The notes under the pieces are model-generated. The model did no database searches and had not been told where the DNA came from. It was given only the letters and a program-made list of their open reading frames with translations. Below are positions 1 through 64,000 of a stretch of 64,000 nt of DNA, in pieces; position 1 is the first letter of the stretch; each line of letters starts with the position of its first letter. The stretch covers positions 75,817 through 139,816 of the forward strand of contig CAVJIV010000003.1 of NCBI GenBank assembly GCA_963649715.1, read 5' to 3'. This DNA is from a bacterium. GTDB lineage: Bacteria > Bacillota > Clostridia > Oscillospirales > Acutalibacteraceae. Both the position numbers and the translations under genes were made by a program.

Positions 1-215
1 GAGGAAACGCCCTTTTCGGGATTTTTCAGCGGAATAATTCTGCTGTCTTTTTTTGAATATTCTTTTATTATATCAAATGTTTCGTCGCTGCTTCCGTCGT
101 CGACGCAAAGAACCTCAAAATCGGTAAATGTCTGATTCAAAACAGAATCAAGGCAACGGGAAATATTTTTTTCTTCGTTGTATGACGGAATAACTATGCT
201 GATTTTAGGAGACAT
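1..215 (-). CDS. Glycosyltransferase family 2, N-terminal part only (gene runs off the left edge)
   Basis: A reverse-strand ATG at 213-215, 6 nt after the dnaX stop, opens MSPKISIVIPSYNEEKNISRCLDSVLNQTFTDFEVLCVDDGSSDETFDIIKEYSKKDSRIIPLKN. This is the typical GT2 start (VIPxYN ... DDGSxD). It is absent from the ORF track because no stop lies inside the window. Confidence 0.75.
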   Translation of the reverse strand, partial: MSPKISIVIPSYNEEKNISRCLDSVLNQTFTDFEVLCVDDGSSDETFDIIKEYSKKDSRIIPLKNPEKGVS

Positions 216-220
216 ATCCA

Positions 221-1813
221 TCACCCGTTAATCTTTTTTATCAGGTTTGCAAGTGGGTCGTTGTTAACCGTTTTATTCTCATTTGATTTGTAAATTCCGA
301 GTCTGTATTTTCTTCCGGTTACATCAAAAACGGCCTTGCGTATTGCCAAAGAATGATTATTTTGACGAATAAATTGTGAAAAAACAGGGTTATCGCACTT
401 GATGAGAATGAAATCTCCTCTGATATAAGCCGATGAAGCACCCAGAATACCTGTAAGCGGTTTATCGGAAACATCAAGAAGTGAAAGAACCTCTCCCCAT
501 TGGATAAAAAGTGTATCCTCATCCGTGCTGCCTTGAGCGTCGCTTGGCAAAGGTTCGCTCTTATCTTCTTTTTGAATTTCAGGCGGAGGAGTAAGATAGG
601 AATCAATTTTATTGTTTGGCTTGGTGTCTTCCTTAATCCTTTGTGCAGAAGTTTCTATCGTAATTTTTCCACCTTGAATGGCTTTTTCAAGTCTTTCAAT
701 TCTGCTTATGATAGCAGTGTTGTCGTTTGAAGCTTCTGCCATGGTCATTTTGACCGCAGTCAGCTCCATTTCCGTTCGCTTGCTTGTGCTGCTTTTGAGC
801 ACCGTTGAAGCTTCCTCAAGCAGAGAAATGCAGCCGAGAATTTTTGAAAGATTGATTTCGTCCGCCTGCTTTTTGTAAAGCTCAAGGTCGTGATCCGTGC
901 AGACAATCAGCTTTTGCGGCTCTTTTACGGTTTTTATCATCATCAGATTTCTGTAATGATTGATAAGCTCGGAGCAAAGTCTTTCCATATCGCACGATTC
1001 GCCGTGAAGCTTGTCGATTACGGAAAGAACCTCGGACGAATTGTTTTTGTTAATAAAGTCAACCATGTCAAAAAGGTGAACTTTTCCGGCAAGACCTGCG
1101 GCGTTGCTGACAATCTCCGAGGTGACATGCTCGTTTATTCCCGCACAGCGGTCAAGAATAGAAAGAGCGTCACGCATTGCGCCGTCTGCAATTCTTGCAA
1201 TAAGAAGCGAAGCGTCGTCGTCCAGCTTGATATTTTCTTCATCGGCAACATATTTCAACCTTGCGCTGATATTTTCCGGAGTAATTCTGTGAAAATCAAA
1301 TCGCTGACATCTCGAAAGAATGGTTGCCGGCAGCTTGTGAACCTCTGTTGTGGCGAGAACAAATTTAACATGCTCCGGCGGTTCCTCAAGCGTTTTGAGA
1401 AGTGCATTGAAAGCTCCGATTGAAAGCATATGAACCTCGTCGATTATATACACACGAAATTTTGTATGGACGGGGGTATAATTTGCCTCCTCGCGAAGGT
1501 CACGGATATTGTCAACGCCGTTGTTGCTGGCTGCGTCGATTTCAATAACATCGAGAATAGAGCCGTCGTCTATTCCCTTGCATATCTCGCATTCGTTGCA
1601 GGGATTGCCGTTGTGGGTATGCGGACAGTTGACCGCCTTGGCAAAAATTTTTGCGCAGGTGGTTTTGCCCGTTCCTCTTGAGCCGGTGAAAAGATAGGCG
1701 TGAGAAACCTTGCCCGATTCTATCTCGTGGGCAAGGGTGGAGGTGATATGCTCCTGACCGACAACATCGGAAAAGGTCTGAGGTCTCCACTTTCTGTAAA
1801 GAACTCTGTACAC
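221..1813 (-). CDS. dnaX: DNA polymerase III subunit gamma/tau
   Basis: 530-aa ORF starting MYRVLYRKWRPQTFSDVVGQEHI, with Walker A GSRGTGKTT, a zinc module CNECEIC and DEVHML. This is the classic DnaX N-terminus. Confidence 0.97.
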   Translation of the reverse strand: MYRVLYRKWRPQTFSDVVGQEHITSTLAHEIESGKVSHAYLFTGSRGTGKTTCAKIFAKAVNCPHTHNGNPCNECEICKGIDDGSILDVIEIDAASNNGVDNIRDLREEANYTPVHTKFRVYIIDEVHMLSIGAFNALLKTLEEPPEHVKFVLATTEVHKLPATILSRCQRFDFHRITPENISARLKYVADEENIKLDDDASLLIARIADGAMRDALSILDRCAGINEHVTSEIVSNAAGLAGKVHLFDMVDFINKNNSSEVLSVIDKLHGESCDMERLCSELINHYRNLMMIKTVKEPQKLIVCTDHDLELYKKQADEINLSKILGCISLLEEASTVLKSSTSKRTEMELTAVKMTMAEASNDNTAIISRIERLEKAIQGGKITIETSAQRIKEDTKPNNKIDSYLTPPPEIQKEDKSEPLPSDAQGSTDEDTLFIQWGEVLSLLDVSDKPLTGILGASSAYIRGDFILIKCDNPVFSQFIRQNNHSLAIRKAVFDVTGRKYRLGIYKSNENKTVNNDPLANLIKKING

Positions 1814-1842
1814 GACATATCCCTCCTTTTGTAATAATAAAA

Positions 1843-1987
1843 AGCATTATCTCAGTCACATGGTGTGCAGGCCGTACTGTGTCGCACGGTGTTAACCGCT
1901 TAATGCTGCTCGGTTCCCCGCCTGACATGGTTCGCGGCACCCCGTCGCACAGGACCAACACACCACATGACTGAAATAATGCTTCAG
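1843..1987 (-). ncRNA. ffs: Signal recognition particle RNA (small/4.5S-like type)
   Basis: The reverse strand reads ...GGTGTGTTGGTCCTGTGCGACGGGGTGCCGCGAACCATGTCAGGCGGGGAACCGAGCAGCATTAAGCGG.... The GTCAGG...GGAA...AGCAGC core is closed by a long terminal helix (GCATTAT.TCAGTCACATGGTGTG pairs with CACACCACATGACTGA.ATAATGC). It sits directly upstream of dnaX, as in other Firmicutes. The ends are approximate. Confidence 0.7.
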
Positions 1988-2058
1988 ATATAATCTCCTG
2001 CAATATCTTAATTATTATAATATATTTCTGATATTTTAGCAAGAGATTTTATAAAAAA

Positions 2059-2733
2059 TTATTTATTTTCTTTAGGTTTTTTCTTTTTGTCGCCGTATTT
2101 TTTTATCAACAGAACCGCAATTGCCACGGGAATGGCACAAATTGCCGCAATGACGATATATTTCATCGGAATAAGATCATAGATTCCGTCGCCGAGAATT
2201 GTGAAGGCTATGACCCTCGGGGCAATGCCGAGAACAGAGAGCAAAAGATACGGCAAAAATTTGAAGTCGAATGCGCCCATGAAAAGAGATGAAAAATCAA
2301 TCGGAAACGCCGGAATAAACCTCATAAGAAAAATTGCCGCATTTTGGTTTTTTTCAAGCATTGAGAAAAATTTGTCGCCAGATTTTGTGTTGCGTATTCT
2401 CTTTTCGACCGAATCCTTGCCGAGAAATTTTCCCATGAAAAAGGTGATGATTACTTCAACGGCAATACCGATAAGATTTATAATAACGGCTCGTTTTGTG
2501 TCGAATGCCATTCCGACGGAAATATAGACAAGTGACGCCGGAATGACCATCAAAACTGCCTTGACGGCATAAACACCGAGAACAATCAGCTCGGCAGCCA
2601 GAAGCGACGAAGCACCGGCAATCAGCACACGGACATCGAGCTTTGAAAGATAGTCATAATTCACAATTGCCGAGAAAAAAACAGCGGCGGCAAGGATTAG
2701 CTTGATTATATTTTTTACGGATTCTTTTTTCAT
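2059..2733 (-). CDS. TVP38/TMEM64 (DedA/SNARE-associated) family membrane protein
   Basis: Polytopic membrane ORF with LMRFIPAFPIDFSSLFMGA. I prefer the ATG at 2733 (MKKES..., GGAGA RBS 5 nt upstream) over the TTG at 2745 used by the ORF track. Confidence 0.8.
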   Translation of the reverse strand: MKKESVKNIIKLILAAAVFFSAIVNYDYLSKLDVRVLIAGASSLLAAELIVLGVYAVKAVLMVIPASLVYISVGMAFDTKRAVIINLIGIAVEVIITFFMGKFLGKDSVEKRIRNTKSGDKFFSMLEKNQNAAIFLMRFIPAFPIDFSSLFMGAFDFKFLPYLLLSVLGIAPRVIAFTILGDGIYDLIPMKYIVIAAICAIPVAIAVLLIKKYGDKKKKPKENK

Positions 2734-2861
2734 TGGTTTCTCCAAAGATAATTTTTATTATATTATACCACACAGAAAGCAAAAAGAAAACGAAAGCCGA
2801 AAAAATTCCGACTTTCGCTGTATTACAAAATAATTTTGGGCGTTTGACTTTGCTTTTATTT

Positions 2862-4031
2862 TCAGCCCATCTTTTCCTTGATGTGAGAAAGTCTTTCAAG
2901 AGCCTCATTGAGGGTTTCGTCCTTCTTTGCAAAGTGAACACGAACAATATTGTTGATGCCCTTTTCATTAAAGAAAGATGTACCCGGAACGCAGGCAACG
3001 CCGACCTTTTGAGCCATTTCAAGGCAGAAGTCAACATCAGACTGACCCGGCTTGAGGAAAGGAGCAATATCTGCGAGAACAAAGTATGCGCCCTGAGGGT
3101 CGGTGTAAGGAATTCCGATGCGGTCAAGTCCCTCTGTGAAGAGCTTTTTCATGTGAGCATAGTGTGCACCGAACTTGTCATAGTAGCTGTCAGGCATATT
3201 AAGACCTACGCAGGCTGCCTCCATGAGAGGAGAAGCTGCGCCGACTGCGTTGAAGTCGTGGTACTGCTTGATTCTGTCCATGAGCTGCTTCGGAGCGATG
3301 GCATAGCCAAGACGCCAGCCCGTTACCGAATAAGTTTTGGAAAGAGATGAGCAGCTGACCGTTCTCTCCCACATTCCGTCGAGACTGTTCATATAAACAT
3401 GCTTGTGTCCCTCATAGATGATGTGCTCATAAACCTCGTCCATGATTGCGTAAACATCATATTTGATGCAAAGGTCTGCAATTGTTCTCAGCTCGTCATA
3501 GGTGAAAACTTTACCGCTCGGATTTGAGGGGTTGCAAATAAGAATTGCCTTTGCGCCTTTTTTGAATTCGGCTTCGATAATATCGGCGTCAAAATTGAAC
3601 TCGGGCGGAACAAGCGGAATGAAAACGGGTTCGCAGTCCGCCATGATTGCCTGCGCTCTGTAATTTTCAAAATATGGGGAGAACATAACGATTCTGTCGC
3701 CCGGATTTGTAAGAGCAAAGATCGTGTCCACCATTGCTTCGGTTGAACCGATGGTAACGACCATTTCGGTGTTGGGGTCAAGCTCACGACCCATAAAACG
3801 ACCGCATTTTCTTGCGAGCGCCTCACGGAAGTTCGGCGCACCCATTGTTATCGGGTACTGGTGAGGACCGGTGTGAGCGACCTCGGCGAGACGATCCGTC
3901 ATCTCCTTCGGAGGATCAAAATCCGGAAAGCCCTGCGCAAGGTTGATTGCGCCGCAGTCAAGAGCAACACGGGTCATTCTTCTGATAACGGAATCGGTGA
4001 AAAGTGCATTTTTTCTGCTTAATTCCTGCAT
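2862..4031 (-). CDS. Class I/II PLP-dependent aminotransferase (YbdL/kynurenine-aminotransferase-like)
   Basis: MQELSRKNALFTDSVIRRM..INLAQGFPDFDPP..., with the PLP-lysine context SLSKTYSVTGWRLGY. Start set to the ATG at 4031 (track begins at a TTG at 4055). Confidence 0.9.
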   Translation of the reverse strand: MQELSRKNALFTDSVIRRMTRVALDCGAINLAQGFPDFDPPKEMTDRLAEVAHTGPHQYPITMGAPNFREALARKCGRFMGRELDPNTEMVVTIGSTEAMVDTIFALTNPGDRIVMFSPYFENYRAQAIMADCEPVFIPLVPPEFNFDADIIEAEFKKGAKAILICNPSNPSGKVFTYDELRTIADLCIKYDVYAIMDEVYEHIIYEGHKHVYMNSLDGMWERTVSCSSLSKTYSVTGWRLGYAIAPKQLMDRIKQYHDFNAVGAASPLMEAACVGLNMPDSYYDKFGAHYAHMKKLFTEGLDRIGIPYTDPQGAYFVLADIAPFLKPGQSDVDFCLEMAQKVGVACVPGTSFFNEKGINNIVRVHFAKKDETLNEALERLSHIKEKMG

Positions 4032-4278
4032 TGTTATATGTTCCTTTCTTAACAAACCGACCGAAAGGAATGTCGATTTATTTTATTTGATTAGCTTTTT
4101 GTCATTTCTTAGTTAATTTAAGAAAACAAAGCAATGCGACAAAGAAGATAGAATGTATTAAAAAAACCTATCTCTTTCACCGCAAGCGATCCCCCTCCCC
4201 TTACAATTAAGGGGAGGCAGATCTGTTGTTAATTGATGACATATAAATAATACTCTGTCAATCGGAAAAAATCAACAG

Positions 4279-4710
4279 TTATTTAATTCCGAGGTCGTCG
4301 CCCGAAGCGACAACAACAAAGTACCTTTTGAGCACGGATGTGAAAATATCAATATCCTTGACCTTGAAAATCATATATGCAAGTCCGTCCTTCTGACCGA
4401 AAACCGAATACATATATTCAATGTCGATATCCTCGTTTGAAATGATGTTGAGAAGCTCGTTGAGTCCGCCTGCCTTGTTTGGAACAGCTGCCGCAACAAC
4501 GGGAGTTTCCGTAACGATAAAGCCGTTATTGCGCAGAAGCTTTGCGGCTTCGTCGGAATCGTCGGAGATAAGACGGAGAATACCGTAGTCGGCGGTTTCG
4601 GCGATGTTCAACGCCTTGAGGTCGATGTTATTATCGGACAGGATTTTCGTGATTTCCGAAAGCTGTCCCGCTCTGTTTTCCAAAAAAACCGAAATCTGAG
4701 TAATAGCCAT
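4279..4710 (-). CDS. ACT domain-containing protein (tandem ACT, amino-acid-binding regulator type)
   Basis: 143 aa, MAITQISVFLENRAGQLSEITKILSDNNIDLKALNIAE. This is the usual small ACT protein found after paaK-type ligases in ior clusters. It lies 12 nt after paaK. Confidence 0.85.
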   Translation of the reverse strand: MAITQISVFLENRAGQLSEITKILSDNNIDLKALNIAETADYGILRLISDDSDEAAKLLRNNGFIVTETPVVAAAVPNKAGGLNELLNIISNEDIDIEYMYSVFGQKDGLAYMIFKVKDIDIFTSVLKRYFVVVASGDDLGIK

Positions 4711-4722
4711 ATTCCTGCCTCC

Positions 4723-6021
4723 TTAAATTTTTCTCTTGTCAATTACACGGACTGCCTTGCCCTCGCTTCTGGTAATCGACTTCGGAGCAACAAGACGAAC
4801 CTTGGTGTAAATTCCGAGCATTGCCTTCAGGGCGGCAACGAGGGATTTTTCCATCTCGGTAATCTTACCGAGGTTATCGGAGAAGTTTTCCTGAGTCATT
4901 TCAACCATAACTTCGAGCGTATCGCTGTTGTTTACACGGTCAACTATTATCTGATAGTTGGCCTGATAGCCCTGCTCGATGAGAACGGTTTCAATCTGCG
5001 ACGGGAATACATTGACGCCCTTGACGATAAGCATATCGTCGCTTCTGCCCATCGGCTTGCACATTTTAACAAGCGTTCTGCCGCAGGAGCATTTTTCTCT
5101 TGTGAGAACGCAGATGTCACGGGTTCTGTATCTGAGAAGCGGAAAGGCTTCTTTGGTTATTGATGTGAAAACAAGCTCTCCCTGAGTTCCGTCGGGGAGA
5201 ACCTCGCCCGTGTCGGGGTCGATTATCTCGGCGATGAAGTGGTCTTCATTGATGTGCATACCCGTCTGCTCCGAGCATTCAAAAGAAACGCCGGGACCGC
5301 TTATTTCGGTAAGACCGTAGATATCGTATGCTTTGATGCCGAGCTGGTTCTGAATTTCCTGACGCATTTTTTCGCTCCATGCCTCTGCGCCGAAGATTCC
5401 TGCCTTGAGTTTGATTTTGTCCCTGAGTCCGCGCTCGTGTATGCTCTCTGCAAGATAAGCCGCATAGGACGGGGTGCAGCAGAGAATAGTCGAACCGAGG
5501 TCGGTCATGAACTGGAGCTGTCTGTCCGTATTGCCGGAGGACATCGGGAGGGTGAGACTGCCGACCTTGTGGCTGCCGCCATGAAGTCCCGCGCCGCCGG
5601 TGAAAAGTCCGTAGCCGTATGCAACCTGAACAACATCCTCGTCCGTTCCGCCTGCCGCCACGATAGCTCGTGCGCAGCATTCCTCCCAAAGGTCGATATC
5701 ATGTTGGGTATAGAAAGCGACTACCCGTCTGCCGGTCGTACCTGAGGTGGACTGAATCCTTACGCAGTCCTTTAAAGGAGCTGCAAGAAGACCGTAGGGA
5801 TAAGCGTCACGAAGATCCGCCTTTGAAAGAAACGGAAGCTTGTGAAGGTCGTCAACGCCCTTGATATCGTCGGGAGTAACGCCTTTCTCCTCCATCTTTT
5901 TTCTGTAATAGGGAACATTGTCCCAAACATGCTTGACCTGATTAACAAGTCTTTCATTCTGAAGCTCACGAATTTTTTCCCGTGAAGCGCATTCAATTTC
6001 CTGCTGATAATATCTTTCCAT
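4723..6021 (-). CDS. paaK: Phenylacetate--CoA ligase family protein
   Basis: 432 aa with the PaaK-type short adenylate-forming layout: QSTSGTTGRRVV (AMP/P-loop), YGLTE, RYRTRD and the C-terminal GKAVRVIDKR. Confidence 0.9.
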   Translation of the reverse strand: MERYYQQEIECASREKIRELQNERLVNQVKHVWDNVPYYRKKMEEKGVTPDDIKGVDDLHKLPFLSKADLRDAYPYGLLAAPLKDCVRIQSTSGTTGRRVVAFYTQHDIDLWEECCARAIVAAGGTDEDVVQVAYGYGLFTGGAGLHGGSHKVGSLTLPMSSGNTDRQLQFMTDLGSTILCCTPSYAAYLAESIHERGLRDKIKLKAGIFGAEAWSEKMRQEIQNQLGIKAYDIYGLTEISGPGVSFECSEQTGMHINEDHFIAEIIDPDTGEVLPDGTQGELVFTSITKEAFPLLRYRTRDICVLTREKCSCGRTLVKMCKPMGRSDDMLIVKGVNVFPSQIETVLIEQGYQANYQIIVDRVNNSDTLEVMVEMTQENFSDNLGKITEMEKSLVAALKAMLGIYTKVRLVAPKSITRSEGKAVRVIDKRKI

Positions 6022-6036
6022 AACAAGCTCTCCCGT

Positions 6037-6609
6037 TTATGCTTCTTTACCGAGTAAAAATGCTTTTTTGTTTATCTCGAGGAATTTTGGCGGAACGCTT
6101 TTTTCAATCGCAGCCATCCATTCCTCGGTTGTGAAGTCAAAATACTTTGAAAGTCTGCCCATAAGAACAAGGTTGACCGCCTTTGATGTTCCTGCTTCTT
6201 CGGCGAGGGAGAGAGCGTCAATTGCGTCAAGCTTAACGCCGAGAGCCTTGATTTTCTTCACAAGTTCGGTCGGATATTTCGCCGCACCGGTGATGACGGG
6301 CATAGGATTGATCTCTTGCGTGTTTGTGATTATTGTTCCGTCCGGCTTGAGAAACTCCGTCCAGCGAGCCGCTTCAAGAAGCTCAAAGGAGATGATTGCG
6401 TCCGCTTCGCCCTTGTCAATAATCGGCGAAAAAACCCTGTCGCCGTAGCGAACATATGTTACAACGCTGCCGCCTCGCTGGCTCATTCCGTGAACCTCGC
6501 TGACCTTGACATCGTAGCCTTTTTCAAGAAGAAGTCTGCCGAGAAGCTTGCTCGCAAGCAGCGTTCCCTGACCGCCGACTCCGACGATCATAATATTTTT
6601 TGTCTGCAT
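6037..6609 (-). CDS. iorB: Indolepyruvate:ferredoxin oxidoreductase subunit beta
   Basis: MQTKNIMIVGVGGQGTLLASKLLGR...MSQRGGSV. The ATG at 6609 is preceded by AGGAG lying inside the end of iorA. The track ORF extends spuriously to 6681. Confidence 0.9.
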   Translation of the reverse strand: MQTKNIMIVGVGGQGTLLASKLLGRLLLEKGYDVKVSEVHGMSQRGGSVVTYVRYGDRVFSPIIDKGEADAIISFELLEAARWTEFLKPDGTIITNTQEINPMPVITGAAKYPTELVKKIKALGVKLDAIDALSLAEEAGTSKAVNLVLMGRLSKYFDFTTEEWMAAIEKSVPPKFLEINKKAFLLGKEA

Positions 6610-6611
6610 AA

Positions 6612-8351
6612 TCAGGACTCCTTTCCGTTCGGAAGTGCGCCGAACTTGCAGAGCTGACTGCAAACGCCGCATCCGGTACAAAGTGTTGCGTCGATTTTAA
6701 CCTTTCCGTCAACAATGCTGATGGCGGGACAGCCTATTTTCATGCAGGACTTGCAGCCGACGCACTTGTCCGCATCAGCTGTGATAGGTCCGTTGTGCTT
6801 AACATATTTGAGAAGGGCGCAGGGTCTTCTTGAAATGATGACCGACGGCTCGTCTGCCGCAAGCTCCTCCTTGACCGCATCGTCGCACTCCTTGAGATTA
6901 TACGGGTCAACCACTCTGACTCTCTTAATGCCTACCGAGCGGCAGAGATTTTCAAGATTGATTTTTGTGCACGGGTCGCCCTTGAGGTTGAAGCCGGTCG
7001 TCGGGTTCTGCTGGTGTCCCGTCATGCCGGTTATAGAGTTATCGAGAATGATAACGGTTGAATTCGATTCGTTGTATGCAATATTGATAAGTCCCGTTAC
7101 GCCGGAATGCATGAAGGTCGAGTCGCCGATGACTGCAACCGTTTTGCCATCGCTTGCGCCCTCGTTGGCCTTGTTGAAGCCGTGGATTCCCGAAACGGAA
7201 GCGCCCATGCAAATCGTTGTGTCGATTGCGGCAAGCGGCGGAACTGCGCCGAGAGTGTAGCAGCCGATATCGCCGAAAACGGTGAGATTATTCTTTTTGA
7301 GAGTGTAGAAAAGTCCTCTGTGCGGACAGCCTGCGCACATGACCGGCGGTCTTGCCGGAATGCTTTCGTCAAGCTTCTTTCCGCAGTCGGGTTCATAGCC
7401 GAGCTTTTCGGCAACGATATTTTGGCTCAGCTCGTCAATGCAGCTGAAAAGCGATTTGCCCGTTACTTCAACGCCGATATTGCGGCAGTGAGCTTCGATT
7501 ATGCCGTCAAGCTCTTCGATAACTATTACCTTGTTGACGGTCTTTGCAAAATCCAGAATTTTCTTGATGGGCAGGGGATTTATCATGCCGAGCTTGAGCA
7601 CCGGATATTTGTCGCCGCAAACCTCTTTGGCGTATTGATAGCTTGTGCTTGAGGTGATGATACCGATCGAATGATCACTTCCGTCCTCAATGCGGTTGAA
7701 AGGAGCGGTTTCGGCATATTCGGTGAGAGCAATTGTTCTCTCCTCAACTATAGGATGGCGACGCTTTGCGTTGCCGGGCATCATGATATATTTTGCGCCG
7801 TCTTTTTCGTATGTTTTTGAGGTTTCCACTCTGTCGGAGGTTTCAACAACGCTCTGAGAGTGGGCAACTCTTGTGCACATTTTTATAAAAACGGGTGTGT
7901 CATATTTTTCGGAAATCTCGTATGCAAGCTTTGCAAAGCTGAGCGATTCTCCTGCGTCTGCCGGCTCAAGCATCGGGATCTTTGCGGCGATCGCATAGTG
8001 GCGTGAATCCTGCTCGTTCTGCGAGCTGTGCATACCTGCGTCGTCGGCAACGCCGATGATCATACCTGCGTTAACGCCGGTGTATGAAATGGTGAAAACC
8101 GGATCGGCGGCAACATTAAGTCCTACATGCTTCATTGAACAGAAGCTTCTCTTGCCTGCAACACATGCGCCGAAGGCCGCTTCAACGGCTACCTTTTCGT
8201 TGGGTGCCCACTCGGCGTAAATTTCCTTGTACTTTGCGGCATATTCCGTAATTTCCGTACTCGGAGTACCCGGGTAGCTTGAAACAAAGGAACAGCCGGC
8301 TTCGTAAAGTCCTCTGGCAACCGCTTCGTTGCCGAGCATCAACTGCTTCAT
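6612..8351 (-). CDS. iorA: Indolepyruvate:ferredoxin oxidoreductase subunit alpha (TPP, 2x[4Fe-4S])
   Basis: 579 aa. It has a TPP-binding region (GDSTFMHSG) and a C-terminal ferredoxin module CVGCKSCMKIGCP...CTGCGVCSQLC. Confidence 0.93.
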   Translation of the reverse strand: MKQLMLGNEAVARGLYEAGCSFVSSYPGTPSTEITEYAAKYKEIYAEWAPNEKVAVEAAFGACVAGKRSFCSMKHVGLNVAADPVFTISYTGVNAGMIIGVADDAGMHSSQNEQDSRHYAIAAKIPMLEPADAGESLSFAKLAYEISEKYDTPVFIKMCTRVAHSQSVVETSDRVETSKTYEKDGAKYIMMPGNAKRRHPIVEERTIALTEYAETAPFNRIEDGSDHSIGIITSSTSYQYAKEVCGDKYPVLKLGMINPLPIKKILDFAKTVNKVIVIEELDGIIEAHCRNIGVEVTGKSLFSCIDELSQNIVAEKLGYEPDCGKKLDESIPARPPVMCAGCPHRGLFYTLKKNNLTVFGDIGCYTLGAVPPLAAIDTTICMGASVSGIHGFNKANEGASDGKTVAVIGDSTFMHSGVTGLINIAYNESNSTVIILDNSITGMTGHQQNPTTGFNLKGDPCTKINLENLCRSVGIKRVRVVDPYNLKECDDAVKEELAADEPSVIISRRPCALLKYVKHNGPITADADKCVGCKSCMKIGCPAISIVDGKVKIDATLCTGCGVCSQLCKFGALPNGKES

Positions 8352-8373
8352 TTATATAACCTCCGTTTGCTGT

Positions 8374-10011
8374 TTAGCCTGTAATCTGCGATTCGACAAG
8401 TCTGCCCTTGCAATACTTTGCCCTGAGAACAGGCTTTTCTATCTTTCCCGTCGGGTTACGGGGAACTTTTTCAAATATAATCTTTCTTGGACGCTTGTAC
8501 CTCGGAAGCTCCTCGCAGAAGGCGTTTATTTCCTCCTCGGTGCAGGTCATGCCGTCCTTGATCTCAATGATTGCTGCGGTGATCTCGCCGAGCCTGTGGT
8601 CGGGAATACCGATGACGGCAACATCCTTGATTTTATCGTTGCGGCGAAGGAAATCCTCAATCTGAACGGGATAAATATTCTCGCCGCCGGAGATAACAAC
8701 ATCCTTTTTGCGGTCAACGAGATAGATAAATCCGTCCTCATCCTCCTTTGCCATATCTCCGGTATAGAGCCAGTCGCCCTTGAGAATTTCATCGGTGGCT
8801 TTCGGGTTGTTGTAGTATTCGAGCATAACGCCCGGTCCTTTAACCGCCAGCTCGCCGACCTCGCCCTTTTTAACGGGCTCACCCTTATCGTCGATTATCT
8901 TTGCCTCCCAAAGATAGCCCGCCTTTCCGATTGCGCCGACCTTGTCAATATTTTCAACCCCGAGGTGAACGCAGCCCGGTCCGAGCGATTCGCTGAGTCC
9001 GTAGTTTGTATCGTACTGATGATGAGGAAAAAGCTTCTTCCACCTGTGGATAAGGCTCGGCGGAACAGGCTGTGCGCCGATGTGCATGAGCCTCCACTGA
9101 TCGAGCAGATAATGGCTGAGATTTATTTTTCCGGAATCGACAGCGTCCAGAATGTCCTGCGCCCACGGAACAAGAAGCCAAACAATTGTGCATTTCTCCT
9201 CCGTGACGGTGCGAAGTATCCATTCGGGCTTGATACCTCTGAGGATAACCGCCTTGCTGCCGGAAAAAAGGCTGCCGAACCAGTGCATTTTTGCGCCCGT
9301 GTGATAAAGCGGCGGAATGCAGAGGAAAACATCGTCCTTTTGCTGACCGTGGTGCTTTTGCTCGGTCAGGCAGGAGCAGTAAAGAGCCTTATGGCGGTGA
9401 AGAATCGCTTTCGGAAAGCCCGTTGTGCCCGAAGAAAAATAAATTGCGGCATGGTCGTTTTCGTCCAAGGCTATCGGCGGAAGCGACGACGAGCAATAGC
9501 GGATAAGAGTCATACAGTTTTCGGCATATTCCGGCACATCGTTGCCGACAAAAAGAGTGATTTTGATTTTGTTCAGCTCGTTATGTATCGGATCAACTCG
9601 GCTTGTAAATTCGGGACCGAAAACGAAAATTTCAACATCGGCAAGGTCAAGGCAATATTTTATCTCTTCGCTTGAATAGCGGTAGTTCATAGGAACGGCG
9701 ATGCAGCCTGCCTTGAGGATTCCGAAATAAATCGGCAGCCATTCGATGCAGTTCATAAGCAGAATGGCAACCTTTGTACCTCTTTTAACATTTCTGCTGA
9801 GCAGAAGATTTGCAAATCGGTTCGCCCTGCGGTCAAAATCCTTCCATGAAAGCTCACGGCGATATGGCGCGCCGGGGCTTGCGCTCTCGATAAGACTTGC
9901 CTCGCGCCATGTCACGGCGTTGTCACGCTCAACGGAGGGATTGACCTCAACGAGAGCGGTGTCCGAGGGATAAAGTCGAGCGTTTCTTTCAAGAAGCTCG
10001 GTAATAACCAT
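8374..10011 (-). CDS. AMP-dependent acyl-CoA synthetase/ligase (FadD/aryl-CoA ligase-like)
   Basis: Motifs IYFSSGTTGFPKA, YGLSE, YTGDMAKEDEDGFIYLVDRKKD and PRNPTGKI. Start set to the ATG at 10011 (MVITELLERNA) with a GAGGTGG RBS. It lies 22 nt upstream of iorA. Confidence 0.88.
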   Translation of the reverse strand: MVITELLERNARLYPSDTALVEVNPSVERDNAVTWREASLIESASPGAPYRRELSWKDFDRRANRFANLLLSRNVKRGTKVAILLMNCIEWLPIYFGILKAGCIAVPMNYRYSSEEIKYCLDLADVEIFVFGPEFTSRVDPIHNELNKIKITLFVGNDVPEYAENCMTLIRYCSSSLPPIALDENDHAAIYFSSGTTGFPKAILHRHKALYCSCLTEQKHHGQQKDDVFLCIPPLYHTGAKMHWFGSLFSGSKAVILRGIKPEWILRTVTEEKCTIVWLLVPWAQDILDAVDSGKINLSHYLLDQWRLMHIGAQPVPPSLIHRWKKLFPHHQYDTNYGLSESLGPGCVHLGVENIDKVGAIGKAGYLWEAKIIDDKGEPVKKGEVGELAVKGPGVMLEYYNNPKATDEILKGDWLYTGDMAKEDEDGFIYLVDRKKDVVISGGENIYPVQIEDFLRRNDKIKDVAVIGIPDHRLGEITAAIIEIKDGMTCTEEEINAFCEELPRYKRPRKIIFEKVPRNPTGKIEKPVLRAKYCKGRLVESQITG

Positions 10012-10129
10012 TTCTTTCCACCTCTGTTTAAAATACATTATAGAATACTTTATCACTTTTAACTGATAAAGTCAATTGTATTTTGATAAAATGATATCTC
10101 ACATCCTGCTATGTGTGCAGGTCTGAAAT

Positions 10130-10462
10130 CTATTTGAAAACAAATTGAACAAGAAGCATATAGCAAGCCGTGCCGCCGGCAATCGAGAGAAGCATCTGCT
10201 TCCTCCAAAGATGGAGAAGAACAACGACGGCGATCGATATCAGCTCCGGCAAGCCGTGGCTTCCGCCGAGAATGTCAACATTCTTTAGGCAATAGACAAC
10301 CAGCATTGCGAACACCGCCGCCGGTAAAGCCTTGCCGAGATATTCGATGAATTTCGGCGTTTGCCGTTTCTTTGACTGAAAAACGGCGAACGGAAGAAAT
10401 CTTGTCAGCATCGTTGCGCCTGCGCAGGCGGCGATCGTTATTATTTGCTGCGGAACAGTCAT
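10130..10462 (-). CDS. azlD: Branched-chain amino acid transporter AzlD family
   Basis: 110-aa protein with 4 predicted TM segments that overlaps the azlC stop by 4 nt. This is the canonical azlCD arrangement. Confidence 0.8.
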
Positions 10463-11169
10463 TCCAATCCGCCTCCTTTTTCAATCGGCTTGCGAAATGC
10501 GGCAAGCAGGAAAAGTATCAAAAGCATGGTCGGAATCATGAAAGAATCCGAACCGAAAGCAACAAGGCAAGCTATCGAGGAAAAAAGACCGATAATTGCG
10601 GTGTAATGCTTTTTCTCTTTCATAAGCTGCTCAAGAAAAATGACGACAAACATCGCCGTCATAACGAACTCGATGCCCTTTGTGTTAAACGAGATGAGAG
10701 AGCCTAAAATTCCGCCGAGGGTTGACCCGGTGATCCAGTAGCTTCGGTTGAGCATTGTAACCGCCGTCATGAACCAGCCTTTGTCGATATTTTCCGGAAT
10801 CTCTGCCGAGCAGTTGATCGAAAATGTTTCGTCGCACATTCCGAATATCAGATAATATTTTTTTATGCCGATATTCTTGTATTTGTCCAGCATTGCCAAG
10901 CCGTAAAAAAGATGCCTTGCCTGAATCATCAGAGACATGGTAAAGGCTTGCAGCGGAGCAAACGGACCGAGAAGCATTGAAACCGCAACAAATTCAAGAG
11001 AACCGCCGAAGATGACCGAGCTCATTATGAGCGGATACCAAAATCCGAAGCCGGAAACATTCATATAAACGCCGTATGTAAAGCCGAGAAACCAAAAGCC
11101 CGCAAGAATGGGCACAGTATGGGGGAAGGCCGCCTTAAAGGCGTCAAAAATAATTTTTTCCTTTTTCAT
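10459..11169 (-). CDS. azlC: AzlC family branched-chain amino acid permease/exporter component
   Basis: [33 protein letters not shown]..., a polytopic protein. Start set to the ATG at 11169. Confidence 0.85.
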
Positions 11170-11334
11170 AGCAAATCTCCAATCGTATAGACAACCGTGC
11201 TTAAAAGGGTATGAGATTGTCATGATAAGAATATTCTAATAACATGTCGTTTTTTTGTCAATGTCAAAGAATTTCAAACTTTACAAAGGAAACCTCGGAT
11301 TATTATATAATTAGCTTTGAATTGTAGCAAAAAT

Positions 11335-11370
11335 TTAAGGCAATTCCTCAATTATAAGGTATTGCCTTAA
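11335..11370 (-). terminator. Intrinsic terminator of ileS (member of the TTAAGGCAAT...ATTGCCTTAA element family)
   Basis: The reverse strand reads TTAAGGCAATACCttataattgaggAATTGCCTTAA followed by ATTTTTGC. It lies 13 nt after the ileS stop. Confidence 0.65.
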
Positions 11371-11382
11371 ATGTATTGAGTT

Positions 11383-14300
11383 TTATTTGTTTACCTTAAC
11401 TCCGAAAGTAGCCTTTTCGCCGTTGATGCTCCACTCGGCGGTGTGACCGTCAACCGAGCCTGTAACAAGCTCATCGGCAACAACTGCGGTGAAGATATCC
11501 TCCTTGTTGCGGTTGATGATATCGGCAAGCTTGTCGTTGCCCTCAATGCTGATGATTATGTGATCCGTCACATTGAAGTCTGCGTCCTTACGCATTGTCT
11601 GAATCTTGCTGATAATCTCACGAACAAAGCCCTCCTCGATAAGCTCGGGAGTGAGCGTTGTGTCGATAGCGACGGTTACTCCAAAGTCCGAAACCGAGAA
11701 AAGACCCGATTTTTGAACAGCCTCGATAAGAAGATCGTCCGCCGTCAGCTCGATTGTGCCGATGCTGATGTTCAGCGTGATGTGACCGTCTGCGTCAAGC
11801 TCTTTCTTTGCCTTTGATCCGTCAAGCTCTGAAAGCGCAGTTCTGATCTCGCCGAGATTTTTGCCGTATTTCGGTCCGAGTGTTTTAAGCTGCGGCTTGA
11901 AGTTGTAGTCGGAAAGCTCGTCCGCTGCGTCAACGAAAACGACGCTCTTAATGTTCAGCTCGTCCTCGATAATATCCTTGTAGTAGCCCTCAAGCTTGAT
12001 GTCCGCATTGACATACATCTTTGCGAGCGGCTGGCGGTTCTTGATGTTTGCGCCGTTTCTTGCCGCACGGCCGAGGCCGACAATGTTGAGAACCTCGTCC
12101 ATGTTCTTTTCAAGCACAAGGTCGATTTGCTTTTCGTTAACCTCCGGGAATGAGCAGAGATGAACGCTTTCCTCTGCGTTGCCGTCAACCGAGCGAACAA
12201 GATTCTGGTAGATATCCTCAGCCATGAACGGAATCATCGGAGCGGATGCCTTTGCAACCGTAACAAGCGCAGTGTAAAGGGTGAGATAAGCGTTGATCTT
12301 ATCCTGCTCAAGACCCTGCTTCCAGTAGCGCTCACGGCAGCGGCGAACATACCAGTTGCTCATGTCGTCAACAAATTCCTGAAGAGCCTTGCAGGCTTCG
12401 GGAATTCTGTAATTTTCCATATTGTTGTCAACGGCTTTTACCATTGAATTGAGCTTTGAAAGCAGCCACTTGTCCATGACCGAAAGCTTGTCGTAATCAA
12501 GCTCATATTTTGTCGGGTCAAATTTGTCAATTTCGGCATAAAGAACATAGAAAGCATAGGTGTTCCAAAGCGTGCCCATGAATTTACGCTGACCCTCGAT
12601 GACCGCCTTGCCGTGGAAACGGTTCGGAAGCCACGGAGCGGAGTTCGTGTAGAAATACCAACGGATAGCGTCTGCACCGTAGGTTTTGAGAGCGTCGAAC
12701 GGGTCAACGGCGTTGCCCTTGGACTTGCTCATCTTTTGACCGTTTTCGTCCTGAACATGACCGAGGACGATAACATTCTTGAACGGTGCTTTGTTGAAAA
12801 TAAGCGTTGAGATTGCAAGGAGCGAATAGAACCAGCCTCTTGTCTGGTCAACAGCCTCGGAGATGAAATCTGCCGGGAACTGGCTCTCGAAAAGCTCCTG
12901 ATTTTCAAACGGATAGTGATGCTGCGCAAAAGGCATTGAGCCTGAATCAAACCAGCAGTCGATAACCTCGGGAACACGCTTCATCTGCTTGCCGCACTCG
13001 GGGCATTTGATGGTAACCGCGTCGATGTACGGACGGTGAAGCTCAATATTTTCCGGGCAGTTGTCGGACATGCTCTTAAGCTCCTCAATGCTGCCGATGG
13101 AGTGTCTGTGACCGCATTCGCACTCCCAAACATTGAGCGGAGTGCCCCAGTAGCGGTTACGGCTGATTCCCCAGTCCTGAACATTTTCAAGCCAATCGCC
13201 GAAGCGACCCTTGCCGATGCTTTCGGGAATCCAATTGATAGTATTGTTGTTTTTGATAAGGTCGTCCTTGACCGCAGTCATCTTGATGAACCAGGATTCT
13301 CTTGCGTAGTAGATGAGCGGAGTGTCGCAGCGCCAGCAGAACGGATAATCATGCTCGAATTTCGGTGCGCTGAAGAGGAGGCCTCTCTCCTCAAGATTTT
13401 GAAGAACGGGAACATCTGCGTCCTTGACGAACAGACCGGCAAACGGAGTTTCCTCGGTCATGTTGCCCTTGCCGTCAACGAACTGAACGAACGGGAGGTC
13501 GTAGTTTCTGCCGATTCGGGAGTCGTCTTCACCGAATGCCGGCGCAATGTGAACGATGCCTGTACCGTCGGACATGGTGACATAGTTGTCAACCGTAACA
13601 AAGTGCGCTTTCTTGTGCTGCTGCTCGGCTTTTTTGCCTGCGCACTCAAAGAGCGGCTCATATTCTTTGTATTCAAGATCTTTACCGACGAATTTTTCAA
13701 GAATTTCGTAAGCAGGCTTTCCGTCCTCCGCCAGAGGAGAAAGAACCTTGTCCATAAGCGCAATTGCGATGTAGTAAACATTGCCGTCAATGCACTTGAC
13801 CTTTGCGTATTCTTCCGTCGGGTTTACGCAAAGCGCAACATTTGAGGGGAGAGTCCACGGGGTTGTCGTCCATGCGAGGAAATAAGCGTCCTCGTCCTTA
13901 ACCTTGAAGCGTGCGATTGCCGAACGCTCCTTGACTGATTTGTATCCCTGAGCAACCTCGTGAGAGGAAAGCGGAGTTCCGCAGCGAGGGCAATAGGGAA
14001 CGATTTTGAATCCCTTGTAGATAAGACCTTTTTCGTAAATCTTTTTGAGCGCCCACCATTCGGACTCGATGTAGGTGTTGTGGTAGGTAACATAGGGATT
14101 GTCCATGTCTGCCCAGAAGCCGACGGTGAAGGAAAAATCCTCCCACATGCCCTTGTATTTCCAAACGCTTTCCTTGCATTTCTCAATGAACGGCTCAAGA
14201 CCGTACTGCTCGATCTGCTCCTTGCCGTCAAGACCGAGAAGCTTCTCAACCTCAAGCTCGACCGGAAGACCGTGGGTGTCCCAGCCCGCCTTACGGGGAA

Positions 14301-14529
14301 CATGGTAGCCCTTCATCGTGCGGTAACGGGGAATCAGGTCTTTGATAACACGGGTCAGAACATGACCGATATGCGGCTTGCCGTTGGCGGTCGGCGGACC
14401 GTCATAGAAAACATAGGACGGACCTTCCTTTTCACAGGTTTTTTCAAAGATTTTGTTTTCTTTCCAGAACTTTTCAACCTCTTTCTCACGGTCAACAAAG
14501 TTCAGGCTTGCAGAAACTTTCTTGTACAT
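11383..14529 (-). CDS. ileS: Isoleucine--tRNA ligase (long, type-2 form)
   Basis: 1048 aa with the HIGH motif PTANGKPHIGH, the KMSKS motif QKMSKSKGN, and a CP1 editing domain. Confidence 0.97.
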   Translation of the reverse strand: MYKKVSASLNFVDREKEVEKFWKENKIFEKTCEKEGPSYVFYDGPPTANGKPHIGHVLTRVIKDLIPRYRTMKGYHVPRKAGWDTHGLPVELEVEKLLGLDGKEQIEQYGLEPFIEKCKESVWKYKGMWEDFSFTVGFWADMDNPYVTYHNTYIESEWWALKKIYEKGLIYKGFKIVPYCPRCGTPLSSHEVAQGYKSVKERSAIARFKVKDEDAYFLAWTTTPWTLPSNVALCVNPTEEYAKVKCIDGNVYYIAIALMDKVLSPLAEDGKPAYEILEKFVGKDLEYKEYEPLFECAGKKAEQQHKKAHFVTVDNYVTMSDGTGIVHIAPAFGEDDSRIGRNYDLPFVQFVDGKGNMTEETPFAGLFVKDADVPVLQNLEERGLLFSAPKFEHDYPFCWRCDTPLIYYARESWFIKMTAVKDDLIKNNNTINWIPESIGKGRFGDWLENVQDWGISRNRYWGTPLNVWECECGHRHSIGSIEELKSMSDNCPENIELHRPYIDAVTIKCPECGKQMKRVPEVIDCWFDSGSMPFAQHHYPFENQELFESQFPADFISEAVDQTRGWFYSLLAISTLIFNKAPFKNVIVLGHVQDENGQKMSKSKGNAVDPFDALKTYGADAIRWYFYTNSAPWLPNRFHGKAVIEGQRKFMGTLWNTYAFYVLYAEIDKFDPTKYELDYDKLSVMDKWLLSKLNSMVKAVDNNMENYRIPEACKALQEFVDDMSNWYVRRCRERYWKQGLEQDKINAYLTLYTALVTVAKASAPMIPFMAEDIYQNLVRSVDGNAEESVHLCSFPEVNEKQIDLVLEKNMDEVLNIVGLGRAARNGANIKNRQPLAKMYVNADIKLEGYYKDIIEDELNIKSVVFVDAADELSDYNFKPQLKTLGPKYGKNLGEIRTALSELDGSKAKKELDADGHITLNISIGTIELTADDLLIEAVQKSGLFSVSDFGVTVAIDTTLTPELIEEGFVREIISKIQTMRKDADFNVTDHIIISIEGNDKLADIINRNKEDIFTAVVADELVTGSVDGHTAEWSINGEKATFGVKVNK

Positions 14530-14539
14530 TTATGATAGC

Positions 14540-14795
14540 TCCTTTTCGTGTGATAGGATCAATGCTCAAAAAATCCCCGTCCCGTGCAAAACAGGACGAG
14601 GAAAGCTCGCAACCACCTATTCAACATACTTCATATGTGTTCCCTATAACGGAGGACGCCCGTCGGGACTTACTCGATTCAGTCCGAGGCTCAAAAGTGA
14701 TATTCACCGCAATGTACTTCGCACCGGACTTGCACCCTCTCCGGCTCGCTTCGGCTTCGCATAGCGGCTACTGTCTTTGTCACAGCCTTTATTAT
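14540..14795 (-). promoter_or_regulatory. T-box leader, Ile specifier (AUC)
   Basis: Reverse-strand elements: stem I AGAG..GGTGCGA; specifier context GAATATCAC with ATC at 14699-14701; T-box sequence AATAGGTGGTTGCGAGC; terminator CCTCGTCCTGTTTTGCACGGGACGGGGATTTTTT just before the ileS RBS. Confidence 0.85.
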
Positions 14796-15030
14796 ATCGC
14801 TTATAAGATATCACAAAACCAATTTTGTGTCAAGGAATATTTTGTTTCATTTTGGTTTTATTATATATATAATGTAATAAGGGGCACAAAGAAAAGGAAA
14901 AACAATATTTATACAATGTCCAATTTTTGTTAAAAAAAGCAGCAGAATTGTATTTTGCACAATTTCAACCACAATATTTTGTGACTTTTTCAAAAATAAA
15001 TAAAAATTTTCTAAAAAATGAAAAAAATAC

Positions 15031-15059
15031 TTGCAAAATGACGGGATAGCTATTATAAT
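15031..15059 (+). promoter_or_regulatory. Sigma-70-type promoter (TTGCAA-17-TATAAT)
   Basis: TTGCAA at 15031-15036, an exact 17-nt spacer, then TATAAT at 15054-15059. It lies about 130 nt upstream of the 15192 start. Confidence 0.6.
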
Positions 15060-15191
15060 TCATATGAGGGGAGTGTTTGCCAGGGTTGCTGTCTTCGGGC
15101 AGCTCAACTTTATAAGCGGTACTAACGTTATACCACTTTAAAGCCGTGGAAGTGATGCTCAAACCTCAAAATTTTAAAGGAGGAATTGAAC

Positions 15192-16976
15192 ATGACCAAG
15201 ATCATTTCAATCATCGTTTCCATTGTTATGCTTGTTATGACCAGCATTTTCCCGGGCTTCGTATGGCCGGGCACAAAGACGGTTGAGACAGGCGCATTCT
15301 TGGAGCAGGTTGATGAAGCGTTCGGTTATCAGGCGGTTGAGTCCACTGAAGAAATTCGTGGCGTTAAGCCGGACAACGAGTATTATGCAGCTGTTGCAAC
15401 AGCTGATAATAATGACGTTCTCGTTGATTATGATACAATCGACGTTACAAAGGCCGTTACTCCGGAATTCGTAGCAACAATTCTTGTTAATGCATCGGGC
15501 GTTAAGGTTGACGAGACTACCGTTGTAATCGAGAATGCTACATCCATCAAAAACATTGCCAAGGTTTCCGCAGCTGTTGACGCAGGCATCATTAAGCTTG
15601 ACGCCAAGAACAAGCTCGGCCTCGGCGCAATGTCCGCTGACGATGTTACGGCAGCTATCACAAAGGCTGTTGAGCTTCGCGGCACAATTGACGAGGACAC
15701 TCAGAAGCTCGTTCTCGCTGACGGCGTTAAGACGGTTTCCGACTACGCTGTTGAGGGCGATAACATCGTTGTTTCCGCAGACACAGATCTTGCAGTAGGC
15801 GATGTTTATGTTGTTGAGCAGTCCGACGCTATCTTCACAGGCGCAGCTTACAAGGTTGAGGCTATCGACGAAGTAAACGGCGAGAAGGTAGTTACAAACT
15901 CTGAGGTTGCTATCGAGGACGCTATCGAGAAGATCGACTACGAGGGCACAACAGAGGTTGATTTCGCAACCTCAATGATCACCGACGGTAACGGCGAGAT
16001 CCTCTCCGACGGTTACCTTGACACAAGCGCAATCTCCAAGGACGATGTTATGAAGACCCTCAAGAAGCTTGCTAATGTCAGCTTCTCTGTAGGCGGATTC
16101 GGCATCAAGGCTAAGATCACAGATACAGGTCTTAACTTCTCAGTTTCTAAGGGCGTTTGTGACGGCGTTACACTTTCTAAGGCTTATGAGCTTACAAACC
16201 TCACGGTTGACGCTAAGGCCGACATGAATGTTGCAAAGCTTAATTTCAACGAAGTATATCTTAAGTTCAACTATGACCTTAAGGATACAACAACTATCTC
16301 CGGTTCTTATGCTAAGACCTTCGGTGAGGAAGTTACTACCGTAGGCGAGAAGCTTTCCGGCGACAGCTTCTGGGCAAAGGCTGTTAATAAGTATGCCCTT
16401 TCCAAGCTTGATTCTACTTCTATCAAGCTCTTCACCTTCACACTTCCGATTGGTTCAACTCCGCTTACCGTTACTTTCGATGTTCTTCTTAACATCGGCG
16501 TAAACGGCAGAATGGAAATCGTTGTAACTTCTCAGGAAATGCACGGTGTTGAAATCATCAACAACAAGGTAAGCACAGTTAACGATTCAACAGTTGTTGA
16601 TCGTCAGGTTAACATCTATGGCCAGTTCGAGATCCGTCTTGGTCTTGATGTATCACTCGGTCTCTTCGGTTACGCTCTTGTAGATGTATGCGTTGAGGGC
16701 GGCGTTGGTGCTTATGTTGAGGCACATGCTACCTATTACGATGCAGAAGGCAACCCGGTTGTTCAGTCAACACTTACAATTCCTGTTGACTACCTCAAGG
16801 AGCTTGCTGCAGGTTCTAACACAGACGGTAAGATCGACATCAGCGGTCATGCTGATATCTACGGTATCCTTAACGTTTCCGTTGGTAACTACAGCGCAAT
16901 AGGCAAGGTTGGTCTCAAGAAGACTTGGAGCATCTACAATCAGAGCAATGCAACATTTGCTTCCATTGATTTCTGA
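15192..16976 (+). CDS. Hypothetical N-terminally anchored/secreted protein (594 aa, acidic, beta-rich, no recognised domain)
   Basis: ATG at 15192 after AAAGGAGG. The hydrophobic N-terminus is MTKIISIIVSIVMLVMTSIFPGF. Only 2 Cys residues. Codon choice looks strongly biased (GTT/GCT/CTT/AAG/GGC), which resembles highly expressed genes. Confidence 0.8.
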   Translation: MTKIISIIVSIVMLVMTSIFPGFVWPGTKTVETGAFLEQVDEAFGYQAVESTEEIRGVKPDNEYYAAVATADNNDVLVDYDTIDVTKAVTPEFVATILVNASGVKVDETTVVIENATSIKNIAKVSAAVDAGIIKLDAKNKLGLGAMSADDVTAAITKAVELRGTIDEDTQKLVLADGVKTVSDYAVEGDNIVVSADTDLAVGDVYVVEQSDAIFTGAAYKVEAIDEVNGEKVVTNSEVAIEDAIEKIDYEGTTEVDFATSMITDGNGEILSDGYLDTSAISKDDVMKTLKKLANVSFSVGGFGIKAKITDTGLNFSVSKGVCDGVTLSKAYELTNLTVDAKADMNVAKLNFNEVYLKFNYDLKDTTTISGSYAKTFGEEVTTVGEKLSGDSFWAKAVNKYALSKLDSTSIKLFTFTLPIGSTPLTVTFDVLLNIGVNGRMEIVVTSQEMHGVEIINNKVSTVNDSTVVDRQVNIYGQFEIRLGLDVSLGLFGYALVDVCVEGGVGAYVEAHATYYDAEGNPVVQSTLTIPVDYLKELAAGSNTDGKIDISGHADIYGILNVSVGNYSAIGKVGLKKTWSIYNQSNATFASIDF

Positions 16977-16996
16977 TTCTGATTTCCGAATATCGA

Positions 16997-17025
16997 CTCC
17001 CGGGAGAAATCCCGGGGGTTTTTTC
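16997..17025 (+). terminator. Intrinsic terminator
   Basis: CTCCCGGGagaaatCCCGGGGG followed by TTTTTT, 20 nt after the stop. Confidence 0.85.
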
Positions 17026-17039
17026 GTCTGCCGAAGCTC

Positions 17040-17073
17040 GGGAGCGCCTTCAACCGAGGTTGAAAACGCTCCC
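17040..17073. terminator. Second long hairpin between convergent genes
   Basis: GGGAGCGccTTCAACCgaGGTTGAAaaCGCTCCC, T-rich on the plus side. It lies between the 15192 gene and the convergent SASP gene. Confidence 0.45.
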
Positions 17074-17112
17074 CTTTGTCGTTTATTCGTGTGGTTGTGA
17101 CTTCATGAAAGG

Positions 17113-17307
17113 TTATTTCATGTTCTTCTCATAGGATTCGATCATCTTCTTGACCATCTGACCGCCGACAGAGCCTGCCTGCTTAGATGTGAGATCACCG
17201 TTGTAACCGTTAGAAAGGTTTACGCCTACCTCGGAAGCGGCCTCCATCTTGAAACGATCGAGAGCCTCTCTTGCCTGAGGAACAACATTTTTCTTGCTGC
17301 TTGCCAT
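17113..17307 (-). CDS. Alpha/beta-type small acid-soluble spore protein
   Basis: MASSKKNVVPQAREALDRFKMEAASEVGV...LTSKQAGSVGGQMVKKMIE is the SASP alpha/beta signature. ATG at 17307 with a GAAGGGGTGA RBS. The track ORF is over-extended. Confidence 0.9.
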   Translation of the reverse strand: MASSKKNVVPQAREALDRFKMEAASEVGVNLSNGYNGDLTSKQAGSVGGQMVKKMIESYEKNMK

Positions 17308-17469
17308 CTGTATTTCACCCCTTCGCAATTCATTTGCGTTTGCAATTATATCTTTTGCGTTATTCACGGAAATACAACTGAAAAATTTTGTAAATATCAA
17401 GTTGCCATATGGCGATTATTGTGATAAAATAAAAAGTCAGCAAGCTTATTAAACATCGGAGGAATTGCT

Positions 17470-18396
17470 TTGGTTTATTCAAATGTTCTTGAAGCGATCG
17501 GACACACGCCCATGATTCGCCTTTCGAAAATTGTGCCGGAGGGCAGCGCAGAGGTGCTCGTCAAGTACGAGGGCGTTAATATCGGCGGTTCGATTAAGAC
17601 ACGGACGGCATATAATATGATCTGCGACGCAGAGGAAAAAGGAATAATAAATTCAAACACTGTCATTGTTGAGCCGACAAGCGGAAACCAGGGAATCGGT
17701 CTTGCGCTTATCGGTGCGGTCAGGGGCTACCATGTCCGCATAATTATGCCGGATTCGGTCAGCGAAGAACGCCGCAAGCTGGTCAAGGCTTACGGGGCTG
17801 AGCTTGTGCTGATTCACGACGACGGCGATATCGGCAAATGCATTAACGAGTGTCTGCAAACTGCGCTTCGCATGGCTGAGGAGGATGAAAATGTATGGAT
17901 TCCTCAGCAGTTCGAGAATCCCGCAAACCCGATGGTTCATAAAAGCCACACTGCGCAGGAGATAATCAAGCAGGTCGGCAAGCCGATTGACGGATTTTGT
18001 TCCGGCGTCGGCACGGGCGGAACACTCAGCGGAATAGGTGAAACGCTCAAGGCGAAGTATCCCGAAATTCATATTTGGGCGGTCGAACCGAAAAACGCCG
18101 CAATCCTTTCCGGCGGAAGCATCGGAACTCATCTTCAGATGGGCATCGGCGACGGACTTATCCCGAAAAATCTTAACACAAAAATTTATGAACATATTGA
18201 TATCGTAACGGACGAGGAGGCAATCGAAACCTCACGCCGCCTGATTGGCGAGGAGGGAATTCTCTGCGGAATTTCAAGCGGAACCAATGTTACGGCTGCG
18301 CTTCGCCTTGCAAAGGAGCTGGGCGAGGGCAAAACGGTTGTGACCGTTCTTCCCGATACCGGCGAAAGATATTTCAGCACGGTTTTGTTTGACTGA
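17470..18396 (+). CDS. cysK: Cysteine synthase A (O-acetylserine sulfhydrylase)
   Basis: HTPMIRLSK...VNIGGSIKTRTA (PLP lysine), TSGNQGIGLA, GVGTGGTLSG. The start is a TTG 8 nt after GGAGG. Confidence 0.92.
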   Translation: MVYSNVLEAIGHTPMIRLSKIVPEGSAEVLVKYEGVNIGGSIKTRTAYNMICDAEEKGIINSNTVIVEPTSGNQGIGLALIGAVRGYHVRIIMPDSVSEERRKLVKAYGAELVLIHDDGDIGKCINECLQTALRMAEEDENVWIPQQFENPANPMVHKSHTAQEIIKQVGKPIDGFCSGVGTGGTLSGIGETLKAKYPEIHIWAVEPKNAAILSGGSIGTHLQMGIGDGLIPKNLNTKIYEHIDIVTDEEAIETSRRLIGEEGILCGISSGTNVTAALRLAKELGEGKTVVTVLPDTGERYFSTVLFD

Positions 18397-18614
18397 AAAC
18401 AGCAGCGAGATATTCGCTTGATCAAAAGCCTGTTCTTGCATACTCTGAAAAGAGTTGCTTCAAGAACAGGTTTTATTTTAGGCTTTACCGCACAATTGAG
18501 ATGTGCAAACGGCGTAGAACCCGCCGATTAAACCGTGGCGCATTTCTCGGCGGTTATTTTGCCGCAGAAAACGAAAAAAATAAGTCTGTTTTTAGTCAAA
18601 TCTTTAACAAACTC

Positions 18615-18643
18615 TTGAAAAGGCGAAAAATTTAATATATAAT
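18615..18643 (+). promoter_or_regulatory. Sigma-70-type promoter (TTGAAA-17-TATAAT)
   Basis: TTGAAA at 18615-18620, a 17-nt spacer, then TATAAT at 18638-18643. It lies about 115 nt upstream of the DUF521 start. Confidence 0.55.
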
Positions 18644-18760
18644 TGTATTAAAACGATGGCACATTTAAGACCTTTGCTAAAGCAAGCGGCGAAGGTCGGA
18701 TTCGGAAATAATAGGTTCGCAGTGCTGCGAGCTTATGAGGATAAAAGGAGGATAAACCTT

Positions 18761-20071
18761 ATGAATGAAAACTTCAGCTACAAAATGAAGCTGACAGACG
18801 AGGAAAAAGAAATTCTTCACGGCTCAAAGGGCGAGGTAATGGCAAAGGTTATGAAGACCCTTGTGCTTTACGGCGACGCTTTCGGAGCGGAAAAATTCGT
18901 CCCCGTAAACGGCAAAGGACATCTCGTTACAAGCTTCGGCATTTCGGTTCTCAAGCCTGTGTTCTCCATCATGGACGAGCTTATCAAGGGCGGACTCAAG
19001 GTTGACGAGGGATTCACCGTTGACCCAAGACCTATTGACTACACGAATGTTAAGTGCAATCCGCTGCAAAAATTGATTTTTAACAAAATCCTCTACGGTA
19101 TGCAGGATTCCTACGAGGTTCAGCTCAACAAGCTCGGACTCAAGAGCGACAAATCTTTCACCTGCGCCTGCTATTTTGACGAGGTCGGCAACACCCCGAA
19201 GAAGGGCGATATCCTTTCTTGGGCAGAAAGCTCGGCGGTTGTTTTTGCAAACTCCGTTCTCGGCGCAAGATGTAACCGTAACTCAGGCATCATTGAGCTT
19301 TTCGGCTCAATTCTCGGCAAAGTTCCGGAGTTCGACCTTCTCACGGATGAGGGAAGAAAGGCAAAATGGATCATTGAGGTCAAGACCACAAAGATTCCGG
19401 AGGCTCAGGTTCTCGGCTCGGCAATCGGCATGAAGGTCATGGAGGATGTTCCCTATGTCAAGGGTCTTGACAAGTGGATCGGCACAGAGCTTACGGACGA
19501 CGCTAAGGCATATCTTAAAGATTTCGGCGCAGCAACCGCTTCCAACGGCGCAGTCGGACTCTATCATATTGAAAATCTCACTCCCGAAGCTGTTGAGCAG
19601 GGCGAAAAGCTCATCGCAGAGGGCGCTCAGACATATGTTATCGACGACGCAGAGCTTGACCGGGTTTACAAGAACTACCCCGTTATGTGGAAGGATAAGA
19701 ACGCAGCTCCGAAGCTTTGCTTCATTGGTTGTCCTCACCTTTCATACGCTCAGCTCGGCGAATGGACGGAAAGATTTGAAAAGGAGCTTAAAAAGCAGGG
19801 CAAGACCAAGGTTGAGCTTCGCACGGTTATGACGACAGCTCCCGAGGTTCTCGACAGATTCAAGAAGGAGAATAAGGCCGCCTACAACAAGCTTGTCGGC
19901 TTCGGCATCAATCTCTCCTGCATTTGTCCGCTTATGTATATGAACAATCCGCTTTGCGGCGGTGACACAAGCAATGTTATCACCTGCTCCAACAAGCTGC
20001 GTACATATACCACCGCGCGTTATTTCACAACCGACGATATCACCAAGATCGCCGTCAAGGGAGGTTTTTGA
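18761..20071 (+). CDS. Aconitase X catalytic subunit (DUF521 family)
   Basis: MNENFSYKMKLTDEEKEILHGSKGEVMAKVMKTLVLYGDAFGAEKFVPV.... This is the DUF521/AcnX large-subunit N-terminus. ATG at 18761 after AAAAGGAGG. The track start at 18656 is an upstream extension. Confidence 0.8.
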   Translation: MNENFSYKMKLTDEEKEILHGSKGEVMAKVMKTLVLYGDAFGAEKFVPVNGKGHLVTSFGISVLKPVFSIMDELIKGGLKVDEGFTVDPRPIDYTNVKCNPLQKLIFNKILYGMQDSYEVQLNKLGLKSDKSFTCACYFDEVGNTPKKGDILSWAESSAVVFANSVLGARCNRNSGIIELFGSILGKVPEFDLLTDEGRKAKWIIEVKTTKIPEAQVLGSAIGMKVMEDVPYVKGLDKWIGTELTDDAKAYLKDFGAATASNGAVGLYHIENLTPEAVEQGEKLIAEGAQTYVIDDAELDRVYKNYPVMWKDKNAAPKLCFIGCPHLSYAQLGEWTERFEKELKKQGKTKVELRTVMTTAPEVLDRFKKENKAAYNKLVGFGINLSCICPLMYMNNPLCGGDTSNVITCSNKLRTYTTARYFTTDDITKIAVKGGF

Positions 20072-20073
20072 TT

Positions 20074-20538
20074 ATGAGTAAGACATTTAAAGGGCGTCCT
20101 GTTGTTGCAGGAACGATCAATAAGGGCGAGGCTGTTGTTTCTCATAACGGCGTTAATACCCTTGCAACATTCCAAAAGACTGCGCTTATGCACGATATTC
20201 CTATCATCGGCAAGGACGAGGTTATCGGTTCGGATCAGAACAATCCCGATGTTTTCGGCAAAAATCTTACCGGCAAGGTTCTTTGCCTGCCGCAGACGAT
20301 CGGCTCAACCACCGGTGGCATGGTTCTTTACACCGTATGCGCTCTCAATATGGCTCCCGCAGCTATGCTTTTCTCGCTGCCTATCGACTCTCTCGCAGCC
20401 GCAGGCGTTATCCTCTCCGATGTTTGGACGGACAACACCATCGTTGCAGTTGATTCGCTCGGCGATGAATTCCTCAGTGCCGTAAAGGACGGCGACAAAA
20501 TCACCGTCAAAGAGGACGGAACGGTTATTGTTGAATAA
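20074..20538 (+). CDS. Aconitase X swivel-domain subunit (DUF126 family)
   Basis: MSKTFKGRPVVAGTINKGEAVVSHNGVNTLATF...LCLPQTIGSTTGG. This small partner follows the DUF521 gene directly (its stop and this start are 2 nt apart). Confidence 0.8.
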   Translation: MSKTFKGRPVVAGTINKGEAVVSHNGVNTLATFQKTALMHDIPIIGKDEVIGSDQNNPDVFGKNLTGKVLCLPQTIGSTTGGMVLYTVCALNMAPAAMLFSLPIDSLAAAGVILSDVWTDNTIVAVDSLGDEFLSAVKDGDKITVKEDGTVIVE

Positions 20539-20643
20539 TTAGGGCATTATTACCGCGCGAATTGCGGCGCACGCCTTAAAATCAAGAGCTGTTGCAGAAG
20601 GTCGGCGTGCTTCTCTGCGCAGCTCTTTTTGCGGAGGTAGACT

Positions 20644-21294
20644 ATGGCAAACATCAGAATAGACAACATTTCCGATGATGCGCTGAAAATTGAGCTTGAC
20701 GGCAATGAATATTTTATCCCCGAGGACGAGAGCTTAACGATTCCGACGGAGAAGGGAACGCACCGCCTTGTTGTCTGCCGCACCGAGAGGGCGCAGACCT
20801 CCGAGGACTCTCACGGCGACAAGGATTTCACAAAAAGGTTTTTGAGGGACGAAGAAAGCCAGTATGTGCGGCTCAAGGGCAGCTTTGAGATAAATGTTAT
20901 CGCTTCAAAATCAGTCTGGACAATAAGCAAACGGCCGATGCTTGTTGAAAAAACGGGTGTCGATGCGCTCCTTTCGGGCTGCGAGCTGGATGTTACCGGC
21001 GGCAGGGTGGTTGCCGCAAGGCAAAGCTTTGCCGACAAAAAAATGCGCAACGCATATCTCAGAAGGCAGCTGATAAGCGCATTTTTTCCGATCGGCGTCG
21101 GAATTTTACTTTTCACGGCGCTGGTGATAGCTGCGTTGGCGGCGAACGCTTCGGGCAATCCCATTACGCTCGGCGGCAGAGAATTTACCTATCCGTGGAC
21201 GATCGGGCTGGCTGCGATCGACCTCTGCTTTATCGGATATTTCACATGGATGCTTATCAATATTTTTTCAACCGACAAAAGATTCAGAAGCTGA
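20644..21294 (+). CDS. Hypothetical membrane protein (soluble N-domain plus 2 C-terminal TM helices)
   Basis: 216-aa ORF with a GGAGG RBS. No family recognised. Confidence 0.6.
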   Translation: MANIRIDNISDDALKIELDGNEYFIPEDESLTIPTEKGTHRLVVCRTERAQTSEDSHGDKDFTKRFLRDEESQYVRLKGSFEINVIASKSVWTISKRPMLVEKTGVDALLSGCELDVTGGRVVAARQSFADKKMRNAYLRRQLISAFFPIGVGILLFTALVIAALAANASGNPITLGGREFTYPWTIGLAAIDLCFIGYFTWMLINIFSTDKRFRS

Positions 21295-21311
21295 TAGATT
21301 TTAGATGAGAT

Positions 21312-21355
21312 TTAAGGCAACACCGCACAAATTGAGGCGTGCGGTATTGCCTTAA
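21312..21355 (+). terminator. Intrinsic terminator; fullest copy of the recurring palindromic element
   Basis: TTAAGGCAACACCGCACaaattgaggcGTGCGGTATTGCCTTAA followed by ATTTGTTTTT. Confidence 0.7.
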
Positions 21356-21523
21356 ATTTGTTTTTGGTGCTGAATTTAAACAAAACTTGATTTTTATACA
21401 AAAAAAGTATACAATTCTGTCGCAATATGCTATAATAAATCAATCGTTGCTTGATTTACGGGTGCAGTAACCGTGCTTTCGGTCAATCGACGGTTTAAAA
21501 TAAAAATCGAGGAGAGATTAACA

Positions 21524-23323
21524 ATGAAAAAAAGGATTTCGGCAATTTTTCTGATTGTCGCAATGCTGGTCGGCTTCTGTCTGCCTGCCTCTGCCGCAAC
21601 GACGATGAAGCTGACGGGTGTGACATATCCGACAACAATGAAGGAGGGCGAGCCGTTCATCGCAAAGGGCGTTATCACCTCCGACTACTACATTCGCAAG
21701 GTCGTTATCGGTGCTTACAATTCGAGCGGTGCAGCCGAATTTGAGTACACCGGTTTACCGGGCGAAAAAACCTACGATATAAACAATGTGGATTATCTTC
21801 TGTATTTTTCAAGGCTGAAAAGCGGCAGTTACACCTATAAAATCGTCGCTTCCGACGATAACAGCTCCAATGTTGTGTTGCTGAATCAGAATTTTACCGT
21901 CACAAACGACGGGCAGGCGGCAAGCACATTGAAAATTACAAACGCAAATTATCCGACGGTGCTTGATGTCGGCGAGGGACTTTCCGTAACGGGTGTTGTT
22001 TCCTCAAATTATAATATTTCAAAAATAGTAATCGGCGCATACAAGTCCGACGGAACTAAGGGCTTTGAACAAACCGTGACTCCCGGCGCAAAGAGCTATG
22101 ACCTCAGCAGCATTGATGCGTTGCTCACATTTTCAAAGCTCGGCGCAGGAACATATACATATAAAATCGTTGCAAGCGACGCCGTTAAATCAAATGTTGT
22201 GCTTCTCAACAAGAGCTTTACGGTCGGCGGCGGAACTTCGATTACGGGAGATCTGACAAATGTCAAATGGGATGTTGCCGATATTTCATATTGGAACAGC
22301 GACTATATAAGCTCATGGTCAAAAATCGCAGCCGATTTGGATGCGATTATTCTCAGAATCGGATTTTCTTACACGGGAAGCAAAAAATCCGAGGAGGACA
22401 GCAAGTTTTCGGGATACTACAGCAACGCTAAAAAGAACAATATCCCCGTCGGAGTGTATTTCTACGCCGCAGCTACTACGGCATCCGAGGCAAGCAAGGA
22501 AGCGGATTTTGTCATTTCCCTTTTGAAAAAATATAATTGTCAATTGGAAATGCCGGTTTACTATGATCTGGAAACGGAGGCTCAGGTTGAGCTGACCCAG
22601 TCGCAGTGCACCGATGTGGCAAGAGCCTTCTGCGATAAGCTGAAGGCGGCGGGCTATTTTGTCGGAATTTATTGCAACAAGTATTTTGCAAGAGATGAGC
22701 TTTACGCTTCAAAGCTTTCGGATTTTCAGTTCTGGATCGCCGAATACGGCTCAAGCTGTACCTACAGCGGAGAATACGGAATGTGGCAGTATACCGAGTC
22801 GGGCTGGGTCTCCGGAATCAGTCGCCAATGCGACAAAAACTATTGCTACTACGATTATCCGTCATACATAAAAGCGAACGGATTGAACGGCTTTACCAAG
22901 GCCGCCGACCCGCAGTTCAGCTTCAAGACGGGAACAAATCTCAGCGTAAACGAGAGCAAAAAGGAAGTTTATTTGAAGCAAGATCCGGGCTTGACGGCGG
23001 ATCAGTTTATTTCAAAATATGTCACAAGCAAGGATGTAACGGTTAAGACGGCGGCTTTGTCCTCGGACGGAAAGGTTGCAACGGGCACGACGATCACTGC
23101 CGAGGGCAGCGGAAAGAGCTTCGGCTCTTACGCAATATGCCTTTACGGTGATCTGAATTCCGACTCAAAGATAAATTCTGCCGACGCTCTTTTGATTCTT
23201 CAGCATTCCGTTGGGGTAACGGTTCTTAAGAGCTATGCGCTCACGAGCGCAGACTGGAACGGCGACGGAAAGGTAAATTCCGCCGACGCTCTTGCGGTTT
23301 TGACTTATTCGGTTTCAAGGTGA
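21524..23323 (+). CDS. Secreted GH25 muramidase with two tandem ~120-aa Ig-like repeats and a C-terminal type I dockerin
   Basis: Signal peptide MKKRISAIFLIVAMLVGFCLPASA. Two internally homologous modules (...YTYKIVASDDNSSNVVLLNQNFTV and ...YTYKIVASDAVKSNVVLLNKSFTV). GH25 core (DAIILRIGFSYTG...VGVYFY...YYDLE...FWIAEYG...MWQYTESG). Dockerin duplicate (GDLNSDSKINSADALLIL / DWNGDGKVNSADALAVL). Confidence 0.88.
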   Translation: MKKRISAIFLIVAMLVGFCLPASAATTMKLTGVTYPTTMKEGEPFIAKGVITSDYYIRKVVIGAYNSSGAAEFEYTGLPGEKTYDINNVDYLLYFSRLKSGSYTYKIVASDDNSSNVVLLNQNFTVTNDGQAASTLKITNANYPTVLDVGEGLSVTGVVSSNYNISKIVIGAYKSDGTKGFEQTVTPGAKSYDLSSIDALLTFSKLGAGTYTYKIVASDAVKSNVVLLNKSFTVGGGTSITGDLTNVKWDVADISYWNSDYISSWSKIAADLDAIILRIGFSYTGSKKSEEDSKFSGYYSNAKKNNIPVGVYFYAAATTASEASKEADFVISLLKKYNCQLEMPVYYDLETEAQVELTQSQCTDVARAFCDKLKAAGYFVGIYCNKYFARDELYASKLSDFQFWIAEYGSSCTYSGEYGMWQYTESGWVSGISRQCDKNYCYYDYPSYIKANGLNGFTKAADPQFSFKTGTNLSVNESKKEVYLKQDPGLTADQFISKYVTSKDVTVKTAALSSDGKVATGTTITAEGSGKSFGSYAICLYGDLNSDSKINSADALLILQHSVGVTVLKSYALTSADWNGDGKVNSADALAVLTYSVSR

Positions 23324-23330
23324 TTACAAA

Positions 23331-24032
23331 ATGAAGATCGGACTTTTTACGGATACGCATTATTGTGGGCTTGATACGCTCGAGCAGGACAGAAAACCTC
23401 GCCGAGCCTATGAAGCGGTGAAAAAAGCATTTGACGATTTCAAGGCGCAGGGGGTTCAGGTTGCGGTATGCTTGGGAGATCTCGTCCATTTCAACAACGG
23501 GACACAGGAAAGCCTCAGGCATCTTGAAAAAATCTCGGAGCTTATCAATTCCTATGCTATCCCGACCTGTCTTTGCATGGGCAACCACGACAATGAGGTG
23601 GTCAGTGCCGAGGATATGGCGATGATAACGGGTTTCCGTATTGCGCCGGTAACGGTTGAGGATGACGAAGTGAAGCTCATTTTTCTCGATGCCTCCTACA
23701 CTCCGGACGGCAAGCCCTACGGTCGGGAGCACATCGACTGGACCAAAAGCTTTATCCCGAAGTCCGAGCTTGATTGGTTTGAAGAGCAGCTTGATACAGG
23801 CAAACGAAAAATCGTATTTACCCATCAAAATATAGACACAGGCGTTGAAGAGCATCACATCGTTTCAAATGCGGAAGAAACAAACGAGATAATTGCAAGG
23901 CACGGCGTTTTGAGAGTTTATCAGGGTCATTACCATTACGGAGCCGAGAATATCATAAACGGAGTTCCGTACACAACGCTTCGTGCAATGTGTATCGGCA
24001 ACGAAACAAATTATTACATAGCAGAGGTTTAA
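23331..24032 (+). CDS. Metallophosphoesterase (calcineurin-like)
   Basis: Motif series DTHY, GDLVH, GNHD, FTHQ and GHYH. Confidence 0.85.
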   Translation: MKIGLFTDTHYCGLDTLEQDRKPRRAYEAVKKAFDDFKAQGVQVAVCLGDLVHFNNGTQESLRHLEKISELINSYAIPTCLCMGNHDNEVVSAEDMAMITGFRIAPVTVEDDEVKLIFLDASYTPDGKPYGREHIDWTKSFIPKSELDWFEEQLDTGKRKIVFTHQNIDTGVEEHHIVSNAEETNEIIARHGVLRVYQGHYHYGAENIINGVPYTTLRAMCIGNETNYYIAEV

Positions 24033-24033
24033 T

Positions 24034-24702
24034 ATGTCGATTGAGGAGCTTGTTCGGTTTGTATTTGAAATGGTGGGAACGGTCGCTTTTGCAATATCCG
24101 GAGCGATGGTTGCCGTAAAAAAAAGAGTTGACATTTTCGGCGTTATCGTTCTCGGAGTAACGACGGCGCTCGGCGGAGGAATCGTGAGGGATATTCTTAT
24201 CGGTCATCTGCCGCCTACGATGTTTTCGGATTATCGCTATGTTCTTGCGGCGGTCATAACATCGGTCATAGTTTTCATCACGGCGTTTATTTTCCGTGAT
24301 CCGTATCGCAGGAGCGAAAGCACGGTTGATGCGGTCAACAATGTTTTTGATGCGCTCGGCCTCGGCGTTTTTACGGTCATGGGAGCGAATGTGGCGATCG
24401 AATCGGGTTTCACGGTCAACGGAATCCTTGTTGTTTGCCTTGCGACCGTAACGGGCGTCGGCGGCGGTCTGATTCGGGACATCATGCTCAAGGAGATCCC
24501 GTTTGTGCTGAAAAAAAGAATATACGCCGTTGCCTCCATTATAGGAGGAACAGCGTACCATCTGATGTTTATTAACAAGGTCAATGTTAATGCGGCCTCG
24601 GTTATCGCTGTGCTGATTGTTTTCGCTGTCAGAATTCTTGCAACGGTGTTCAAGCTCGATTTGCCGAAGGTCAGATTCCCGAAGGAAGAAAAGAAAACAT
24701 AA
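24034..24702 (+). CDS. Trimeric intracellular cation channel (UPF0126/YadS) family membrane protein
   Basis: Duplicated glycine-rich motif: GTVAFAISGAMVAVKKRVDIFGVIVLGVTTALGGGIVRDILIG and a second ...GVGGGLIRDIM. Confidence 0.85.
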   Translation: MSIEELVRFVFEMVGTVAFAISGAMVAVKKRVDIFGVIVLGVTTALGGGIVRDILIGHLPPTMFSDYRYVLAAVITSVIVFITAFIFRDPYRRSESTVDAVNNVFDALGLGVFTVMGANVAIESGFTVNGILVVCLATVTGVGGGLIRDIMLKEIPFVLKKRIYAVASIIGGTAYHLMFINKVNVNAASVIAVLIVFAVRILATVFKLDLPKVRFPKEEKKT

Positions 24703-24716
24703 AATGTAATAAAAAA

Positions 24717-24749
24717 GCCTCCCCTTTCAAGTGTGAAAAGGGAGGCTTT
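24717..24749. terminator. Bidirectional intrinsic terminator
   Basis: GCCTCCCCTTTCaagtgtGAAAAGGGAGGC flanked by an A-run and a T-run, between convergent genes. Confidence 0.8.
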
Positions 24750-24762
24750 GCCATGTTTCGGC

Positions 24763-26253
24763 TTATTTCTTGAGAGCGTTTTTGATTGCCTGCGGAAGAA
24801 GAACAAAAATGTACTTAACAAGCATATCGACGATAGCCTTTACAAAGTTTGTAACGTATGCGCCGATATTTGAAGTGTTATCGGTCGGAAGATCTTCATA
24901 ATCCTCTGCCGGTGTGTTCTGACCAACATCCTTTTTGATGGCGTACTTATCAATGAGGGTTATCTCCTGAGTTTCGTCGTCAACAAGATAGGATTTCATA
25001 ACGAGCTTGCCGCCGTCAATCTCGGTCGTCATGAAGCAGCCGCCCATGCCCTGAGTTGAAAGGCGGAAATCGCAGCAGCCCGGGATAGGATCGATAGCGT
25101 CATAAACTCTGTATCTCTTTGTGCCTGCCGTGGCCGGAACAATGTGAACCGATCCCTCGGGGTTGAGCGCGAAGGTTGTTTCCTCGCCGTTGAACATCTC
25201 GGTTACATACTGAACATTTTCAACAACTGCGTCGCCCTTGACCTGCTTTGACCTGTAATAAACATGGTCGTGACCTGCCTGTACGACATCAATATCAAGC
25301 TCATCAAAGAGCGGGAGAAGAACATCTCTCATGATGATCGTATCGGGCTTGTTGATGTTCTTGCCCTCGGAATATGAAGCTCTGTGCATGAGGACGATTT
25401 TCCAGTCTGCGTCGGTTTTGCTCATGTCGTTGACGAGCCAGTTCCTCTGCGACTGAGTCATCGGGTACATGTCGTTTGTGTTGATAACTGCGAAATGAGC
25501 GTTGCCGTAATCGAACGAATAGTAAACGCCGTTGACCCAGTTTGTGTTGGACTCGGTGTTCGGATTGCCGAGGTTAAACATGGAATTGAAAACATTGATG
25601 TTGAGTTTATTTGTGATGTTACCGTCGTGGTTACCGGCAACGGGAGCGATCGTGGTGTTCATGTTTGCAAATGCAAAGTTTTTGAAGTACCAGTTCCACT
25701 CATCGTTTGTGTCGTCGTTAACGAAGTCGCCGAGGTTGACCATGAACTCATAATTCGGAAGAGTTTTGATTGCGCCTTTCATTGTTTCGGCGGCGTGAGC
25801 GAAGTTTTCGTCGCTGCTTGCCTGAACATCGGCGATCGAGATGAAGGAGAATTTGCTGTCGCCGTCATCGGTTGAGAATGTTCCGTTGTCGCTCCAAAGC
25901 TTGAGCGATTTGTCGCCGACACGGTATGTATAGTTTTCGCCCGGCTCAAGACCGTCAACCGTTACCTTGTGGCAATAGAGGTCACGGAACTTGTAAACAT
26001 TGCCGGCGGAATATTCCGCTGCGTCGGCAAAGCTTCCGTTGAATTCGGATGTTTTAACGATCTGAACATCGCTTCTTGTGTAGGTTTCCGTGTACCAGCA
26101 GAAGCCTCTTGAAGTTTGAGAGTCGCCGTTGAATGCGCAGCTTACTCTCGTTACCGTATCCGTTGCTTCTGCCGACGAAGCGATGGCCGAGCAGCCGAAA
26201 ATCATGCAGACGCAAAGAATAACGGAAATGATTTTTGTAGAAATCTTTTTCAT
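24763..26253 (-). CDS. Secreted purple-acid-phosphatase-like metallophosphoesterase
   Basis: Signal peptide MKKISTKIISVILCVCMIFGCSAIASSAEA. PAP N-terminal fibronectin-like region (GENYTYRVGD). Metallophosphoesterase motifs GDFVND, GNHD, VLMHRA and GHDHVY. ATG at 26253 after GGGAGG. Confidence 0.85.
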   Translation of the reverse strand: MKKISTKIISVILCVCMIFGCSAIASSAEATDTVTRVSCAFNGDSQTSRGFCWYTETYTRSDVQIVKTSEFNGSFADAAEYSAGNVYKFRDLYCHKVTVDGLEPGENYTYRVGDKSLKLWSDNGTFSTDDGDSKFSFISIADVQASSDENFAHAAETMKGAIKTLPNYEFMVNLGDFVNDDTNDEWNWYFKNFAFANMNTTIAPVAGNHDGNITNKLNINVFNSMFNLGNPNTESNTNWVNGVYYSFDYGNAHFAVINTNDMYPMTQSQRNWLVNDMSKTDADWKIVLMHRASYSEGKNINKPDTIIMRDVLLPLFDELDIDVVQAGHDHVYYRSKQVKGDAVVENVQYVTEMFNGEETTFALNPEGSVHIVPATAGTKRYRVYDAIDPIPGCCDFRLSTQGMGGCFMTTEIDGGKLVMKSYLVDDETQEITLIDKYAIKKDVGQNTPAEDYEDLPTDNTSNIGAYVTNFVKAIVDMLVKYIFVLLPQAIKNALKK

Positions 26254-26416
26254 TAAAAAACCTCCCGTGAGTGTTGTTTTTCGGGGAAACACAACCCCTT
26301 TTTTTAAATCAATTATACATCAAAAATAAATTTCCGTCAATGTACAAAGTAATGATTTGTTTTTGTGCATTTTGTCCACAAAAAGCTGCCCCGAACAGAA
26401 TCGGAGCAGCCCTTAA

Positions 26417-27067
26417 TTATTTTGAAAAAAGCTTTGCAAAGCTGAAATTGATATAAGCCTTGTTGATTTTATGCTCGTCATGCTTGTAGAATTGAATAAC
26501 AAGAAGTCCGCCGATAACGCCGCCGATCGCACCGATGATGAGTCCGCCGATAACATCGGTAGGGTAGTGAACGCAAAGGTAGATTCTTGACATTCCCATG
26601 AATATCGCAAACAGGAAAGCCGTCCAACTGACCTTTTTGTTTGTCACGCAGAACAGACCCGTGACCATCGCCATTGCCGAGGTCGTGTGACCCGAAGGGA
26701 AGGAACGGTCGCTTTCGACCTGTGCTCCTGCGTTTAGCCACCATTGGTAAACCGGGCTGTCAAGGTGAGTGTACGGCCTCGGACGGGAAACGAGGGGCTT
26801 GATCGTCAGGTTGGTGAAGATTGCGCCGACGATTATTCCCATAAGCATCGCCGAGCCGGCCTTTCTCGTCTTTTTGAAAAGCATAAGAACGAGAGAGATA
26901 ATTATCAAGGCGATTCCGTCGTGTCCGAGCGTTGTGACCGCATTGAAAAACACATCGAAAAATCCGCCTGCCGCTCCGTCATGCAATCTGTGAAAAAAAT
27001 CAAAAATCGCAAGGTCAAAGTCGGCAAAGGTTGAGTTGAGCCAAGAGGCAACTGCCGTTACTTCCAT
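26417..27067 (-). CDS. PAP2 family phosphatase (undecaprenyl-PP/lipid phosphate phosphatase type)
   Basis: PAP2 motifs SFPSGHTT and SRIYLCVHYPTDVIGG in a polytopic protein. Confidence 0.88.
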   Translation of the reverse strand: MEVTAVASWLNSTFADFDLAIFDFFHRLHDGAAGGFFDVFFNAVTTLGHDGIALIIISLVLMLFKKTRKAGSAMLMGIIVGAIFTNLTIKPLVSRPRPYTHLDSPVYQWWLNAGAQVESDRSFPSGHTTSAMAMVTGLFCVTNKKVSWTAFLFAIFMGMSRIYLCVHYPTDVIGGLIIGAIGGVIGGLLVIQFYKHDEHKINKAYINFSFAKLFSK

Positions 27068-27197
27068 TATATTAAACCTCCGTTGTATTTAATTGCCTAT
27101 TATATTAGCATTTTTCAGAGAATAAATCAATGTTCTTGAAAAATAATTTATCTTTTGTTATAATTTCATTATAGTTAATTTATGGGAGGTTTATCAA

Positions 27198-29171
27198 ATG
27201 ACTGTTATAGTCAAGCTCTTTTCTGTTTTCATGGCGATAATTACGGCGATAATGCCGCTGAGCAGTGCCGAGAAAAAAAGCGCGGAGGCAACGGCGTCGG
27301 AAAGCTATCCGTACACGCTTGAGGATATGTCCGTTGTTTACGACAATGTTGACGAAAACGGGAATTACTATCCGCTCGTCATCGTGCCGGGAATTTCTCA
27401 CTCGATAACCTATGTCGTTGACGAGGAATATGACAGCTCGACCGCCGAGGATTCCTCCCGTCCTGCGATAAAAAAGGACGCTTTCGGCAACGACCTTCAA
27501 AGCGGAACGATTATTTTTGACGTTCCGGAGATACTCAAGGCGGTTGCCCGTTATCTTATAGCTCCGCTGGTCAAATCGCTTGTCGCTCAAAAGGACTGCG
27601 GAATTGTTGAAGCAATCGGCAAGGTAGCTGAGGTCGCTTTTTCGGCGCAAAAAACTCTGCCCGACGGAAGCTTTGCAAATAATGATATAGGCCTGCTCGA
27701 ATTTAACGGTTCGCTTGCCGATTTTGCAACTCCCGACGATGCGGAAACGCAGAGCTATATGCAGTATCAATGCTCGTATCTTTACAGAATACTTCCGCTG
27801 CGCTCCGTCTCGGATATAATCGGCGAGGAAAATCTTTTCTTCTTTACCTTTTCGCTTTTCGGCGATCCGATGGAGTCGGCCGGTCGGCTTGACGAATACA
27901 TAGACACGGTGCTTCAAAAAACGGGCGCAAAAAAGGTGAATTTGCTTCCGATAAGTCTCGGCGGTACGGTCTTTACGGCGTTCTGCGACCGATTCACCGA
28001 CACGGATAAGGTCAACTCGATCGTCAATGTTGTTCCCGTTCTCAACGGAACGCAGTCGGTTACGGATATGTTCAACCGTGATTTCGATATTTCGGCAGAC
28101 TTTTGGTACAATTACGGAATCCCGATGATGATTTCCGAATTCACGGAGTACGGCGAGCTGATCGGTCATGCCGTCAATTTTCTCCTCCGCTCTCTCCCTG
28201 CCGATGTCAACGCTGCAATGCTGACGAGGATATACGACACTTTGCTGAACAATCTTTTTGTCAACACGCCGCAGATCTGGGCAATGGTTACAAGAGAGGC
28301 GTATCCGGAGCTTGCCGAGAAATATCTCGGAGACGAGGAGCACGCTCCCGTCAGGGCGAAAACCGACGCTTTTTATCAGGCTCAGCTTGACCTTGAGGAT
28401 AATATCAAGGCGATGACGGCGAACGGAATCAAGATAAATATAATTTCGGGCTACGGACTTCACACGGGCGACGCACGGTACAATTTCTTCCGTGTGACGG
28501 CGAACGCCGACAAGGTCAATGGAGACGGCGTTATCAATGTTGAGTCAACGACTCTCGGCGCGACGGCGGCTCTGCCGGACGAAAAGCTCAGCGAGGGCGG
28601 CAGACTTTCGCCCGACGGCGAGGTTGACGCTTCAACAGGTATTCTGCCCGACAACACTTGGTATTTCTACAATATGCACCATGAGGATGCGGCGAACAAT
28701 GCGCCGGTGATCAATCTTTCGGTTGCGCTGATGTATTCCCACGATGTTGAAAATGTGAACTCCGACCCGGAAAAATATCCGCAGTTTAACGGCAATTCCG
28801 ATAACTGGTTTATCCGCCGCTGGAGATATGACGATATAAAAAAGCTCTATGCCGAGTATCTTGCAGGTGAGCTTGACTGGTCGCAGGAAACCGTTGAGGA
28901 ATGCGAAGCGATAATGTATGACTGCGAGCGGGTAATGCGGGCGACGATTGCCGACGCACAATTCTGCAAGGAAACGACAAGGCGGGTCAATGAATTTTGC
29001 GCAACATACGGCGGACTCAGCGAGGAAAACGCAAAGCTCCTGACGCAGAAGCAGCTCAACGAGCTGCCCGAATGGGCAAAGGTTTTGACAAGGGTAATAA
29101 CCTTTGTTGACGATACGGTCTTCAAAATTTACGGCGATAAGGCATATACGGAATTTTGGAAGGTATTTTGA
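27198..29171 (+). CDS. Secreted alpha/beta-hydrolase-like (lipase/esterase-like) protein, paralog of 60090..61913
   Basis: 657 aa with a signal/anchor. YPLVIVPGISHS (oxyanion-loop-like) and KVNLLPISLGGTVF (nucleophile-elbow-like xSxG). It shares blocks along its whole length with the 60090 protein. The function call is tentative. Confidence 0.6.
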   Translation: MTVIVKLFSVFMAIITAIMPLSSAEKKSAEATASESYPYTLEDMSVVYDNVDENGNYYPLVIVPGISHSITYVVDEEYDSSTAEDSSRPAIKKDAFGNDLQSGTIIFDVPEILKAVARYLIAPLVKSLVAQKDCGIVEAIGKVAEVAFSAQKTLPDGSFANNDIGLLEFNGSLADFATPDDAETQSYMQYQCSYLYRILPLRSVSDIIGEENLFFFTFSLFGDPMESAGRLDEYIDTVLQKTGAKKVNLLPISLGGTVFTAFCDRFTDTDKVNSIVNVVPVLNGTQSVTDMFNRDFDISADFWYNYGIPMMISEFTEYGELIGHAVNFLLRSLPADVNAAMLTRIYDTLLNNLFVNTPQIWAMVTREAYPELAEKYLGDEEHAPVRAKTDAFYQAQLDLEDNIKAMTANGIKINIISGYGLHTGDARYNFFRVTANADKVNGDGVINVESTTLGATAALPDEKLSEGGRLSPDGEVDASTGILPDNTWYFYNMHHEDAANNAPVINLSVALMYSHDVENVNSDPEKYPQFNGNSDNWFIRRWRYDDIKKLYAEYLAGELDWSQETVEECEAIMYDCERVMRATIADAQFCKETTRRVNEFCATYGGLSEENAKLLTQKQLNELPEWAKVLTRVITFVDDTVFKIYGDKAYTEFWKVF

Positions 29172-29217
29172 AACCGCTGACAAACAAAAAAAGTTATCAT
29201 AAAAAGGAGACGGCAGC

Positions 29218-30477
29218 ATGAAAAAATGTAAGGTAGGAGTAGTCGGAATCGGCAGAGGAAAGATGGTTTGGCATTTTTGCAAGGAATCCGAAAATGCGGA
29301 AATTGTCGCAATTTGCGATAAATGGGAGGAGGGCCTTAGCAGGCTTTCCGAAGAGCTTGATATGGATTCGATAACATATTATACCGAATACGAGGAATTT
29401 TTGAAGCATGATTTGGATGTTGTCGTGCTGGCGAACTATGCAACCGAGCACGCCCCTCTTGCCATAAAGGCGATGGAGGCAGGCAAGAATGTTATCAGCG
29501 AGGTTCTGCCTGTTCAGACCATGTCCGAGGCGGTTCGCCTTATCGAATGCTGCGAAAGAACCGGAAAAATTTATTGCTATGCCGAAAATTATTGCTTCAT
29601 GAATGCGCCGGTTGAAATGAAAAAGAAATACAGAAACGGTGAACTTGGAGATTTTGAATACGGCGAGGGCGAATATCTTCACAACTGCGAATCCGGCTGG
29701 TCAACCATAACCTACGGCGAACGAGAGCATTGGAGAAACAGAATGTCGGCGTTTTTCTATTGTACCCATTCCGTCGGACCGTTGCTTCACATCACCGGTC
29801 TGAAGCCGAAAAAAGTGACCGGCTTTGAATGTCCGTTCAATTCCAGAATGGCAAGAATGGGCGCAAGGGCAGGACACACGGCGATTGAAATGGTAACGCT
29901 TGAGAACGACGCGGTGTTCAAGAGCATTCACGGCGTCGGCTGCTCCAAAAACTCCGTTTGGTATACGGTCTACGGCTCAAAGGGAAGAATAGAATCCGCA
30001 AGAGAGGCGGCGGAGCAATCAGATATCAACAGGGTTTATGTTGACCTTGACTCGGCGGAGGGAGCAAACGACGGAAAGGTTCAGACCTATATCTGCGATT
30101 CCTTCGACAGCGAGATACTGAAGAAATTCGGACACGGCGGAAGCGATTTTTATTGCCTTTATAATGCGATCGACTATATTCTCGGCAACAAGGAAGCGGA
30201 TATAGTTGATATTTACGAAGCGTTGAATATGTGGATGTGCGGCTTTTTCGGATACATTTCCGTGCTGTCGGGCGGTTCGCCGCAGGAGATTCCGGATCTT
30301 CGCAATCCCGAGGTAAGAGAAAAATTCAGGAACGACAACAGATGCACCGACCCGAAGGTTGCCGGCGATCAGCTTCTCCCGTCCTACTCAAAGGGTGATC
30401 CCGAAATTCCCGACTCCGTCTATGAGGCAAGACGCAAGGAGCGAGCGGAAGAAGTTAAAACCATGACATTTGCATAA
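29218..30477 (+). CDS. Gfo/Idh/MocA family oxidoreductase
   Basis: N-terminal Rossmann fold KVGVVGIGRGKMVW...AICD, and the family-typical EVLPV / NAP region. Confidence 0.82.
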   Translation: MKKCKVGVVGIGRGKMVWHFCKESENAEIVAICDKWEEGLSRLSEELDMDSITYYTEYEEFLKHDLDVVVLANYATEHAPLAIKAMEAGKNVISEVLPVQTMSEAVRLIECCERTGKIYCYAENYCFMNAPVEMKKKYRNGELGDFEYGEGEYLHNCESGWSTITYGEREHWRNRMSAFFYCTHSVGPLLHITGLKPKKVTGFECPFNSRMARMGARAGHTAIEMVTLENDAVFKSIHGVGCSKNSVWYTVYGSKGRIESAREAAEQSDINRVYVDLDSAEGANDGKVQTYICDSFDSEILKKFGHGGSDFYCLYNAIDYILGNKEADIVDIYEALNMWMCGFFGYISVLSGGSPQEIPDLRNPEVREKFRNDNRCTDPKVAGDQLLPSYSKGDPEIPDSVYEARRKERAEEVKTMTFA

Positions 30478-30481
30478 AAAA

Positions 30482-30527
30482 CAGGCTGTACCGAAGCGAA
30501 GTTGCTTTGATACAGCCTGATATTTTT
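30482..30527. terminator. Bidirectional intrinsic terminator
   Basis: CAGGCTGTAccgaagcgaagttgctttgaTACAGCCTG with an upstream A-run and a downstream TATTTTT, between convergent genes. Confidence 0.7.
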
Positions 30528-30536
30528 GTTGTTGAT

Positions 30537-32504
30537 TTATCTTAAATGAATCGTGTCGAAGAAGGAGTTCTTCGCTTTGCCGATGAGGGTTGAGATCAAA
30601 ATGCAGATCACGCACACGCCGACATCGGCGAAAACCGCAAGCCATACGGGAGCATAGCCCGCCGCTCCGAGAATGATAACGAGCATCTTGACTGCAATCG
30701 CAAAGATGATGTTGAAATGAACAATGTTTACCGTTCTCTTGAAAAGCTTATGCGCCGGGGCAAGCTTTTCGAGTCTGTCGTTTGTGATGATAACATCTGC
30801 TGCCTCGCTTGCCGCCTGAGTGCCAAGACCCATTGCCACGCCTGCGTCCGCAGAGGCAAGAACCGGAGCGTCATTGATACCGTCGCCGACATAAACGACA
30901 TTGCCGTATTCTCTCTTGATTTCCTCAAGGTGACTGAGCTTTTCCTCGGGAAGAAGGTTGCAGTAATACTCATCAAGGTTGATCGCTTTTGCGACCTCGT
31001 CCGAAGCGGCTTCGTTGTCTCCGGTGAGCATTATAATGTGCTCAACGCCCTGATCCCTCAGCTGCTCGATCATATCCTCAACGCCCTTTCTCAGGGAGCT
31101 TCTGAGGGTGATAGTGCCGACGATTTTTCCTTCAAAAACAACGCAAACATCGCCGTCCATGTAGTCGGGAGTTTCAATTCCCTCCGTTTCAAGCAATCTC
31201 TTGCCGCCGCAAAGAATTTTTTTGCCGTCGAAGATTATGCTTGTTCCGCCGCCGGCAACCTCATGGAAGTCGGAAAGATATGTTTCCTTGATCCTCGGTG
31301 CGGCAGCAACAATGCTCTTGGCGATCGGGTGGGAGGAATAGTATTCCGCCGCAGCCGCAAGGGCGAGGATTTGATCCTCGGAAAATCTGCTGAGCGAGGT
31401 TACCTTGCTGACCTCGAAGCTGCCCGTTGTCAGGGTGCCCGTCTTGTCAAAGACGAAGGCTTTTGCCTTTGCAAAGGCTTCGATGAATACCGAGCCTTTA
31501 ACGATAATTCCGTTCTTCGCCGCTGCGCCGATTCCTGTGTAAAATCCGAGCGGAATTGAAATCACGATGGCGCAAGGACACGAAGCTACAAGGAAAACAA
31601 GTGCTCTTTTGATCCATGACGAAACATCTTTTGTTATGATTGAACCGATGATTGCCAATGCGAAAGCAATAGCTACGACGATCGGGGTGTAATATTTTGC
31701 AAATCTTGTAATAAATTTTTGAGTGTTGCCCTTCTTCTCGGTCGCATCCTCAACCATCTTGATGATTCTTGAAGCCGTGGAGTTTCCGAAAAGCTCGGTT
31801 GTGACGACGGTAACGCTGTCCTTACCGTTCGTCATGCCGCTCTTGACGGCAACGCCCTTGCCGAGGGTTATCGGCAGACTCTCGCCCGTGATGGCAGAAG
31901 CGTCGGCGGTTGAAATTCCGCTCTCAACAACTCCGTCGATCGGGAAGCGCTCATACGGAAGAACGACGATCTTTGCTCCGACGGGAACATCGTCGGCATG
32001 AACCTTTTTAGTTGAGCCGTCGCTCAAAACCAGATGGGCGTAATCCTGCTGGATTTTGGCAACGGAGTCAATGGACTTTCTGCTGCTTTCAACCGCCCTG
32101 TCCTCAATAAGCTCACCGATTCGGTAAAGGATTGCAACAAGAGCAGCGTCCCTAAGCTCGCCGATGCAGCAGGCGGCAATAACGGAAATGAGCATAAGCT
32201 CGATCTCTGTGAATTTTCGGGATTTCACATCGCCGTAGACCTTGAACACAAGCGGATAAGCCGCAAGAACAACGGCGACGAGACCGACGATCGTTTGAAC
32301 GACCGGTACGGACTTGAGAAAAAGGCCGACTATTACAAACACCGCCGAAACGCCGAGCAGAGAGAGGGAGAGCTTTGTTTCCTCCTCTCCTTCATCGTCG
32401 TGAGCGCAGCCTCCGCAGCCGCAGGCACAGCCGTGGGAGTGGCAGTGATCATGCTCATGTTCGTGGTCAAATTCGTGATTGTGGTTATGTTCATGCTCAA
32501 ACAT
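30537..32504 (-). CDS. P1B-type heavy-metal (Zn/Cd/Co-type) translocating ATPase
   Basis: His/Cys-rich N-terminus MFEHEHNHNHEFDHEHEHDHCHSHGCACGCGGC. Motifs TGES, CPC (SCPCAIV), DKTGTLT, SSHPIA and GDGINDAP. Confidence 0.95.
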   Translation of the reverse strand: MFEHEHNHNHEFDHEHEHDHCHSHGCACGCGGCAHDDEGEEETKLSLSLLGVSAVFVIVGLFLKSVPVVQTIVGLVAVVLAAYPLVFKVYGDVKSRKFTEIELMLISVIAACCIGELRDAALVAILYRIGELIEDRAVESSRKSIDSVAKIQQDYAHLVLSDGSTKKVHADDVPVGAKIVVLPYERFPIDGVVESGISTADASAITGESLPITLGKGVAVKSGMTNGKDSVTVVTTELFGNSTASRIIKMVEDATEKKGNTQKFITRFAKYYTPIVVAIAFALAIIGSIITKDVSSWIKRALVFLVASCPCAIVISIPLGFYTGIGAAAKNGIIVKGSVFIEAFAKAKAFVFDKTGTLTTGSFEVSKVTSLSRFSEDQILALAAAAEYYSSHPIAKSIVAAAPRIKETYLSDFHEVAGGGTSIIFDGKKILCGGKRLLETEGIETPDYMDGDVCVVFEGKIVGTITLRSSLRKGVEDMIEQLRDQGVEHIIMLTGDNEAASDEVAKAINLDEYYCNLLPEEKLSHLEEIKREYGNVVYVGDGINDAPVLASADAGVAMGLGTQAASEAADVIITNDRLEKLAPAHKLFKRTVNIVHFNIIFAIAVKMLVIILGAAGYAPVWLAVFADVGVCVICILISTLIGKAKNSFFDTIHLR

Positions 32505-32877
32505 CTAACATTCCTCCTTTGTGTAATACATGCGCCAGACCTGCGCCGAAGATTTCTTCAACATGCTCGTCGTCCAGCGAATAATAGCTTTCCTTGCCCT
32601 CCTTGCGAGGACGAACCAGACCTGCGCCTCGGAGAATCCTCAGCTGATGCGAAATTGCGCTCTGACCCATGTTGAGCTTTTGCGAAAGGTGGTAGACGCA
32701 CATCTCGCCGTCCATGAGGGCGGAGATGATTCGGATTCGTGTGCTGTCGCCGAAAACCTTGAAAACCTCGGCAAGGTCGTAGAGAACATCGTCGCTGACC
32801 TCTTTTTTAGCAACCTTTCGGTTGCATTTGTCATGCGGACATTTGTCGCAAACCGGGGTCGTTTTATTGTTTTCCAT
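32497..32877 (-). CDS. ArsR/SmtB family metal-responsive repressor (alpha5-site, CzrA/SmtB-like)
   Basis: wHTH region FKVFGDSTRIRIISAL...LSQKLNMGQSAISHQLRILR. Alpha5 ligand pattern DDEHVEEIFGAGLAHVLH. It overlaps the ATPase start by 8 nt. ATG at 32877. Confidence 0.9.
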   Translation of the reverse strand: MENNKTTPVCDKCPHDKCNRKVAKKEVSDDVLYDLAEVFKVFGDSTRIRIISALMDGEMCVYHLSQKLNMGQSAISHQLRILRGAGLVRPRKEGKESYYSLDDEHVEEIFGAGLAHVLHKGGMLDV

Positions 32878-32907
32878 TTGTTTCACCTGCCTGTTCAGAT
32901 TAACATA

Positions 32908-32962
32908 TGAATAAATGTTCACTTGTTAGTTTCATTATATGCACCTTTTTTCTGTTTGTCAA
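32908..32962 (-). promoter_or_regulatory. Consensus promoter (TTGACA-17-TATAAT) with a CzrA-like inverted-repeat operator just downstream of the -10
   Basis: On the reverse strand, TTGACA is at 32962-32957, the spacer is 17 nt, and TATAAT is at 32939-32934. TGAACATTTATTCA then follows at 32921-32908, an imperfect TGAA.A...T.TTCA palindrome. Confidence 0.65.
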
Positions 32963-33086
32963 CAGCTTTTTTAAAAATTTTTTCGACTTTTTTCGCTCTT
33001 TTGAGAAATATTTAAGCCAATACCGTAAAAATTGACTTTTTTCGATCCATATGATAATATAAATAAAAAAAGAAAAGGAGCCTTTT

Positions 33087-33638
33087 ATGGCATACGATAT
33101 TGTAAGATGGATAGGCGGAGCGGTGATTTTTGCGGTTCTCGTGACCGTGCTGTGCATCGTTTCAAAGAAAAAAGGCAAGGCGGTTGTTACGGCGGCGTTT
33201 ACGGCGATAATTTTGACGGCGGTTTCGTTTGTTATCCCGTTTGAAAATTATGTTCACCCGTTCGATTCGGTCGAGAAGCTTTTTGCCTATAGGTATCATG
33301 AGGAATTGATAACATATTTTGAGTGTGATGAGGGCGTTGTGTGCATCGCCGGACGGAACAACGGCAGCAATGTTAACTATTGCTTCAACAGGGACGGTGA
33401 AAAATTATTGCTTCCGTTTTCATTGATGGACGATACTCAGCATCGCTCCAGCAAGTACGGAGTTTTTCTTATCAAAAAGTTTGAAAATCAGAACCTGATT
33501 TTTACTCAGGTAGACGATGTAAAATATGACGATAAGGACTTTCTCGACGGCGGCTCAGGCTATTACTATTTCGTAGTGGACGGCAATTTCATTCCGTCAC
33601 GCCTGACCTGCAACGGCGAAAAGGTTGTGCTTGTATAA
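33087..33638 (+). CDS. Hypothetical membrane-anchored protein
   Basis: 183 aa with a good RBS (AAAAGGAG) and two N-terminal TM helices. No family recognised. Confidence 0.55.
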   Translation: MAYDIVRWIGGAVIFAVLVTVLCIVSKKKGKAVVTAAFTAIILTAVSFVIPFENYVHPFDSVEKLFAYRYHEELITYFECDEGVVCIAGRNNGSNVNYCFNRDGEKLLLPFSLMDDTQHRSSKYGVFLIKKFENQNLIFTQVDDVKYDDKDFLDGGSGYYYFVVDGNFIPSRLTCNGEKVVLV

Positions 33639-33683
33639 AAAAGCGACAGAGAGACGAGAATGTCTTTCTGTCGCATTATTTTT

Positions 33684-35030
33684 TTACAGCGTTCGCAATC
33701 CTTTCGGATAGTGATTTTTTGCGGTTTTGTTGACGGCTTTCGCTCCGCCGATCGGGCAGCCCTCAACCGTCACGGCGCACCAGCCCTTATCGTATTCACA
33801 ACCCACGGTTTCGCCGTGGATATATTTTTTTGCCTGCTCGGGAGCAAGCTCGATTTTTTGCCGGAACAAATTTCCCATTGCCGAGAAAAATTGGTGATGA
33901 GGCTTGATGTAATTTTTTTGTAGGCTTCCTATCGTAACTCCGCAGGAAAAAGCCCCGTTCGGCACAGGAAAATCCGAATCAAAATAAACAAAATTTTCCT
34001 TGTATTTTTTAACGGCTTTTTGGTTGTAGCTTATCAACGCTTCGTCAAGAAAATCGAAAATTATTTTTTGCTCGCTCTTCGGAATATCCTTGAGGGCGTT
34101 CGGCGGAAGCTCCTCGATTCCGAGGCCGTCGGTCTTTCTCATCAGCGCAATGAACTGACCCTCGCCCTTTGAAACATGCGGATAAAATCTTCGACAGCGT
34201 GAAATATTTTTTTCGTTGCAGCCGTCAAAAAATATTCCGTCCGCCGTAATTTTTTTAACGCAGTCCTTGACCTCAAGCAGCTCAAAATTTTTGTTTTCGC
34301 CGAGAAAAAGGTCAATATTTTTTTCGTTTTCTTCAAGCGAAAAAGTGCAGGTTGAATAGAGCAAAAATCCGCCGGGCTTGACGGTCGTTTTAATTTCGTC
34401 TAAAATTTCACGCTGTCGCTCGGCGCAACGCAGAACATTTTCAACGCTCCATTCCTTCTGTGCGTTCTCGTCCTTGCGGAACATTCCCTCGCCGGAGCAG
34501 GGAGCGTCAACGATAACGAGGTCAAAGGCTTCGCCGTAAAGCGACGCAATTCTTTTTGCGTCGGCGCAGGTTGTGACAACATTTTGAAAACCCATACGCT
34601 CAATGTTGCCCGTCAGCGTTTTGCACCGTGACGGGACAATCTCGTTGGAAACGAGAACACCGTTCGGGTTCTGCGCCGCAGCCTGAGTGGACTTGCCGCC
34701 GGGCGAAGCGCAAAGGTCGAGAATGTTCCAATCGGGTTGAATATCAACGCTTGCGACCGCTGCCATTGCCGACGGCTCCTGAATGTAAATCATTCCTGCG
34801 TGATGGTACGGGTGGTTGCCGATCCCGTCGCAGGAAAAATAAAAACCGTTCTCGGCATACGGAATTTTTTCACCGCCGAAAGGATTGATTTTTTCAAAAT
34901 TTTCTTCGCTGATTTTATTTGTATTAACTCTGAAAGAGCGCACGGGTTTTTCGGAATATGACGCTTCGAAAATTTCGTATTCCTCGGCCAAAAGCTCTTT
35001 CATTCTTTTTGTAAAACCAATAGGCAACAT
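33684..35030 (-). CDS. NOL1/NOP2/Sun (RsmB/RsmF-like) rRNA cytosine-C5 methyltransferase
   Basis: SAM motif DLCASPGGKSTQ; catalytic DAPCSGEGMFRK and YSTCT. ATG at 35030 (MLPIGFTKRM...). Confidence 0.85.
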   Translation of the reverse strand: MLPIGFTKRMKELLAEEYEIFEASYSEKPVRSFRVNTNKISEENFEKINPFGGEKIPYAENGFYFSCDGIGNHPYHHAGMIYIQEPSAMAAVASVDIQPDWNILDLCASPGGKSTQAAAQNPNGVLVSNEIVPSRCKTLTGNIERMGFQNVVTTCADAKRIASLYGEAFDLVIVDAPCSGEGMFRKDENAQKEWSVENVLRCAERQREILDEIKTTVKPGGFLLYSTCTFSLEENEKNIDLFLGENKNFELLEVKDCVKKITADGIFFDGCNEKNISRCRRFYPHVSKGEGQFIALMRKTDGLGIEELPPNALKDIPKSEQKIIFDFLDEALISYNQKAVKKYKENFVYFDSDFPVPNGAFSCGVTIGSLQKNYIKPHHQFFSAMGNLFRQKIELAPEQAKKYIHGETVGCEYDKGWCAVTVEGCPIGGAKAVNKTAKNHYPKGLRTL

Positions 35031-35041
35031 AAAATTCTTCC

Positions 35042-35785
35042 TTATAAATTCGCTTCGATGTTGAACATACAAATTGAAAGTGCCGCAATTGCCGCAGTTT
35101 CGGTTCTCAGTATTCTTTTACCGAGCGATACGATCTCGCCGCCGTGCGCCCTCGTTTTTTCAATTTCCTTTTCTTCGTATCCGCCCTCCGGACCGATGAA
35201 AATTCCTGCGCTCATTCCCGGCTTCAATTCGTCGATTGTTTCACGCAGTTTTTTTAAACTGTCGGCGCATTCATACGGAACAAGAAGCAGGTCGAGCGTG
35301 TCGGCATATTGCAAAGCCTCGCCGAAGGTCATGATGCTTTTAACTTCGGGAATTACGGTTCGTCCCGATTGCTTCGCTGCACTTTCGGCAATCGACTGCC
35401 AGCGTGCAAGCTTGCTTTTTTTCTTTTTGTCGTCGAGCTTGACCACACAGCGAACCATTTCAACGGGAACGATCTCCGCCGCCCCCAGCTCAACCGCCTT
35501 TTGAATGATCAGCTCCATTTTGTCCGCTTTCGGCAAGCCCTGAAAAAGAACAAGGCGAACGGGCAATTCGTTGCTTTCAAGCTGACCCTTTTCAATATCG
35601 GCAACAACGCTTTCGCCGTCGAATTCACGAATCGAGCAGCAATAGCTTGCCCCGTTGCCGTCGTTGGCAATGAATTTTTCGCCCGGCTTCATTCGCAGAA
35701 CATTTTTTATATGATTGAAGTCACCGCCGGTGATAACGACCTGCGAATCGGTAATGCTTTCGGGCGGAACAAAGAAATGATACAT
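35042..35785 (-). CDS. rsmE: 16S rRNA (uracil1498-N3)-methyltransferase
   Basis: MYHFFVPPESI...; C-terminal SPOUT knot IFIGPEGGYEEKEI...VSLGKRILRTETA. Confidence 0.9.
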   Translation of the reverse strand: MYHFFVPPESITDSQVVITGGDFNHIKNVLRMKPGEKFIANDGNGASYCCSIREFDGESVVADIEKGQLESNELPVRLVLFQGLPKADKMELIIQKAVELGAAEIVPVEMVRCVVKLDDKKKKSKLARWQSIAESAAKQSGRTVIPEVKSIMTFGEALQYADTLDLLLVPYECADSLKKLRETIDELKPGMSAGIFIGPEGGYEEKEIEKTRAHGGEIVSLGKRILRTETAAIAALSICMFNIEANL

Positions 35786-35865
35786 AACCATCGCTCCAAA
35801 AAAGTTTTCTATCAATTATATCATTTCATTATAATAATTGCAAACAATAAAATGAAAGAATAATC

Positions 35866-35893
35866 TTGACTTTTTTTCGTTCTATGCTATAAT
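35866..35893 (+). promoter_or_regulatory. Promoter of tRNA-Leu (TTGACT-16-TATAAT)
   Basis: TTGACT at 35866-35871 and TATAAT at 35888-35893, about 35 nt before the tRNA 5' end. Confidence 0.6.
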
Positions 35894-35928
35894 CTATACG
35901 GTCGGGGAACTACCTAACCGCAAAATAT

Positions 35929-36015
35929 GCAGGAGTGGCGGAATCGGCAGACGCGCTAGATTCAGGTTCTAGTGAATGCAAGTTCATGAGGGTTCAAGTC
36001 CCTTCTCCTGCACCA
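35929..36015 (+). tRNA. tRNA-Leu (anticodon CAG), class II with long variable arm, encoded CCA
   Basis: GCAGGAGTGGCGGAATCGGCAGACGCGCTAGATTCAGGTTCTAGTGAATGCAAGTTCATGAGGGTTCAAGTCCCTTCTCCTGCACCA. The acceptor stem is GCAGGAG/CTCCTGC, the anticodon stem-loop is CTAGA-TTCAGGT-TCTAG, and the T-loop is GGTTCAAGTCC. Confidence 0.95.
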
Positions 36016-36017
36016 GA

Positions 36018-36045
36018 AAGAGTCGCTTGGGCGGCTCTTTTTTTA
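36018..36045 (+). terminator. Intrinsic terminator after the tRNA
   Basis: AAGAGTCGCttggGCGGCTCTT followed by TTTTT. Confidence 0.75.
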
Positions 36046-36147
36046 TTTGTGGTTGGGTGAAGCGAGGAGGAGAAAAAAGAAAAAATAACGCAGAAAAGGA
36101 CAGCAAAGAAAACTATGCATTTTTTGAGAATTATATAGGTTTTAAGC

Positions 36148-36176
36148 TTTACATTTACGATTAAATATGTTATATT
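36148..36176 (+). promoter_or_regulatory. Candidate promoter of the kinase/STAS/MATE/NRPS operon (TTTACA-17-TATATT)
   Basis: TTTACA at 36148-36153, a 17-nt spacer, then TATATT at 36171-36176. A CACTTCacaatagGGAAGTG hairpin follows in the roughly 85-nt leader. Confidence 0.45.
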
Positions 36177-36255
36177 ATCATTAAATTAGCACTTCACAAT
36201 AGGGAAGTGTTGTCATTTGCCGTAGGAAATCAAACCGGTATCCTGAAAGCGAGGG

Positions 36256-36669
36256 ATGATTATGTGCTCTCTTTGCGTTGAGGCGATAAAGGAAAACCTG
36301 AGCGATGTTATCGATTTTGTCACGAAGCAGCTCGGCGAAGACGCTGACGAAAAAATCCGTTTTGAATTTGAGCTGATTTGCGAGGAGATTTTCGTCAACA
36401 TTTGCAGCTACGCTTACGGCGAAAAAATCGGCGAAGCAGAAATCAAAATCGACAAATCGCCGGACGGAATCGTTATAAAATTTATTGACGGCGGCAAGGA
36501 ATTTGATCCGCTTAAAAAGCCGAATCCCGACATTGAAGCTCCGCTTGAGGATCGATGCAGCGGGGGTCTTGGGATATTTATCACAAAGAAATTATCCGAC
36601 CGGCTTCTGTATAAAAGAGAGGACGGCAGGAATGTTCTGACGGTTATAAAGGCAACGCCGCACAGGTGA
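36256..36669 (+). CDS. RsbW/SpoIIAB-like anti-sigma-factor-type serine kinase (HATPase_c)
   Basis: 137 aa, or 135 aa if the second ATG at 36262 is used, which fits the GAGGGA RBS better. N box EEIFVN, G1 IDGGKEFDP and G2 SGGLGIFITKKL are all intact. Confidence 0.8.
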   Translation: MIMCSLCVEAIKENLSDVIDFVTKQLGEDADEKIRFEFELICEEIFVNICSYAYGEKIGEAEIKIDKSPDGIVIKFIDGGKEFDPLKKPNPDIEAPLEDRCSGGLGIFITKKLSDRLLYKREDGRNVLTVIKATPHR

Positions 36670-36736
36670 GCCTTTGCTGACCGCCGAACGAAATACAGCA
36701 AATTTTCGCCAATTCAGCTCACTGGAGGTAAAATAT

Positions 36737-37045
36737 ATGGAAATCAACAAAGCTATCAGCAACCAAAATGTTATCATCACGCTTAAGGGTCGCCTTGACA
36801 CAATGACGGCTCAGCAGCTTATCGGTGAGATAAGCGACATTGATTATGACGAGGTGGAAACCGTAACGCTCAATTTTAAAGACCTTGAGTATATTTCAAG
36901 CTCGGGACTGAGAGTTATTCTCTCGCTTTACAAAAACCTCAAAAGCAACGGCGGCAGCCTGAAAATCGTCAATGTCAACAATATGATAATGGAGCTTTTC
37001 TCGATGACGGGAATGCGTGATTTTCTTGATATCGAGCAGGCATAA
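36737..37045 (+). CDS. STAS-domain anti-sigma-factor antagonist (SpoIIAA/RsbV-like)
   Basis: MEINKAISNQNVIITLKGRLDTMTAQQL...FKDLEYISSSGLRVILSLYK, which carries the conserved phosphorylatable serine context. ATG at 36737 after GGAGG. Confidence 0.88.
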   Translation: MEINKAISNQNVIITLKGRLDTMTAQQLIGEISDIDYDEVETVTLNFKDLEYISSSGLRVILSLYKNLKSNGGSLKIVNVNNMIMELFSMTGMRDFLDIEQA

Positions 37046-37059
37046 GCCAAGGAGTTAAA

Positions 37060-38817
37060 ATGAGCAGTACGACACTTGGCAGGAACGCCGTGACCGTCAA
37101 CAAAAAATATGCGGAATATTTTCTTCCGACGGTTCTGACGGCTATGGCAACAAATATTGCAACGATCGTTGATTCGATCATTGCCGGAAATCTTCTCGGA
37201 CAAAGCGCACTTGCGGCAATCAGCCTTATGTCGCCGATTTCTCAGCTTTATTTTTCAATCACGATTCTTTTCGGGCTGGGAGCGTCCTCTATAATTTCTT
37301 TTGCAAAAGGAAAGCGAGACGACAAGCAGGCGGATAGGGTTTTCACTTCGACCTTTATCGTGCTCGTTGCGCTCAGCGTGATTTTTATCGCAGTTCAGCT
37401 GCCGCTGGCGGATACGATATGCTCCCTCCTGACGCAGGACGCAGAGCTGAAATCATTGCTGTATCAATACTATGTTCCTTTCATAATAGGAACACCGGTC
37501 TATCTTTTGCTTATGTGCTCCGTTTATTTTGTCAGGGCGGACGCAAGACCCAAGTTTGCTTCAAACATTGTGATTATCGCCAATGCTGTAAAGCTGGGAC
37601 TGGACTATCTTTTTATGGGCGCATTGAAGCTCGGCATTGCCGGCTCGTCGATTGCAACCGTGCTGGGATATATCGTCGGCTTTGTGATAATGTCAACGCA
37701 CTTTATAACGAAAAAAAGCACGCTTCATTTTGATTTTTCAATTCTCGGAAATCCGCCCGAATTTTTCAAATCTCTCGGCAGAATGACGACGATTGGAGTT
37801 TCGGGTGCGCTCGGAACGATGCTCATAGCGGTCAAAATGCTGTTTTTGAATACAATTATTCAGAGCGCGGGCGGAAGCGCAGGCATGGTTTCCTATTCCG
37901 TATGCTCGTCAAGCCAAATCTTTATGTCGATGTTTATCACGGGCGCAAGCCAAACGATGATACCGATCATCGGAGTTTGCCTCGGCGAAAAGGACTATGA
38001 CGGAGTTCGCTATGCGTTCCGCAAGGCGGCAAGGGTGCTTGCCGTTTCGAGCGTTGTGATCATGCTGTTCCTGTGCGCAGCTCCCGAACCGATAATCAAA
38101 TTTTTCGGAATAAACTCTCCCGAGGATATTGCAAACACGGTTCCGGCGCTGAGGATCAATGCGATATCCTTCCCCGGAATGGCGTTCTCATTCCTGCTGC
38201 TTTATTACTATATGGCAACGCAAAAAAGAGCGATTTCAACCGCAATTTCGGTTATAAACGGAATAGTTATAATCATACCGTCGGCGTTGATTCTTTCAAA
38301 ATTTTTCGGTATCACGGGCGTTTGGCTTTCGCTTGTTGTGTCGCAGTTCGGAACGCTCGTCGTCGTTTATTTCATCGACCTCGTCGAAAAGAAAAAATCC
38401 GGTGGAAAATATAAAAGCTTCTATCTTCTTGAAGAAACGGAGGATAACGAGATCCTTTCGCTTTCGTTTAAGGGAACAAAGGAAAATGCGGCAGGCGTTT
38501 CGCTCTATCTTTCCTCTTTCCTTGCGAAGAACGGAATTGAGGAGCTTCGTGCGAACAGAATTGCGGTCGCCGTTGAAGAGATGGCAGCCGACTGCGCAGA
38601 AAGAATGAAAAACAAAAAGAAAGACGCCGACATTGATATAAGAATTTTTTCCGACAGGGACGGAACCGTTATTTCGGTTCGTGATAACGGCGAGGAGTTC
38701 AATCCGCTCGACGGTGAAAAGCAGGAGCCGAATCCGCTCAGCGTCGTGAAAGCGATTTCGGAAAAAGTGGAATATTCGCGAGTAATCGGTTTTAACCGTA
38801 CAATAATTAAACTTTAA
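37060..38817 (+). CDS. MATE family efflux transporter fused to a C-terminal degenerate RsbW-like (HATPase_c-type) domain
   Basis: Residues 1 to about 440 form a 12-TM MATE protein (FLPTVLTAMATNIATIVDSIIAGNLLG...). Residues from about 455 to 585 align with the 36256 kinase (AVEEMAADCAERM / ISVRDNGEEFNPL / SRVIGFNRTIIKL). It is one uninterrupted ORF. Confidence 0.85.
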   Translation: MSSTTLGRNAVTVNKKYAEYFLPTVLTAMATNIATIVDSIIAGNLLGQSALAAISLMSPISQLYFSITILFGLGASSIISFAKGKRDDKQADRVFTSTFIVLVALSVIFIAVQLPLADTICSLLTQDAELKSLLYQYYVPFIIGTPVYLLLMCSVYFVRADARPKFASNIVIIANAVKLGLDYLFMGALKLGIAGSSIATVLGYIVGFVIMSTHFITKKSTLHFDFSILGNPPEFFKSLGRMTTIGVSGALGTMLIAVKMLFLNTIIQSAGGSAGMVSYSVCSSSQIFMSMFITGASQTMIPIIGVCLGEKDYDGVRYAFRKAARVLAVSSVVIMLFLCAAPEPIIKFFGINSPEDIANTVPALRINAISFPGMAFSFLLLYYYMATQKRAISTAISVINGIVIIIPSALILSKFFGITGVWLSLVVSQFGTLVVVYFIDLVEKKKSGGKYKSFYLLEETEDNEILSLSFKGTKENAAGVSLYLSSFLAKNGIEELRANRIAVAVEEMAADCAERMKNKKKDADIDIRIFSDRDGTVISVRDNGEEFNPLDGEKQEPNPLSVVKAISEKVEYSRVIGFNRTIIKL

Positions 38818-38865
38818 GCAGTCGCCGAACAGACGGGGACTGCATAACGAACGGAGTTGACCATA

Positions 38866-41800
38866 ATGGAAAATTTGACTGAAATGCTTGACGCCTGCAA
38901 GGAAGAAAAAAGGGAGCTTTATCCGCTCACGCCCAGTCAGATGGGAATTTATCTTTCGTGTATGCACAATCCGCAGGGCACTATGTACAATATTGCCTGC
39001 TCTTTCCGTTTTGATAAGGGAGAGATCGACCTTGACAGATTGAAGATGTCTGTCAAAAAAGCGGTTGACAATCACCCCATTACCAAGGCTTTTATAGATA
39101 ATTCCACGGGAAGTCCGATGATGAAGCTTCGCAGCAGCATTGATATTGACATTCCCGTTATGCAGGTTGACGACCTTGAAAAGGCTGCCGAGGATTTCGT
39201 AATACCGTTTGACCTCGAAAATGATGTTCTTGTTCGTTTTGTCGTTTTTGAATGCGGCGACAAAGACATGTTTGTCATGAATCTTCACCATATTATTTTT
39301 GACGGCACATCGGTTACGGTATTTTGCGACGATATTTCGCTCGCCTACGACGGAAAAGAGCTTCCGCCGGAAAAATTCACGCAGCTTGAGCTGGCTGTTT
39401 TTGAAGAAAAGCTTGAAAGCACCGAGACTTACCGAGAGTCAAAGGAATATTACGACAATATTTTCTCCGCCGTTGAAGAAAAATCTGAAATTACGGAGGA
39501 TTTTGCCGAAAAGCCCGAGCTTGAGGACAAGCCTGCCGCCCTCTTTGAGGTGACGACGGAGGGCAGATTTTCCGTTGACGCCGTGCGCAGTTTTGCACGG
39601 GAGCTCAATATAACCCCCTATACCGTCTTTCTCGGCGCATATGAATACGCAGTCGCAAAGTTCACCAATCAGAACGAGGCGACCGTGTGCACCGTTACCC
39701 ACGGCAGATTCGACAAGAGGCTTGCAAACACCGTCGGAATGATGGTTCGCACTCTTCCGATGCACGCAGATATTGACGAGGAAACCTCCGTCTGCGATTT
39801 CCTTAAAAATGTGCGTAAGAGCATAACCGAAACCGTCAAAAACGATTATTACCCGTTCATGAAGCTTGCGGCGGACTATGACCTTTCCGCCGACATTATG
39901 ATGGCTTATCAGGGCGGCAATATATTGAATTCGATCAAGCTCGGCGATCGATCCTTTAAAATAGGGCTTTTGCCGTTCAAGAGCGCCCTTGCAAAAATAA
40001 ATGTTATGGTGTTTGAATCGGGCGAAAATTTCACCCTGCGCTTTGATTACAGAAGCGATTTGTTCAGGGAGGAAACCATCCGCTCGTTTGCCGATTCATT
40101 CATAACGATAATCGAACAGTTCCTTGAAAAAGAAAAGCTTTGCGAGGTCGAGCTTGTGAGCAAGCAGCAGCTTGCCTTGCTTGACAGCTTCAACAAAACC
40201 GAAGTCCCGTATGACGAGAGCAAGACGATTGTCGATTTGTTTGAGGAGAGCTGCAAAAAAGCTCCCGAAAATATCGCCGTTGTTTATAAAGAAAAGAAGC
40301 TTACCTATGCCGAGGTAGACGAAAGCACGGATCGCATTGCCGGCTTTGTTCATTCAAAGGGTATCGGCAAAGAGGATGTTGTTGCGATCCTCATTCCGAG
40401 ATGCGAATATATGCCGATCGCAGCGCTCGGCGTTATGAAGGCGGGAGCTGCTTATCAGCCCCTTGACCCGTCATATCCGACCGAAAGATTGCAATTCATG
40501 GTCAAGGACGCAAACGCAAAGCTCTTGATTGCGGACGAGGGTCTGCTCGAGCTTCTGCCGAATTACGAGGGCGAGATTCTTCTCACAAAGGATATTCCGA
40601 GCCTGCCGAAGACGATTCCCATGTCCGAGAGGCCGTCACCGGAGGATTTGTTTATCCTTATCTACACCTCCGGCTCAACGGGCACTCCCAAGGGAGCTAT
40701 GCTTGAGCATCGGAATTTGCACGCAATGTGCAGAACCCATATAAGAAATTATGATATTACTGCTGACAGCATTTGCGCATCATATGCCAGCTACGGCTTC
40801 GACGCCTGCCTTATGGAGATGTACTGCCCCCTTGTTGTCGGTGCGCCGCTCCATATTATTGATGAGGATATCAGGCTCGACCTTGTTAAGCTGAACCGAT
40901 ATTTTGAGGATAACGGTATCACCCAGGTCTTTATGACAACGCAGGTTGCAAGACAGTTCGCAACCGAGATCGAAAACCATTCGCTCAAGCATCTCATAAC
41001 CGGCGGAGAAAGGCTTGTTCCGCTTGAGCCGCCGAAGAATTTTGAGCTTGTCAATATTTACGGTCCGACGGAGTGTATAGTTTATATCACATCGCAGAGG
41101 GTCGATAAGCTCTACGACAGAGTCCCAATCGGAAAAGCGGTTGATAATGTCAAGCTTTACATAATCGATAAATACAACAGGCGGCTTCCCGTCGGCGCAT
41201 TGGGCGAGCTTTGCGCTTCGGGCAATCAGGTTTCAAGAGGATATCTCAACCGTCCCGAGCAGACCGAAAAGGTATACGGAAAGAACCCCTACTGCGATGA
41301 AAAGGGCTACGAAAGATTTTATCACACGGGCGATATCGTTCGCTTTACCGATGACGGCAAGGTGGACTATATCGGCAGAAATGACGGTCAGGTAAAGATC
41401 AGAGGCTTCCGTATCGAGCTTTCCGAGGTCGATAAGATTATCCGCAATTACGATGGAATTACCAATTGCGCCGTGGTTGCCAAGGCTCTTGAGGGCGGCG
41501 GACAGTGCATTAACGCATACATTGTTGCCGACAGAGAAATCGACATTCAAAAGCTCAACGAGTTTATTCTGGAGCACAAGCCGCCGTATATGGTTCCCGC
41601 CGCCACGATGCAAATCGACGCAATTCCGCTCAATGTAAACGGCAAGCTCGACAGGCGCAAGCTTCCCGAAATCAAGACGGAAGCCGCCAAGAAGAAAAAT
41701 TCCGCACCGAGAGAGCTTACCTTCCTCGAAAAGAAAATTTCGGGCATTGTGGAAAAGGTCATCGGACACAATGATTTTGATGTTTCCGAAAATCTCATCA

Positions 41801-44800
41801 ACGCCGGCATGACCTCACTTTCCGTCATCAAGCTCGCAGTTGAGCTTAACAAGGCTTTTGGATTTGAGTCGCAGGTTAAAAAGATGATGAAGGGCTGCTC
41901 GATTCTTTCGATAGAGGATGAGCTTCAGGAGTTCATTTTCAGCGGCGCGATGAAGACACAAGCCGCCGAGGCAAAAGAGAAGAAAGAGCGCAAGGCTTTT
42001 TATCCGCTCTCAAAAACTCAGCTCGGCGTGTATATCGACTGCATGAAAAATCCGTACAGCACGATTTATAATATCCCGTCCGTTATCACTTTTTCAAAAT
42101 CAACCGATTCGCAAAAGCTTGCCGATTGCATTGCCCGAATCATCAAGGCTCACCCATACATCATGACGGGGCTTACGCTTGAGAACGACGAGATCGAGCA
42201 GAAATATGTTGACTCGGCAGAGCCGGACATCTCCGTAAAGAAGCTTACGGAGGAGCAGCTTGAAGCATACAAAAAAGATTTTGTGAAGCCGCATAATCTG
42301 ATGAAATCGCCGTTGTTCAGAATTTCCGTTGTCGAAACGGAAAAGGCTGTTTATCTGCTTTGGGATTTCCACCACATTATCTTTGACGGAGCGTCCGTCG
42401 CCTTGTTCCTTGAGCAGCTCAAGACCTTGTATGAGGGCGGCGAGATCGAGCCTGAGGATTACACATACTTTGACTATGTTGAAGATGAAACAAAGGCGGA
42501 AAACGGAGAAAGCTACAAAAATGCGGAAAAATTCTTCGACGATATGATGGAGGATTTTGAATCCGCAAGCGAAATTACGGCAGACCTCCGAGGCCATGCG
42601 ACGGACGGCAGACTTGCTTCGCAGGCAGTTCCCGTGGATATGGCAAGGGTAGAAAAATTCTGCTCTGAAAACGGAGTTACGCCGGCTCACCTTTTCCTTG
42701 CCGGAACATTCTATGCCGTTTCAAGATTTGTGAATAGCAGGAATGTATATATAAGCACAATCAGCAACGGCAGGAGCGATATACGGCTCACAAACTGCTT
42801 CGGTATGTTTGTAAAAACTCTTGCGCTCGGAATCGAGGTTGAGGATATAACCTCACTTGACTTTGTCCGAAAGAGCAAGGCGGTTTTCACGGGGGCGATA
42901 GAGAACGAGATTTATCCCTATACCGAGCTTTGCACAAAATACGGCTATGCGCCGAACATCATGTACGAATATCAGCTCGGCGTTGTTGACGAAATGAAAA
43001 TAAACGGCGAAGCGGTTCTCTGCGATTACCTTGAAATGGACACGGCAAAGTTCAAAACGGCCGTTCATATCGAGGAGCACGAGGGCAAGCCGAGCGTTGT
43101 GGTTCAGTATAACGATGCGCTTTACAGCGGCGAGATTATGAAAACGCTTGCAAAATCCGTTCTCTGCGCCGTTGAGCATATAATCGAAAACCCGAACGGA
43201 AAAATCAGAAAGGTTTCGCTTCTTGATGACGATGCGCTGGCGCAGCTTGACCGCTTCAAATCCAGCGAGATTGTTCCCGTCGAAACAAAGATACTTCATA
43301 AAATGATAGAGCAGCAGGTTGCCAAAACTCCCGAAAGGATTGCATTGGTTGCCTGCGACGGCAAGCTGACATACAAAGAGCTTGACCGCCTTGCAAATAT
43401 CACGGCAAACTCCCTCATCGAAAGGGGAATCAAAAAGGGCGGAAAAGTTCTCCTGTTGCTCAGCAGAACCTCAAGGTTCTTCACCTCGCTTCTCGGCGTT
43501 CTCAAGGCTGGCGGCGCATTCATTCCGTCGTGTCCGGAATATCCGAAAGAGCGAATAGAAAGCATTATTGAGGATAGCAACGCCGACTTCGTTATCACGG
43601 AGGGCGAGCTGCTCGACAGATACGAAAGAACCGTTGACGCTGCGGAGCTTCTTTCCGGCACGAACGACAGCAACCCGGGCGTTGAGGTTCAGCCCGAGGA
43701 TCTTGCATATCTTATCTATACCTCAGGATCAACCGGCAAGCCGAAGGGCGTTATGCTCCGTCATATAGGCATCGCAAACTACCTTGCATACAGCAAGGCG
43801 AATATTCAGGGCAAGACGGTTATTGAAAGCTGCCATACATACGGCTCGGTAACAACCATCAGCTTTGACCTGTCGCTCAAGGAAACCTTGCTTTCGTTCT
43901 GCCACGGACTTACGCTCGCCTTTGCAAGCGACGATCAAACGCTCAATCCCGTTGCGCTTGCAAAGTTCTTTAAAGAAAACAATGTTGATGCGTTCAACTC
44001 TACGCCGTCACGACTTTTGCAGTATATGGAGCTTGAAGAGTTCACACAGGCAATGGCAAACTGCAAGGCGATACTTTCCGGCGGCGAAAAATATCCAGAC
44101 AAGCTGTTGAAGATCCTGCGGGAAAAAACAAACGCAACTATCATCAACACATACGGTCCGACGGAGATCACCGTTTCCTCAAACGCAAAAGATCTCACAA
44201 ATGCGGATGCTATCACGGTCGGCAGACCGCTGCGCAATTACACGGAGTATATCGTTGACGCGGACGATAATCTTCTTCCGGTCGGAGTTGTCGGCGAGCT
44301 TCTCATTCAGGGCTGCGGCGTGGCGCTCGGCTATATGAATCTTCCCGAACAGACGGCGAAAGCCTTCGTTGAATTCAAGGGCGAACGCACATACCGCTCC
44401 GGCGACTATGCAAAATGGACGGCAGACGGCGAGGTTGTTATTCTCGGCAGAACAGACAATCAGGTTAAACTGAGAGGACTGCGCATTGAGCTTGGCGAGA
44501 TTGAGAAATGTCTGACGGCTCTTGACGGAATCAAAACCGGAATTGCGCTTATAAGAAAGGTCGGCAAAACCGACGCCATCTGCGTTTACTACACGGCGGA
44601 AAGGCAGCTTGACCCGGAGGACATCAAGGCTCAGCTCAAGAAAACCCTTACGGATTATATGGTTCCGAGCGCATATGTTCAGCTTGACGCAATGCCGCTC
44701 ACCCCGAACGGCAAGGTCAACACAAAGGCTCTCCCCGAACCGAAGCTTGACAAGGCGGGAAGCGGACAGCTTCCGAAGAACGAGCTTGAAAAGACATTCT

Positions 44801-46209
44801 GCGATATTTTTGCGGAAATTCTTGAGCTTGACACCGTGTTTGCGGACGAGAATTTCTTTGACATCGGCGGCACATCGCTTACGGCAACCAGAATTGTAAT
44901 TTCTGCGTCGAAGAAAAACATCGAGCTTGCATATAACGAGGTCTTTGAGAATCCGACGCCGCAGGCTCTTGCAAGGTTCATCAGTAAGGACGATTCGGGC
45001 AAGAATGATATTGATGACATTGAAAATCTCTCGGATTACGACTACACAAACATCAACGAGCTTCTAAAGAAGAACAACATCGACTCGTTCAGAAACGGAG
45101 AGCGTCAGGAGCTTGGCAATGTTCTGCTGACAGGACCGGCAGGCTTCCTCGGAGTGCATATTCTCTATGAGCTGCTTCATAAATATAACGGCAAGGTTTA
45201 TTGCCTGATTCGAGACAAGAACAATAACCCTGCCGAAAGTCGATTGAATTCGATCTACTATTATTATTTTGAGGAGAGTCTCAAGGAAAAATATCCCGAC
45301 AGAGTTTTTGCTGCGGACGGCGATGTAACTAACCGTGCTTGCTTTGACGAGCTTCTTGATAAGGACATCAACACGGTTATCAACTGTGCCGCAAATGTTA
45401 AGCATTTCTCAAAGGGCACTGATATTGAGGATGTTAACCTGTACGGAACTCTCAATGTGCTCGATTTCTGCAAGGCGGCAAACGCACGGCTTGTCCATGT
45501 TTCAACGATGAGCATCGGAGGAATGTTTGTCGGCGAGAAAGGCCCTGTCGAAAGGCTCAGGGAGGATCAGCTTTATTTCGGTCAGTATGAAGGCTCAAAA
45601 TACACGCTGTCAAAGTTCCTTGCCGAAAGGGCGATACTTGAAGAGGCGTCGAACGGCTTCAATGCAAAGATAATGCGCGTCGGCACGCTTGCTGCACGAA
45701 ACAGCGACGGCGAATACCAGATAAACTTCACCACCAACACATTCATGGGCAGACTGAAATCCACACTGCTCATCGGCAAATATCCGTATGAGGCGATGGA
45801 AATGCCGTTTGAGCTTTCGCCGGTAGATTTTGTTGCAAAGGCGATACTTCTGCTTGCGCAAGCTCCGAAGGAGTGCACGGTGTTCCACCCGTTCAACAAC
45901 CATACCCTCATTATGGGCGATCTTTATACCGAGATGAACAAGATAGGGCTTCATTCGGAGGGTGCGGAGCACGACGAATATATGGCTGCGCTCGATAGGG
46001 CGGAGCAGGATCCCGAAAAGGCAAAGATTTTGTCAAGCATGATTGCGTATCAGAATATGGCGCACGGACAGAAAACATTCACCGTCGCCAAGAGCAACGC
46101 ATATACAATGCAGGTTCTCTACAGAATGGGATTCATGTGGCCGGTTACATCGTTCGACTATATGAAACGATTCATCAACGCTTTGAGAGGTCTTGGCTTC
46201 TTTGATTGA
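38866..46209 (+). CDS. Bimodular nonribosomal peptide synthetase, C-A-T-C-A-T-R (terminal thioester reductase)
   Basis: 2447 aa from the ATG at 38866. Approximate nt spans: C1 38910-40170 (HHIIFDGTS at ~39286); A1 40230-41680 (LIYTSGSTGTPKG, FDACLME, NIYGPTE, YHTGD, GRNDGQVKIRGFRIEL, NGKLDR); T1 41720-41920 (NAGMTSLSV); C2 41990-43250 (HHIIFDGAS); A2 43300-44745 (LIYTSGSTGKPKG, FDLSLKE, NTYGPTE, YRSGD, GRTDNQVKLRGLRIEL, NGKVNTK); T2 44790-44990 (IGGTSLTA); R 45115-46200 (LLTGPAGFLG Rossmann, YxxxK as YTLSK). Confidence 0.97.
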   Translation: MENLTEMLDACKEEKRELYPLTPSQMGIYLSCMHNPQGTMYNIACSFRFDKGEIDLDRLKMSVKKAVDNHPITKAFIDNSTGSPMMKLRSSIDIDIPVMQVDDLEKAAEDFVIPFDLENDVLVRFVVFECGDKDMFVMNLHHIIFDGTSVTVFCDDISLAYDGKELPPEKFTQLELAVFEEKLESTETYRESKEYYDNIFSAVEEKSEITEDFAEKPELEDKPAALFEVTTEGRFSVDAVRSFARELNITPYTVFLGAYEYAVAKFTNQNEATVCTVTHGRFDKRLANTVGMMVRTLPMHADIDEETSVCDFLKNVRKSITETVKNDYYPFMKLAADYDLSADIMMAYQGGNILNSIKLGDRSFKIGLLPFKSALAKINVMVFESGENFTLRFDYRSDLFREETIRSFADSFITIIEQFLEKEKLCEVELVSKQQLALLDSFNKTEVPYDESKTIVDLFEESCKKAPENIAVVYKEKKLTYAEVDESTDRIAGFVHSKGIGKEDVVAILIPRCEYMPIAALGVMKAGAAYQPLDPSYPTERLQFMVKDANAKLLIADEGLLELLPNYEGEILLTKDIPSLPKTIPMSERPSPEDLFILIYTSGSTGTPKGAMLEHRNLHAMCRTHIRNYDITADSICASYASYGFDACLMEMYCPLVVGAPLHIIDEDIRLDLVKLNRYFEDNGITQVFMTTQVARQFATEIENHSLKHLITGGERLVPLEPPKNFELVNIYGPTECIVYITSQRVDKLYDRVPIGKAVDNVKLYIIDKYNRRLPVGALGELCASGNQVSRGYLNRPEQTEKVYGKNPYCDEKGYERFYHTGDIVRFTDDGKVDYIGRNDGQVKIRGFRIELSEVDKIIRNYDGITNCAVVAKALEGGGQCINAYIVADREIDIQKLNEFILEHKPPYMVPAATMQIDAIPLNVNGKLDRRKLPEIKTEAAKKKNSAPRELTFLEKKISGIVEKVIGHNDFDVSENLINAGMTSLSVIKLAVELNKAFGFESQVKKMMKGCSILSIEDELQEFIFSGAMKTQAAEAKEKKERKAFYPLSKTQLGVYIDCMKNPYSTIYNIPSVITFSKSTDSQKLADCIARIIKAHPYIMTGLTLENDEIEQKYVDSAEPDISVKKLTEEQLEAYKKDFVKPHNLMKSPLFRISVVETEKAVYLLWDFHHIIFDGASVALFLEQLKTLYEGGEIEPEDYTYFDYVEDETKAENGESYKNAEKFFDDMMEDFESASEITADLRGHATDGRLASQAVPVDMARVEKFCSENGVTPAHLFLAGTFYAVSRFVNSRNVYISTISNGRSDIRLTNCFGMFVKTLALGIEVEDITSLDFVRKSKAVFTGAIENEIYPYTELCTKYGYAPNIMYEYQLGVVDEMKINGEAVLCDYLEMDTAKFKTAVHIEEHEGKPSVVVQYNDALYSGEIMKTLAKSVLCAVEHIIENPNGKIRKVSLLDDDALAQLDRFKSSEIVPVETKILHKMIEQQVAKTPERIALVACDGKLTYKELDRLANITANSLIERGIKKGGKVLLLLSRTSRFFTSLLGVLKAGGAFIPSCPEYPKERIESIIEDSNADFVITEGELLDRYERTVDAAELLSGTNDSNPGVEVQPEDLAYLIYTSGSTGKPKGVMLRHIGIANYLAYSKANIQGKTVIESCHTYGSVTTISFDLSLKETLLSFCHGLTLAFASDDQTLNPVALAKFFKENNVDAFNSTPSRLLQYMELEEFTQAMANCKAILSGGEKYPDKLLKILREKTNATIINTYGPTEITVSSNAKDLTNADAITVGRPLRNYTEYIVDADDNLLPVGVVGELLIQGCGVALGYMNLPEQTAKAFVEFKGERTYRSGDYAKWTADGEVVILGRTDNQVKLRGLRIELGEIEKCLTALDGIKTGIALIRKVGKTDAICVYYTAERQLDPEDIKAQLKKTLTDYMVPSAYVQLDAMPLTPNGKVNTKALPEPKLDKAGSGQLPKNELEKTFCDIFAEILELDTVFADENFFDIGGTSLTATRIVISASKKNIELAYNEVFENPTPQALARFISKDDSGKNDIDDIENLSDYDYTNINELLKKNNIDSFRNGERQELGNVLLTGPAGFLGVHILYELLHKYNGKVYCLIRDKNNNPAESRLNSIYYYYFEESLKEKYPDRVFAADGDVTNRACFDELLDKDINTVINCAANVKHFSKGTDIEDVNLYGTLNVLDFCKAANARLVHVSTMSIGGMFVGEKGPVERLREDQLYFGQYEGSKYTLSKFLAERAILEEASNGFNAKIMRVGTLAARNSDGEYQINFTTNTFMGRLKSTLLIGKYPYEAMEMPFELSPVDFVAKAILLLAQAPKECTVFHPFNNHTLIMGDLYTEMNKIGLHSEGAEHDEYMAALDRAEQDPEKAKILSSMIAYQNMAHGQKTFTVAKSNAYTMQVLYRMGFMWPVTSFDYMKRFINALRGLGFFD

Positions 46210-46226
46210 TAGGCGATAAAAAAAGA

Positions 46227-46269
46227 AACCCGGAGCTGTTGCAAAAATGCAGCAGCTCCGGGTTGTTTT
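46227..46269. terminator. Bidirectional intrinsic terminator after the NRPS
   Basis: AACCCGGAGCTGttgcaaaaatgcaGCAGCTCCGGGTT followed by GTTTT and preceded by an A-run. The next gene is convergent. Confidence 0.85.
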
Positions 46270-46345
46270 CGGGTTGCAAGTTAGCTAACATCGCAAAAAA
46301 CTTTATCCGCTTTGTGCGGTGTTGCTTTAATATTATTCCTCAACA

Positions 46346-46891
46346 TTATTCTTCAACGAAATCTGCTTCCGTGATTATTTTTGAGTAAAGGTCAAGAGCC
46401 TTGTTGAAAATTTCTGCGCCGAGAGCAATGTATTCGTCGTTTGTTGTTCCGCATCTGAGGGCGAATTGTTCGCCGAGATTTTTTGCGGTTTCTCCGCTCT
46501 TTTTAAGAGCAAGGAGGTAAAAGGTGAATGCGCTGCCGTCGGAAATATTGTCGTAATAGCCGGCTTCCTCGGCTTTGAGATAGTTATACATCGAGGCGCT
46601 CGCAGCGTCGCCGAGCGTTGCGGATGAAATATATTTGCGCACGGCATATTCCGCAGTAAAGGTCAGCAAAACACGCACGCAGTAAAGCTCCGAAGCGGGC
46701 ATATTGTCGATATCCAGTCCGAGCTTTTTGCAATCGGGACGGATTTTTGCAAGTCTGATGCCGAGAGCCTTCGCCTTGTCGCTGTTTCCGTTTCTTTTGT
46801 TGCGGTCAATATCTTCGGAAAGCTTTTGAATATCGTTCGATTCCGATCTTCCGCTGCCTTCATAAATTTTAATATCTCTGTCCTCTGCCAT
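46346..46891 (-). CDS. Hypothetical soluble protein (181 aa, helical, no family recognised)
   Basis: Clean ORF, convergent with the NRPS and 17 nt downstream of the PHP gene. Confidence 0.6.
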   Translation of the reverse strand: MAEDRDIKIYEGSGRSESNDIQKLSEDIDRNKRNGNSDKAKALGIRLAKIRPDCKKLGLDIDNMPASELYCVRVLLTFTAEYAVRKYISSATLGDAASASMYNYLKAEEAGYYDNISDGSAFTFYLLALKKSGETAKNLGEQFALRCGTTNDEYIALGAEIFNKALDLYSKIITEADFVEE

Positions 46892-46908
46892 TTTTCCCCG
46901 TCTCCGAA

Positions 46909-47766
46909 TTATTCCGCTTTTGCCCTTTGGCGGCGGATTTTTGCTTTGTAGTTGGAAAATTCCGTGTATCTGTCCTCCGGCGTAACAACCGTTCCGAGGG
47001 TTACGCAGGCTCTGTTGTGTCTGCCGCGGAAATTGGAACCGCCGATTGCGAGCAGACCTTTTTTCTTCGCAAGCTCGGCGAATTTTCCCGATGTTTCGTC
47101 ATCGTGTTCCGGACACCATGCTTCAAAGCCGTCAATGCCCGATTCTATCGCTTTTTCAACGATATTTGTGCCCTCGTAATCTCCCGGGTGGGAAAGAATT
47201 GCAATTCCGCCGGCGTCGTGTATCGCCTGAATTACCTCAGCTATTTCGGAAAACTTCGGCTTAATGAGAATGCTTTTCTCTCCGCCCTCGGCGAAAAGCT
47301 CGTTATAAAGATCGCCGAAAAGCTCCGTTGTAACGCCGCTTTCAACAAGCGCAGCCATTATATGAACAGGGTAAACATTCGTTGAACCCTGAGCGCATTT
47401 GAGAACAAGATCGGTTGTTATCGGGAAACGCTGAGCCGCCTTGATCATCATAAACTGAGCGGCTCTTTTCCTCGCAACAAGGTTGCGGTGACAAAGACCC
47501 TCAAGACGGTCGGGCGAATCGCTCATGTAGCCGAGAATATGAACCTCACGGCTGTTTTCACTGTCGTAAGCGGAAATTTCAACGCCCTGAATAACCTTAA
47601 TACCGTGACGCTCGCCGATAAGACGGGCTCTTACCGTGCCTGCAAGGCAATCGAGATCGGTTACGGCAAGGTTGGTAACGCCGCATTTTTCTGCCAAAAC
47701 AATAATGTCATCTATGCCCATCGAACCGTCCGAAAGCTTAGTATGACAGTGTAAATCACAGATCAT
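46909..47766 (-). CDS. PHP-domain metal-dependent phosphoesterase
   Basis: MICDLHCHTKLSDGS...VTDLD...HILGY...LSHP. ATG at 47766 after GGGAGG. Confidence 0.85.
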   Translation of the reverse strand: MICDLHCHTKLSDGSMGIDDIIVLAEKCGVTNLAVTDLDCLAGTVRARLIGERHGIKVIQGVEISAYDSENSREVHILGYMSDSPDRLEGLCHRNLVARKRAAQFMMIKAAQRFPITTDLVLKCAQGSTNVYPVHIMAALVESGVTTELFGDLYNELFAEGGEKSILIKPKFSEIAEVIQAIHDAGGIAILSHPGDYEGTNIVEKAIESGIDGFEAWCPEHDDETSGKFAELAKKKGLLAIGGSNFRGRHNRACVTLGTVVTPEDRYTEFSNYKAKIRRQRAKAE

Positions 47767-47888
47767 TTTTTTAAATCCTCCCATTTCAACAAAACCACAA
47801 TACTATTCTGATTATATTATAATACAAGTGGCTTGAAAATGCAAGAATTTTATTTTTCTGTCTAAAAGCGAAAAATGCTTAGAGAAAA

Positions 47889-48815
47889 TCAAGAAAAGCT
47901 GCTTTCAATGACCTTTGAGCACGCCGCCGGCGAATAAACCCAGCGGTCAATGTGGTCAAGCTCGGTGAAATATTTTATCGGCGGCGCAGGATACTCCGCT
48001 TCAAACGCATCGACTATTATAAGCTTGATCTTCATGCGTTCGGGAAGCATACTTTTTATATAAACCCCGGCGTGGCTGCCTGCCGTAATGCCGGAGGAAT
48101 ATTCGGCAAGCCCGGCAAGATTCGGGGTAAGCTCAACGAAAATTCCGTAGCTTTCGACGGAACGAACGATCCCCGGAACGGTTTCGCCCGGCGCAAATTC
48201 ATCGGCATTCTGCTCCCATGTGCCGAGCAGCTCCTTGTGGGAAAAGGTCAGCCGACCCTGCTCATCGACGGATTTGACAATGACCCGTATCGTCTGTCCG
48301 ACGGAAAAACGAACCGACGGATGCGGAATCCTTGAAACGGAAATGCTGTCGATAGGCAAAAGCCCGTTGATCCCCGCTCCGATGTCAAGAAAAACGCCGA
48401 AGCTTTCCATGTGAGTCACTTTGGCGGTGATAACATCGCCGAGGCGAAGCTTTGAAATATAGCTGTCCATGCATTCCCTTTGAACCGCTTTGCGACTGAG
48501 AATCGCATATTCACGGTTGCTGTCGTCCTTTTGAAACCCGATGATTTTGAACATGACCGGCTTGTTGACCCTTGAAATCAGCGCAATGTCCCTGACCGAG
48601 CCGCTGTCGATGCCGAGTGCGCCCTCGTTGTGCGGAATTATTCCGTACATACATCCGAGATCGACACGCAGGTTATGCTCCTTGTCGCAGAGCAAGGCTC
48701 TCGCCTCCAGCGTTTCTCCGGCAATGCACGCCTCATGAAGAGTGCTTGGCGAGGAAAGAGCCGCACGGTTGGTTTGAGTGAGAATTGTTTGACCCTCCGG
48801 TTTGAAATTTAGCAT
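47889..48815 (-). CDS. S1 RNA-binding domain protein (two S1 folds)
   Basis: GDVITAKVTHMESFGVFLDIGAGINGLLP and GETVPGIVRSVESYGIFVELTPNLAGLA. ATG at 48815 after AAAGGTGG. Confidence 0.8.
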   Translation of the reverse strand: MLNFKPEGQTILTQTNRAALSSPSTLHEACIAGETLEARALLCDKEHNLRVDLGCMYGIIPHNEGALGIDSGSVRDIALISRVNKPVMFKIIGFQKDDSNREYAILSRKAVQRECMDSYISKLRLGDVITAKVTHMESFGVFLDIGAGINGLLPIDSISVSRIPHPSVRFSVGQTIRVIVKSVDEQGRLTFSHKELLGTWEQNADEFAPGETVPGIVRSVESYGIFVELTPNLAGLAEYSSGITAGSHAGVYIKSMLPERMKIKLIIVDAFEAEYPAPPIKYFTELDHIDRWVYSPAACSKVIESSFS

Positions 48816-49027
48816 AAGTTTTACCACCTTTGTTTTATTAGGATCATGCCGAAGCGGCAGCTCCTTTTTATGTAACCGCCGAGTAAGGCATTGTCGCTCA
48901 AGGCTCTGCGGTTACTTATTTACTAATTTATATGATTTGCATTGCCGATAATGACAAATAGTTCTATACTTTTGATACGGAATGTGTTATAATACAATGG
49001 AATAGGATTATAACAAGGAGCGATAAC

Positions 49028-49216
49028 ATGGATGTTCGTGTAGGCGACAAGCTCGTTATGAAAAAAAACCATCCCTGCGGCTGCAATACCTTTGATGTTT
49101 TGCGTTCGGGCATGGATTTTAAAATCAAATGCGAAAAGTGCGGCCATGAGGTCATGGTTCCCCGCTCCAAGGCGGAGAAAAATATTCGCAGGATAATCCG
49201 TCCTGAGGAGGATTAG
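49028..49216 (+). CDS. DUF951 family small zinc-ribbon-like protein
   Basis: MDVRVGDKLVMKKNHPCGCNTFDVLRSGMDFKIKCEKCGHEVMVPRSK, the typical DUF951 sequence. Confidence 0.85.
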   Translation: MDVRVGDKLVMKKNHPCGCNTFDVLRSGMDFKIKCEKCGHEVMVPRSKAEKNIRRIIRPEED

Positions 49217-49252
49217 CGTTCTTCCGAAAATTTTTATCAGGAGGAACGAATT

Positions 49253-50320
49253 ATGGTAGAAAAACTGAGATCGGTTGAAGAAAAATTTGAAAATATTAAT
49301 GCTCAACTCTGCGATCCCGATATCGTTTCGGATATCGAGAGGTACAAAACCCTCATGCAGGAGGCGAAGCACCTGACTCCGGTTGTCGAAAAATACCGTG
49401 AGTATAAAAAGGCGAATGCCGACTTTGAGGAGGCACAGGCCTTGCTCGACGAGGGCGGACTGGATAAGGAATTTCGAGAGATGGTTCAGGAGCAATTTGA
49501 ACAGTCGAGAGCCGAGACGGAAAAAATCAAGGAAGAATTGAAAATTCTGCTGTTGCCGAGAGATCCGAATGACGACAAAAATGTTATTATCGAGATCAGG
49601 GGAGGAGCAGGCGGAGAGGAGTCCGCTCTTTTTGCAAATTCGCTTTTCAGAATGTATTCGATGTATGCCGAAGCCAAGGGCTGGAAAACGGAAATTCTCA
49701 ACGCCAACCCGACCGAGCTTGGCGGCTTCAAGGAAATAAGCTTCATGATATCCGGTGACGGCGCATATTCCCGCTTTAAGTTTGAGAGCGGAGTTCACCG
49801 TGTTCAGCGTGTCCCCGAAACGGAGTCGCAGGGCAGAATCCACACCTCAACCGTTACGGTTGCCGTTCTGCCCGAGGCGGAGGAGGTTGACCTGCAAATC
49901 AACCCGACCGACCTCCAGATAGATACCTTCCGCTCCAGCGGAGCTGGCGGACAGCATATCAATAAAACGGAATCCGCAATAAGAATTACGCATATCCCGA
50001 CGGGCACGGTTGTTGAATGTCAGGACGAGCGAAGTCAATATAAAAACAAGGACAAGGCGATGAAGATTCTGCGTTCGAGAATCCTTGAGCAGGAGCGTTC
50101 AAAGCAGAACGAGGCCATTGCCGGCGAAAGAAAATCGCAGGTCGGCACGGGCGACAGAAGCGAGAGGATAAGAACCTACAATTTTCCGCAGGGTCGTGTC
50201 AGCGACCACAGAATCGGGCTGACCTTATATAAAATAGAGGCTATTATGAACGGTGACCTTGACGAGCTGATCGATGCTCTCATCACCGCAGACACAGCCG
50301 AAAAACTGAAAGCTGAGTAA
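49253..50320 (+). CDS. prfA: Peptide chain release factor 1
   Basis: PxT tripeptide region and the GGQ motif [23 protein letters not shown]; 355 aa. Confidence 0.97.
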
Positions 50321-50325
50321 TAAAC

Positions 50326-51912
50326 ATGGATACAGAAATTTTAGACGGCGGCTCACCGCAGGATATTGAAAAAGCCGCAAAAATCCTTAAAAGCGGCGGA
50401 CTTGTCGCTATCCCGACCGAAACGGTCTACGGGCTTGCGGCGAATGCGCTGAATCCCAATGCCGTCGCAAAAATCTTCAAGGCAAAGGGAAGACCGATGG
50501 ATAATCCGCTGATAGTGCACATTTGCCGGTTTGAGGAAATATACAAGCTTGTCAAAGGCGTTCCGCATAAGGCAAAGGAGCTTGCCGATCGCTATTGGCC
50601 GGGACCGATGACAATAATCTTGCCGAAATCGGATATTATTCCCGACGAGGTGAGCGCAGGCTTGCAGACGGTTGCCGTTCGTATGCCGTCTCACCCGGTC
50701 GCAAGGGCGATAATAGAAAAAACGGGATATCCGCTTGCCGCCCCGTCAGCCAACTCTTCGGGGCTTCCCAGTCCCACGACGGCAAGGCATGTTATGGACG
50801 ATATGAAAGGAAAAATCGAGGCGATAGTTGACGGCGGCTCGTGCGATGTCGGTATCGAGTCAACAGTAGTGACGCTTGCGACCGATCCGCCGAGGCTTCT
50901 CAGACCGGGAGGAATAACCCATGAACAGCTTGAAGAGGTTCTGGGGCATGTCGATATCGATCCTGCCGTGCTTTCGCAGCTCAAGGAGGGCGTGCGCCCG
51001 GCTTCGCCCGGAATGAAATACAAGCATTATTCGCCGAAAGCCGAGGTATATATAGTAAACGGCAGCTTGCCGAGCTTTAAATATCAGATAGCTTCCGACC
51101 TGCGCGAGGGAGACGCAGCGCTTTGCTTTGAGGGGGAGGAGAACGAGCTTCCGCTCCCGTGCCTTTCCTTCGGCAGAAAGGATAATTCGCTTGAGCAGGC
51201 ACACAGCCTTTTTGACGACTTGCGCAAATTTGATGACATGGGCGCAACGCGTGTGTTTGTCCGTGCACCGTCCGCCGAGGGGATAGGGTTTGGAGTTTAC
51301 AACCGCCTTTTGCGTGCGGCTGCGTTTAAAATCATTGAACCGCCCGTTATTTACGGACTGACCGGTCAAAGCGGCGCAGGCAAAACAACGGTTGCCGACG
51401 AGCTGAAAAAGAAAGGCTATCTGATAGTTGACGGCGATATTCTTGCAAGGAGAGCTGTTGAAATCCCTGAGGTGCTCAATTCGCTTGCGTCGGAATTTGG
51501 AAAAGAAATTCTTGATTCGGATGGAAAGCTTATCCGTGCCGAGCTTGCCGGCAGAGCCTTTGCCAATGAGCATAAACGACGGCTGCTCAATAAAATCACC
51601 CACCCGATGATAACAAAGCTTGCTCTTGAAGAGATAAAAAACAATTTCACTGCGGAGTATAAGGGCGTTATCATTGATGCGGCGGCGATTTTTGACTGTG
51701 AGCTGGCAAAATATTGCACAAAAATGATAGTTGTGACCGCCGACACGGAGATCCGTGCCGAGCGCATAATGAAGCGTGACGGCATAGACCGTGAAAAGGC
51801 AATGCTCAGAATAAATGCGCAGAAAAATGAGCAATATTATATAGAAAGGGCAGATGTTGTTGTCCGCAACAACGGTGACGAAAGCCTGTCCGAGCAGCTG
51901 AATGAATTATAA
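50326..51912 (+). CDS. Fusion protein: L-threonylcarbamoyladenylate synthase (Sua5/TsaC, YrdC + Sua5 domains) joined to dephospho-CoA kinase (CoaE)
   Basis: N-terminal part: KSGGLVAIPTETVYGLAANA...SANSSG...SPGMKYKHYSP. C-terminal part from about residue 345: IYGLTGQSGAGKTTVADELKKKGYLIVDGD...KITHPMI. It is a single 528-aa ORF. Confidence 0.85.
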   Translation: MDTEILDGGSPQDIEKAAKILKSGGLVAIPTETVYGLAANALNPNAVAKIFKAKGRPMDNPLIVHICRFEEIYKLVKGVPHKAKELADRYWPGPMTIILPKSDIIPDEVSAGLQTVAVRMPSHPVARAIIEKTGYPLAAPSANSSGLPSPTTARHVMDDMKGKIEAIVDGGSCDVGIESTVVTLATDPPRLLRPGGITHEQLEEVLGHVDIDPAVLSQLKEGVRPASPGMKYKHYSPKAEVYIVNGSLPSFKYQIASDLREGDAALCFEGEENELPLPCLSFGRKDNSLEQAHSLFDDLRKFDDMGATRVFVRAPSAEGIGFGVYNRLLRAAAFKIIEPPVIYGLTGQSGAGKTTVADELKKKGYLIVDGDILARRAVEIPEVLNSLASEFGKEILDSDGKLIRAELAGRAFANEHKRRLLNKITHPMITKLALEEIKNNFTAEYKGVIIDAAAIFDCELAKYCTKMIVVTADTEIRAERIMKRDGIDREKAMLRINAQKNEQYYIERADVVVRNNGDESLSEQLNEL

Positions 51913-52003
51913 AACAATCGCCCTGCGCAAACTGTCGGTTCGAGCAAGGCGAAAAAGAATAAGTTTACCGCAAATCGGTCGAATTTTTAAGGAGGAAATC
52001 ATA

Positions 52004-53413
52004 ATGGCAGAGGAAAAGACTGAAGTTGACATTTTGTGCGAAAAATTGTTTATGAACAAGAAGCACAGCGCAAATTTTGTAGACGAAGCAGAGCTTCAAA
52101 AGGCGATGGATTTTGCCGAGGATTACAAAAAATTCCTCAACGACAACAAGACGGAGCGAGAGGTTGCACGGTTTGTTGTTGCGGAGGCGGAGAAAAAGGG
52201 CTTCGTTCCCTTTGATAAATTCAAGAAGTATGCACCCGGCGACAGGGTTTATTATCTCAACCGCAAAAAGGCGGTCATTCTTGCGGTTATCGGCAAGAAG
52301 AGCGTTGGAGAGGGCGTAAGAATAGCAGCGGCGCACATCGATTCGCCCCGTCTTGACCTTAAACCGAATCCGCTCTATGAGGCGAACGAGGTTGCTCTTT
52401 TCAAAACGCACTACTACGGCGGAATCAAGAAATATCAGTGGACGACAATTCCGATGTCGCTCCACGGCGTTGTCGTTCTGCGTGACGGCACTGAGGTTGA
52501 GGTCAATATCGGCGAGAAAGAGGGAGAGCCTCAGTTCGTTATTTCCGATCTTCTCCCCCATCTTTCAAAGGAGCAGGATAAGAGAACGCTTGATGACGGA
52601 ATCAAGGGCGAGGAGTTGAATGTTATCGTCGGCACGCTTCCGTTTAAGTCGGATAAGGGCAGCGAGCTTGTCAAGCTCAATATTCTCAAGCATCTCAACG
52701 AGAAATACGGCATGGTCGAGGAGGATTTCCTCACCGCCGAGCTGGAAATGGTTCCGGCGGCAAGGGTTACGGATATCGGATTTGACCGCAGCCTTATCGG
52801 CGGCTACGGTCATGACGACCGTGTTTGCGCTTATCCCGAGCTGAGGGCGATTCTTGATCTTGACGAAGCTCCGGATTACACTGCCGTTGCCGTTCTCACC
52901 GACAAGGAGGAGACAGGCTCGGACGGAAACACCGGACTGAATTCATCATATATGAAGTATTTTATCGCCGACCTTGCAAGAGCGGAGGGACTTATGGTTT
53001 GGGATGTCCTTTCAAAGTCAAAGTGCCTTTCCGCCGATGTAAATGCGGCGTTTGACCCGACCTTCCCGACTCCGTTTGAGGCAAAAAATGCGTCATATCT
53101 CAACAGAGGTATCGTTGTAACGAAGTACACGGGCGCAAGAGGCAAGGGCGGCACATCGGACGCAAGCGCAGAGTTTGTCGGCGAGGTTACGAGAATTTTC
53201 AACAATGCCGATGTTAATTGGCAGCTCGGCGAGCTTGGCGCGGTTGACGCAGGCGGCGGCGGAACGGTTGCAAAATATATTGCAAATCTCGATGTTGATG
53301 TTGTTGATGTCGGCGTTCCCGTTCTCTCGATGCACGCTCCGTTCGAGCTTATCGCAAAGCTGGATGTCTATATGGCGAACAAGGCGTTTTCTGCATTCTT
53401 TAAGGCGCATTAA
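52004..53413 (+). CDS. M18 family aminopeptidase
   Basis: AAHIDSPRLDLKPNP, GYGHDDRVCAY, DKEETGS and SMHAP. ATG at 52004 after AAGGAGG. Confidence 0.88.
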   Translation: MAEEKTEVDILCEKLFMNKKHSANFVDEAELQKAMDFAEDYKKFLNDNKTEREVARFVVAEAEKKGFVPFDKFKKYAPGDRVYYLNRKKAVILAVIGKKSVGEGVRIAAAHIDSPRLDLKPNPLYEANEVALFKTHYYGGIKKYQWTTIPMSLHGVVVLRDGTEVEVNIGEKEGEPQFVISDLLPHLSKEQDKRTLDDGIKGEELNVIVGTLPFKSDKGSELVKLNILKHLNEKYGMVEEDFLTAELEMVPAARVTDIGFDRSLIGGYGHDDRVCAYPELRAILDLDEAPDYTAVAVLTDKEETGSDGNTGLNSSYMKYFIADLARAEGLMVWDVLSKSKCLSADVNAAFDPTFPTPFEAKNASYLNRGIVVTKYTGARGKGGTSDASAEFVGEVTRIFNNADVNWQLGELGAVDAGGGGTVAKYIANLDVDVVDVGVPVLSMHAPFELIAKLDVYMANKAFSAFFKAH

Positions 53414-53448
53414 GGAGAAAATACCGCACATTTAAGGACGATGAAAAT

Positions 53449-54264
53449 ATGCCGCAAAAAGAAATTGACGAAAAAAGATACGAAGACGGACTTGCCGAGC
53501 AGCCGCCGGATTTTGATCCGCAGCTCGGCGAACACCGTTCCCCCGTTCTGATGAGGGTAATGCTTGCAATCGTTAACCTTGCCTCGCTTATCTTTGCGCG
53601 CTCCTTTTTGCAAAGCTGGTACAGCGTGCACGGAACAACCCCTGCGTGGATTCCGCTTGTCTTTTTGCTGATTCCGCTCGGCTCGCTGTTTTTTATCTAT
53701 TATTATATGGGCAGAATAGGCAGCGAACGAATAATAAAGCTTATTTGCTTTGCCGTCTGCATTTTGCATATATCAAATCTGTTTTCACCGATCGATTCAA
53801 AGCAGATATCTCTCGGCAGGGAGGGCTTTTCCTCGGATTTCGGCTATGTTACCGAGGCAGGGAATGCGATAGGAACGGCTTTTCCGTCCGGCGGAAGTGC
53901 AACCACGGTTGACGGAGTCGGAATAGAAAATGAAAACGACAACATCTTCGCTTCGATAAAAGCTTTTTTGAAAAGAGAGAAACTTTATTCATGCACGGAT
54001 GTGGTTTATGAGCCTGAGCAGACGCAGGAATTTGAAAGCTTTATTGAAAAATCTCCTCTGTGGCTGAGCGAAATTCCGGAAGAAATTAAAGATATGAAAT
54101 ATTCGCTCGTTGACGCTTCAAGCTACGATTATTATATTTTTTACGATTGCGACGGCAAGGTGTATAACACGCTTCCGCAATCGGGCAAGCACACCGTCTA
54201 TCAGGTGATGTATAATTCGCAGAACCACGGAATGCGGATTTTGAAATACACTAAAAATTTTTAG
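53449..54264 (+). CDS. Hypothetical membrane protein (3 TM helices plus a C-terminal soluble domain)
   Basis: 271-aa ORF. No family recognised. Confidence 0.55.
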   Translation: MPQKEIDEKRYEDGLAEQPPDFDPQLGEHRSPVLMRVMLAIVNLASLIFARSFLQSWYSVHGTTPAWIPLVFLLIPLGSLFFIYYYMGRIGSERIIKLICFAVCILHISNLFSPIDSKQISLGREGFSSDFGYVTEAGNAIGTAFPSGGSATTVDGVGIENENDNIFASIKAFLKREKLYSCTDVVYEPEQTQEFESFIEKSPLWLSEIPEEIKDMKYSLVDASSYDYYIFYDCDGKVYNTLPQSGKHTVYQVMYNSQNHGMRILKYTKNF

Positions 54265-54276
54265 CGAGATAAATTT

Positions 54277-55878
54277 ATGATAAGAGTTAATGAAATCAAA
54301 ACTCCGTTGGAGGGAACATACGACGATTTGACGGCGGGAGCGGCGAAGGCACTGCGTATCCCGAAAAGAAAAATTCTTTCGCTTGAAATCGTCAAAAAAT
54401 CCCTTGACTCAAGAAAAAAAGAGAACCTCTTTTTTGTCCATAGCGTCGATGTGACCGTTGACGGCGACGAAAAAGAAATTCTCGCAAAAAGCAAAAATAA
54501 AAAAGCGGCGATAGTTGAGCCGTATACATATATTATGCCCGAAAACAGGCGAAAAAGTGAGCTGCGGCCTATCGTTGTCGGCTTCGGCCCGGGCGGAATG
54601 TGGGCGGCTCTCACCCTTGCAAGGGCAGGGCTTTGCCCGATAGTGCTTGAAAGAGGACGGGATATCGACGCAAGAACCGCCGATGTCAACCGCTTTTGGA
54701 CGACGAAAAAGCTTGACGAAGCATCGAATGTTCAGTTCGGCGAGGGCGGCGCAGGCACCTTCTCGGACGGCAAGCTCACGACGGGAATCAAGGATAAGCT
54801 GTGCCGCAAGGTTTTTCTTGACTTCGTTGAATTCGGTGCGCCGGAGGATATTCTCTGGTCGTGGCGACCGCATATCGGAACGGATAAGCTGGTCAGCGTT
54901 GTCAAAAATATGCGTGAGGAAATCAAGAATCTCGGCGGCGAGGTGCTTTTCTCGTGCAAGCTGACGAATGTGATCATCGCCAACGGCGTGGTTCACGGAG
55001 TTACATATGAAAACGAAAAGGGCGAATCAATTGACATTGAAACCGACAGCGTTGTTCTTGCTGTCGGTCACTCGGCCAGGGATACGGTTGAGATGCTGTA
55101 TCGCAAGGGCATTGACATAATGCAAAAGCCGTTTTCCGTCGGAGCGAGGATCGAGCACCCGAGAGAGATGATAGACCGCTCGCAATACGGCGACTTTGCA
55201 GGACATCCTGCCCTCGGTGCGGCGGATTATAAGCTTGCGAATCATTCGCTTCATCACCGCGGCGCATATACCTTCTGCATGTGCCCCGGAGGAACGGTCG
55301 TTGCCGCAACGAGCGACAGCGGCGCAGTTGTTGTCAACGGAATGAGCAACTATGCCCGTGACGGCGAAAATTCAAACTCGGCAATTCTTGTCGGCGTTGA
55401 GCCTGAGGATTTCGGCAGCGAGCATCCGCTTGCGGGCTTCAGGCTTCAGCAGGAGATTGAAGAGAGGGCTTTTGCCGCAGGCGGAGGAGATTACACCGCT
55501 CCGGCTCAGCTTGTCGGCGATTTTCTTCAGAATGTAAAATCAACTCAGCTCGGCAGCGTCAACCCGTCATGCGCAACGGGCGTCAAGCTCGGCGATATCC
55601 GACGGGTGCTTCCCCAAAAGGTGACAGAAGCAATGGCGGCGGCGATTGAAAAATGGGGAACGCAGCTCAAGGGCTTTGACCGCCCCGACGCTGTTTTGAC
55701 CGCCCCGGAAACAAGATCGTCTTCGCCTGTGCGAATAGTTCGTGACGAATATTATCAGTCGCTCAAGGTTAGGGGACTTTATCCCTGCGGCGAGGGCGCA
55801 GGCTATGCCGGCGGTATAGTTTCTGCCGCAGTTGACGGAATACGCTGTGCGCACGCCGTTCTTAACGATGAATTTTAA
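54277..55878 (+). CDS. FAD-dependent oxidoreductase (COG2509-type 'FAD-dependent protein')
   Basis: Dinucleotide fold VVGFGPGGMWAALTLARAG; FCMCPGG; C-terminal YPCGEGAGYAGGI. Confidence 0.85.
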   Translation: MIRVNEIKTPLEGTYDDLTAGAAKALRIPKRKILSLEIVKKSLDSRKKENLFFVHSVDVTVDGDEKEILAKSKNKKAAIVEPYTYIMPENRRKSELRPIVVGFGPGGMWAALTLARAGLCPIVLERGRDIDARTADVNRFWTTKKLDEASNVQFGEGGAGTFSDGKLTTGIKDKLCRKVFLDFVEFGAPEDILWSWRPHIGTDKLVSVVKNMREEIKNLGGEVLFSCKLTNVIIANGVVHGVTYENEKGESIDIETDSVVLAVGHSARDTVEMLYRKGIDIMQKPFSVGARIEHPREMIDRSQYGDFAGHPALGAADYKLANHSLHHRGAYTFCMCPGGTVVAATSDSGAVVVNGMSNYARDGENSNSAILVGVEPEDFGSEHPLAGFRLQQEIEERAFAAGGGDYTAPAQLVGDFLQNVKSTQLGSVNPSCATGVKLGDIRRVLPQKVTEAMAAAIEKWGTQLKGFDRPDAVLTAPETRSSSPVRIVRDEYYQSLKVRGLYPCGEGAGYAGGIVSAAVDGIRCAHAVLNDEF

Positions 55879-55890
55879 GGTAATGCACAT

Positions 55891-57321
55891 ATGAAAAGAG
55901 GGATGCTTACGAAAACGAGACTCAGCGAAAAAATGGAGCAGAACAAGGGGCTTGAAAAGCTCAGAGGTTTTTTGTGCTCCAAAGCCTTTATGGTGATACA
56001 ATGCGTTATCGCCGCAATATTTGTTATCTGGAAGGATAAGGGCGACATTATGCCGCTGGTTTACGGAAACATTCTGCTTGGCGCAATTCTTTGCTTTATC
56101 CTTGTTGTTTGCGAGGATCTTATCGCAACCCTGATGCCGTTCCTTTTGGCGTCGTGCATTTCCATAAAGTGCTATAATTCTTTTGATATTTATATTCGGC
56201 TTGCTCCGCTTGCTTCTGTTATTGCGGCGGCGCTGATTTTCCACTTTGTCGTTTACCGAAAGCCGCTTGACATGGGCAAAACATGGCCGGGCGCAGCGGC
56301 GGTCGCCGTGGCGGTAACGCTCGGAGGCTTGGGCAAAATAACTGCCCGTGAATATTTCAGCGGAACGGCTCTTTTTTACACCTTCGGCCTCGGAATAGGA
56401 ATGCTTCTTCTATATATGCTGCTGAATACCCATTATCACGCAAGCGACAAATATGTTTTGCGCATTCGATTTTCCTTTGTGATGATGCTTATGGGACTTT
56501 TTGTGGTGTTCATGATCTGTCATCATTATTTGATGTATTGGTCGAATTTTGTGTCAAAGTTCAGCCCGCTGTATTTCCAGTGGCGCAACAATGCGTCAAC
56601 GCTGCTGATGCTTGCAATGCCGTTTGCGTTTTATCTTTCGATCCATAAATATCCGTTTTTCTTTATCGGCGGATTGCAATATATCGCAATTCTTTTCACC
56701 GGCTCACGGGGCGGTGCGCTCGGCGGAACGGTTGAATGCGCTCTGTGCTTGATTGTTCTGGTATATTGCGACAGGAAGAACCGAAAGAAAACGCTTATCA
56801 CGATCGCAACTCTTGTTTCCGTGGCCTTTTCCGTTTTTGTTATGCCGCTCATGCATTTCTTTGAGCCTGTGCTGACCCGTCTTGTTGACGGTGACGATAT
56901 CCGTGAGGGACTGATCCACCGTGCACTGGAGGACTTCAAGTCGAATATTTTGTTCGGCAGAGGTCTCGGCTACAGCGGCAATACGGATGTTCACGATCCG
57001 GCAAAGTTTGCTATTTGCTGGTATCATTCCTCGCCGTTCCAGGTTCTCGGCAGCTTCGGACTGGTTGGGGTGGCAGCGTTTTCCCTGCAACTGTATAACA
57101 GAATGAAGGTTATATGGGAGAAGGTAACGGTGTTTAACCTGACTCTTTTCGTTTCCTATGCAGGTCTGTTCATGATGTCGCTTGTCAACCCGGGTGAGTT
57201 TTGCCCGATACCTTACGGAATGATGGCGACCCTCCTGTTTATAATTTGCGACAAAAACAATATTGCCCCGGAGTATTTTCCCGGAGGCAAAGAAGAAGAA
57301 ATCAAAATTGAATTGACATAA
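55891..57321 (+). CDS. O-antigen ligase/polymerase (Wzy_C) family membrane protein
   Basis: Polytopic 476-aa protein with the Wzy_C-like loop ILFTGSRGGALGG and a later HSSPFQVLG. Confidence 0.75.
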   Translation: MKRGMLTKTRLSEKMEQNKGLEKLRGFLCSKAFMVIQCVIAAIFVIWKDKGDIMPLVYGNILLGAILCFILVVCEDLIATLMPFLLASCISIKCYNSFDIYIRLAPLASVIAAALIFHFVVYRKPLDMGKTWPGAAAVAVAVTLGGLGKITAREYFSGTALFYTFGLGIGMLLLYMLLNTHYHASDKYVLRIRFSFVMMLMGLFVVFMICHHYLMYWSNFVSKFSPLYFQWRNNASTLLMLAMPFAFYLSIHKYPFFFIGGLQYIAILFTGSRGGALGGTVECALCLIVLVYCDRKNRKKTLITIATLVSVAFSVFVMPLMHFFEPVLTRLVDGDDIREGLIHRALEDFKSNILFGRGLGYSGNTDVHDPAKFAICWYHSSPFQVLGSFGLVGVAAFSLQLYNRMKVIWEKVTVFNLTLFVSYAGLFMMSLVNPGEFCPIPYGMMATLLFIICDKNNIAPEYFPGGKEEEIKIELT

Positions 57322-57323
57322 AA

Positions 57324-57370
57324 ACACACCGCGCAAGTTAGCTTCAGCTTAACCTGTGCGGTGTTTTATT
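57324..57370 (+). terminator. Intrinsic terminator
   Basis: ACACACCGCGCAagttagcttcagcttaaccTGTGCGGTGT followed by TTTATT. Confidence 0.75.
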
Positions 57371-57425
57371 AAAGCGATTGATTTAAAATTATTTAAGGCG
57401 ATACCGCACAATTTAGGTGTACGCC

Positions 57426-58094
57426 TTAATTGTGCGGAATTGCTTTAATTCCGGCTGCCTTGCGAATCGGCTTAACGCTGATGAGGACAACCGCCATTAC
57501 GATTGAAAGAATCGTTTCGGGAACGCTGAAAGTTGCGTTGTAAATCAGCGAATAAATTGCGCTGAGAGCGTTGCCGCTGAATGTGGAAAGAATCTTTGAC
57601 CCGTAGGACATTCCGCTGCCCTCCGTGAAGAACCATTCGGCCCAGCCGCTAAAGAGGATGTAGCCTGAGAGGAAGTGCGAAACATACTTGAGAACGCAAG
57701 CGAAAAGAGCACCGAGCGCAAACGAAGCCTGCGGATTTTTGATTGACTTCTTGAACACTCCGCTAAGACCGAGCACGCCGAAAGCCACAAGATAGTCAAG
57801 AAGCGCACAGAGAACCATCTGCCACCATTTGAATCCTGCACCCGATGTTGCACCGGAAATTCCGAAAATCATCTGGAGAATTCCGTGAACAAGACCTGCG
57901 CCGAGTCCCCAGCCTGCGCCGTAAGCATAGCCGACAAAAAGAATCGGCACAAAGCTGAAAAGCGTTACTGAACCGCCATACGGAAGCTCGGAAAACTTGA
58001 TGAATGACAGCACCGTTGCAAGAGCAACCATGATTGCGCTGACCGTAAGCTTTACGGTTGTTTCGTTTGATTTGTCAATTGTTTTGCTTTTCAT
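57426..58094 (-). CDS. thiT: ECF-type thiamine transporter S component
   Basis: 222-aa protein with 6 predicted TM segments, immediately downstream of a TPP riboswitch. ThiT-like LPYGGSVTL and WAEWF segments. Confidence 0.82.
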   Translation of the reverse strand: MKSKTIDKSNETTVKLTVSAIMVALATVLSFIKFSELPYGGSVTLFSFVPILFVGYAYGAGWGLGAGLVHGILQMIFGISGATSGAGFKWWQMVLCALLDYLVAFGVLGLSGVFKKSIKNPQASFALGALFACVLKYVSHFLSGYILFSGWAEWFFTEGSGMSYGSKILSTFSGNALSAIYSLIYNATFSVPETILSIVMAVVLISVKPIRKAAGIKAIPHN

Positions 58095-58099
58095 AAAAA

Positions 58100-58255
58100 A
58101 TAACTCCTTTCACAGCATTACCTGATCAAAGAAAATCGCCCGACGGATATACCGCCGGGCGTAGATTTTACTTCAATAGCTTCCTACGTCGGTATTATCC
58201 GAATCAGGTTAAGGGTATAATCTCAGCCGATTTCTCAGCACCCCTGCTGTTGCAA
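58100..58255 (-). promoter_or_regulatory. TPP (THI-box) riboswitch with terminator expression platform
   Basis: Reverse strand: CAGGGGTGCTGAGAAATCGGCTGAGATTATACCCTTAACCTGATTCGGATAATACCGACGTAGGAAGC. The terminator CGCCCGGCGGTatatCCGTCGGGCG + ATTTTCTTT follows. Confidence 0.88.
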
Positions 58256-58304
58256 ATATATTACATCAATTATATCGGTTTGTCAAGGCTTGCAAGCAAG
58301 AAAA

Positions 58305-59681
58305 TCAGTCCATTTTCGGCAGTCCCGCAAATCCCTTTTCAAGGTCGGCGTCGGTCGGGATATAATCGGACATCGTGCCGTCGTTGAATGCCTCATATGC
58401 GTACATATCAAAATAGCCCGTACCTGTCAGACCGAAGAGAATCGTCTTTTCCTCGCCGGTTTCCTTGCACTTGAGAGCCTCGTCAATGGCAACTCTGATT
58501 GCGTGGCTGCTTTCGGGAGCGGGGAGAATGCCCTCGACCCTTGCGAACTGCTCCGCCGCTTCAAAAACCTTGGTCTGCTCAACGCTTCTCGCTTCCATAA
58601 GTCCGTCATGGTAAAGCTGACTGAGCACAGAGCTCATACCGTGATAGCGAAGTCCGCCTGCGTGGTTTGCCGACGGAATGAAGCCGCTGCCGAGCGTATA
58701 CATCTTTGCGAGCGGACAAACCATGCCCGTGTCGCAGAAATCATAAGCAAATTTACCTCTCGTGAAGCTCGGACAGCTTGCAGGCTCAACTGCGATGAAG
58801 CGATAATCGGCTTCCTCTCTGAGCTTTTCGCCCATGAACGGAGAAATAAGTCCGCCGAGGTTCGAACCGCCGCCTGCGCAGCCGATGATTATGTCGGGCT
58901 TAACGCCGTATTTGTCCATTGCAATCTTTGATTCAAGACCGATGACAGACTGATGAAGAAGAACCTGATTGAGAACGCTGCCGAGAACATAGCGGTAGCC
59001 CTCGTTGGTCGTTGCAACCTCAACGGCCTCGCTGATAGCGCAGCCGAGGCTTCCCGTTGTTCCGGGGTGCTCCGCAAGAATCTTCTTGCCGACCTGAGTT
59101 TCCGTGCTCGGGCTGGGAGTGACCGATGCGCCGTAGGTTCTCATGACCTCACGGCGGAACGGCTTCTGCTCATAGGAGCATTTAACCATGTAAACCTTGC
59201 AGTCAAGTCCGAGATATGCGCAAGCCATGCTGAGCGCCGTGCCCCACTGACCTGCGCCCGTTTCTGTCGTAACGCCTTTCAGTCCCTGCTTCTTGGCGTA
59301 ATACGCCTGGGCGATCGCACTGTTGAGCTTGTGGCTTCCGCTGGTGTTGTTGCCCTCGAATTTATAGTAGATCTTCGCCGGAGTGCCGAGCTTTTTCTCA
59401 AGGCAATAGGCTCTTACCAACGGAGACGGACGGTACATCTTGTAGAAATCGAGAATCTCATCGGGAATATCAAAATAAGCCGTGTCGTTGTCAAGCTCCT
59501 GCTTGATAAGTTCGTCGCAGAAAACGGGACGAAGATCCTCAAAGCCCATCGGCTCATGTGTGCCGGGATTGAGAAGAGGAGCGGGCTTGTTCTTCATGTC
59601 CGCACGGACATTGTACCACTGCTTCGGCATTTCCTTTTCATCGAGGTAGATTTTGTACGGGATTTTTTCTGTGTTGCTCAT
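58305..59681 (-). CDS. trpB: TrpB-like PLP enzyme (tryptophan synthase beta, type 2), stand-alone
   Basis: 458 aa with the long TrpB2 N-terminus MSNTEKIPYKIYLDEKEMPKQWYN. PLP lysine context NNTSGSHKLNSA; GGGSN loop. Confidence 0.92.
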   Translation of the reverse strand: MSNTEKIPYKIYLDEKEMPKQWYNVRADMKNKPAPLLNPGTHEPMGFEDLRPVFCDELIKQELDNDTAYFDIPDEILDFYKMYRPSPLVRAYCLEKKLGTPAKIYYKFEGNNTSGSHKLNSAIAQAYYAKKQGLKGVTTETGAGQWGTALSMACAYLGLDCKVYMVKCSYEQKPFRREVMRTYGASVTPSPSTETQVGKKILAEHPGTTGSLGCAISEAVEVATTNEGYRYVLGSVLNQVLLHQSVIGLESKIAMDKYGVKPDIIIGCAGGGSNLGGLISPFMGEKLREEADYRFIAVEPASCPSFTRGKFAYDFCDTGMVCPLAKMYTLGSGFIPSANHAGGLRYHGMSSVLSQLYHDGLMEARSVEQTKVFEAAEQFARVEGILPAPESSHAIRVAIDEALKCKETGEEKTILFGLTGTGYFDMYAYEAFNDGTMSDYIPTDADLEKGFAGLPKMD

Positions 59682-59714
59682 AGCTGTGTCTCCTTTTCAA
59701 AATATTCATCGGGG

Positions 59715-59985
59715 CATAAAAAACAAAAACTCCTGTCCCGACAACATTGCCGGGACAAGAGATATACTCCTGCGGTGCCACCCTGCTTGACACATTTTCG
59801 TGTCCACTTAGCTCGTACCCCATTATACGACGGTTATTGTTAACGGAGTACCCTCTCCGTCTTGCATACTTTTAGTTCTGCTCGCCCTCGGAAGTCCATT
59901 CAACTCTGCTTTTCACACTGTATCGCACCGAACTACAGCTCTCTGAAGCGTCCGCCGGAGTCTACTTACTCTCCCTCATCGGTTT
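59715..59985 (-). promoter_or_regulatory. T-box leader, Trp specifier (UGG)
   Basis: Reverse-strand elements: AGAGAG...GGTGCGA; specifier context GAATGGAC with TGG at 59898-59896; T-box AGCAGGGTGGCACCGCAGGAG; terminator CTCTTGTCCCGGCAATGTTGTCGGGACAGGAG + TTTTTGTTTTTT. Confidence 0.85.
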
Positions 59986-59990
59986 ACTGC

Positions 59991-60019
59991 ATTGTATTAC
60001 AAAAAAAATTTTTTGTCAA
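59991..60019 (-). promoter_or_regulatory. Promoter of the T-box/trpB2 unit (TTGACA-17-TACAAT)
   Basis: On the reverse strand, TTGACA is at 60019-60014, the spacer is 17 nt, and TACAAT is at 59996-59991. Confidence 0.6.
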
Positions 60020-60040
60020 TGGTTTTTTTGAAAAAAATTC

Positions 60041-60072
60041 AAAAAATCCCGGCATTGTCGCAATGTCGGGAT
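60041..60072 (-). terminator. Intrinsic terminator of the 60090 gene
   Basis: The reverse strand reads AATCCCGACATTGcgaCAATGCCGGGATT followed by TTTTTG. Confidence 0.8.
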
Positions 60073-60089
60073 TGTGATATACAAAAATT

Positions 60090-61913
60090 TTATGCTGCTT
60101 TCGGATCGCTGAAGCCTCTCGGACCGAAGAAATAATACAGCATTTCGCTTGCCGTTTTGCAAATGAAAAGAAGAGCGTCGTCCTTGGTCGAGTCCTTTTT
60201 TTCGTAAACGCCGACTTCGGCAAGGGCGTTGTAAAGCTCCTCCTCTGTGGCTTCCTCCTCGCCCTCAATGATTATCGTTGTGGCAAGGATCGCTTTTGCG
60301 TCTGCAACTGCGGCTGAAATCCTCTGAGCATTCTCCGGGCTGACGGTTGAAAGGTCAAGCTTTTCCGCCTCGGCGATATATTTCTTGAGATCTCTTGTGT
60401 TTCTGTGTCCGTTGAACTGCGGATATTCGACCGTTGTGAAAACATCCATATCCTTAACGAGGAGCAGCTCCTTTGCAAGAGAAATAACAACATCGTTTCT
60501 TGCAAGCTTTTCGTGATCCTGATTTCCGAAGAACCATGTCGTATACGGAAATGCGCAGGTCGAAGCATCAACCTGACCATCGGGGGAGATGAAGTCGGTA
60601 TCCGTATATTCCTTCTGGGTGTAGCCGTCGGGAAGCTTCTCGTTGACCTTGGCAAAGGTTGCGCCGAGAGAGGTTGAAGCGGAATGGATTATCTTGTCGG
60701 AATTTGAGTCGGAATCAATAAGGCTGTAAAGCTCAAGGCCGTAGCCGCAAATGTCATATATCTTAACTCCGTTGTCGGCATAATTCTTGAGATTCTTTAT
60801 GTAATTGACCTGCGAATTATGGAATCTTTCAACATCGTCGGCAAACTTTGTGCCCTCAACAAGATATTTTGCGGCAAGCTCGTCATACATTGACGACGGA
60901 ACAAGACCCCACATCGTTGTAACCCTTGCGAGAGCCGAATCCGCAAGACCCGACGCAACGCCGTCAAGAAGTCCGATAACAACGCTCTTCGGCAAAACTC
61001 GGATAGCGATATTGATGAGCCAGCCGGTGTAGGTGTCCTCGCCGCAGAGCTTGGTGAACATGTTTCTGTAAAGTCCTGCGTCACTGTAGTCAAGCTGACC
61101 GAGCATGATTTTTCCGACGATCTCCGAACCGTCGGCGGCAGGAACAACGAGAACAATTTTGTTAATATCCTCGCCCTGCGGATGCTCGCCGACATATGCA
61201 ACCGAAACCGCTCCGCCGAGGCTTATCGGAAGAAGATTAACCTTGTCCTTTCCCGTGTCCTTTTTGGCTTTTTCAATCAATTTTTCAAGGTTATCGACGA
61301 TCTCGTACATATCGCCGAATGAATTATATGAAAAGTAATAGAGATTTTCCTCGCCGACCACATCGGTATAATCCTTGATGGGAACATGGTCGTAGATCGT
61401 TTCTTTTTCCTCCTCGGTGCACTCGGCAACCGAGCGGTTATCGTAATTTTCAACTCGGAAATCGTTTTTCGGCGTGCCGTCCTCGTTATATGCAATGTAG
61501 TCCAGCGCATCATAGACCGCATTGTAAGCTGTCTTTGAAAGTCCGCAATCCTTTTGGGTAATGAGCGAAAGGATTATCGGAACGATGAGCTTAACAACAA
61601 GCTCGGGAACATAGAAATACAGCGGCCAGCCGGTTATCTGCTTGCCGTCGGGGTCAACGGCGTCGTTGCCGTCCTCGTCGAGCATAAAGGTTTTTGCCTG
61701 ACCGATTCCGTGGATAAGGATCGTCGGATAAACCTCATCCTGTTCAAGGTCGGCTACATGATTGCTGTTGAGCAGCTCATCCGTCGCCTCGCCCACGCTG
61801 CCGACCTGAGTCATTATACTTCCGTTGGCGGCAACTGCGGCAACCGCACAGGATGAAACGGAGATAATTACCGCGAGAATGATTGAAATAATCTTTTTTT
61901 CCATGCTTTTCAT
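60090..61913 (-). CDS. Secreted alpha/beta-hydrolase-like (lipase/esterase-like) protein, paralog of 27198..29171
   Basis: 607 aa with signal peptide MKSMEKKIISIILAVIISVSSCAVAAVAA. YPTILIHGIGQA, KVNLLPISLGGAVSV, GVKIYDICGYGL, DGQVDAST and EYPQFNG are all blocks shared with the 27198 protein. Confidence 0.6.
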   Translation of the reverse strand: MKSMEKKIISIILAVIISVSSCAVAAVAANGSIMTQVGSVGEATDELLNSNHVADLEQDEVYPTILIHGIGQAKTFMLDEDGNDAVDPDGKQITGWPLYFYVPELVVKLIVPIILSLITQKDCGLSKTAYNAVYDALDYIAYNEDGTPKNDFRVENYDNRSVAECTEEEKETIYDHVPIKDYTDVVGEENLYYFSYNSFGDMYEIVDNLEKLIEKAKKDTGKDKVNLLPISLGGAVSVAYVGEHPQGEDINKIVLVVPAADGSEIVGKIMLGQLDYSDAGLYRNMFTKLCGEDTYTGWLINIAIRVLPKSVVIGLLDGVASGLADSALARVTTMWGLVPSSMYDELAAKYLVEGTKFADDVERFHNSQVNYIKNLKNYADNGVKIYDICGYGLELYSLIDSDSNSDKIIHSASTSLGATFAKVNEKLPDGYTQKEYTDTDFISPDGQVDASTCAFPYTTWFFGNQDHEKLARNDVVISLAKELLLVKDMDVFTTVEYPQFNGHRNTRDLKKYIAEAEKLDLSTVSPENAQRISAAVADAKAILATTIIIEGEEEATEEELYNALAEVGVYEKKDSTKDDALLFICKTASEMLYYFFGPRGFSDPKAA

Positions 61914-61919
61914 AATTTT

Positions 61920-62657
61920 TTACCTCACTGTCAGATTGGTTATTGCCATGTCTTTTTCTGCCGTTATTATAAATCCGCATTCCGCCGATTCGCCTGCCGC
62001 GATATCCTCGCCGCCGAGGGTAACTCCCTTGCCCTCGACAAACGAATTGCAATCCCAGCTCTTGGTCAGCGAAACCACTTCCTTGTCAAAGACAACGGCT
62101 GCTTTCCACGAATCGGAATCGCTGTCGGAATCGTTGCGAAGGGTCAAATTGACCTGATAGGAATGTGTGCCGTTGTTATTATCCCATTCGTTGACGATCT
62201 GCGCCGTTGCGGTGAAGCTGCCGCCGGTGACGGTTTGCTTTCTCTTGAACGAGCTGTTGAGAAGCCGTTCCTTTTGCTCGTCATAAGGAATCGACGAAAT
62301 ATCACCGATAGAATATCTGAGGATCAGCAGCGCATCGGAGGAATTGACCTCCTCGTCAAGATTTACATCCGCATTCTTGAGCTGGGTTTCAAACAGATCG
62401 TCGCCCTGACCTACCATGTATTTGAGAATAAGCATGGCGTCGCCGGAATTTATCTTGCCGTCGCCGTTGATGTCGCCCACGGCGCAATTGGCATAGGAAT
62501 CGCTCGTCACTCTCGTTGTGAAATGAATTATAACCGCAAGAGCGGCGAACAAAACCGCCAGCGAGAGAAGAATTATACAGGTCTTTTTTGCGTTAAGCTT
62601 TATCTTTTTTCGTTTTTTTACGACGGTTTGATTTATTTTATCCATATCTATCCCCAA
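61920..62657 (-). CDS. Membrane-anchored dockerin protein with a C-terminal CBM2-like beta-sandwich
   Basis: TM anchor CIILLSLAVLFAALAVIIHF. Dockerin duplicate GDINGDGKINSGDAMLILKY / DVNLDEEVNSSDALLILRY. The C-terminal pattern TAQIVNEWDNNNGTHSYQVNLTLRN...SWKAAVVFDKEV..SWDCN..GGEDIAAGESAECGFI resembles CBM2. Confidence 0.72.
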   Translation of the reverse strand: MGIDMDKINQTVVKKRKKIKLNAKKTCIILLSLAVLFAALAVIIHFTTRVTSDSYANCAVGDINGDGKINSGDAMLILKYMVGQGDDLFETQLKNADVNLDEEVNSSDALLILRYSIGDISSIPYDEQKERLLNSSFKRKQTVTGGSFTATAQIVNEWDNNNGTHSYQVNLTLRNDSDSDSDSWKAAVVFDKEVVSLTKSWDCNSFVEGKGVTLGGEDIAAGESAECGFIITAEKDMAITNLTVR

Positions 62658-62901
62658 TTTAATACTTTTTTATATGATTATAACAGAGAAATTATAAAAT
62701 TTCAATGCACAGATAATAAATACTGCCCGAATTTTTCTGATTTTTTCTGCTAAATATACACCGTAAAACTTGACTACCGACCGATAATATATTAGAATAT
62801 AATAATCAATATGCATATGTGGCTCGAATTTTTGCAAAATCGTCGCAACCGCTGCGGGATTTTGCAAGAACTCGAACCACGGAATTATGAAAGGTGATAC
62901 T

Positions 62902-64000
62902 ATGTCAAAAAGAGAAAACCTAAGAAATGTTGCTATCATTGCCCATGTTGACCACGGCAAAACAACCTTGGTCGATGAGCTTTTGAAGCAGAGCGGAACA
63001 TTCCGTGAGAACGAGCAGGTTCAGGAAAGAGTCATGGACTCCAACGACCTTGAAAGAGAGCGTGGAATCACAATCCTTTCAAAGAACACGGCGGTTCATT
63101 ACAAGAACACCAAAATAAACATTGTCGACACCCCCGGCCATGCCGATTTCGGCGGCGAGGTTGAGCGAATCCTCACCATGGTTGACGGCGTTCTTCTTCT
63201 CGTTGACGCTTTCGAGGGCTGTATGCCGCAGACAAGATTTGTTCTCAAAAAAGCTCTCAACCTCAAGAAAAAGGTTCTTGTTGTTGTTAACAAAATCGAC
63301 CGCCCCGGCGCAAGACCTGCCGAGGTTATCGATGAGGTGCTCGACCTTTTTATCGAGCTTGGCGCAGACGAGGATCAGATCGAATTCCCCGTTGTTTACG
63401 CTTCGGCTAAGGACGGCTATTCATCGCTTGACCCCGATATTCGGGAGGGCGATATGCGCCCACTGCTTGACGCAATTCTTGAGCACATCAGCGCTCCGGA
63501 CGGCGACCTTGACGGCCCGCTTCAGATCCTTTTCTCCAGCCTTGACTATGACGACTATATCGGCAGAATCGGCGTAGGTCGTGTCGAAAGAGGCAAGATT
63601 CTCCGAGGCGAAAGCGTCGTGCTCTGCAAGCAGGACGGCGAGCAGGAAAATGTTAAGATCTCCCGACTTTACCAGTTTGAAGGTCTTAAAAGAGTTGAGG
63701 TTGACAGCGCAATGATGGGCGACATCGTTTGCGTTTCGGGAATTGCGGATCTCAATATCGGTGAGACTGCCTGCGACCCGAATTGCATTGAGCCGCTTCC
63801 GTTCGTCAAGATTGACGAGCCGACGATTTCTATGAACTTTATCGTCAACGACAGCCCCTTTGCAGGTCGTGAGGGCAAGTTCGTTACATCAAGAAATATC
63901 CGTGACCGCCTTTTTAAGGAGGTTGAAACAAATGTCAGCATGAAGGTCGAAGAAACGGACTCGACCGATACATTTAAGGTTTCGGGCAGAGGAGAGCTTC
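62902..64000 (+). CDS. typA: Translational GTPase TypA/BipA (5' part; runs off the right edge)
   Basis: MSKRENLRNVAIIAHVDHGKTTLVDELLKQSGTFRENEQVQERVMDSNDLERERGITI...DTPGHADFGGEVER. ATG at 62902 after AAAGGTGA. It is absent from the ORF track because no stop lies in the window. Confidence 0.95.
   Translation, partial: MSKRENLRNVAIIAHVDHGKTTLVDELLKQSGTFRENEQVQERVMDSNDLERERGITILSKNTAVHYKNTKINIVDTPGHADFGGEVERILTMVDGVLLLVDAFEGCMPQTRFVLKKALNLKKKVLVVVNKIDRPGARPAEVIDEVLDLFIELGADEDQIEFPVVYASAKDGYSSLDPDIREGDMRPLLDAILEHISAPDGDLDGPLQILFSSLDYDDYIGRIGVGRVERGKILRGESVVLCKQDGEQENVKISRLYQFEGLKRVEVDSAMMGDIVCVSGIADLNIGETACDPNCIEPLPFVKIDEPTISMNFIVNDSPFAGREGKFVTSRNIRDRLFKEVETNVSMKVEETDSTDTFKVSGRGEL

Follow-up and report, generated by a model that had tools for sequence, protein, structure and literature searches.

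A MATE exporter with an RsbW/SpoIIAB-fold tail as a possible output of partner switching next to an aldehyde-type NRPS

Partner switching is a textbook mode of sigma factor control, exemplified by the RsbW-RsbV-sigmaB and SpoIIAB-SpoIIAA-sigmaF systems. Partner switches that do not act on sigma factors include SiaB-SiaC of P. aeruginosa, SypE-SypA of V. fischeri, BtrU/V/W of Bordetella, RbaV/W of Rhodobacter, and HenR-All4160 of Anabaena, in which an RsbW-like kinase and a PP2C phosphatase set the phosphorylation state of a STAS protein, and the active output is often the unphosphorylated STAS protein (PMC8256260; bioRxiv 10.64898/2026.04.08.717354). Moreover, STAS domains act post-translationally on transporters, as in the C-terminal STAS domains of SLC26/SulP proteins and in MlaB on the MlaFEDB ABC transporter (PMC8256260, PMC7367683). 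Lastly, Leahy et al. (2010, PMC2812497) described, as mru0066-mru0071 of Methanobrevibacter ruminantium M1, a two-module NRPS with serine phosphatases, a MatE protein, and an anti-sigma-factor antagonist on its flanks. They treated the MatE protein as a plain exporter and read its neighbours as “regulating NRPS expression”; the terminal domain of the NRPS is a thioesterase in their main text and, in the legend of Figure S8, a thioester reductase.

The locus described here occupies positions 36256-46209 of the forward strand of a 64-kb stretch of bacterial DNA (the window) and places in series an RsbW-like kinase, a STAS protein, a MATE exporter fused to a kinase-fold tail, and an NRPS, with intergenic gaps of 67, 14, and 48 nt, the last measured to the NRPS ATG at 38866. 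A tRNA-Leu(CAG) gene (35929-36015, +; ARAGORN and Rfam tRNA) and an abutting predicted terminator-like hairpin (36015-36042, +) form the putative upstream boundary of the operon (35929..36042), followed by a candidate sigma-70-type promoter, TTTACA-17-TATATT with an extended -10 TG (36148..36176, +), which is a pattern match from a consensus scan (10/12 matches). The reading frames and the scan bear out the preliminary description of this DNA, which had placed four co-directional genes with short gaps behind one candidate promoter and had recognised among them a 135-137-aa kinase with intact N, G1, and G2 boxes, a 102-aa STAS protein with a phosphorylatable-serine context, and a 2447-aa NRPS (ATG 38866 to 46209). 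Its further claim that the 64 kb encode neither a sigma factor nor a PP2C is upheld as well, since no ORF of at least 90 aa in the window has a Sigma70, SpoIIE, or PP2C Pfam match, and tblastn with the sigma factor and the PP2C of a relative gave zero matches. A SASP gene is present in the window, the host being a spore former with alternative sigma factors.

The NRPS (+; 2450 or 2447 aa from the starts at 38857 or 38866, end at 46209) contains the Pfam domains Condensation x2, AMP-binding x2, PP-binding x2, and NAD_binding_4 in a C-A-T-C-A-T-R layout, and ends in a reductase of the aldehyde-releasing type. It shares 80-81% full-length identity with the enzymes of R. bromii ATCC 27255 (L014) and of locus L011, and its layout is that of the rup (ruminopeptin) and gut Clostridia dipeptide-aldehyde clusters; because of the shared layout and of the identity to R. 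bromii, it presumably belongs to the rup-type biosynthetic family, and the operon would make and export a dipeptide aldehyde of the ruminopeptin type as a gut Ruminococcus cluster. Human gut metagenomes were the source from which such NRPS clusters were mined; isolation of the R. bromii product was attempted from cultures and in vitro reactions and failed (PMC12327764). The chemistry and the protease targets of these clusters are covered by Schneider & Balskus 2018 and Guo et al. 2017, as cited in PMC12327764.

The soluble kinase (36256..36669, +; 137 aa, or 135 aa from the alternative start at 36262) matches HATPase_c_2 at 67.4 bits (Pfam) and has intact N, G1, and G2 boxes (EEIFVN, DGGKEF, GGLGIF), of which EE..N, D.G..F, and GG.G are invariant in 20/20 unique cluster-linked kinases in an hmmalign-based census. 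The STAS protein (36737..37045, +; 102 aa) is a single-domain protein that matches STAS at 64.7 bits and STAS_2 at 40.8 bits (Pfam), passes the NCBIfam model TIGR00377 for anti-sigma-factor antagonists (77.1 bits, cut-off 53.45), and carries LEYISSSGLRVI, a phosphorylatable-serine context. Within it, the serine of YISSSGLR (the second Ser of YISSSG) presumably aligns with the phospho-Ser of SpoIIAA (motif DSSGLG). The motif YISS[SA]G[LV]R is preserved in every cluster-linked STAS homologue inspected. Both proteins score far under the NCBIfam equivalog cut-offs for RsbW, RsbV, SpoIIAA, and SpoIIAB and are, by that criterion, not orthologues of them: the best model for the kinase, RsbW (NF003144), reaches 24.2 against a cut-off of 145, and spore_II_AA (TIGR02886) scores 65.8 against the STAS protein, below its cut-off of 114.75. 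The dN/dS ratio is 0.13-0.20 for the kinase; for the STAS protein, close pairs give 0.06-0.07 and a single divergent pair gives 0.20. Decay of the kinase into a pseudogene is ruled out by its dN/dS ratio together with the integrity of all its motifs.

The third gene (37060..38817, +; 585 aa) encodes a MATE core of 12 TM helices (residues 1-446, 37060..38397), a linker from the last TM helix to the tail (residues 447-463, 38398..38448), and the tail itself (residues 464-585, 38449..38817). As anticipated for this gene, Pfam returns MatE x2 (113.9 bits) and HATPase_c_2, the latter spanning residues 473-557 (35.4 bits, cut-off 27.4); the core also passes TIGR00797 (163.8 bits, cut-off 147.4). In the full-length AF2 model (pLDDT 89.2, pTM 0.89), the exporter core resembles PfMATE, VcmN, and DinF with target-normalised TM-scores of about 0.9, the Foldseek match to PfMATE 6hfb having an E-value of 1.5e-16 and a target-normalised TM-score of 0.89. 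The linker has no secondary structure, yet its pLDDT is about 86-90, and this confidence together with the full-length pTM suggests, if only indirectly, that the tail is docked on the pump. Modelled separately, the tail (pLDDT 89.7, pTM 0.83) has the topology b-a-a-b-b-a-b-b and, as far as the prediction goes, is a true RsbW/SpoIIAB fold, its top PDB matches in Foldseek being RsbW 6m37 (an RsbV/RsbW complex; E 3e-7) and SpoIIAB 1tid/1th8, with UsfX and SiaB also among them and overall TM-scores of 0.64-0.75.

The resemblance of the tail to the soluble kinase, already proposed from inspection of the 585-aa protein, is confirmed along with its 12-TM MATE part (27% identity over 136 columns, E 3e-9), but the tail is a degenerate and not an intact copy of the kinase, because it covers only positions 4-89 of the 127 of the HATPase_c_2 profile and has lost G2, with NPLSVV in place of the GGLGIF of the kinase. 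The tail in the window retains G1 (RDNGEEFNP), has D511 in place of the N-box Asn, and has an ATP lid about 15 residues shorter than that of the kinase, thus falling short of a complete ATP site (N-box Asn, G1 Asp, G2 GxGxG, and lid). This loss is general, since in the same type of census G2 is absent from 54/54 unique tails and present in 20/20 linked kinases; the N-box Asn, invariant among the linked kinases, is variable among the tails (37/54), most of which retain the N-box and G1 residues. The dN/dS ratio of the tail is 0.01-0.08, and the kinase evolves 2-3 times faster than the tail and the STAS protein. To judge from its motifs, the tail is probably a pseudokinase which, having lost G2 and part of the ATP lid, would still bind the STAS protein without being able to phosphorylate it.

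The tails form a distinct subfamily that comprises 330 representatives at 50% identity, mostly MATE fusions of 570-610 aa, and nearly all of its full-length members are MATE fusions. These full-length fusions were recovered by a representative search and a full-length profile, while the tail alone or a tail profile returned only fragments and split genes, and the query of the metagenome scan was P0331, a named Methanobrevibacter MATE that bears the tail. Short tail-like matches were rejected as free-standing proteins, since their sequence opens with the last TM helix or their contigs are frameshifted or short, and a 1557-aa match (P0038) is spurious, being a chitin-binding repeat protein.

Of about 20 arrangements, 18 have an NRPS or PPTase beside the MATE-tail fusion, 12 a STAS gene, 8 a kinase, and 5-6 a PP2C; a single one has an adjacent sigma factor. 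Kinase, STAS protein, and MATE-tail recur with an NRPS at 30-35% identity and in at least five gene orders: kinase-STAS-MATE-tail-NRPS in the R. bromii clade; a PP2C-kinase fusion followed by STAS, MATE-tail, and NRPS in L028 (31-34% identity); MATE-tail, STAS (8-nt overlap), and NRPS in L034; NRPS, a MATE-tail-kinase fusion, and STAS in L035; and, in four low-GC loci (L036, L042, L052, L057), PP2C, kinase, and STAS on one strand, with NRPS and MATE-tail on the other. In P0089, the MATE, the tail, and a canonical kinase form one chain, and P0063 has two tail-like domains in tandem. A PP2C adjoins the kinase in L015, L017, L028, L036, L042, L052, and L057 and is a component of fuller versions of the module that is missing from the window. 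The STAS gene is retained without the kinase in five lineages (L009, L019, L034, L043, and L047-49, the last with an IS element in place of kinase and PP2C), and no kinase without a STAS gene was seen among the surveyed arrangements. The R. bromii clade has lost the PP2C, and L009 and L019 have lost the kinase. By the test set in the preliminary description, namely whether the fusion usually has an adjacent STAS/kinase pair, the pair is accessory and not obligatory, given that 8 of the ~20 arrangements have neither gene near the MATE-tail (L020, L021, L024, L026/27, L029/30, L032/33, L061, and the P0047 contig); two of these, the P0047 contig and L029/30, are also devoid of an NRPS. This implies a function of the tail for which no STAS protein need be encoded in cis. 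Conversely, the objection that a dedicated sigma factor might consistently lie next to homologous loci did not materialise.

The kinase/STAS/MATE-tail cassette also occurs on archaeal, Methanobrevibacter-type contigs, where L036 is accompanied by a deoxyhypusine synthase, an archaeal riboflavin synthase, and a TfrB-like gene. To our knowledge, archaea make no use of sigma factors, and the archaeal copies indicate that a signalling module of bacteria can be passed to, and kept by, cells that lack the classical target of the module. The low-GC archaeal loci L036, L042, L052, and L057 share the layout of mru0066-mru0071 of M. ruminantium, in comparison with which the window cluster has a kinase and no phosphatase. 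The neighbourhood of phosphatase, STAS, NRPS, and MatE genes was thus on record for M. ruminantium in 2010, in a paper that does not mention the kinase-fold tail on the pump (PMC2812497).

The recurrence of the module in distant bacteria and in methanogenic archaea suggests a phosphorylation switch that acts on the pump and not on a sigma factor. We give an even chance to a scheme in which a STAS protein whose phosphorylation depends on the kinase and PP2C binds the pump tail, with export as the output. Under this scheme, the cytoplasmic domain of the exporter would descend from a Ser kinase of the RsbW/SpoIIAB type; unphosphorylated STAS protein would dock on it and alter pump activity, in either direction; and the soluble kinase would phosphorylate the STAS serine and so take the STAS protein off the tail, STAS thus being the switching partner, which alternates between kinase and tail. 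In fuller modules, a membrane-anchored PP2C would restore active STAS protein upon a membrane signal, whereas the window, devoid of PP2C, cannot run the full phosphorylation cycle from local genes, and its phosphatase may be encoded elsewhere in the genome or its switch may be biased towards STAS-P. Domain identities, folds, motif loss, purifying selection, and gene linkage, including the fusion and the archaeal copies, are observed, and from them we infer that STAS binds the tail, that the kinase phosphorylates STAS, and that transport is affected. The complete proposal is more tentative and falls somewhat short of even: a pseudokinase tethered to a transporter would be the output of partner switching, and the STAS protein, driven through its cycle by an RsbW-like kinase and a membrane PP2C, would dock on this dead-kinase tail of the MATE pump and gate the export of a reactive peptide aldehyde post-translationally, the whole forming a mobile cassette that works without a sigma factor, also in methanogenic archaea. 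The scheme modifies the earlier idea that the tail replaces the sigma factor: the RsbW/SpoIIAB fold, the recurrent linkage, the rarity of sigma genes (1/~20), and the archaeal copies agree with that idea, but the tail is a paralogue of the kinase and not a stand-in for sigma, and a STAS protein switching between kinase and tail is likelier. The gating of export by the ATP/ADP level, also proposed earlier, is pure speculation for a tail that lacks G2 and, in the window copy, the N-box Asn. Against the scheme stand the shortened lid, which may take away some of the surface through which SpoIIAB contacts SpoIIAA, the 8/~20 arrangements in which neither STAS nor kinase is near the MATE-tail, and the single sigma-bearing arrangement, L015, in which an ECF-type sigma factor lies 22 nt after the kinase.

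A conventional transcriptional module would explain the latter arrangement, with the kinase as anti-sigma factor and the STAS protein as antagonist acting on a sigma factor or regulator that is encoded elsewhere and controls the NRPS operon, the pump tail being unrelated. This reading is improbable, although the best placed of the alternatives: the module is conserved on archaeal contigs, where no sigma use is known to us, a sigma factor appears once in the survey and not at all in the 64 kb, the scores lie far under the equivalog cut-offs, and both the RsbW-fold domain on the exporter and the tail-kinase fusion are left unexplained. It gains from the TIGR00377 match of the STAS protein, from RsbW being the top NCBIfam model of the kinase, from the spore-forming host, and from the interpretation given to the same neighbourhood by Leahy et al. 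(PMC2812497).

Alternatively, as in the second option of the preliminary description, the tail may take the position of the sigma factor in a heterodimer with the kinase, which would hold the pump in one state until unphosphorylated STAS protein removes or rearranges the kinase. The paralogy of tail and kinase agrees with such pairing, as do the SpoIIAB and RsbW structures matched by the tail, which are homodimers, the single chain of P0089, a Rosetta-stone sign of domains working side by side, and the tandem domains of P0063. A kinase as effector is nonetheless hard to reconcile with a STAS gene that is kept beside the MATE-tail in five kinase-less lineages, the reverse never being found; moreover, the kinase could not leave in the fused P0089, and it evolves faster than its supposed partners, which makes this heterodimer unlikely and ranks it next after the transcriptional reading. 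The least probable of these alternatives regards the tail as an autonomous regulatory or docking domain, either a nucleotide or metabolite sensor or an NRPS tether, and the kinase/STAS pair in this lineage as a decaying remnant of little current role. The far stronger linkage of the MATE-tail to NRPS/PPTase genes (18/~20) than to STAS (12) or kinase (8), the fusions without NRPS and STAS in L029/30 and the P0047 contig, the repeated loss of PP2C and kinase with the IS element of L047-49, and the N-box and G1 residues kept by most tails all fit it; yet kinase and STAS are under clear purifying selection with all catalytic motifs and the target serine kept, and their linkage to the MATE-tail outlasts repeated rearrangement and transfer between domains of life.

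If STAS docking on the tail is confirmed, a pump with its own degenerate anti-sigma-kinase domain would add a new type to the few non-sigma outputs known and would be a rare instance of post-translational control of a MATE transporter, in a system that is easy to study because the interaction surface is built into the target. If the phospho-switch holds off export or production, Ser-to-Ala STAS alleles or tail deletions could unlock the product. Literature searches on MATE together with HATPase_c_2, anti-sigma, or STAS gave no description of the fusion; what is new here is the tail family, the loss of G2 across the tails, the recurrence of the cassette, including in archaea, and the persistence of STAS without the kinase. 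Like the RsbW/SpoIIAB modules, the locus has a small Ser kinase of the HATPase_c_2 type, in which the N, G1, and G2 boxes are present, and a STAS protein that consists of one domain and carries the conserved serine; a PP2C (SpoIIE-family) in fuller relatives and the fold of the tail are further points in common. It differs from them in the absence of sigma factor and PP2C from the window locus, in the archaeal occurrence of the module, and in the second, degenerate kinase-fold domain fused to a membrane exporter. SiaB of the SiaB-SiaC switch is among the structural matches of the tail, and none of the non-sigma partner switches covered in PMC8256260 and bioRxiv 10.64898/2026.04.08.717354 has a transporter output or a target-borne pseudokinase receptor for STAS. 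In SLC26/SulP proteins and MlaB, STAS is either fused to the transporter or bound stably to it, with no kinase-fold partner, whereas here it is the transporter that bears a kinase-fold domain, and the STAS protein is a free one that can probably be phosphorylated.

The four-gene cassette noted in the preliminary description is confirmed, and its ORFs were found again at the positions given there: a 137-aa soluble RsbW-like kinase (36256-36669; HATPase_c_2, 67.4 bits), a 102-aa STAS protein (36737-37045; STAS, 64.7 bits; TIGR00377, anti-sigma-antagonist superfamily, 77.1 bits with a cut-off of 53.45), the 585-aa MATE exporter with its C-terminal tail, hereafter MATE-tail (37060-38817), and an NRPS whose profile matches read C-A-T-C-A-T-R (38857/38866-46209). 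Specifically, MATE-tail carries two MatE domains (TIGR00797, 163.8 bits, cut-off 147.4) and, as anticipated, an above-threshold HATPase_c_2 match at residues 473-557 (35.4 bits vs a cut-off of 27.4; profile positions 4-89 of 127). The intergenic gaps measure 67, 14, and 48 nt, and no convincing terminator was found between any of the four genes; on the 5' side, a tRNA-Leu(CAG) gene (35929-36015) is followed by a terminator-like hairpin and then by a promoter-like TTTACA-17-TATATT element (36148-36176). The claimed absence of a sigma factor and of a PP2C phosphatase from the 64 kb also holds, since no Sigma70, SpoIIE, or PP2C domain occurs among the window ORFs of at least 90 aa, either by Pfam scan or in precomputed matches, and tblastn of the window with the sigma factor and the PP2C of one relative returned no match.

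The tail is a conserved RsbW-fold domain that is probably catalytically dead, as indicated by its fold, its loss of motifs, and the purifying selection acting on it. The AlphaFold2 model built on 40 tails (pLDDT 89.7, pTM 0.83) has the topology b-a-a-b-b-a-b-b, and its best PDB matches include RsbW in the RsbV/RsbW complex (6m37, E 3e-7), SpoIIAB (1tid, 1th8, 1l0o), mycobacterial UsfX, and Pseudomonas SiaB. The adjoining kinase and the tail share 27% identity (E 3e-9), the lid region of the tail being shorter by about 15 residues. In an hmmalign census, all 20 unique cluster-linked kinases keep EE..N, D.G..F, and GG.G, whereas the 54 unique tails retain the N-box Asn in 37 cases (Asp in 10, including D511 of the window copy), the G1 Asp in 46, and the GG.G box in none; the motif pattern is no different in a wider sample of 83 full-length fusions. 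Scored against the two profiles, tails reach 102-151 bits with their own and 37-99 with that of the kinases, and kinases the reverse, the sole exception to this clean split being the second MATE-tail copy of the metagenome locus L060 (76 bits). The tail dN/dS of 0.01-0.08 denotes strong purifying selection. Nucleotide binding looks unlikely for the window copy, while the tail family at large may bind nucleotides.

Exhaustive HMMER searching with the tail as query yields 330 representatives at 50% identity (E <=1e-3); among the 150 matches listed, about 80 are proteins of 540-620 aa matched at residues ~440-585, i.e., MATE fusions, and most others are shorter and fragment-like. Source annotations, where given, read only "MATE family efflux transporter". 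The full-length model (pLDDT 89.2, pTM 0.89) has a confident linker, and its structural matches over the membrane part are PfMATE, VcmN, DinF, and ClbM; no solved MATE structure covering the tail emerged from the structure search with this model. Because the full-length pTM is high, the model suggests, though only as a hint, that the tail is docked against the pump from the cytoplasmic side. In some assemblies (L003:8726-10486, and L006, which is frameshift-rich) the gene is split into a 407-aa MatE protein and a 161-aa protein beginning at the last TM helix; such splits, which probably reflect faulty assembly or, in some strains, pseudogenes, explain the short "tail-only" database entries. 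The 227-aa P0005, from a contig of 1.5 kb, has a ferredoxin-/ETF-like sequence joined to the last 100 tail residues and resembles a chimera made in assembly. In P0063, a fragment of a MATE protein, two tail-like domains stand in tandem.

An identical copy of the MATE-tail protein is present in the MAG assembly GCA_963646275.1, and Ruminococcus bromii and Ruminococcoides proteins, including that of R. bromii ATCC 27255, are 85-96% identical to it. The R. bromii NRPS shares 80-81% identity with that of the window, which places the cluster in the dipeptide-aldehyde (ruminopeptin, rup) NRPS family, known from gut Clostridia (reviewed in PMC12327764). The cassette behaves as a unit, since its flanks differ: AzlCD/SbcCD and a LytTR regulator gene in R. 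bromii vs tRNA-Leu/rsmE/rsmF and a PHP-domain gene in the window. AzlC/AzlD lie directly 5' of the R. bromii cassette (L003:6295-7333) and 25 kb away from it in the window (10130-11223), so that the position of the cassette among its neighbours has shifted.

Elsewhere, the window holds a GH25 and dockerin protein (21473-23323, plus strand) and a dockerin protein with a weak, sub-threshold CBM_2 match (61920-62657, minus), which fit an R. bromii-like organism, and an alpha/beta-type SASP gene (17113-17400, minus), which marks a spore former. Three RNA elements on the minus strand exceed their Rfam gathering scores, i.e., a T-box leader (59748-59988) 5' of a PALP enzyme gene, a TPP riboswitch (58164-58255) 5' of a ThiT/YuaJ-type thiamine transporter gene, and a small SRP RNA (1863-1960). 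Five ORFs have no significant Pfam match, encoding 596 aa (15186-16976, plus), 216 aa (20644-21294, plus), 271 aa (53449-54264, plus), 181 aa (46346-46891, minus), and 183 aa (33087-33638, plus); two of them directly border the wider cluster region.

About 60 loci were read, and those with sufficient flanking DNA group into about 20 distinct lineages or arrangements. MATE-tail has an NRPS or PPTase nearby in 18 of these, a STAS gene in 12, a kinase in 8, a PP2C in 5-6, and a sigma factor in 1, so that a consistent sigma neighbour, the outcome that would have spoken against the preliminary description, is not seen. Neither a STAS nor a kinase gene is present in 8 arrangements, 2 of them also lacking the NRPS. 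STAS without any kinase occurs in L009, L019, L034, L043, and L047-49, while a kinase without STAS was never encountered among the ~60 loci. The window and the R. bromii clade share the order kinase-STAS-MATEtail-NRPS, which in L017 is preceded by a membrane PP2C; L028, with proteins 31-34% identical to those of the window, has a PP2C.kinase fusion followed by STAS-MATEtail-NRPS; L034 has MATEtail-STAS (8-nt overlap) and then NRPS-PPTase; in L036, L042, L052, and L057 a divergent PP2C<-kinase<-STAS operon lies beside NRPS->MATEtail. In L035 a single 786-aa protein (P0089, L035:888-3248), lying between the reductase end of the NRPS on its 5' side and the STAS gene on its 3' side, joins MATE and the degenerate tail to a HATPase_c_2 kinase of canonical type, GGLG included.

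Other loci show additional rearrangements. A close relative (L010:10887-12462, minus) has, downstream of the NRPS, a further, divergent kinase-STAS pair whose members are 44% and 40% identical to those of the window, with overlapping genes and an adjoining alpha/beta hydrolase gene. On the low-GC contig L060 (12050-13759, minus) a second MATE-tail gene, convergent to the first, lies just 3' of the NRPS-MATEtail operon. In L048 (69-1194), and likewise in L047 and L049, two ORFs resembling, by translation only, a split IS200/IS605-family (TnpB-like) transposase lie beyond STAS, separated from it by a membrane-protein ORF, in the place that kinase and PP2C occupy in related loci; this suggests loss of kinase and PP2C by insertion.

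The module is also found in archaea. P0331 (582 aa, WP_407422535.1), annotated as a Methanobrevibacter MATE transporter, has a tail scoring 112.8 bits, and a metagenome scan seeded with it gave 29 loci with a GC content of 29-37%. L036, 87% identical to the seed, comes from a methanogen contig, as indicated by flanking genes for deoxyhypusine synthase, an archaeal-type riboflavin synthase (TIGR01506), and a TfrB-like CoM/CoB fumarate reductase subunit, with matches all above or near curated cut-offs. Archaea are not known to use sigma factors, and the module is kept under selection across 47-87% identity; the archaeal module must therefore have a target other than a sigma factor. This contig fits the surroundings of the M. 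ruminantium NRPS mru0068, on whose flanks two serine phosphatases, an anti-sigma-factor antagonist, and MatE are encoded; a bacterial origin was suggested as possible for these genes (Leahy et al. 2010, PMC2812497).

Comparative genomics lends good support to the wiring of the STAS/kinase module to the pump, the part of the preliminary interpretation that stands; its "sigma replacement" by the tail and its gating by ATP/ADP levels were not borne out. On the simplest reading, STAS has its receptor in the tail. RsbW-fold domains bind their STAS partners in the unphosphorylated form. A tail without a G2 box could bind STAS and not phosphorylate it, which would hold the two together stably at the pump; phosphorylation by the soluble kinase would release STAS from the tail, and the PP2C, whose N-terminus is multi-pass membrane in L015, L017, and L057, would reset it. 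This reading accounts for retention falling off from the pump tail through STAS and the kinase to the PP2C, for the loci with STAS and no kinase, for the tail-kinase fusion, which would hold the kinase where it acts, and for the archaeal copies. In the window, with no PP2C nearby, the phosphatase would be encoded elsewhere, or the switch would be biased towards STAS-P.

Three other readings compete with the tail as STAS receptor. The kinase and the tail might heterodimerise, with STAS as the releasing factor. The tail might instead act autonomously while the switch genes decay. Lastly, kinase and STAS might be a conventional anti-sigma pair whose target is a distal sigma factor. Support for this comes mainly from L015 (5613-9985, Acutalibacteraceae MAG), arranged PP2C-kinase-ECF sigma-(PPTase)-STAS-MATEtail-NRPS, where a membrane SpoIIE-type PP2C gene and the kinase gene are separated from STAS by a 175-aa ECF-type sigma-70 factor (Sigma70_r2 and r4_2) and a PPTase in reverse orientation; none of the other loci read has an adjoining sigma factor.

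In the open-access literature text, no description was found of a MATE pump with an RsbW-fold pseudokinase or of any MATE pump as the target of partner switching, in agreement with the preliminary description. The gene neighbourhood itself was already reported in 2010 for M. ruminantium, in a paper where the tail is unmentioned and the reading is transcriptional (PMC2812497). Partner switching with non-sigma outputs is established in SiaABCD, SypE/SypA, BtrUVW, RbaVW, and HenR/All4160 (PMC8256260; bioRxiv 10.64898/2026.04.08.717354), and STAS domains act on transporters in SLC26/SulP and MlaB (PMC7367683).

Follow-up and report, generated by a model that had tools for sequence, protein, structure and literature searches.

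In the window, by which we mean the whole 64-kb stretch of DNA analysed here, four co-oriented genes on the forward strand form a string that encodes a kinase, a STAS protein, an exporter and an NRPS. The string is preceded by a promoter-like site at 36148–36176 on the same strand (TTTACA-17-TATATT, with 10 of 12 consensus positions matched and a TG extension), recognized by consensus match only, and upstream of this site lie a tRNA (35929–36012) and a terminator-like hairpin (36015–36042). The tRNA was the sole Rfam match, and Rfam detected no riboswitch upstream of the operon. The first gene (36256–36669) encodes a predicted stand-alone RsbW-like serine kinase of 137 amino acids, which matches PF13581 over profile positions 5–127 of 127 (E = 1.5e-18) and has intact N, G1 and G2 boxes; its residues E44, N48, D78, G80 and G103–G106 (GGLG) are invariant in 16 cluster-linked orthologs, down to 26% identity. 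The product of the second gene (36734–37045) is a single-domain STAS protein of the anti-sigma-antagonist type (TIGR00377, E = 6e-22; PF01740, E = 8e-18), and its phosphorylatable serine, within the motif EYIS-S-[SA]-GLR, is conserved in all STAS proteins aligned from the loci. Fourteen nucleotides separate the STAS gene from the exporter gene (37060–38817), which encodes 585 amino acids; the segment 38380–38817, to which the preliminary description referred, corresponds to residues 441–585 plus the stop codon. The fourth gene (38857–46209) encodes a bimodular NRPS of 2450 amino acids with a terminal reductase. Its order of domains, C-A-T-C-A-T-R, is that of the rup-type synthetases, and its Pfam content is two Condensation, two AMP-binding and two PP-binding domains plus NAD_binding_4. 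No PP2C gene, second STAS, second kinase or sigma factor was found in the 64-kb window.

The exporter consists of a MATE core (residues 1–439; 37060–38376), a juxtamembrane linker (residues 440–462; 38377–38445) and a C-terminal tail domain (residues 463–585; 38446–38814). The core has the two MatE repeats and 12 TM helices of the MATE family: PF01554 matches it in two stretches (E = 8e-33), TIGR00797 scores 163.8 bits against a cut-off of 147.4 (E = 5.6e-48), and the full-length AF2 model (pTM 0.83) is all-helical through residue 446. The linker carries the motif KKSxGKYxxFYLLE, in which, across 53 orthologs, S447 and L456 never vary and G449, Y451 and Y455 show at least 90% conservation. Its pLDDT is approximately 50 in the AF2 model of the isolated tail and 78–85 in the full-length model, a rise that the deeper alignment, and not packing, could explain.

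Fold and catalytic motifs of the exporter tail

The preliminary description had called the exporter tail RsbW-like, and this is confirmed: residues 463–585 form an RsbW/SpoIIAB-type (GHKL) domain, with a similarity far beyond chance. The tail matches PF13581 (HATPase_c_2) with an E value of 7.2e-10, over profile positions 4–89 of 127 only. BLASTP aligns it with the stand-alone kinase at 27% identity (E = 3e-9) in the register originally proposed, and hhalign comparison of 16 cluster kinases with 29 tails (probability 98.5%, E = 2.3e-15) reproduces this register, placing kinase residues E44, N48, D78 and G80 opposite E507, D511, D542 and G544 of the tail. A fold search was required because searches of the PDB by sequence only, with the tail or its profile, gave merely marginal matches to RsbW (E = 0.03–0.3). 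The AF2 model of the isolated tail (pLDDT 84, pTM 0.76) has the Bergerat ATP-binding fold, and Foldseek matched it to SpoIIAB (1tid, 1th8, 1l0o), RsbW (6m36, 6m37) and UsfX (8ih8, 8jzt), with E values from 2.4e-7 (SpoIIAB) to 1e-4 and TM-scores of 0.6–0.73. The tail shares with the SpoIIAB/RsbW kinases the Bergerat-type fold, the order of secondary-structure elements, the alignable N-box helix, G1 turn and C-terminal strands, and a neighbouring gene for a STAS partner with a phosphorylatable serine. It differs from them in the replaced Mg-ATP asparagine, the missing G2 box and the shorter lid, as well as in its fusion to the C-terminus of a 12-TM MATE protein with no sigma factor nearby.

All eight peptide strings quoted in the preliminary description were found in the stand-alone kinase and the tail. 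The degenerate N box, AVAVEEMAADCAERM (38566–38604), retains E507 and has Asp511 (codon 38590–38592) where ExxxN requires the Mg-ATP asparagine; in a HMMER alignment Asp511 also falls on the N-box Asn of RsbW (PDB 6m36). The G1-box turn VRDNGEEFN (38677–38703) is kept, as had been stated, with its DxG (D542-N-G544) opposite D78-G-G80 of the kinase. The remnant of the ATP lid, PLDGEKQEPNPLS (residues 549–561; 38704–38742), contains no glycine-rich G2 box. Here the kinase GGLG (103–106) lies opposite 'EP--NP' in the hhalign alignment, and the distance from the G1 proline to the conserved tyrosine is 22 residues compared with 33 in the kinase, which bears out both the loss of the glycines and the shortening of the lid that had been claimed. 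In the full-length AF2 model this remnant has a pLDDT of about 56, falling below 50 at residues 553–555. Profile-profile alignment placed neither an Asn nor a glycine-rich lid in register in the window protein. The C-terminal strands (38785–38814) persist as described, with a conserved LGFN motif (in the 53 orthologs G577 is invariant and N579 reaches at least 90% conservation) opposite the invariant Asn126 of the 16 kinases. Besides LGFN, the conserved residues peculiar to the tail include S467, S469, Y483, D524, D526 and R528. Judged from the sequence, with Asn replaced by Asp, no G2 box and a lid 11 residues shorter, the tail is most likely a domain without phosphotransfer catalysis.

Catalytic positions that are invariant in the 16 soluble kinases drift across 53 orthologous fusions of <90% identity: the N-box Glu position 507 is E25/G18/D4/H3, the N-box Asn position 511 is D16/N14/E5/Y5/Q3/F3 and the G1 Asp position 542 is D30/S14/N4, whereas N543 and G544 are kept by at least 90% of the fusions. 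The replacement of the Mg-ATP Asn by Asp, correct for the window protein, does not hold as a trait of the family, being confined to the window's lineage (the window, L004–L007 and L013); the tail of Ruminococcus bromii ATCC 27255 retains the N-box Asn. Among 75 representatives of the wider family, the N-box Glu is kept in 73, the Asn in 56 and the G1 Asp in 68, together with remnant Gly, and the GGLG box is present in none. The defect common to the whole family is the absent GGLG box with the short lid, and nothing else.

Constraint on the tail and neighbours of the fusion

The fusion family comprises at least 503 clusters at 50% identity (E ≤ 1e-10), and across hundreds of these clusters the tail keeps its length and many of its non-catalytic residues. 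The nearest named isolates, R. bromii ATCC 27255 and Ruminococcoides intestinale, possess orthologous loci, and their fusion proteins are 86% identical to that of the window. The dN/dS ratios of 0.05–0.11 for the tail and 0.06–0.11 for the TM domain show that the tail is under strong purifying selection, equal to that on the transporter domain. An assembly or frameshift artefact was considered as the source of the fusion because the first homolog search gave short proteins only, and was rejected: more than 110 full-length orthologs of 565–590 amino acids exist, and 73 genomic loci have the fusion. The short homologs are contig fragments and nonsense or frameshift alleles, the latter splitting the MATE core from the tail in some metagenomes (L001–L003, L009 and L073).

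In 69 of 76 loci the fusion has the NRPS gene as its direct neighbour. This holds across all phyla, even in loci that have no STAS or kinase, and bimodular NRPS–reductase clusters of the ruminopeptin type have the fusion as a signature gene. The other recurrent neighbours of the 76 loci are STAS proteins (48), kinases (22) and PP2C or PP2C–kinase proteins (15). The window's clade contains about 28 loci in which the STAS gene is co-oriented with the fusion and lies 13–40 nt upstream of it. The PP2C gene stands in the cluster, alone or fused to a kinase, in 15 related loci, and the PP2C–kinase fusions of L015, L016, L044 and L075 have membrane sensor regions. STAS, kinase and PP2C genes all adjoin the fusion in the phylogenetically distant MAGs L065, L068 and L075. 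The soluble kinase gene is missing from the close loci L006, L012, L018, L024, L025 and L041, which have the STAS gene and the fusion; in the clade of L006, L012, L024 and L025 a STAS gene invariably adjoins the fusion. In L007 the kinase is encoded on the opposite strand, accompanied by a second STAS of its own. Of the distant loci with fusion and NRPS, about a dozen (including L055, L056, L058, L064, L067 and L074) contain no STAS or kinase within approximately 10 kb, and the STAS gene is also missing from some close loci (L032, and L048, L049 and L052 of the rabbit clade).

A mirror-tree comparison of the STAS protein with the tail was tried as evidence of binding and rejected. The correlation of rates (r = 0.96; partial r = 0.80 given the TM domain) exceeds that of all 23 control segments of equal length. 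However, a rate-matched control composed of the 123 most variable TM columns gives r = 0.952 and a partial r of 0.74 with STAS, and because this nearly equals the value for the tail, the correlation is not specific evidence.

A proposed switch for export and its alternatives

The tail has the fold of a kinase without the catalytic parts, and is therefore most likely a docking site for a phospho-switch protein that controls export. We propose, with about half of our confidence, that it is the membrane-anchored pseudokinase receptor of a sigma-factor-independent partner switch gating export of the NRPS product. We infer that the unphosphorylated STAS protein, encoded directly upstream, would bind the tail and alter the activity of the exporter, by either activation or inhibition. 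The soluble kinase with its intact motifs would phosphorylate the STAS serine, releasing STAS from the tail, and a membrane SpoIIE-type PP2C, whose gene is present in the clusters of relatives and absent from this window, would dephosphorylate it. Export, presumably of a ruminopeptin-type dipeptide aldehyde, would thus take the place of transcription as the output of the switch. The NRPS would be the cargo-producing enzyme of the cluster. It has the bimodular C-A-T-C-A-T-R organization of the rup (ruminopeptin) and dipeptide-aldehyde clusters of gut Clostridia, whose product chemistry is the subject of Schneider & Balskus 2018 and Guo et al. 2017, as cited in PMC12327764. According to PMC12327764, the products of this NRPS family are dipeptide aldehydes (ruminopeptin and pyrazinone precursors), reported to be protease inhibitors, and the family is encoded by abundant human gut bacteria. 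A broader version of the proposal is held more tentatively, at somewhat less than an even chance: a complete sigma-free switch, comprising a STAS protein, its RsbW-like kinase and a membrane-bound PP2C sensor of the SpoIIE-like kind, may gate the pump post-translationally through the fused pseudokinase receptor, and so time the release of dipeptide aldehydes, as reactive protease inhibitors, by gut Clostridia and many other anaerobes.

Several known systems resemble parts of this arrangement. In V. fischeri SypE/SypA, Bordetella BtrU/W/V, P. aeruginosa HsbR/HsbA and Anabaena HenR/All4160, an RsbW-like kinase and PP2C act on a STAS protein with a non-transcriptional output, namely biofilm, T3SS or glycosyltransferase activity. 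SypE and HsbR are PP2C–kinase fusions, and resemble those encoded in the relatives' loci. Non-sigma outputs of partner switches are known (10.64898/2026.04.08.717354; PMC8256260). The SLC26/SulP anion transporters also bear, on a secondary transporter, a C-terminal cytoplasmic module from the anti-sigma partner-switching toolkit. However, their arrangement is inverted: there the antagonist, STAS, is present in cis, whereas here the RsbW-like domain is in cis and a gene of its own encodes STAS.

When bound to SpoIIAB or RsbW, the STAS partner covers the nucleotide pocket and the lid. The suggestion of the preliminary description that STAS-contacting elements persist in the tail is only partly plausible, because the lid, one of the covered elements, is the part that has been lost. 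Its other suggestion, a division of labour between a soluble active kinase and an inactive paralog, has a precedent in M. smegmatis, where kinase-negative RsbW1 and RsbW3 exist beside the kinase-only RsbW2, a separate paralog with N, G1 and G2 motifs that phosphorylates STAS (PMC7693655), but it is weakened by the loss of the kinase gene from such loci as L006, L012, L024 and L025. RsbW1, RsbW3 and the UsfX protein of M. tuberculosis (8ih8, 8jzt) have the RsbW fold, show no kinase activity and act by binding only, and the tail is likened to them from its sequence and model. The mycobacterial paralogs are soluble and control SigF, in contrast to the present domain, which is borne on a transporter with no sigma factor nearby.

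The best surviving alternative, although unlikely, is that the tail constitutes the inactive half of a SpoIIAB-like dimer with the soluble kinase and anchors the latter at the exporter, STAS engaging the active protomer only. SpoIIAB (1l0o, 1th8) and RsbW are obligate dimers, and the 786-aa protein P0182 joins a MATE core and a tail to another HATPase_c_2 domain that is fully intact, providing a Rosetta-stone link. Furthermore, an interaction between RsbW3 and RsbW1 is reported for M. smegmatis, where a heterodimer has been proposed (PMC7693655). Such dimerization is compatible with the pseudokinase-receptor reading, but the many close loci that have STAS and the fusion without the kinase gene, and the separately oriented kinase of L007 with its own STAS, argue against it.

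Distinctly less probable is a tail that docks the NRPS, or some other partner in biosynthesis, so that the reactive aldehyde would be handed straight to the pump. No feature of the fusion is more conserved than its adjacency to the NRPS, which persists where STAS and kinase are missing. However, we know of no GHKL-fold domain that binds NRPS modules, the rates of tail and NRPS show a partial correlation of only 0.19 once the TM domain is taken into account, and such docking leaves the recurrent STAS, kinase and PP2C genes unexplained.

A shade less probable again is a tail that still binds nucleotide, either sensing ATP/ADP or working as a weak kinase, with Asp replacing the N-box Asn in metal binding. 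E507, D542 and G544 are kept in the window, the catalytic Glu, Asn and G1 Asp, with remnant Gly, are kept in most of the wider family, and the Asn survives in R. bromii proper. Against this, the positions are unconstrained in the window's own clade (Glu to Gly in 18 of 53 fusions and Asp542 to Ser in 14 of 53), the G2 box is absent from the shortened lid, and the Asn-to-Asp change at the equivalent position of EnvZ (N347D) inactivates its kinase function.

We give slightly less weight still to the tail as a membrane-tethered, kinase-negative anti-sigma factor for a sigma factor encoded elsewhere, coupling the state of the exporter to transcription. Its top structural neighbours in Foldseek are all anti-sigma factors, and kinase-negative anti-sigma factors such as UsfX and RsbW1 exist (PMC7693655). 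However, an anti-sigma factor is usually encoded together with the sigma factor that it binds and inhibits, and no sigma-factor family recurs among the neighbours of the 76 loci. The system also spans phyla with no alternative sigma factor in common. Finally, the degenerate motifs and the alleles that part the MATE core from the tail might suggest that the tail is a leftover, without function and in decay, of a fused kinase that was once active, but this is very improbable and is contradicted by the equal dN/dS of tail and TM domain and by the conserved length and non-catalytic positions.

Searches of the literature (MATE with STAS or anti-sigma, partner switching, and HATPase_c_2 with MatE) found no description of a MATE/RsbW-like fusion or of a transporter-fused pseudokinase receptor. 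If the pseudokinase-receptor reading is true, this would be the first partner switch with a MATE exporter as its direct output, a mirror image of STAS on SLC26/SulP, and a transporter would join the short list of non-sigma outputs of such switches. A conserved and probably catalytically dead kinase-like domain beside the STAS/kinase/PP2C toolkit suggests, in concrete and testable form, how export could be controlled post-translationally, in a large family that public records label merely 'MATE family efflux transporter', which is a gap in annotation. The matter has medical relevance, as the NRPS family neighbouring the exporter is linked, according to PMC12327764, to protease-inhibiting aldehydes of gut bacteria. 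Within the fusion family, tails also grade naturally from motif-intact ones, such as those of L055 and L066, to fully degenerate ones, and offer material for studying the passage from GHKL kinase to pseudokinase.

The exporter gene and its neighbours

The interval 38380–38817 encodes residues 441–585 and the stop codon of a 585-residue open reading frame (37060–38817). Residues 1–439 form a MATE transporter (PF01554, E 8e-33; TIGR00797, score above the curated cut-off), and a PF13581 match (HATPase_c_2, RsbW/SpoIIAB family; E 7e-10) lies in the last 145 residues, over profile positions 4–89 of 127 only, the match ending ahead of the G2/lid part. The gene group directly upstream encodes a stand-alone HATPase_c_2 protein of 137 residues (36256–36669; full-length profile match, E 1.5e-18), hereafter the kinase, and, next to the exporter, a single-domain STAS protein (36734–37045; TIGR00377, E 6e-22). 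The exporter is followed directly by a 2450-residue NRPS (38857–46209) with the domain order C-A-T-C-A-T-reductase. The gaps among these four genes are short (14 nt from the STAS end to the exporter, 39 nt from the exporter to the NRPS start), and a promoter-like site (36148–36176) is preceded by a tRNA gene (Rfam, 53 bits) with a terminator-like hairpin immediately after it (35929–36042); thus kinase, STAS, exporter and NRPS likely constitute one operon. The 64-kb window contains no PP2C phosphatase gene.

The linker DNA at 38386–38420 is A-rich and reads gaaaagaaaaaatccggtggaaaatataaaag. Metagenomic homologs P0004, P0005, P0008, P0010, P0012, P0014 and P0015 have frameshifts or deletions within or close to the linker and the beginning of the tail, which may be sequencing errors or genuine variable alleles.

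Register, fold and catalytic motifs of the tail

The preliminary description had proposed, from a by-eye alignment with the kinase, that the RsbW-like tail (residues 440–585) has lost ATP-binding motifs and is probably a pseudokinase docking domain. All peptide strings quoted there are present in the sequence, and the register was reproduced by four independent methods: BLASTP (27% identity, E 3e-9), HMMER alignment with RsbW of B. subtilis (6m36), in which the N-box Asn faces Asp511 of the tail, profile–profile comparison by hhalign of 16 cluster-linked kinases with 29 tails (probability 98.5%, E 2.3e-15), and hmmalign to a joint model. In the window protein the N-box Asn is replaced by Asp (kinase E44 and N48 correspond to tail E507 and D511), G1 is retained (D78 and G80 to D542 and G544), the G2 glycines are lost (GGLG, 103–106, to 'EP--NP'), and the lid is shortened, with 22 residues from the G1 proline to a conserved Tyr in the tail versus 33 in the kinase. 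The observation on the tail is confirmed, far beyond chance.

The AlphaFold2 model of the tail (pLDDT 84.3, pTM 0.76; lid remnant of low confidence) has the expected order strand-helix-helix-strand-strand-loop-helix-strand-strand. Its best PDB neighbours are SpoIIAB (1tid, 1th8, 1l0o), RsbW (6m36, 6m37) and UsfX (8ih8, 8jzt), with E-values down to 2.4e-7 and TM-scores of 0.6–0.73. The tail has the RsbW/SpoIIAB fold.

A first homolog search returned only short proteins, namely nonsense or frameshift alleles and contig fragments; a whole-protein search recovered >110 full-length fusions of MATE and tail (565–590 residues, 44–99% identity), and a genome scan located 73 loci with the fusion. Among 53 fusions mutually <90% identical, the catalytic positions are unconstrained: the N-box Glu (507) is E in 25, G in 18, D in four and H in three, the N-box Asn (511) is D in 16, N in 14, E and Y in five each, and Q and F in three each, and the G1 Asp (542) is D in 30, S in 14 and N in four. 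E44, N48, D78, G80 and G103-G104-L105-G106 are invariant in 16 soluble kinases of the same clusters, down to 26% identity. Residues that RsbW/SpoIIAB-type kinases need are replaced or deleted in the tail and vary freely among orthologs. The tail as a whole is not decaying, and many non-catalytic positions stay invariant or near-invariant: S447, L456, S467, S469, Y483, D526, R528, N543, G544, G577 and N579.

Residues 446–452 (38395–38415) carry a basic juxtamembrane motif, KKSxGKY, with Ser447 invariant and G449 and Y451 at least 90% conserved. It occurs throughout the window's wider clade, is not universal among distant family members, and has a structural element or a phospho-site as candidate roles. 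A TCA-to-TAA nonsense codon in exporter TM12 (IP*ALIL; corresponding to ~38280 in the window) is found in R. bromii-like metagenome contigs from three samples (L001, 5940–5950; L002; L003); a separate 161-residue tail ORF remains, whose protein cluster (P0001) has 87 member sequences. Split fusions also occur in loci L009 and L073.

Gene neighbourhood and the wider family

A bimodular NRPS of ~2450 residues with a terminal reductase directly adjoins the fusion in 69 of 76 loci, downstream in close relatives and upstream in distant ones, and the fusion marks a single NRPS cluster family as a signature gene. Among named isolates, Ruminococcus bromii ATCC 27255 and Ruminococcoides intestinale come closest (86% protein identity). 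A review (PMC12327764) gives the dipeptide aldehyde ruminopeptin as product of the R. bromii rup NRPS, citing Schneider & Balskus 2018, and credits related pyrazinone work to Guo et al. 2017.

Clustering of all ORFs of the loci yielded only four recurrent families besides the NRPS: STAS (48 loci), soluble kinase (22 loci), SpoIIE-type PP2C phosphatase, alone or kinase-fused, with an N-terminus that is always polytopic membrane or HAMP (15 loci), and PPTase. The STAS gene of the window's clade precedes the fusion by 13–40 nt in the same orientation, and every STAS protein aligned from the loci retains the phosphorylatable Ser of EYIS-S-[SA]-GLR. The kinase gene is more variable: L006, with a fusion 91% identical to that of the window, has none, and in L007 it lies on the other strand beside a second STAS. 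The upstream genes of L006 (1–9660) differ from window 35000–36733 and homology starts at the STAS gene; thus the genomic setting of the NRPS–exporter cluster varies among close relatives.

Some clusters have an additional STAS paralogue of a shorter, 98-residue type, which lies downstream of the NRPS at L007:10890–11614, L023:9622–9915 and L051:12069–12425, and in L007 it is paired with the kinase on the opposite strand; in such clusters one STAS may serve the tail and the other the kinase. The N-termini of the cluster PP2Cs (L013:5613–7553, L015:381–2843, L065:12577–14514) are all long and polytopic in the membrane, with weak matches of QueT-like or rhodopsin-like type; some of these phosphatases are fused to the kinase domain, and as a group they are candidates for signal input. 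A conserved protein of ~455 residues with no Pfam match adjoins the fusion or NRPS in distant clusters (L064:11757–13121 and nine other loci). The closest loci, L004–L007 (87–96% protein identity, same STAS-MATE-NRPS order), come from MAGs titled Bacteroides faecis, Coriobacteriaceae, Eggerthellaceae and Bacteroidaceae; errors of binning or labelling probably account for these titles, because every other relative belongs to Ruminococcus or Acutalibacteraceae.

Searching 1.84 billion representatives with a profile yielded 2045 matches (503 with E <=1e-10), mostly of 565–610 residues with the tail at about 435–590; the fusion family thus extends far beyond the window's clade. The replacement of Asn by Asp occurs in the window, L004–L007 and L013 and is confined to the window's lineage; Asn is kept in R. 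bromii ATCC 27255 and relatives (L001, L009–L012, L014), and Ruminococcoides intestinale has Ser. Across 75 family representatives the absence of GGLG (0/75) and the short lid (median 26 versus 33 in kinases) are general, whereas N box and G1 are mostly kept (Glu in 73, Asn in 56, G1 Asp in 68). Both boxes are intact in distant tails from Syntrophomonadaceae, Desulfovibrio-type bacteria, Treponema and Chitinispirillales, tails of the Ruminococcus/Acutalibacteraceae clade, including the window, are partly degenerate, and those of a rabbit-gut clade retain hardly any motif and no lid. The tails thus form a natural series from intact to degenerate.

Two proteins, P0182 (786 residues) and P0244 (754 residues), are triple fusions in which MATE and tail are followed by a second HATPase_c_2 domain, degenerate in P0244. 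An ABC-transporter ATPase encoded in a cluster of a Treponema MAG (L068:1776–2873) has a weak C-terminal HATPase_c_2-like stretch (E 0.0018), and RsbW-like tails may therefore exist on transporters other than MATE.

A putative partner switch at the exporter

Alongside the tail, the cluster encodes a phosphorylatable STAS and an intact kinase, joined by a PP2C in relatives. We infer that the tail serves a sigma-independent partner switch as its membrane-anchored receptor: STAS in its unphosphorylated state would bind the tail and alter exporter activity, the soluble kinase would phosphorylate STAS and thereby release it, and the membrane PP2C would reset it. In SpoIIAB/RsbW complexes (1th8, 1tid, 6m36) STAS sits on the nucleotide pocket and lid; the lid is truncated in the tail, and therefore any STAS–tail interface cannot be a simple copy. 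The conserved juxtamembrane linker KKSxGKYxxFYLLE rises in pLDDT from ~50 in the isolated tail to ~80 in the full-length AlphaFold2 model (pTM 0.83), which is compatible with a defined tail–transporter arrangement and may also be explained by the deeper alignment. Rate covariation (r of 0.96 between STAS and tail) was nearly matched by a rate-matched control and was discarded as specific evidence of binding.

About a dozen distant loci have fusion and NRPS without STAS or kinase within ~10 kb, and therefore a role of the tail in docking the NRPS to the exporter stays alive. P0182, which joins MATE, tail and a second kinase domain with N, G1 and G2 fully intact in a single chain, points to a tail–kinase pseudo-dimer, which is compatible with STAS binding. 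Residual nucleotide binding by the tail is less likely; a GxG lid occurs in none of the 53 fusions. The same holds for the tail as an anti-sigma factor towards a distant sigma factor, no sigma-factor family recurring in the ORF clustering. Simple decay is also less likely, the tail being under purifying selection (dN/dS in unsaturated pairs 0.05–0.11, the same as the transporter domain, 0.06–0.11).

By structure the tail belongs to the RsbW/SpoIIAB branch of the GHKL superfamily, and it would work in a similar way. Because two defining catalytic features of that family, the N-box Asn and the G2 lid, are both missing, it is best classed, on its motifs, as a putative pseudokinase relative rather than a kinase. 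Functionally, the closest analogues are the kinase-negative anti-sigma factors UsfX and RsbW1; in architecture, the closest parallel is the reverse arrangement in SLC26/SulP transporters, where the transporter bears a STAS domain. In M. smegmatis, RsbW paralogs have been shown to divide the labour, RsbW1 and RsbW3 being kinase-negative and RsbW2 kinase-only (PMC7693655), and non-sigma outputs of partner switches are already known (10.64898/2026.04.08.717354; PMC8256260). Neither a MATE–RsbW-like fusion nor a partner switch that targets a MATE exporter was described in the literature searched, and public records name the fusion proteins only 'MATE family efflux transporter'. The interest of the fusion is that it represents a large family, that its cluster is tied to gut metabolites of a class under medical discussion, and that it offers a directly testable hypothesis.

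Follow-up and report, generated by a model that had tools for sequence, protein, structure and literature searches.

Described relatives and the four-gene cassette

A family of dipeptide-aldehyde NRPSs from gut Clostridia was reportedly described by Guo et al. (Cell 2017), and the rup (ruminopeptin) cluster of Ruminococcus bromii is said to have been described by Schneider and Balskus (Tetrahedron 2018). Acylated dipeptide aldehydes are the demonstrated product class of the Guo family, with a protease-inhibitor function (PMC8518294, PMC8210680). Ruminopeptin, which has been described as blocking proteases, is given in PMC8518294 as an N-acylated Leu-Glu aldehyde. The paper also states that the Clostridium cluster BGC0001686, grouped there with dipeptide-aldehyde clusters common in gut bacteria, yields N-octanoyl-Met-Phe-H in E. 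coli. The R. bromii product was never obtained from its native producer (PMC12327764).

The locus considered here lies in a 64-kb stretch of DNA, which as a whole is called the window. Its four genes probably form a chromosomal operon (36256-46209, forward strand) of an R. bromii-group bacterium; this operon would be orthologous to the rup cluster and would make an N-acyl-(aliphatic)-Glu aldehyde protease inhibitor. The features of the operon are as follows.

36148-36176, forward strand: candidate sigma-70-like promoter of the four-gene operon, TTTACA-17-TATATT, TG-extended, from a consensus scan only
36256-36669, forward strand: gene 1, RsbW/SpoIIAB-like anti-sigma-type serine kinase, 137 aa, HATPase_c_2 only
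36737-37045, forward strand: gene 2, STAS-domain anti-sigma-factor antagonist, about 102 aa, with an ISSSGL motif
37060-38817, forward strand: gene 3, MATE efflux transporter with a C-terminal, kinase-like HATPase_c_2 domain, 585 aa, presumed exporter
38866-46209, forward strand: gene 4, the NRPS, C-A-T-C-A-T-R, 2447 aa, stop codon at 46207-46209
46222-46269, no strand assigned: hairpin terminator, possibly bidirectional, an inverted repeat with 22-nt arms and a 4-nt loop, then TTTT

The promoter candidate lies 80 nt 5' of gene 1. Gene 1 matches Pfam HATPase_c_2 (E 1.5e-18) and, weakly, the NCBIfam RsbW model. Gene 2 starts at ATG 36737, with GGAGG 5' of it; it matches Pfam STAS (E 1.4e-17) and NCBIfam TIGR00377 (76.9 bits, cutoff 53.45), and its ISSSGL motif is the site of the phosphorylatable serine. 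Gene 3 has two Pfam MatE matches and HATPase_c_2 at residues 473-557, and it scores above the cutoff of NCBIfam TIGR00797. ORF reading and translation show gene 4 to be uninterrupted, with zero internal stops. Its enclosing ORF is 38857-46209, and the likeliest start is ATG 38866, which has GGAG upstream at 38853-38856. The terminator begins 13 nt 3' of the NRPS stop, where homology to R. bromii is already over (46211).

The cassette of R. bromii ATCC 27255 (L004), which appears to be the published rup/ruminopeptin locus, holds the kinase, STAS, MATE-kinase and NRPS genes in the same order and on the same strand. The two NRPSs are 80.7% identical in amino acid sequence over all 2447 residues; genes 1, 2 and 3 are 62%, 83% and 86% identical and collinear. 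DNA homology between the two loci covers exactly the four-gene cassette, 36232-46211. P0001 and L006 each share 94% identity with the NRPS, and a 90%-identity protein cluster of 23,328 member sequences shares 80%; the size of this cluster shows how abundant R. bromii-type NRPSs are in public data. Membership in the gut dipeptide-aldehyde/ruminopeptin family, proposed in the first-pass annotation, is borne out by the identity over the full length and the shared cassette. On these comparisons the window cassette can be regarded as an orthologue of the R. bromii cassette from a sister clade, and its NRPS as a relative of a known system that is nothing new in itself, since so close an orthologue of a characterised cluster retains little novelty.

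The regulatory and export genes had been put forward as a possibly new context. They precede the R. bromii NRPS as well, and variants of the kinase/STAS/MATE module stand beside NRPS relatives as low as 45% identity. In more distant relatives the equivalent of gene 1 is a sensor-SpoIIE-HATPase_c_2 fusion, and a MATE-HATPase_c_2 fusion like that of gene 3 is also found in L012. As these genes are family-wide, the context is not special to the window locus.

A tRNA-Leu gene lies just 5' of the cassette, and the cassette flanks differ between species. The cassette was also considered as a mobile island, an idea left unsupported: no att-like direct repeats flank it, no integrase or transposase was found at the cassette flanks in L003 or L004, and the cassette gave no plasmid or phage matches.

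Domain organization of the NRPS

Pfam finds two Condensation, two AMP-binding (with AMP-binding_C) and two PP-binding domains in the NRPS, followed by a terminal NAD_binding_4/Epimerase match at about residues 2085-2327; the same search returned no thioesterase and no epimerisation domain in the protein. The domains, all encoded on the forward strand, are as follows.

38911-40161, forward strand: C1, N-terminal condensation domain, aa 16-432, by Pfam, with HHIIFDGT
40240-41646, forward strand: A1, adenylation domain, aa 459-927, by Pfam, code DAMFIGIVYK, aliphatic type
41713-41925, forward strand: T1, carrier domain, about aa 950-1020 with approximate borders, PP-binding, GMTSL with Ser984
41992-43275, forward strand: C2, elongation condensation domain, about aa 1043-1470, by Pfam, with HHIIFDGA; the MxcG-model match starts at aa 1043
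43300-44736, forward strand: A2, adenylation domain, aa 1479-1957, by Pfam, code DLKNLGTVSK with Lys239, Glu predicted
44797-44982, forward strand: T2, carrier domain, aa 1978-2039, by Pfam PP-binding, GGTSL with Ser2004
45118-46206, forward strand: R, terminal thioester reductase domain, aa 2085-2447, NAD_binding_4 (E 2.7e-34), with TGPAGFLG and Y2246/K2250

Motifs were located by regular expression, except A6, A7 and A9, which were seen by eye in the translation. The catalytic HHxxxDG is kept in both condensation domains, as HHIIFDG(T) at aa 141 (nt 39286-39306) in C1 and HHIIFDG(A) at aa 1169 (nt 42370-42390) in C2. For A1 and A2 respectively, the adenylation motifs are SGSTGTPKG (aa 602) and SGSTGKPKG (aa 1620) for A3, FDAC and FDLS for A4, NIYGPTE and NTYGPTE for A5, GRNDGQVKIRGFRIE and GRTDNQVKLRGLRIE for A8, and NGKLDRR and NGKVNTK for A10. 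The carrier motifs are GMTSL at aa 981-985 and GGTSL at aa 2001-2005, and the R domain has TGPAGFLG at aa 2089 and YTLSK at aa 2246-2250. The C-A-T-C-A-T-R order, the intact condensation motifs, the full A3-A10 series in both A domains and the ending in an SDR-type reductase, with neither an epimerisation domain nor a thioesterase in its place, all agree with the first-pass annotation.

That annotation had also drawn attention to the GMTSL of T1 as unusual. The motif is present as described, and it is the norm: all 16 of the same-length relatives scored by the motif script have it, R. bromii-type proteins among them. The idea that GMTSL marks a defective carrier domain was rejected, since the serine is kept and the motif is family-wide.

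All seven NRPS domains are under purifying selection (dN/dS 0.005-0.23). It is very improbable that the gene makes no product and survives as a silent or decaying relic. Such a reading could draw on the in-frame deletion variants without T1-C2 that are found within the R. bromii clade (P0016-P0023), and on the native R. bromii product never having been isolated (PMC12327764). Against it, the 7.3-kb ORF is intact with all its catalytic motifs, every domain has a dN/dS far below 1, and a promoter candidate and a terminator are present.

Predicted residues, N-acyl cap and release

The specificity codes suggest which residues the two modules select. The A2 code differs from that of R. bromii (DMKNLGTVSK) at one of ten positions, M236L, with Lys239 kept, and it is near-invariant among 29 relatives. 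A2 is predicted from this code to select Glu, at the aldehyde end. The A1 code has three differences (S239M, L299I, G322I) from DASFLGGVYK of R. bromii ATCC 27255 and four, with Q278F in addition, from DASQLGGVYK, the dominant R. bromii type; the A1 domains of the 29 proteins carry 23 codes. Residue 1 is therefore uncertain, and the product may be another aliphatic-Glu congener.

A different residue pair on the ruminopeptin scaffold, with residue 1 not Leu or residue 2 not Glu, would give a distinct compound that acts on another protease. This is a serious possibility, though it has less than an even chance: the altered A1 code, the M236L substitution in A2 and the hypervariability of A1 codes in the family speak for it, whereas retention of Lys239 and nine of ten A2 code residues makes a change at P1 unlikely, and the A1 pocket residues are still aliphatic or hydrophobic, so that any shift is probably confined to Leu/Ile/Val.

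C1 probably N-acylates residue 1. It retains HHxxxDG and has no upstream carrier domain in cis. In relatives of about 2990 aa, an A0-T0 loading didomain is followed by a C domain that is 46-54% identical to C1, compared with 29% for the window enzyme's own C2; from these identities, C1 appears to be orthologous to that C domain. The A0 of these longer relatives is without Asp235, so its substrate is presumably not an alpha-amino acid. Counting against a classic starter domain, the best PDB matches of C1 are of the elongation type (TycC, E 6e-28), compared with E 4e-15 for the SrfA starter C and E 6e-5 for the CDA starter C. Since the enzyme has no loading module, the acyl group would come in trans from an acyl-CoA or acyl-ACP. 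No acyl-loading, acyl-activating or ACP gene was found in the 64-kb window by Pfam searches of essentially all ORFs of at least 150 aa, and no PPTase by the same searches together with a PPTase-motif regular expression. Elsewhere in the window, the only AMP-binding genes are those at 4723-6021 and 8374-10056, which have housekeeping surroundings and lie at a distance of 27-34 kb.

The first-pass annotation had described the pathway as pyrazinone-type. An N-acyl cap takes away the free amine needed for cyclisation, which argues against a pyrazinone, and the acyl tail stabilises the dipeptide aldehyde (PMC8210680), so this part of the description is not supported. If C1 were idle or without a donor in vivo, a free dipeptide aldehyde would be released, and would cyclise and oxidise to a pyrazinone as with AusA. 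We consider this improbable. The NCBIfam AusA model (NF047350) matches residues 424-2437, all but C1 (residues 1-423 are excluded); C1 is the fastest-evolving and most diverged NRPS domain, 71% identical to its R. bromii counterpart; the window yielded no acyl-loading gene; and pyrazinone cyclisation is common among gut dipeptide aldehydes (PMC8210680). However, the AusA-model score (1557.9) is well under the cutoff of 2500, C1 keeps its catalytic motif under purifying selection (dN/dS 0.09-0.23), it is kept in family members from 45% to 94% identity, and its orthologue directly follows a loading A0-T0 in the longer relatives. N-acylation by C1 remains the preferred reading.

The closest structure to the R domain is the NRPS T-R didomain 6VTJ (E 2e-71 over residues 6-401 of a 402-aa query, NRPS residues about 2051-2446), followed by the AusA reductase 4F6C (E 2e-37). 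The TGPAGFLG Rossmann motif, VST and Y2246-x3-K2250 align with the AusA R domain and 6VTJ, and the catalytic Thr/Tyr/Lys are intact. The R domain is the most conserved of the enzyme (90% to R. bromii, dN/dS 0.005-0.04). These matches accord with the reductive release proposed from the first reading of the sequence. A four-electron reduction, giving an N-acyl dipeptide (lipopeptide) alcohol with no protease warhead, is also unlikely. In its favour, the NCBIfam model of the myxochelin NRPS, MxcG, covers residues 1043-2436, and MxcG-type reductases take the thioester beyond the aldehyde; MxaA R is among the PDB matches (E 8e-20), and two- and four-electron reductases are indistinguishable by sequence. 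The AusA R domain, which performs two-electron release to a dipeptide aldehyde (PMC8210680), is nonetheless much nearer than MxaA, and characterised gut clusters of the dipeptide-aldehyde kind yield aldehydes (PMC8518294, PMC12327764). Two-electron release to the aldehyde is thus favoured.

Taken together, the predicted pathway would run as follows. A PPTase encoded elsewhere would prime Ser984 and Ser2004. A1 would load T1 with an aliphatic amino acid of the Ile, Val or Leu type, whose amine C1 would cap with the acyl group given in trans; A2 would put L-Glu on T2, and C2 would form the acyl-dipeptidyl thioester. The R domain with NAD(P)H would then free an N-acyl-(aliphatic)-Glu aldehyde, a putative protease inhibitor of the covalent-reversible type in which Glu occupies P1, and the MATE protein would export it. 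The kinase/STAS pair and the kinase-like tail of the MATE protein could form a partner-switching circuit governing either production or export; the four-gene cassette encodes no sigma factor. A more specific proposal, which we offer tentatively, is that the locus makes a natural ruminopeptin variant in which the P1 Glu aldehyde is fixed while A1 (P2) and C1 (the cap) are retuned, giving a new N-acyl-Ile/Val-Glu-H congener, and that the kinase, STAS and MATE-tail proteins act as a post-translational partner switch gating its export and not transcription. No description of a partner switch gating natural-product efflux was found in the accessible literature.

Comparison with known systems

AusA/PznA, the aureusimine synthetase of Staphylococcus aureus, shares the A-T-C-A-T-R core with the window NRPS, and the R domains of the two enzymes are homologous. 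AusA begins without a condensation domain; the amine of its product therefore stays free, and the product cyclises to a pyrazinone. Identity as an AusA equivalog was rejected, in view of the score under the cutoff and the extra N-terminal C1. The likeness to the T-R didomain 6VTJ/6VTZ, which we take to be from an NRPS of the archaeon Methanobrevibacter, is limited to the terminal domains; a Methanobrevibacter NRPS (P0048) is also among the homologues of the window NRPS.

The dimodular organization with a terminal thioester reductase is that of the Guo family. Relatives at 40-45% identity have both the C-A-T-C-A-T-R layout and the STAS/kinase neighbourhood in common with the window NRPS. BGC0001686 differs in its residues, Met-Phe as against the predicted aliphatic-Glu, the published clusters being compared by description only.

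The locus opens no new class of chemistry or biology. Its value lies in the pattern of the family, in which hardly anything changes in the Glu-selecting module or the reductase, while the first module and the domain that adds the cap vary. Such a pattern fits a family of inhibitors directed against Glu-specific proteases and tuned at P2 and the cap, and it could help to decide which congeners to synthesise and which proteases to test as targets.

The closest known system is the rup cluster of R. bromii. The two enzymes are alike in the GMTSL of T1 and in an A2 code that is nine-tenths identical with Lys239 kept, which fits the Glu reported at the aldehyde end. They differ in C1, the domain with just 71% identity, in GC content (47.7% here, about 40% in R. 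bromii) and in their chromosomal flanks.

NRPS domains and the N-terminal condensation domain

The NRPS is encoded on the plus strand in a single long frame (38857-46209). Its most plausible start, the ATG at 38866 preceded by GGAG (38853-38856), gives a product of 2447 aa with zero internal stops. Pfam recognizes two Condensation domains, two AMP-binding plus AMP-binding_C domains, two PP-binding stretches and a C-terminal NAD_binding_4/Epimerase-type domain (residues 2085-2327); a Pfam scan of the protein found no thioesterase or epimerisation domain. The first-pass annotation had proposed C-A-T-C-A-T-R (here C1-A1-T1-C2-A2-T2-R), ending in a reductase and not a thioesterase. Both statements hold, and every motif it quoted was found.

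Motifs of the NRPS (protein positions; located by regular expression unless stated)
aa 141: HHIIFDGT, C1
Ser984: GMTSL, T1
aa 1169: HHIIFDGA, C2
Ser2004: GGTSL, T2
aa 2089: TGPAGFLG, R
aa 2246: YTLSK, R
both modules: A3, A4, A5, A8 and A10
A6, A7 and A9: visible in, and read from, the translation

The T1 motif GMTSL, previously described as unusual, is the family norm: all 16 same-length relatives scored by the motif script share it, and G[ML]TSL occupies this position in longer ones. Among solved structures R matches 6VTJ best (E 2e-71), followed by the AusA reductase, 4F6C (E 2e-37), and its Rossmann, VST and YxxxK motifs align with theirs.

C1 possesses the catalytic HHxxxDG and is not preceded by a carrier domain. 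Among solved structures it is closest to elongation-type C domains (TycC, E 6e-28, versus 4e-15 for the surfactin starter C and 6e-5 for the CDA starter C), so it cannot be assigned to the classic starter clade. An extra N-terminal A-T didomain, with the T0 motif GGDSI, is present in the relatives of about 2990 aa (P0008-P0012 and P0025-P0033; also locus L013, 6001-14988), giving A0-T0-C-A-T-C-A-T-R. Being of the NRPS type but without Asp235, the A0 adenylation domain should not recognise an alpha-amino group, which implies that these longer relatives have a starter unit of their own that is not an amino acid. C1 shares 46-54% identity with the C domain that follows the A0-T0 didomain but only 29% with its own C2, which argues that it belongs to a lineage joining a non-amino-acid acyl group to residue 1. 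Neither an acyl-ligase/ACP pair nor a PPTase was found within the 64-kb window; the acyl donor for C1 would be supplied in trans.

The cassette and its surroundings

The NRPS is the last gene of a four-gene cassette, whose other features are as follows.

36148-36176: promoter-like site preceding the cassette
36256-36669, +: RsbW/SpoIIAB-like kinase, HATPase_c_2, 137 aa
36737-37045, +: STAS anti-sigma antagonist
37060-38817, +: MATE transporter with a C-terminal HATPase_c_2
46222-46269: strong hairpin terminator 3' of the cassette

The three upstream genes are collinear in Ruminococcus bromii (62-86% identical). DNA homology between the window and R. bromii ATCC 27255 covers 36232-46211, from just before gene 1 to 2 bases past the NRPS stop, with unrelated flanks on either side. 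These limits, the promoter-like site and the terminator delimit a compact cassette of about 10 kb among housekeeping genes (rsmE, rsmF, tRNA-Leu, prfA, Sua5-CoaE, IleRS); dockerin proteins, typical of the R. bromii group, are also present. In the two closest loci, L006 and L007, the downstream housekeeping genes are 92-98% identical, which points to vertical inheritance of the cassette within its species group. Searches for plasmid or phage matches gave none, and neither mobility genes nor att repeats were found flanking the cassette.

A tRNA-Leu(CAG) gene (35929-36015, +), with its own promoter-like site (35866-35893) and terminator (36015-36042), lies about 240 nt 5' of the cassette and is missing beside it in the other loci; the downstream side was found to hold no att-like copy of the tRNA 3' end. 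Sua5/TsaC (threonylcarbamoyl-AMP synthase) and CoaE (dephospho-CoA kinase) are joined in a single ORF (50326-51912, +). An M18-family aminopeptidase (51902-53413, +) lies 5.7 kb 3' of the cassette. M18 enzymes are aspartyl aminopeptidases with a preference for acidic residues at the N terminus, but the proximity to a predicted Glu-aldehyde pathway is probably coincidence because the gene is part of a housekeeping block that lies apart from the R. bromii cassette. Rfam matches above the gathering score are a small SRP RNA (1863-1960, -), a T-box leader (59748-59988, -) and a TPP riboswitch (58164-58255, -) upstream of a thiamine-transporter gene (Thia_YuaJ/ECF S-component). The window also encodes a dockerin-bearing GH25 lysozyme-like protein (21473-23323, +) and a second dockerin protein (61920-62657, -). 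R. bromii-group organisms typically possess dockerin/cohesin (amylosome) systems, and the two proteins would fit an origin of the window in that group.

The regulatory and export context, once thought possibly new, is shared: the kinase, STAS and MATE genes are collinear in R. bromii, and variants occur in relatives down to 45% identity. The arrangement is QueT-SpoIIE-HATPase_c_2 / STAS / MATE-HATPase_c_2 / NRPS in a 67%-identical relative, MATE / NRPS / STAS in a 56%-identical one, and dCache-SpoIIE-HATPase_c_2 / STAS / 447-aa protein / two tandem NRPSs in a 45%-identical one. Large sensor-SpoIIE(PP2C)-HATPase_c_2 fusions, with QueT or dCache N-termini, precede STAS in more distant relatives (1525-3846 in L012 and 2139-4307 in L014). 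In the window and R. bromii gene 1 is reduced to a 137-aa kinase domain, which leaves the cassette without the phosphatase half of the switch. The MATE-HATPase_c_2 fusion (also L012 4226-5986) is conserved throughout the ten orthologous loci at 76-96% identity. Its kinase-like tail and the STAS gene, with no sigma factor within the cassette, suggest partner-switching that may act on the transporter; the STAS protein could shuttle between the free kinase and the tail of the pump.

Relatives and uneven divergence

Among 5.8 billion proteins searched, 571 relatives were found at E <= 1e-50, the best 94% identical; one 80%-identity match stands for a cluster with 23,328 member sequences. Scanning one genome per GTDB species gave ten full-length or near-full-length orthologues, among them R. 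bromii ATCC 27255 (81%) and Ruminococcoides intestinale (80%). With near certainty, the domain assignments stand and the window operon is a sister-clade orthologue of the R. bromii cassette. Identities of 90-94% occur in three MAG bins with implausible taxon labels. L003, L006, L007 and L009, labeled Eggerthellaceae, Bacteroides faecis, Coriobacteriaceae and Bacteroidaceae, have Ruminococcus-type cassettes and flanks (NRPS 84-94% identical, 44-49% GC), and their bins are likely mis-binned or mislabelled.

Across all NRPS domains dN/dS (Nei-Gojobori, against four orthologues) is 0.005-0.23. The gene is not decaying, and the NRPS operon is intact and selectively maintained. R is the most conserved domain (99.4% identical to L006, 90% to R. 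bromii) and C1 the least (87% and 71%). Against L006, the closest locus, divergence within the gene is strongly uneven, dN/dS being 0.23 for C1 (38866-40185) and 0.005 for R (45118-46206); neighbouring housekeeping genes are 96-98% identical.

In the R. bromii clade, P0016-P0023 (1946 aa) have an in-frame deletion of residues ~961-1442 that removes T1 and C2 (C-A-A-T-R), and P0014 (2058 aa) has lost most of C2 in frame. Several of these variants are on contigs >500 kb, so they are apparently genuine alleles in circulation in R. bromii. The 45%-identical L014 has tandem C-A-T-C-A-T-R genes (6001-13275 and 13287-19275) behind a sensor-kinase/STAS pair.

Adenylation specificity and the predicted product

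Stachelhaus codes were read by alignment to the GrsA-PheA core, with a numbering that recovers the textbook DAWTIAAICK. DAMFIGIVYK (A1) and DLKNLGTVSK (A2) are the codes of the window NRPS and its four closest relatives. In R. bromii A2 has DMKNLGTVSK both in ATCC 27255 and in the dominant type, whereas A1 has DASFLGGVYK in the former and DASQLGGVYK in the latter. A2 thus differs from R. bromii only by M236L and keeps Lys239, which is also found in the Glu code of surfactin-type modules, DAKDLGVVDK, and is therefore compatible with an acidic side chain. Only six near-identical codes, all D[LM]K[NS]xxTVSK, occur in the last A domain of 29 full-length relatives, whereas the preceding A domain has 23; P1 (Glu) appears fixed and P2 diversifying across the subfamily. 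The A1 pocket has Met239 and Ile322 in place of the less bulky Ser239 and Gly322 of R. bromii, so its substrate may be a smaller or beta-branched aliphatic residue. This re-coded pocket is the only feature specific to the window locus.

Ruminopeptin of R. bromii is described as an N-acylated Leu-Glu aldehyde, and E. coli carrying the Clostridium NRPS cluster BGC0001686 produced N-octanoyl-Met-Phe-H (PMC8518294). The AusA R domain releases its product by two-electron reduction, and aldehydes with an N-acyl tail can be stabilised against ring closure to pyrazinones (PMC8210680); the pyrazinone-type product first proposed is thus not expected with an N-acyl cap. An N-acyl dipeptide aldehyde protease inhibitor is a reasonably probable product class. 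The product would most likely be an N-acyl-(Ile/Val/Leu-type)-Glu aldehyde, its exact residues and cap being tentative, and the adjacent MATE pump is predicted to export it.

From the species, the very large protein cluster and the C-A-T-C-A-T-R architecture that we presume for the ruminopeptin (rup) NRPS, we infer that the R. bromii ATCC 27255 cassette is the published rup cluster. Schneider and Balskus mined rup from R. bromii and characterised its enzymes in vitro; its products, never isolated from culture, were concluded to be dipeptide aldehydes (PMC12327764).
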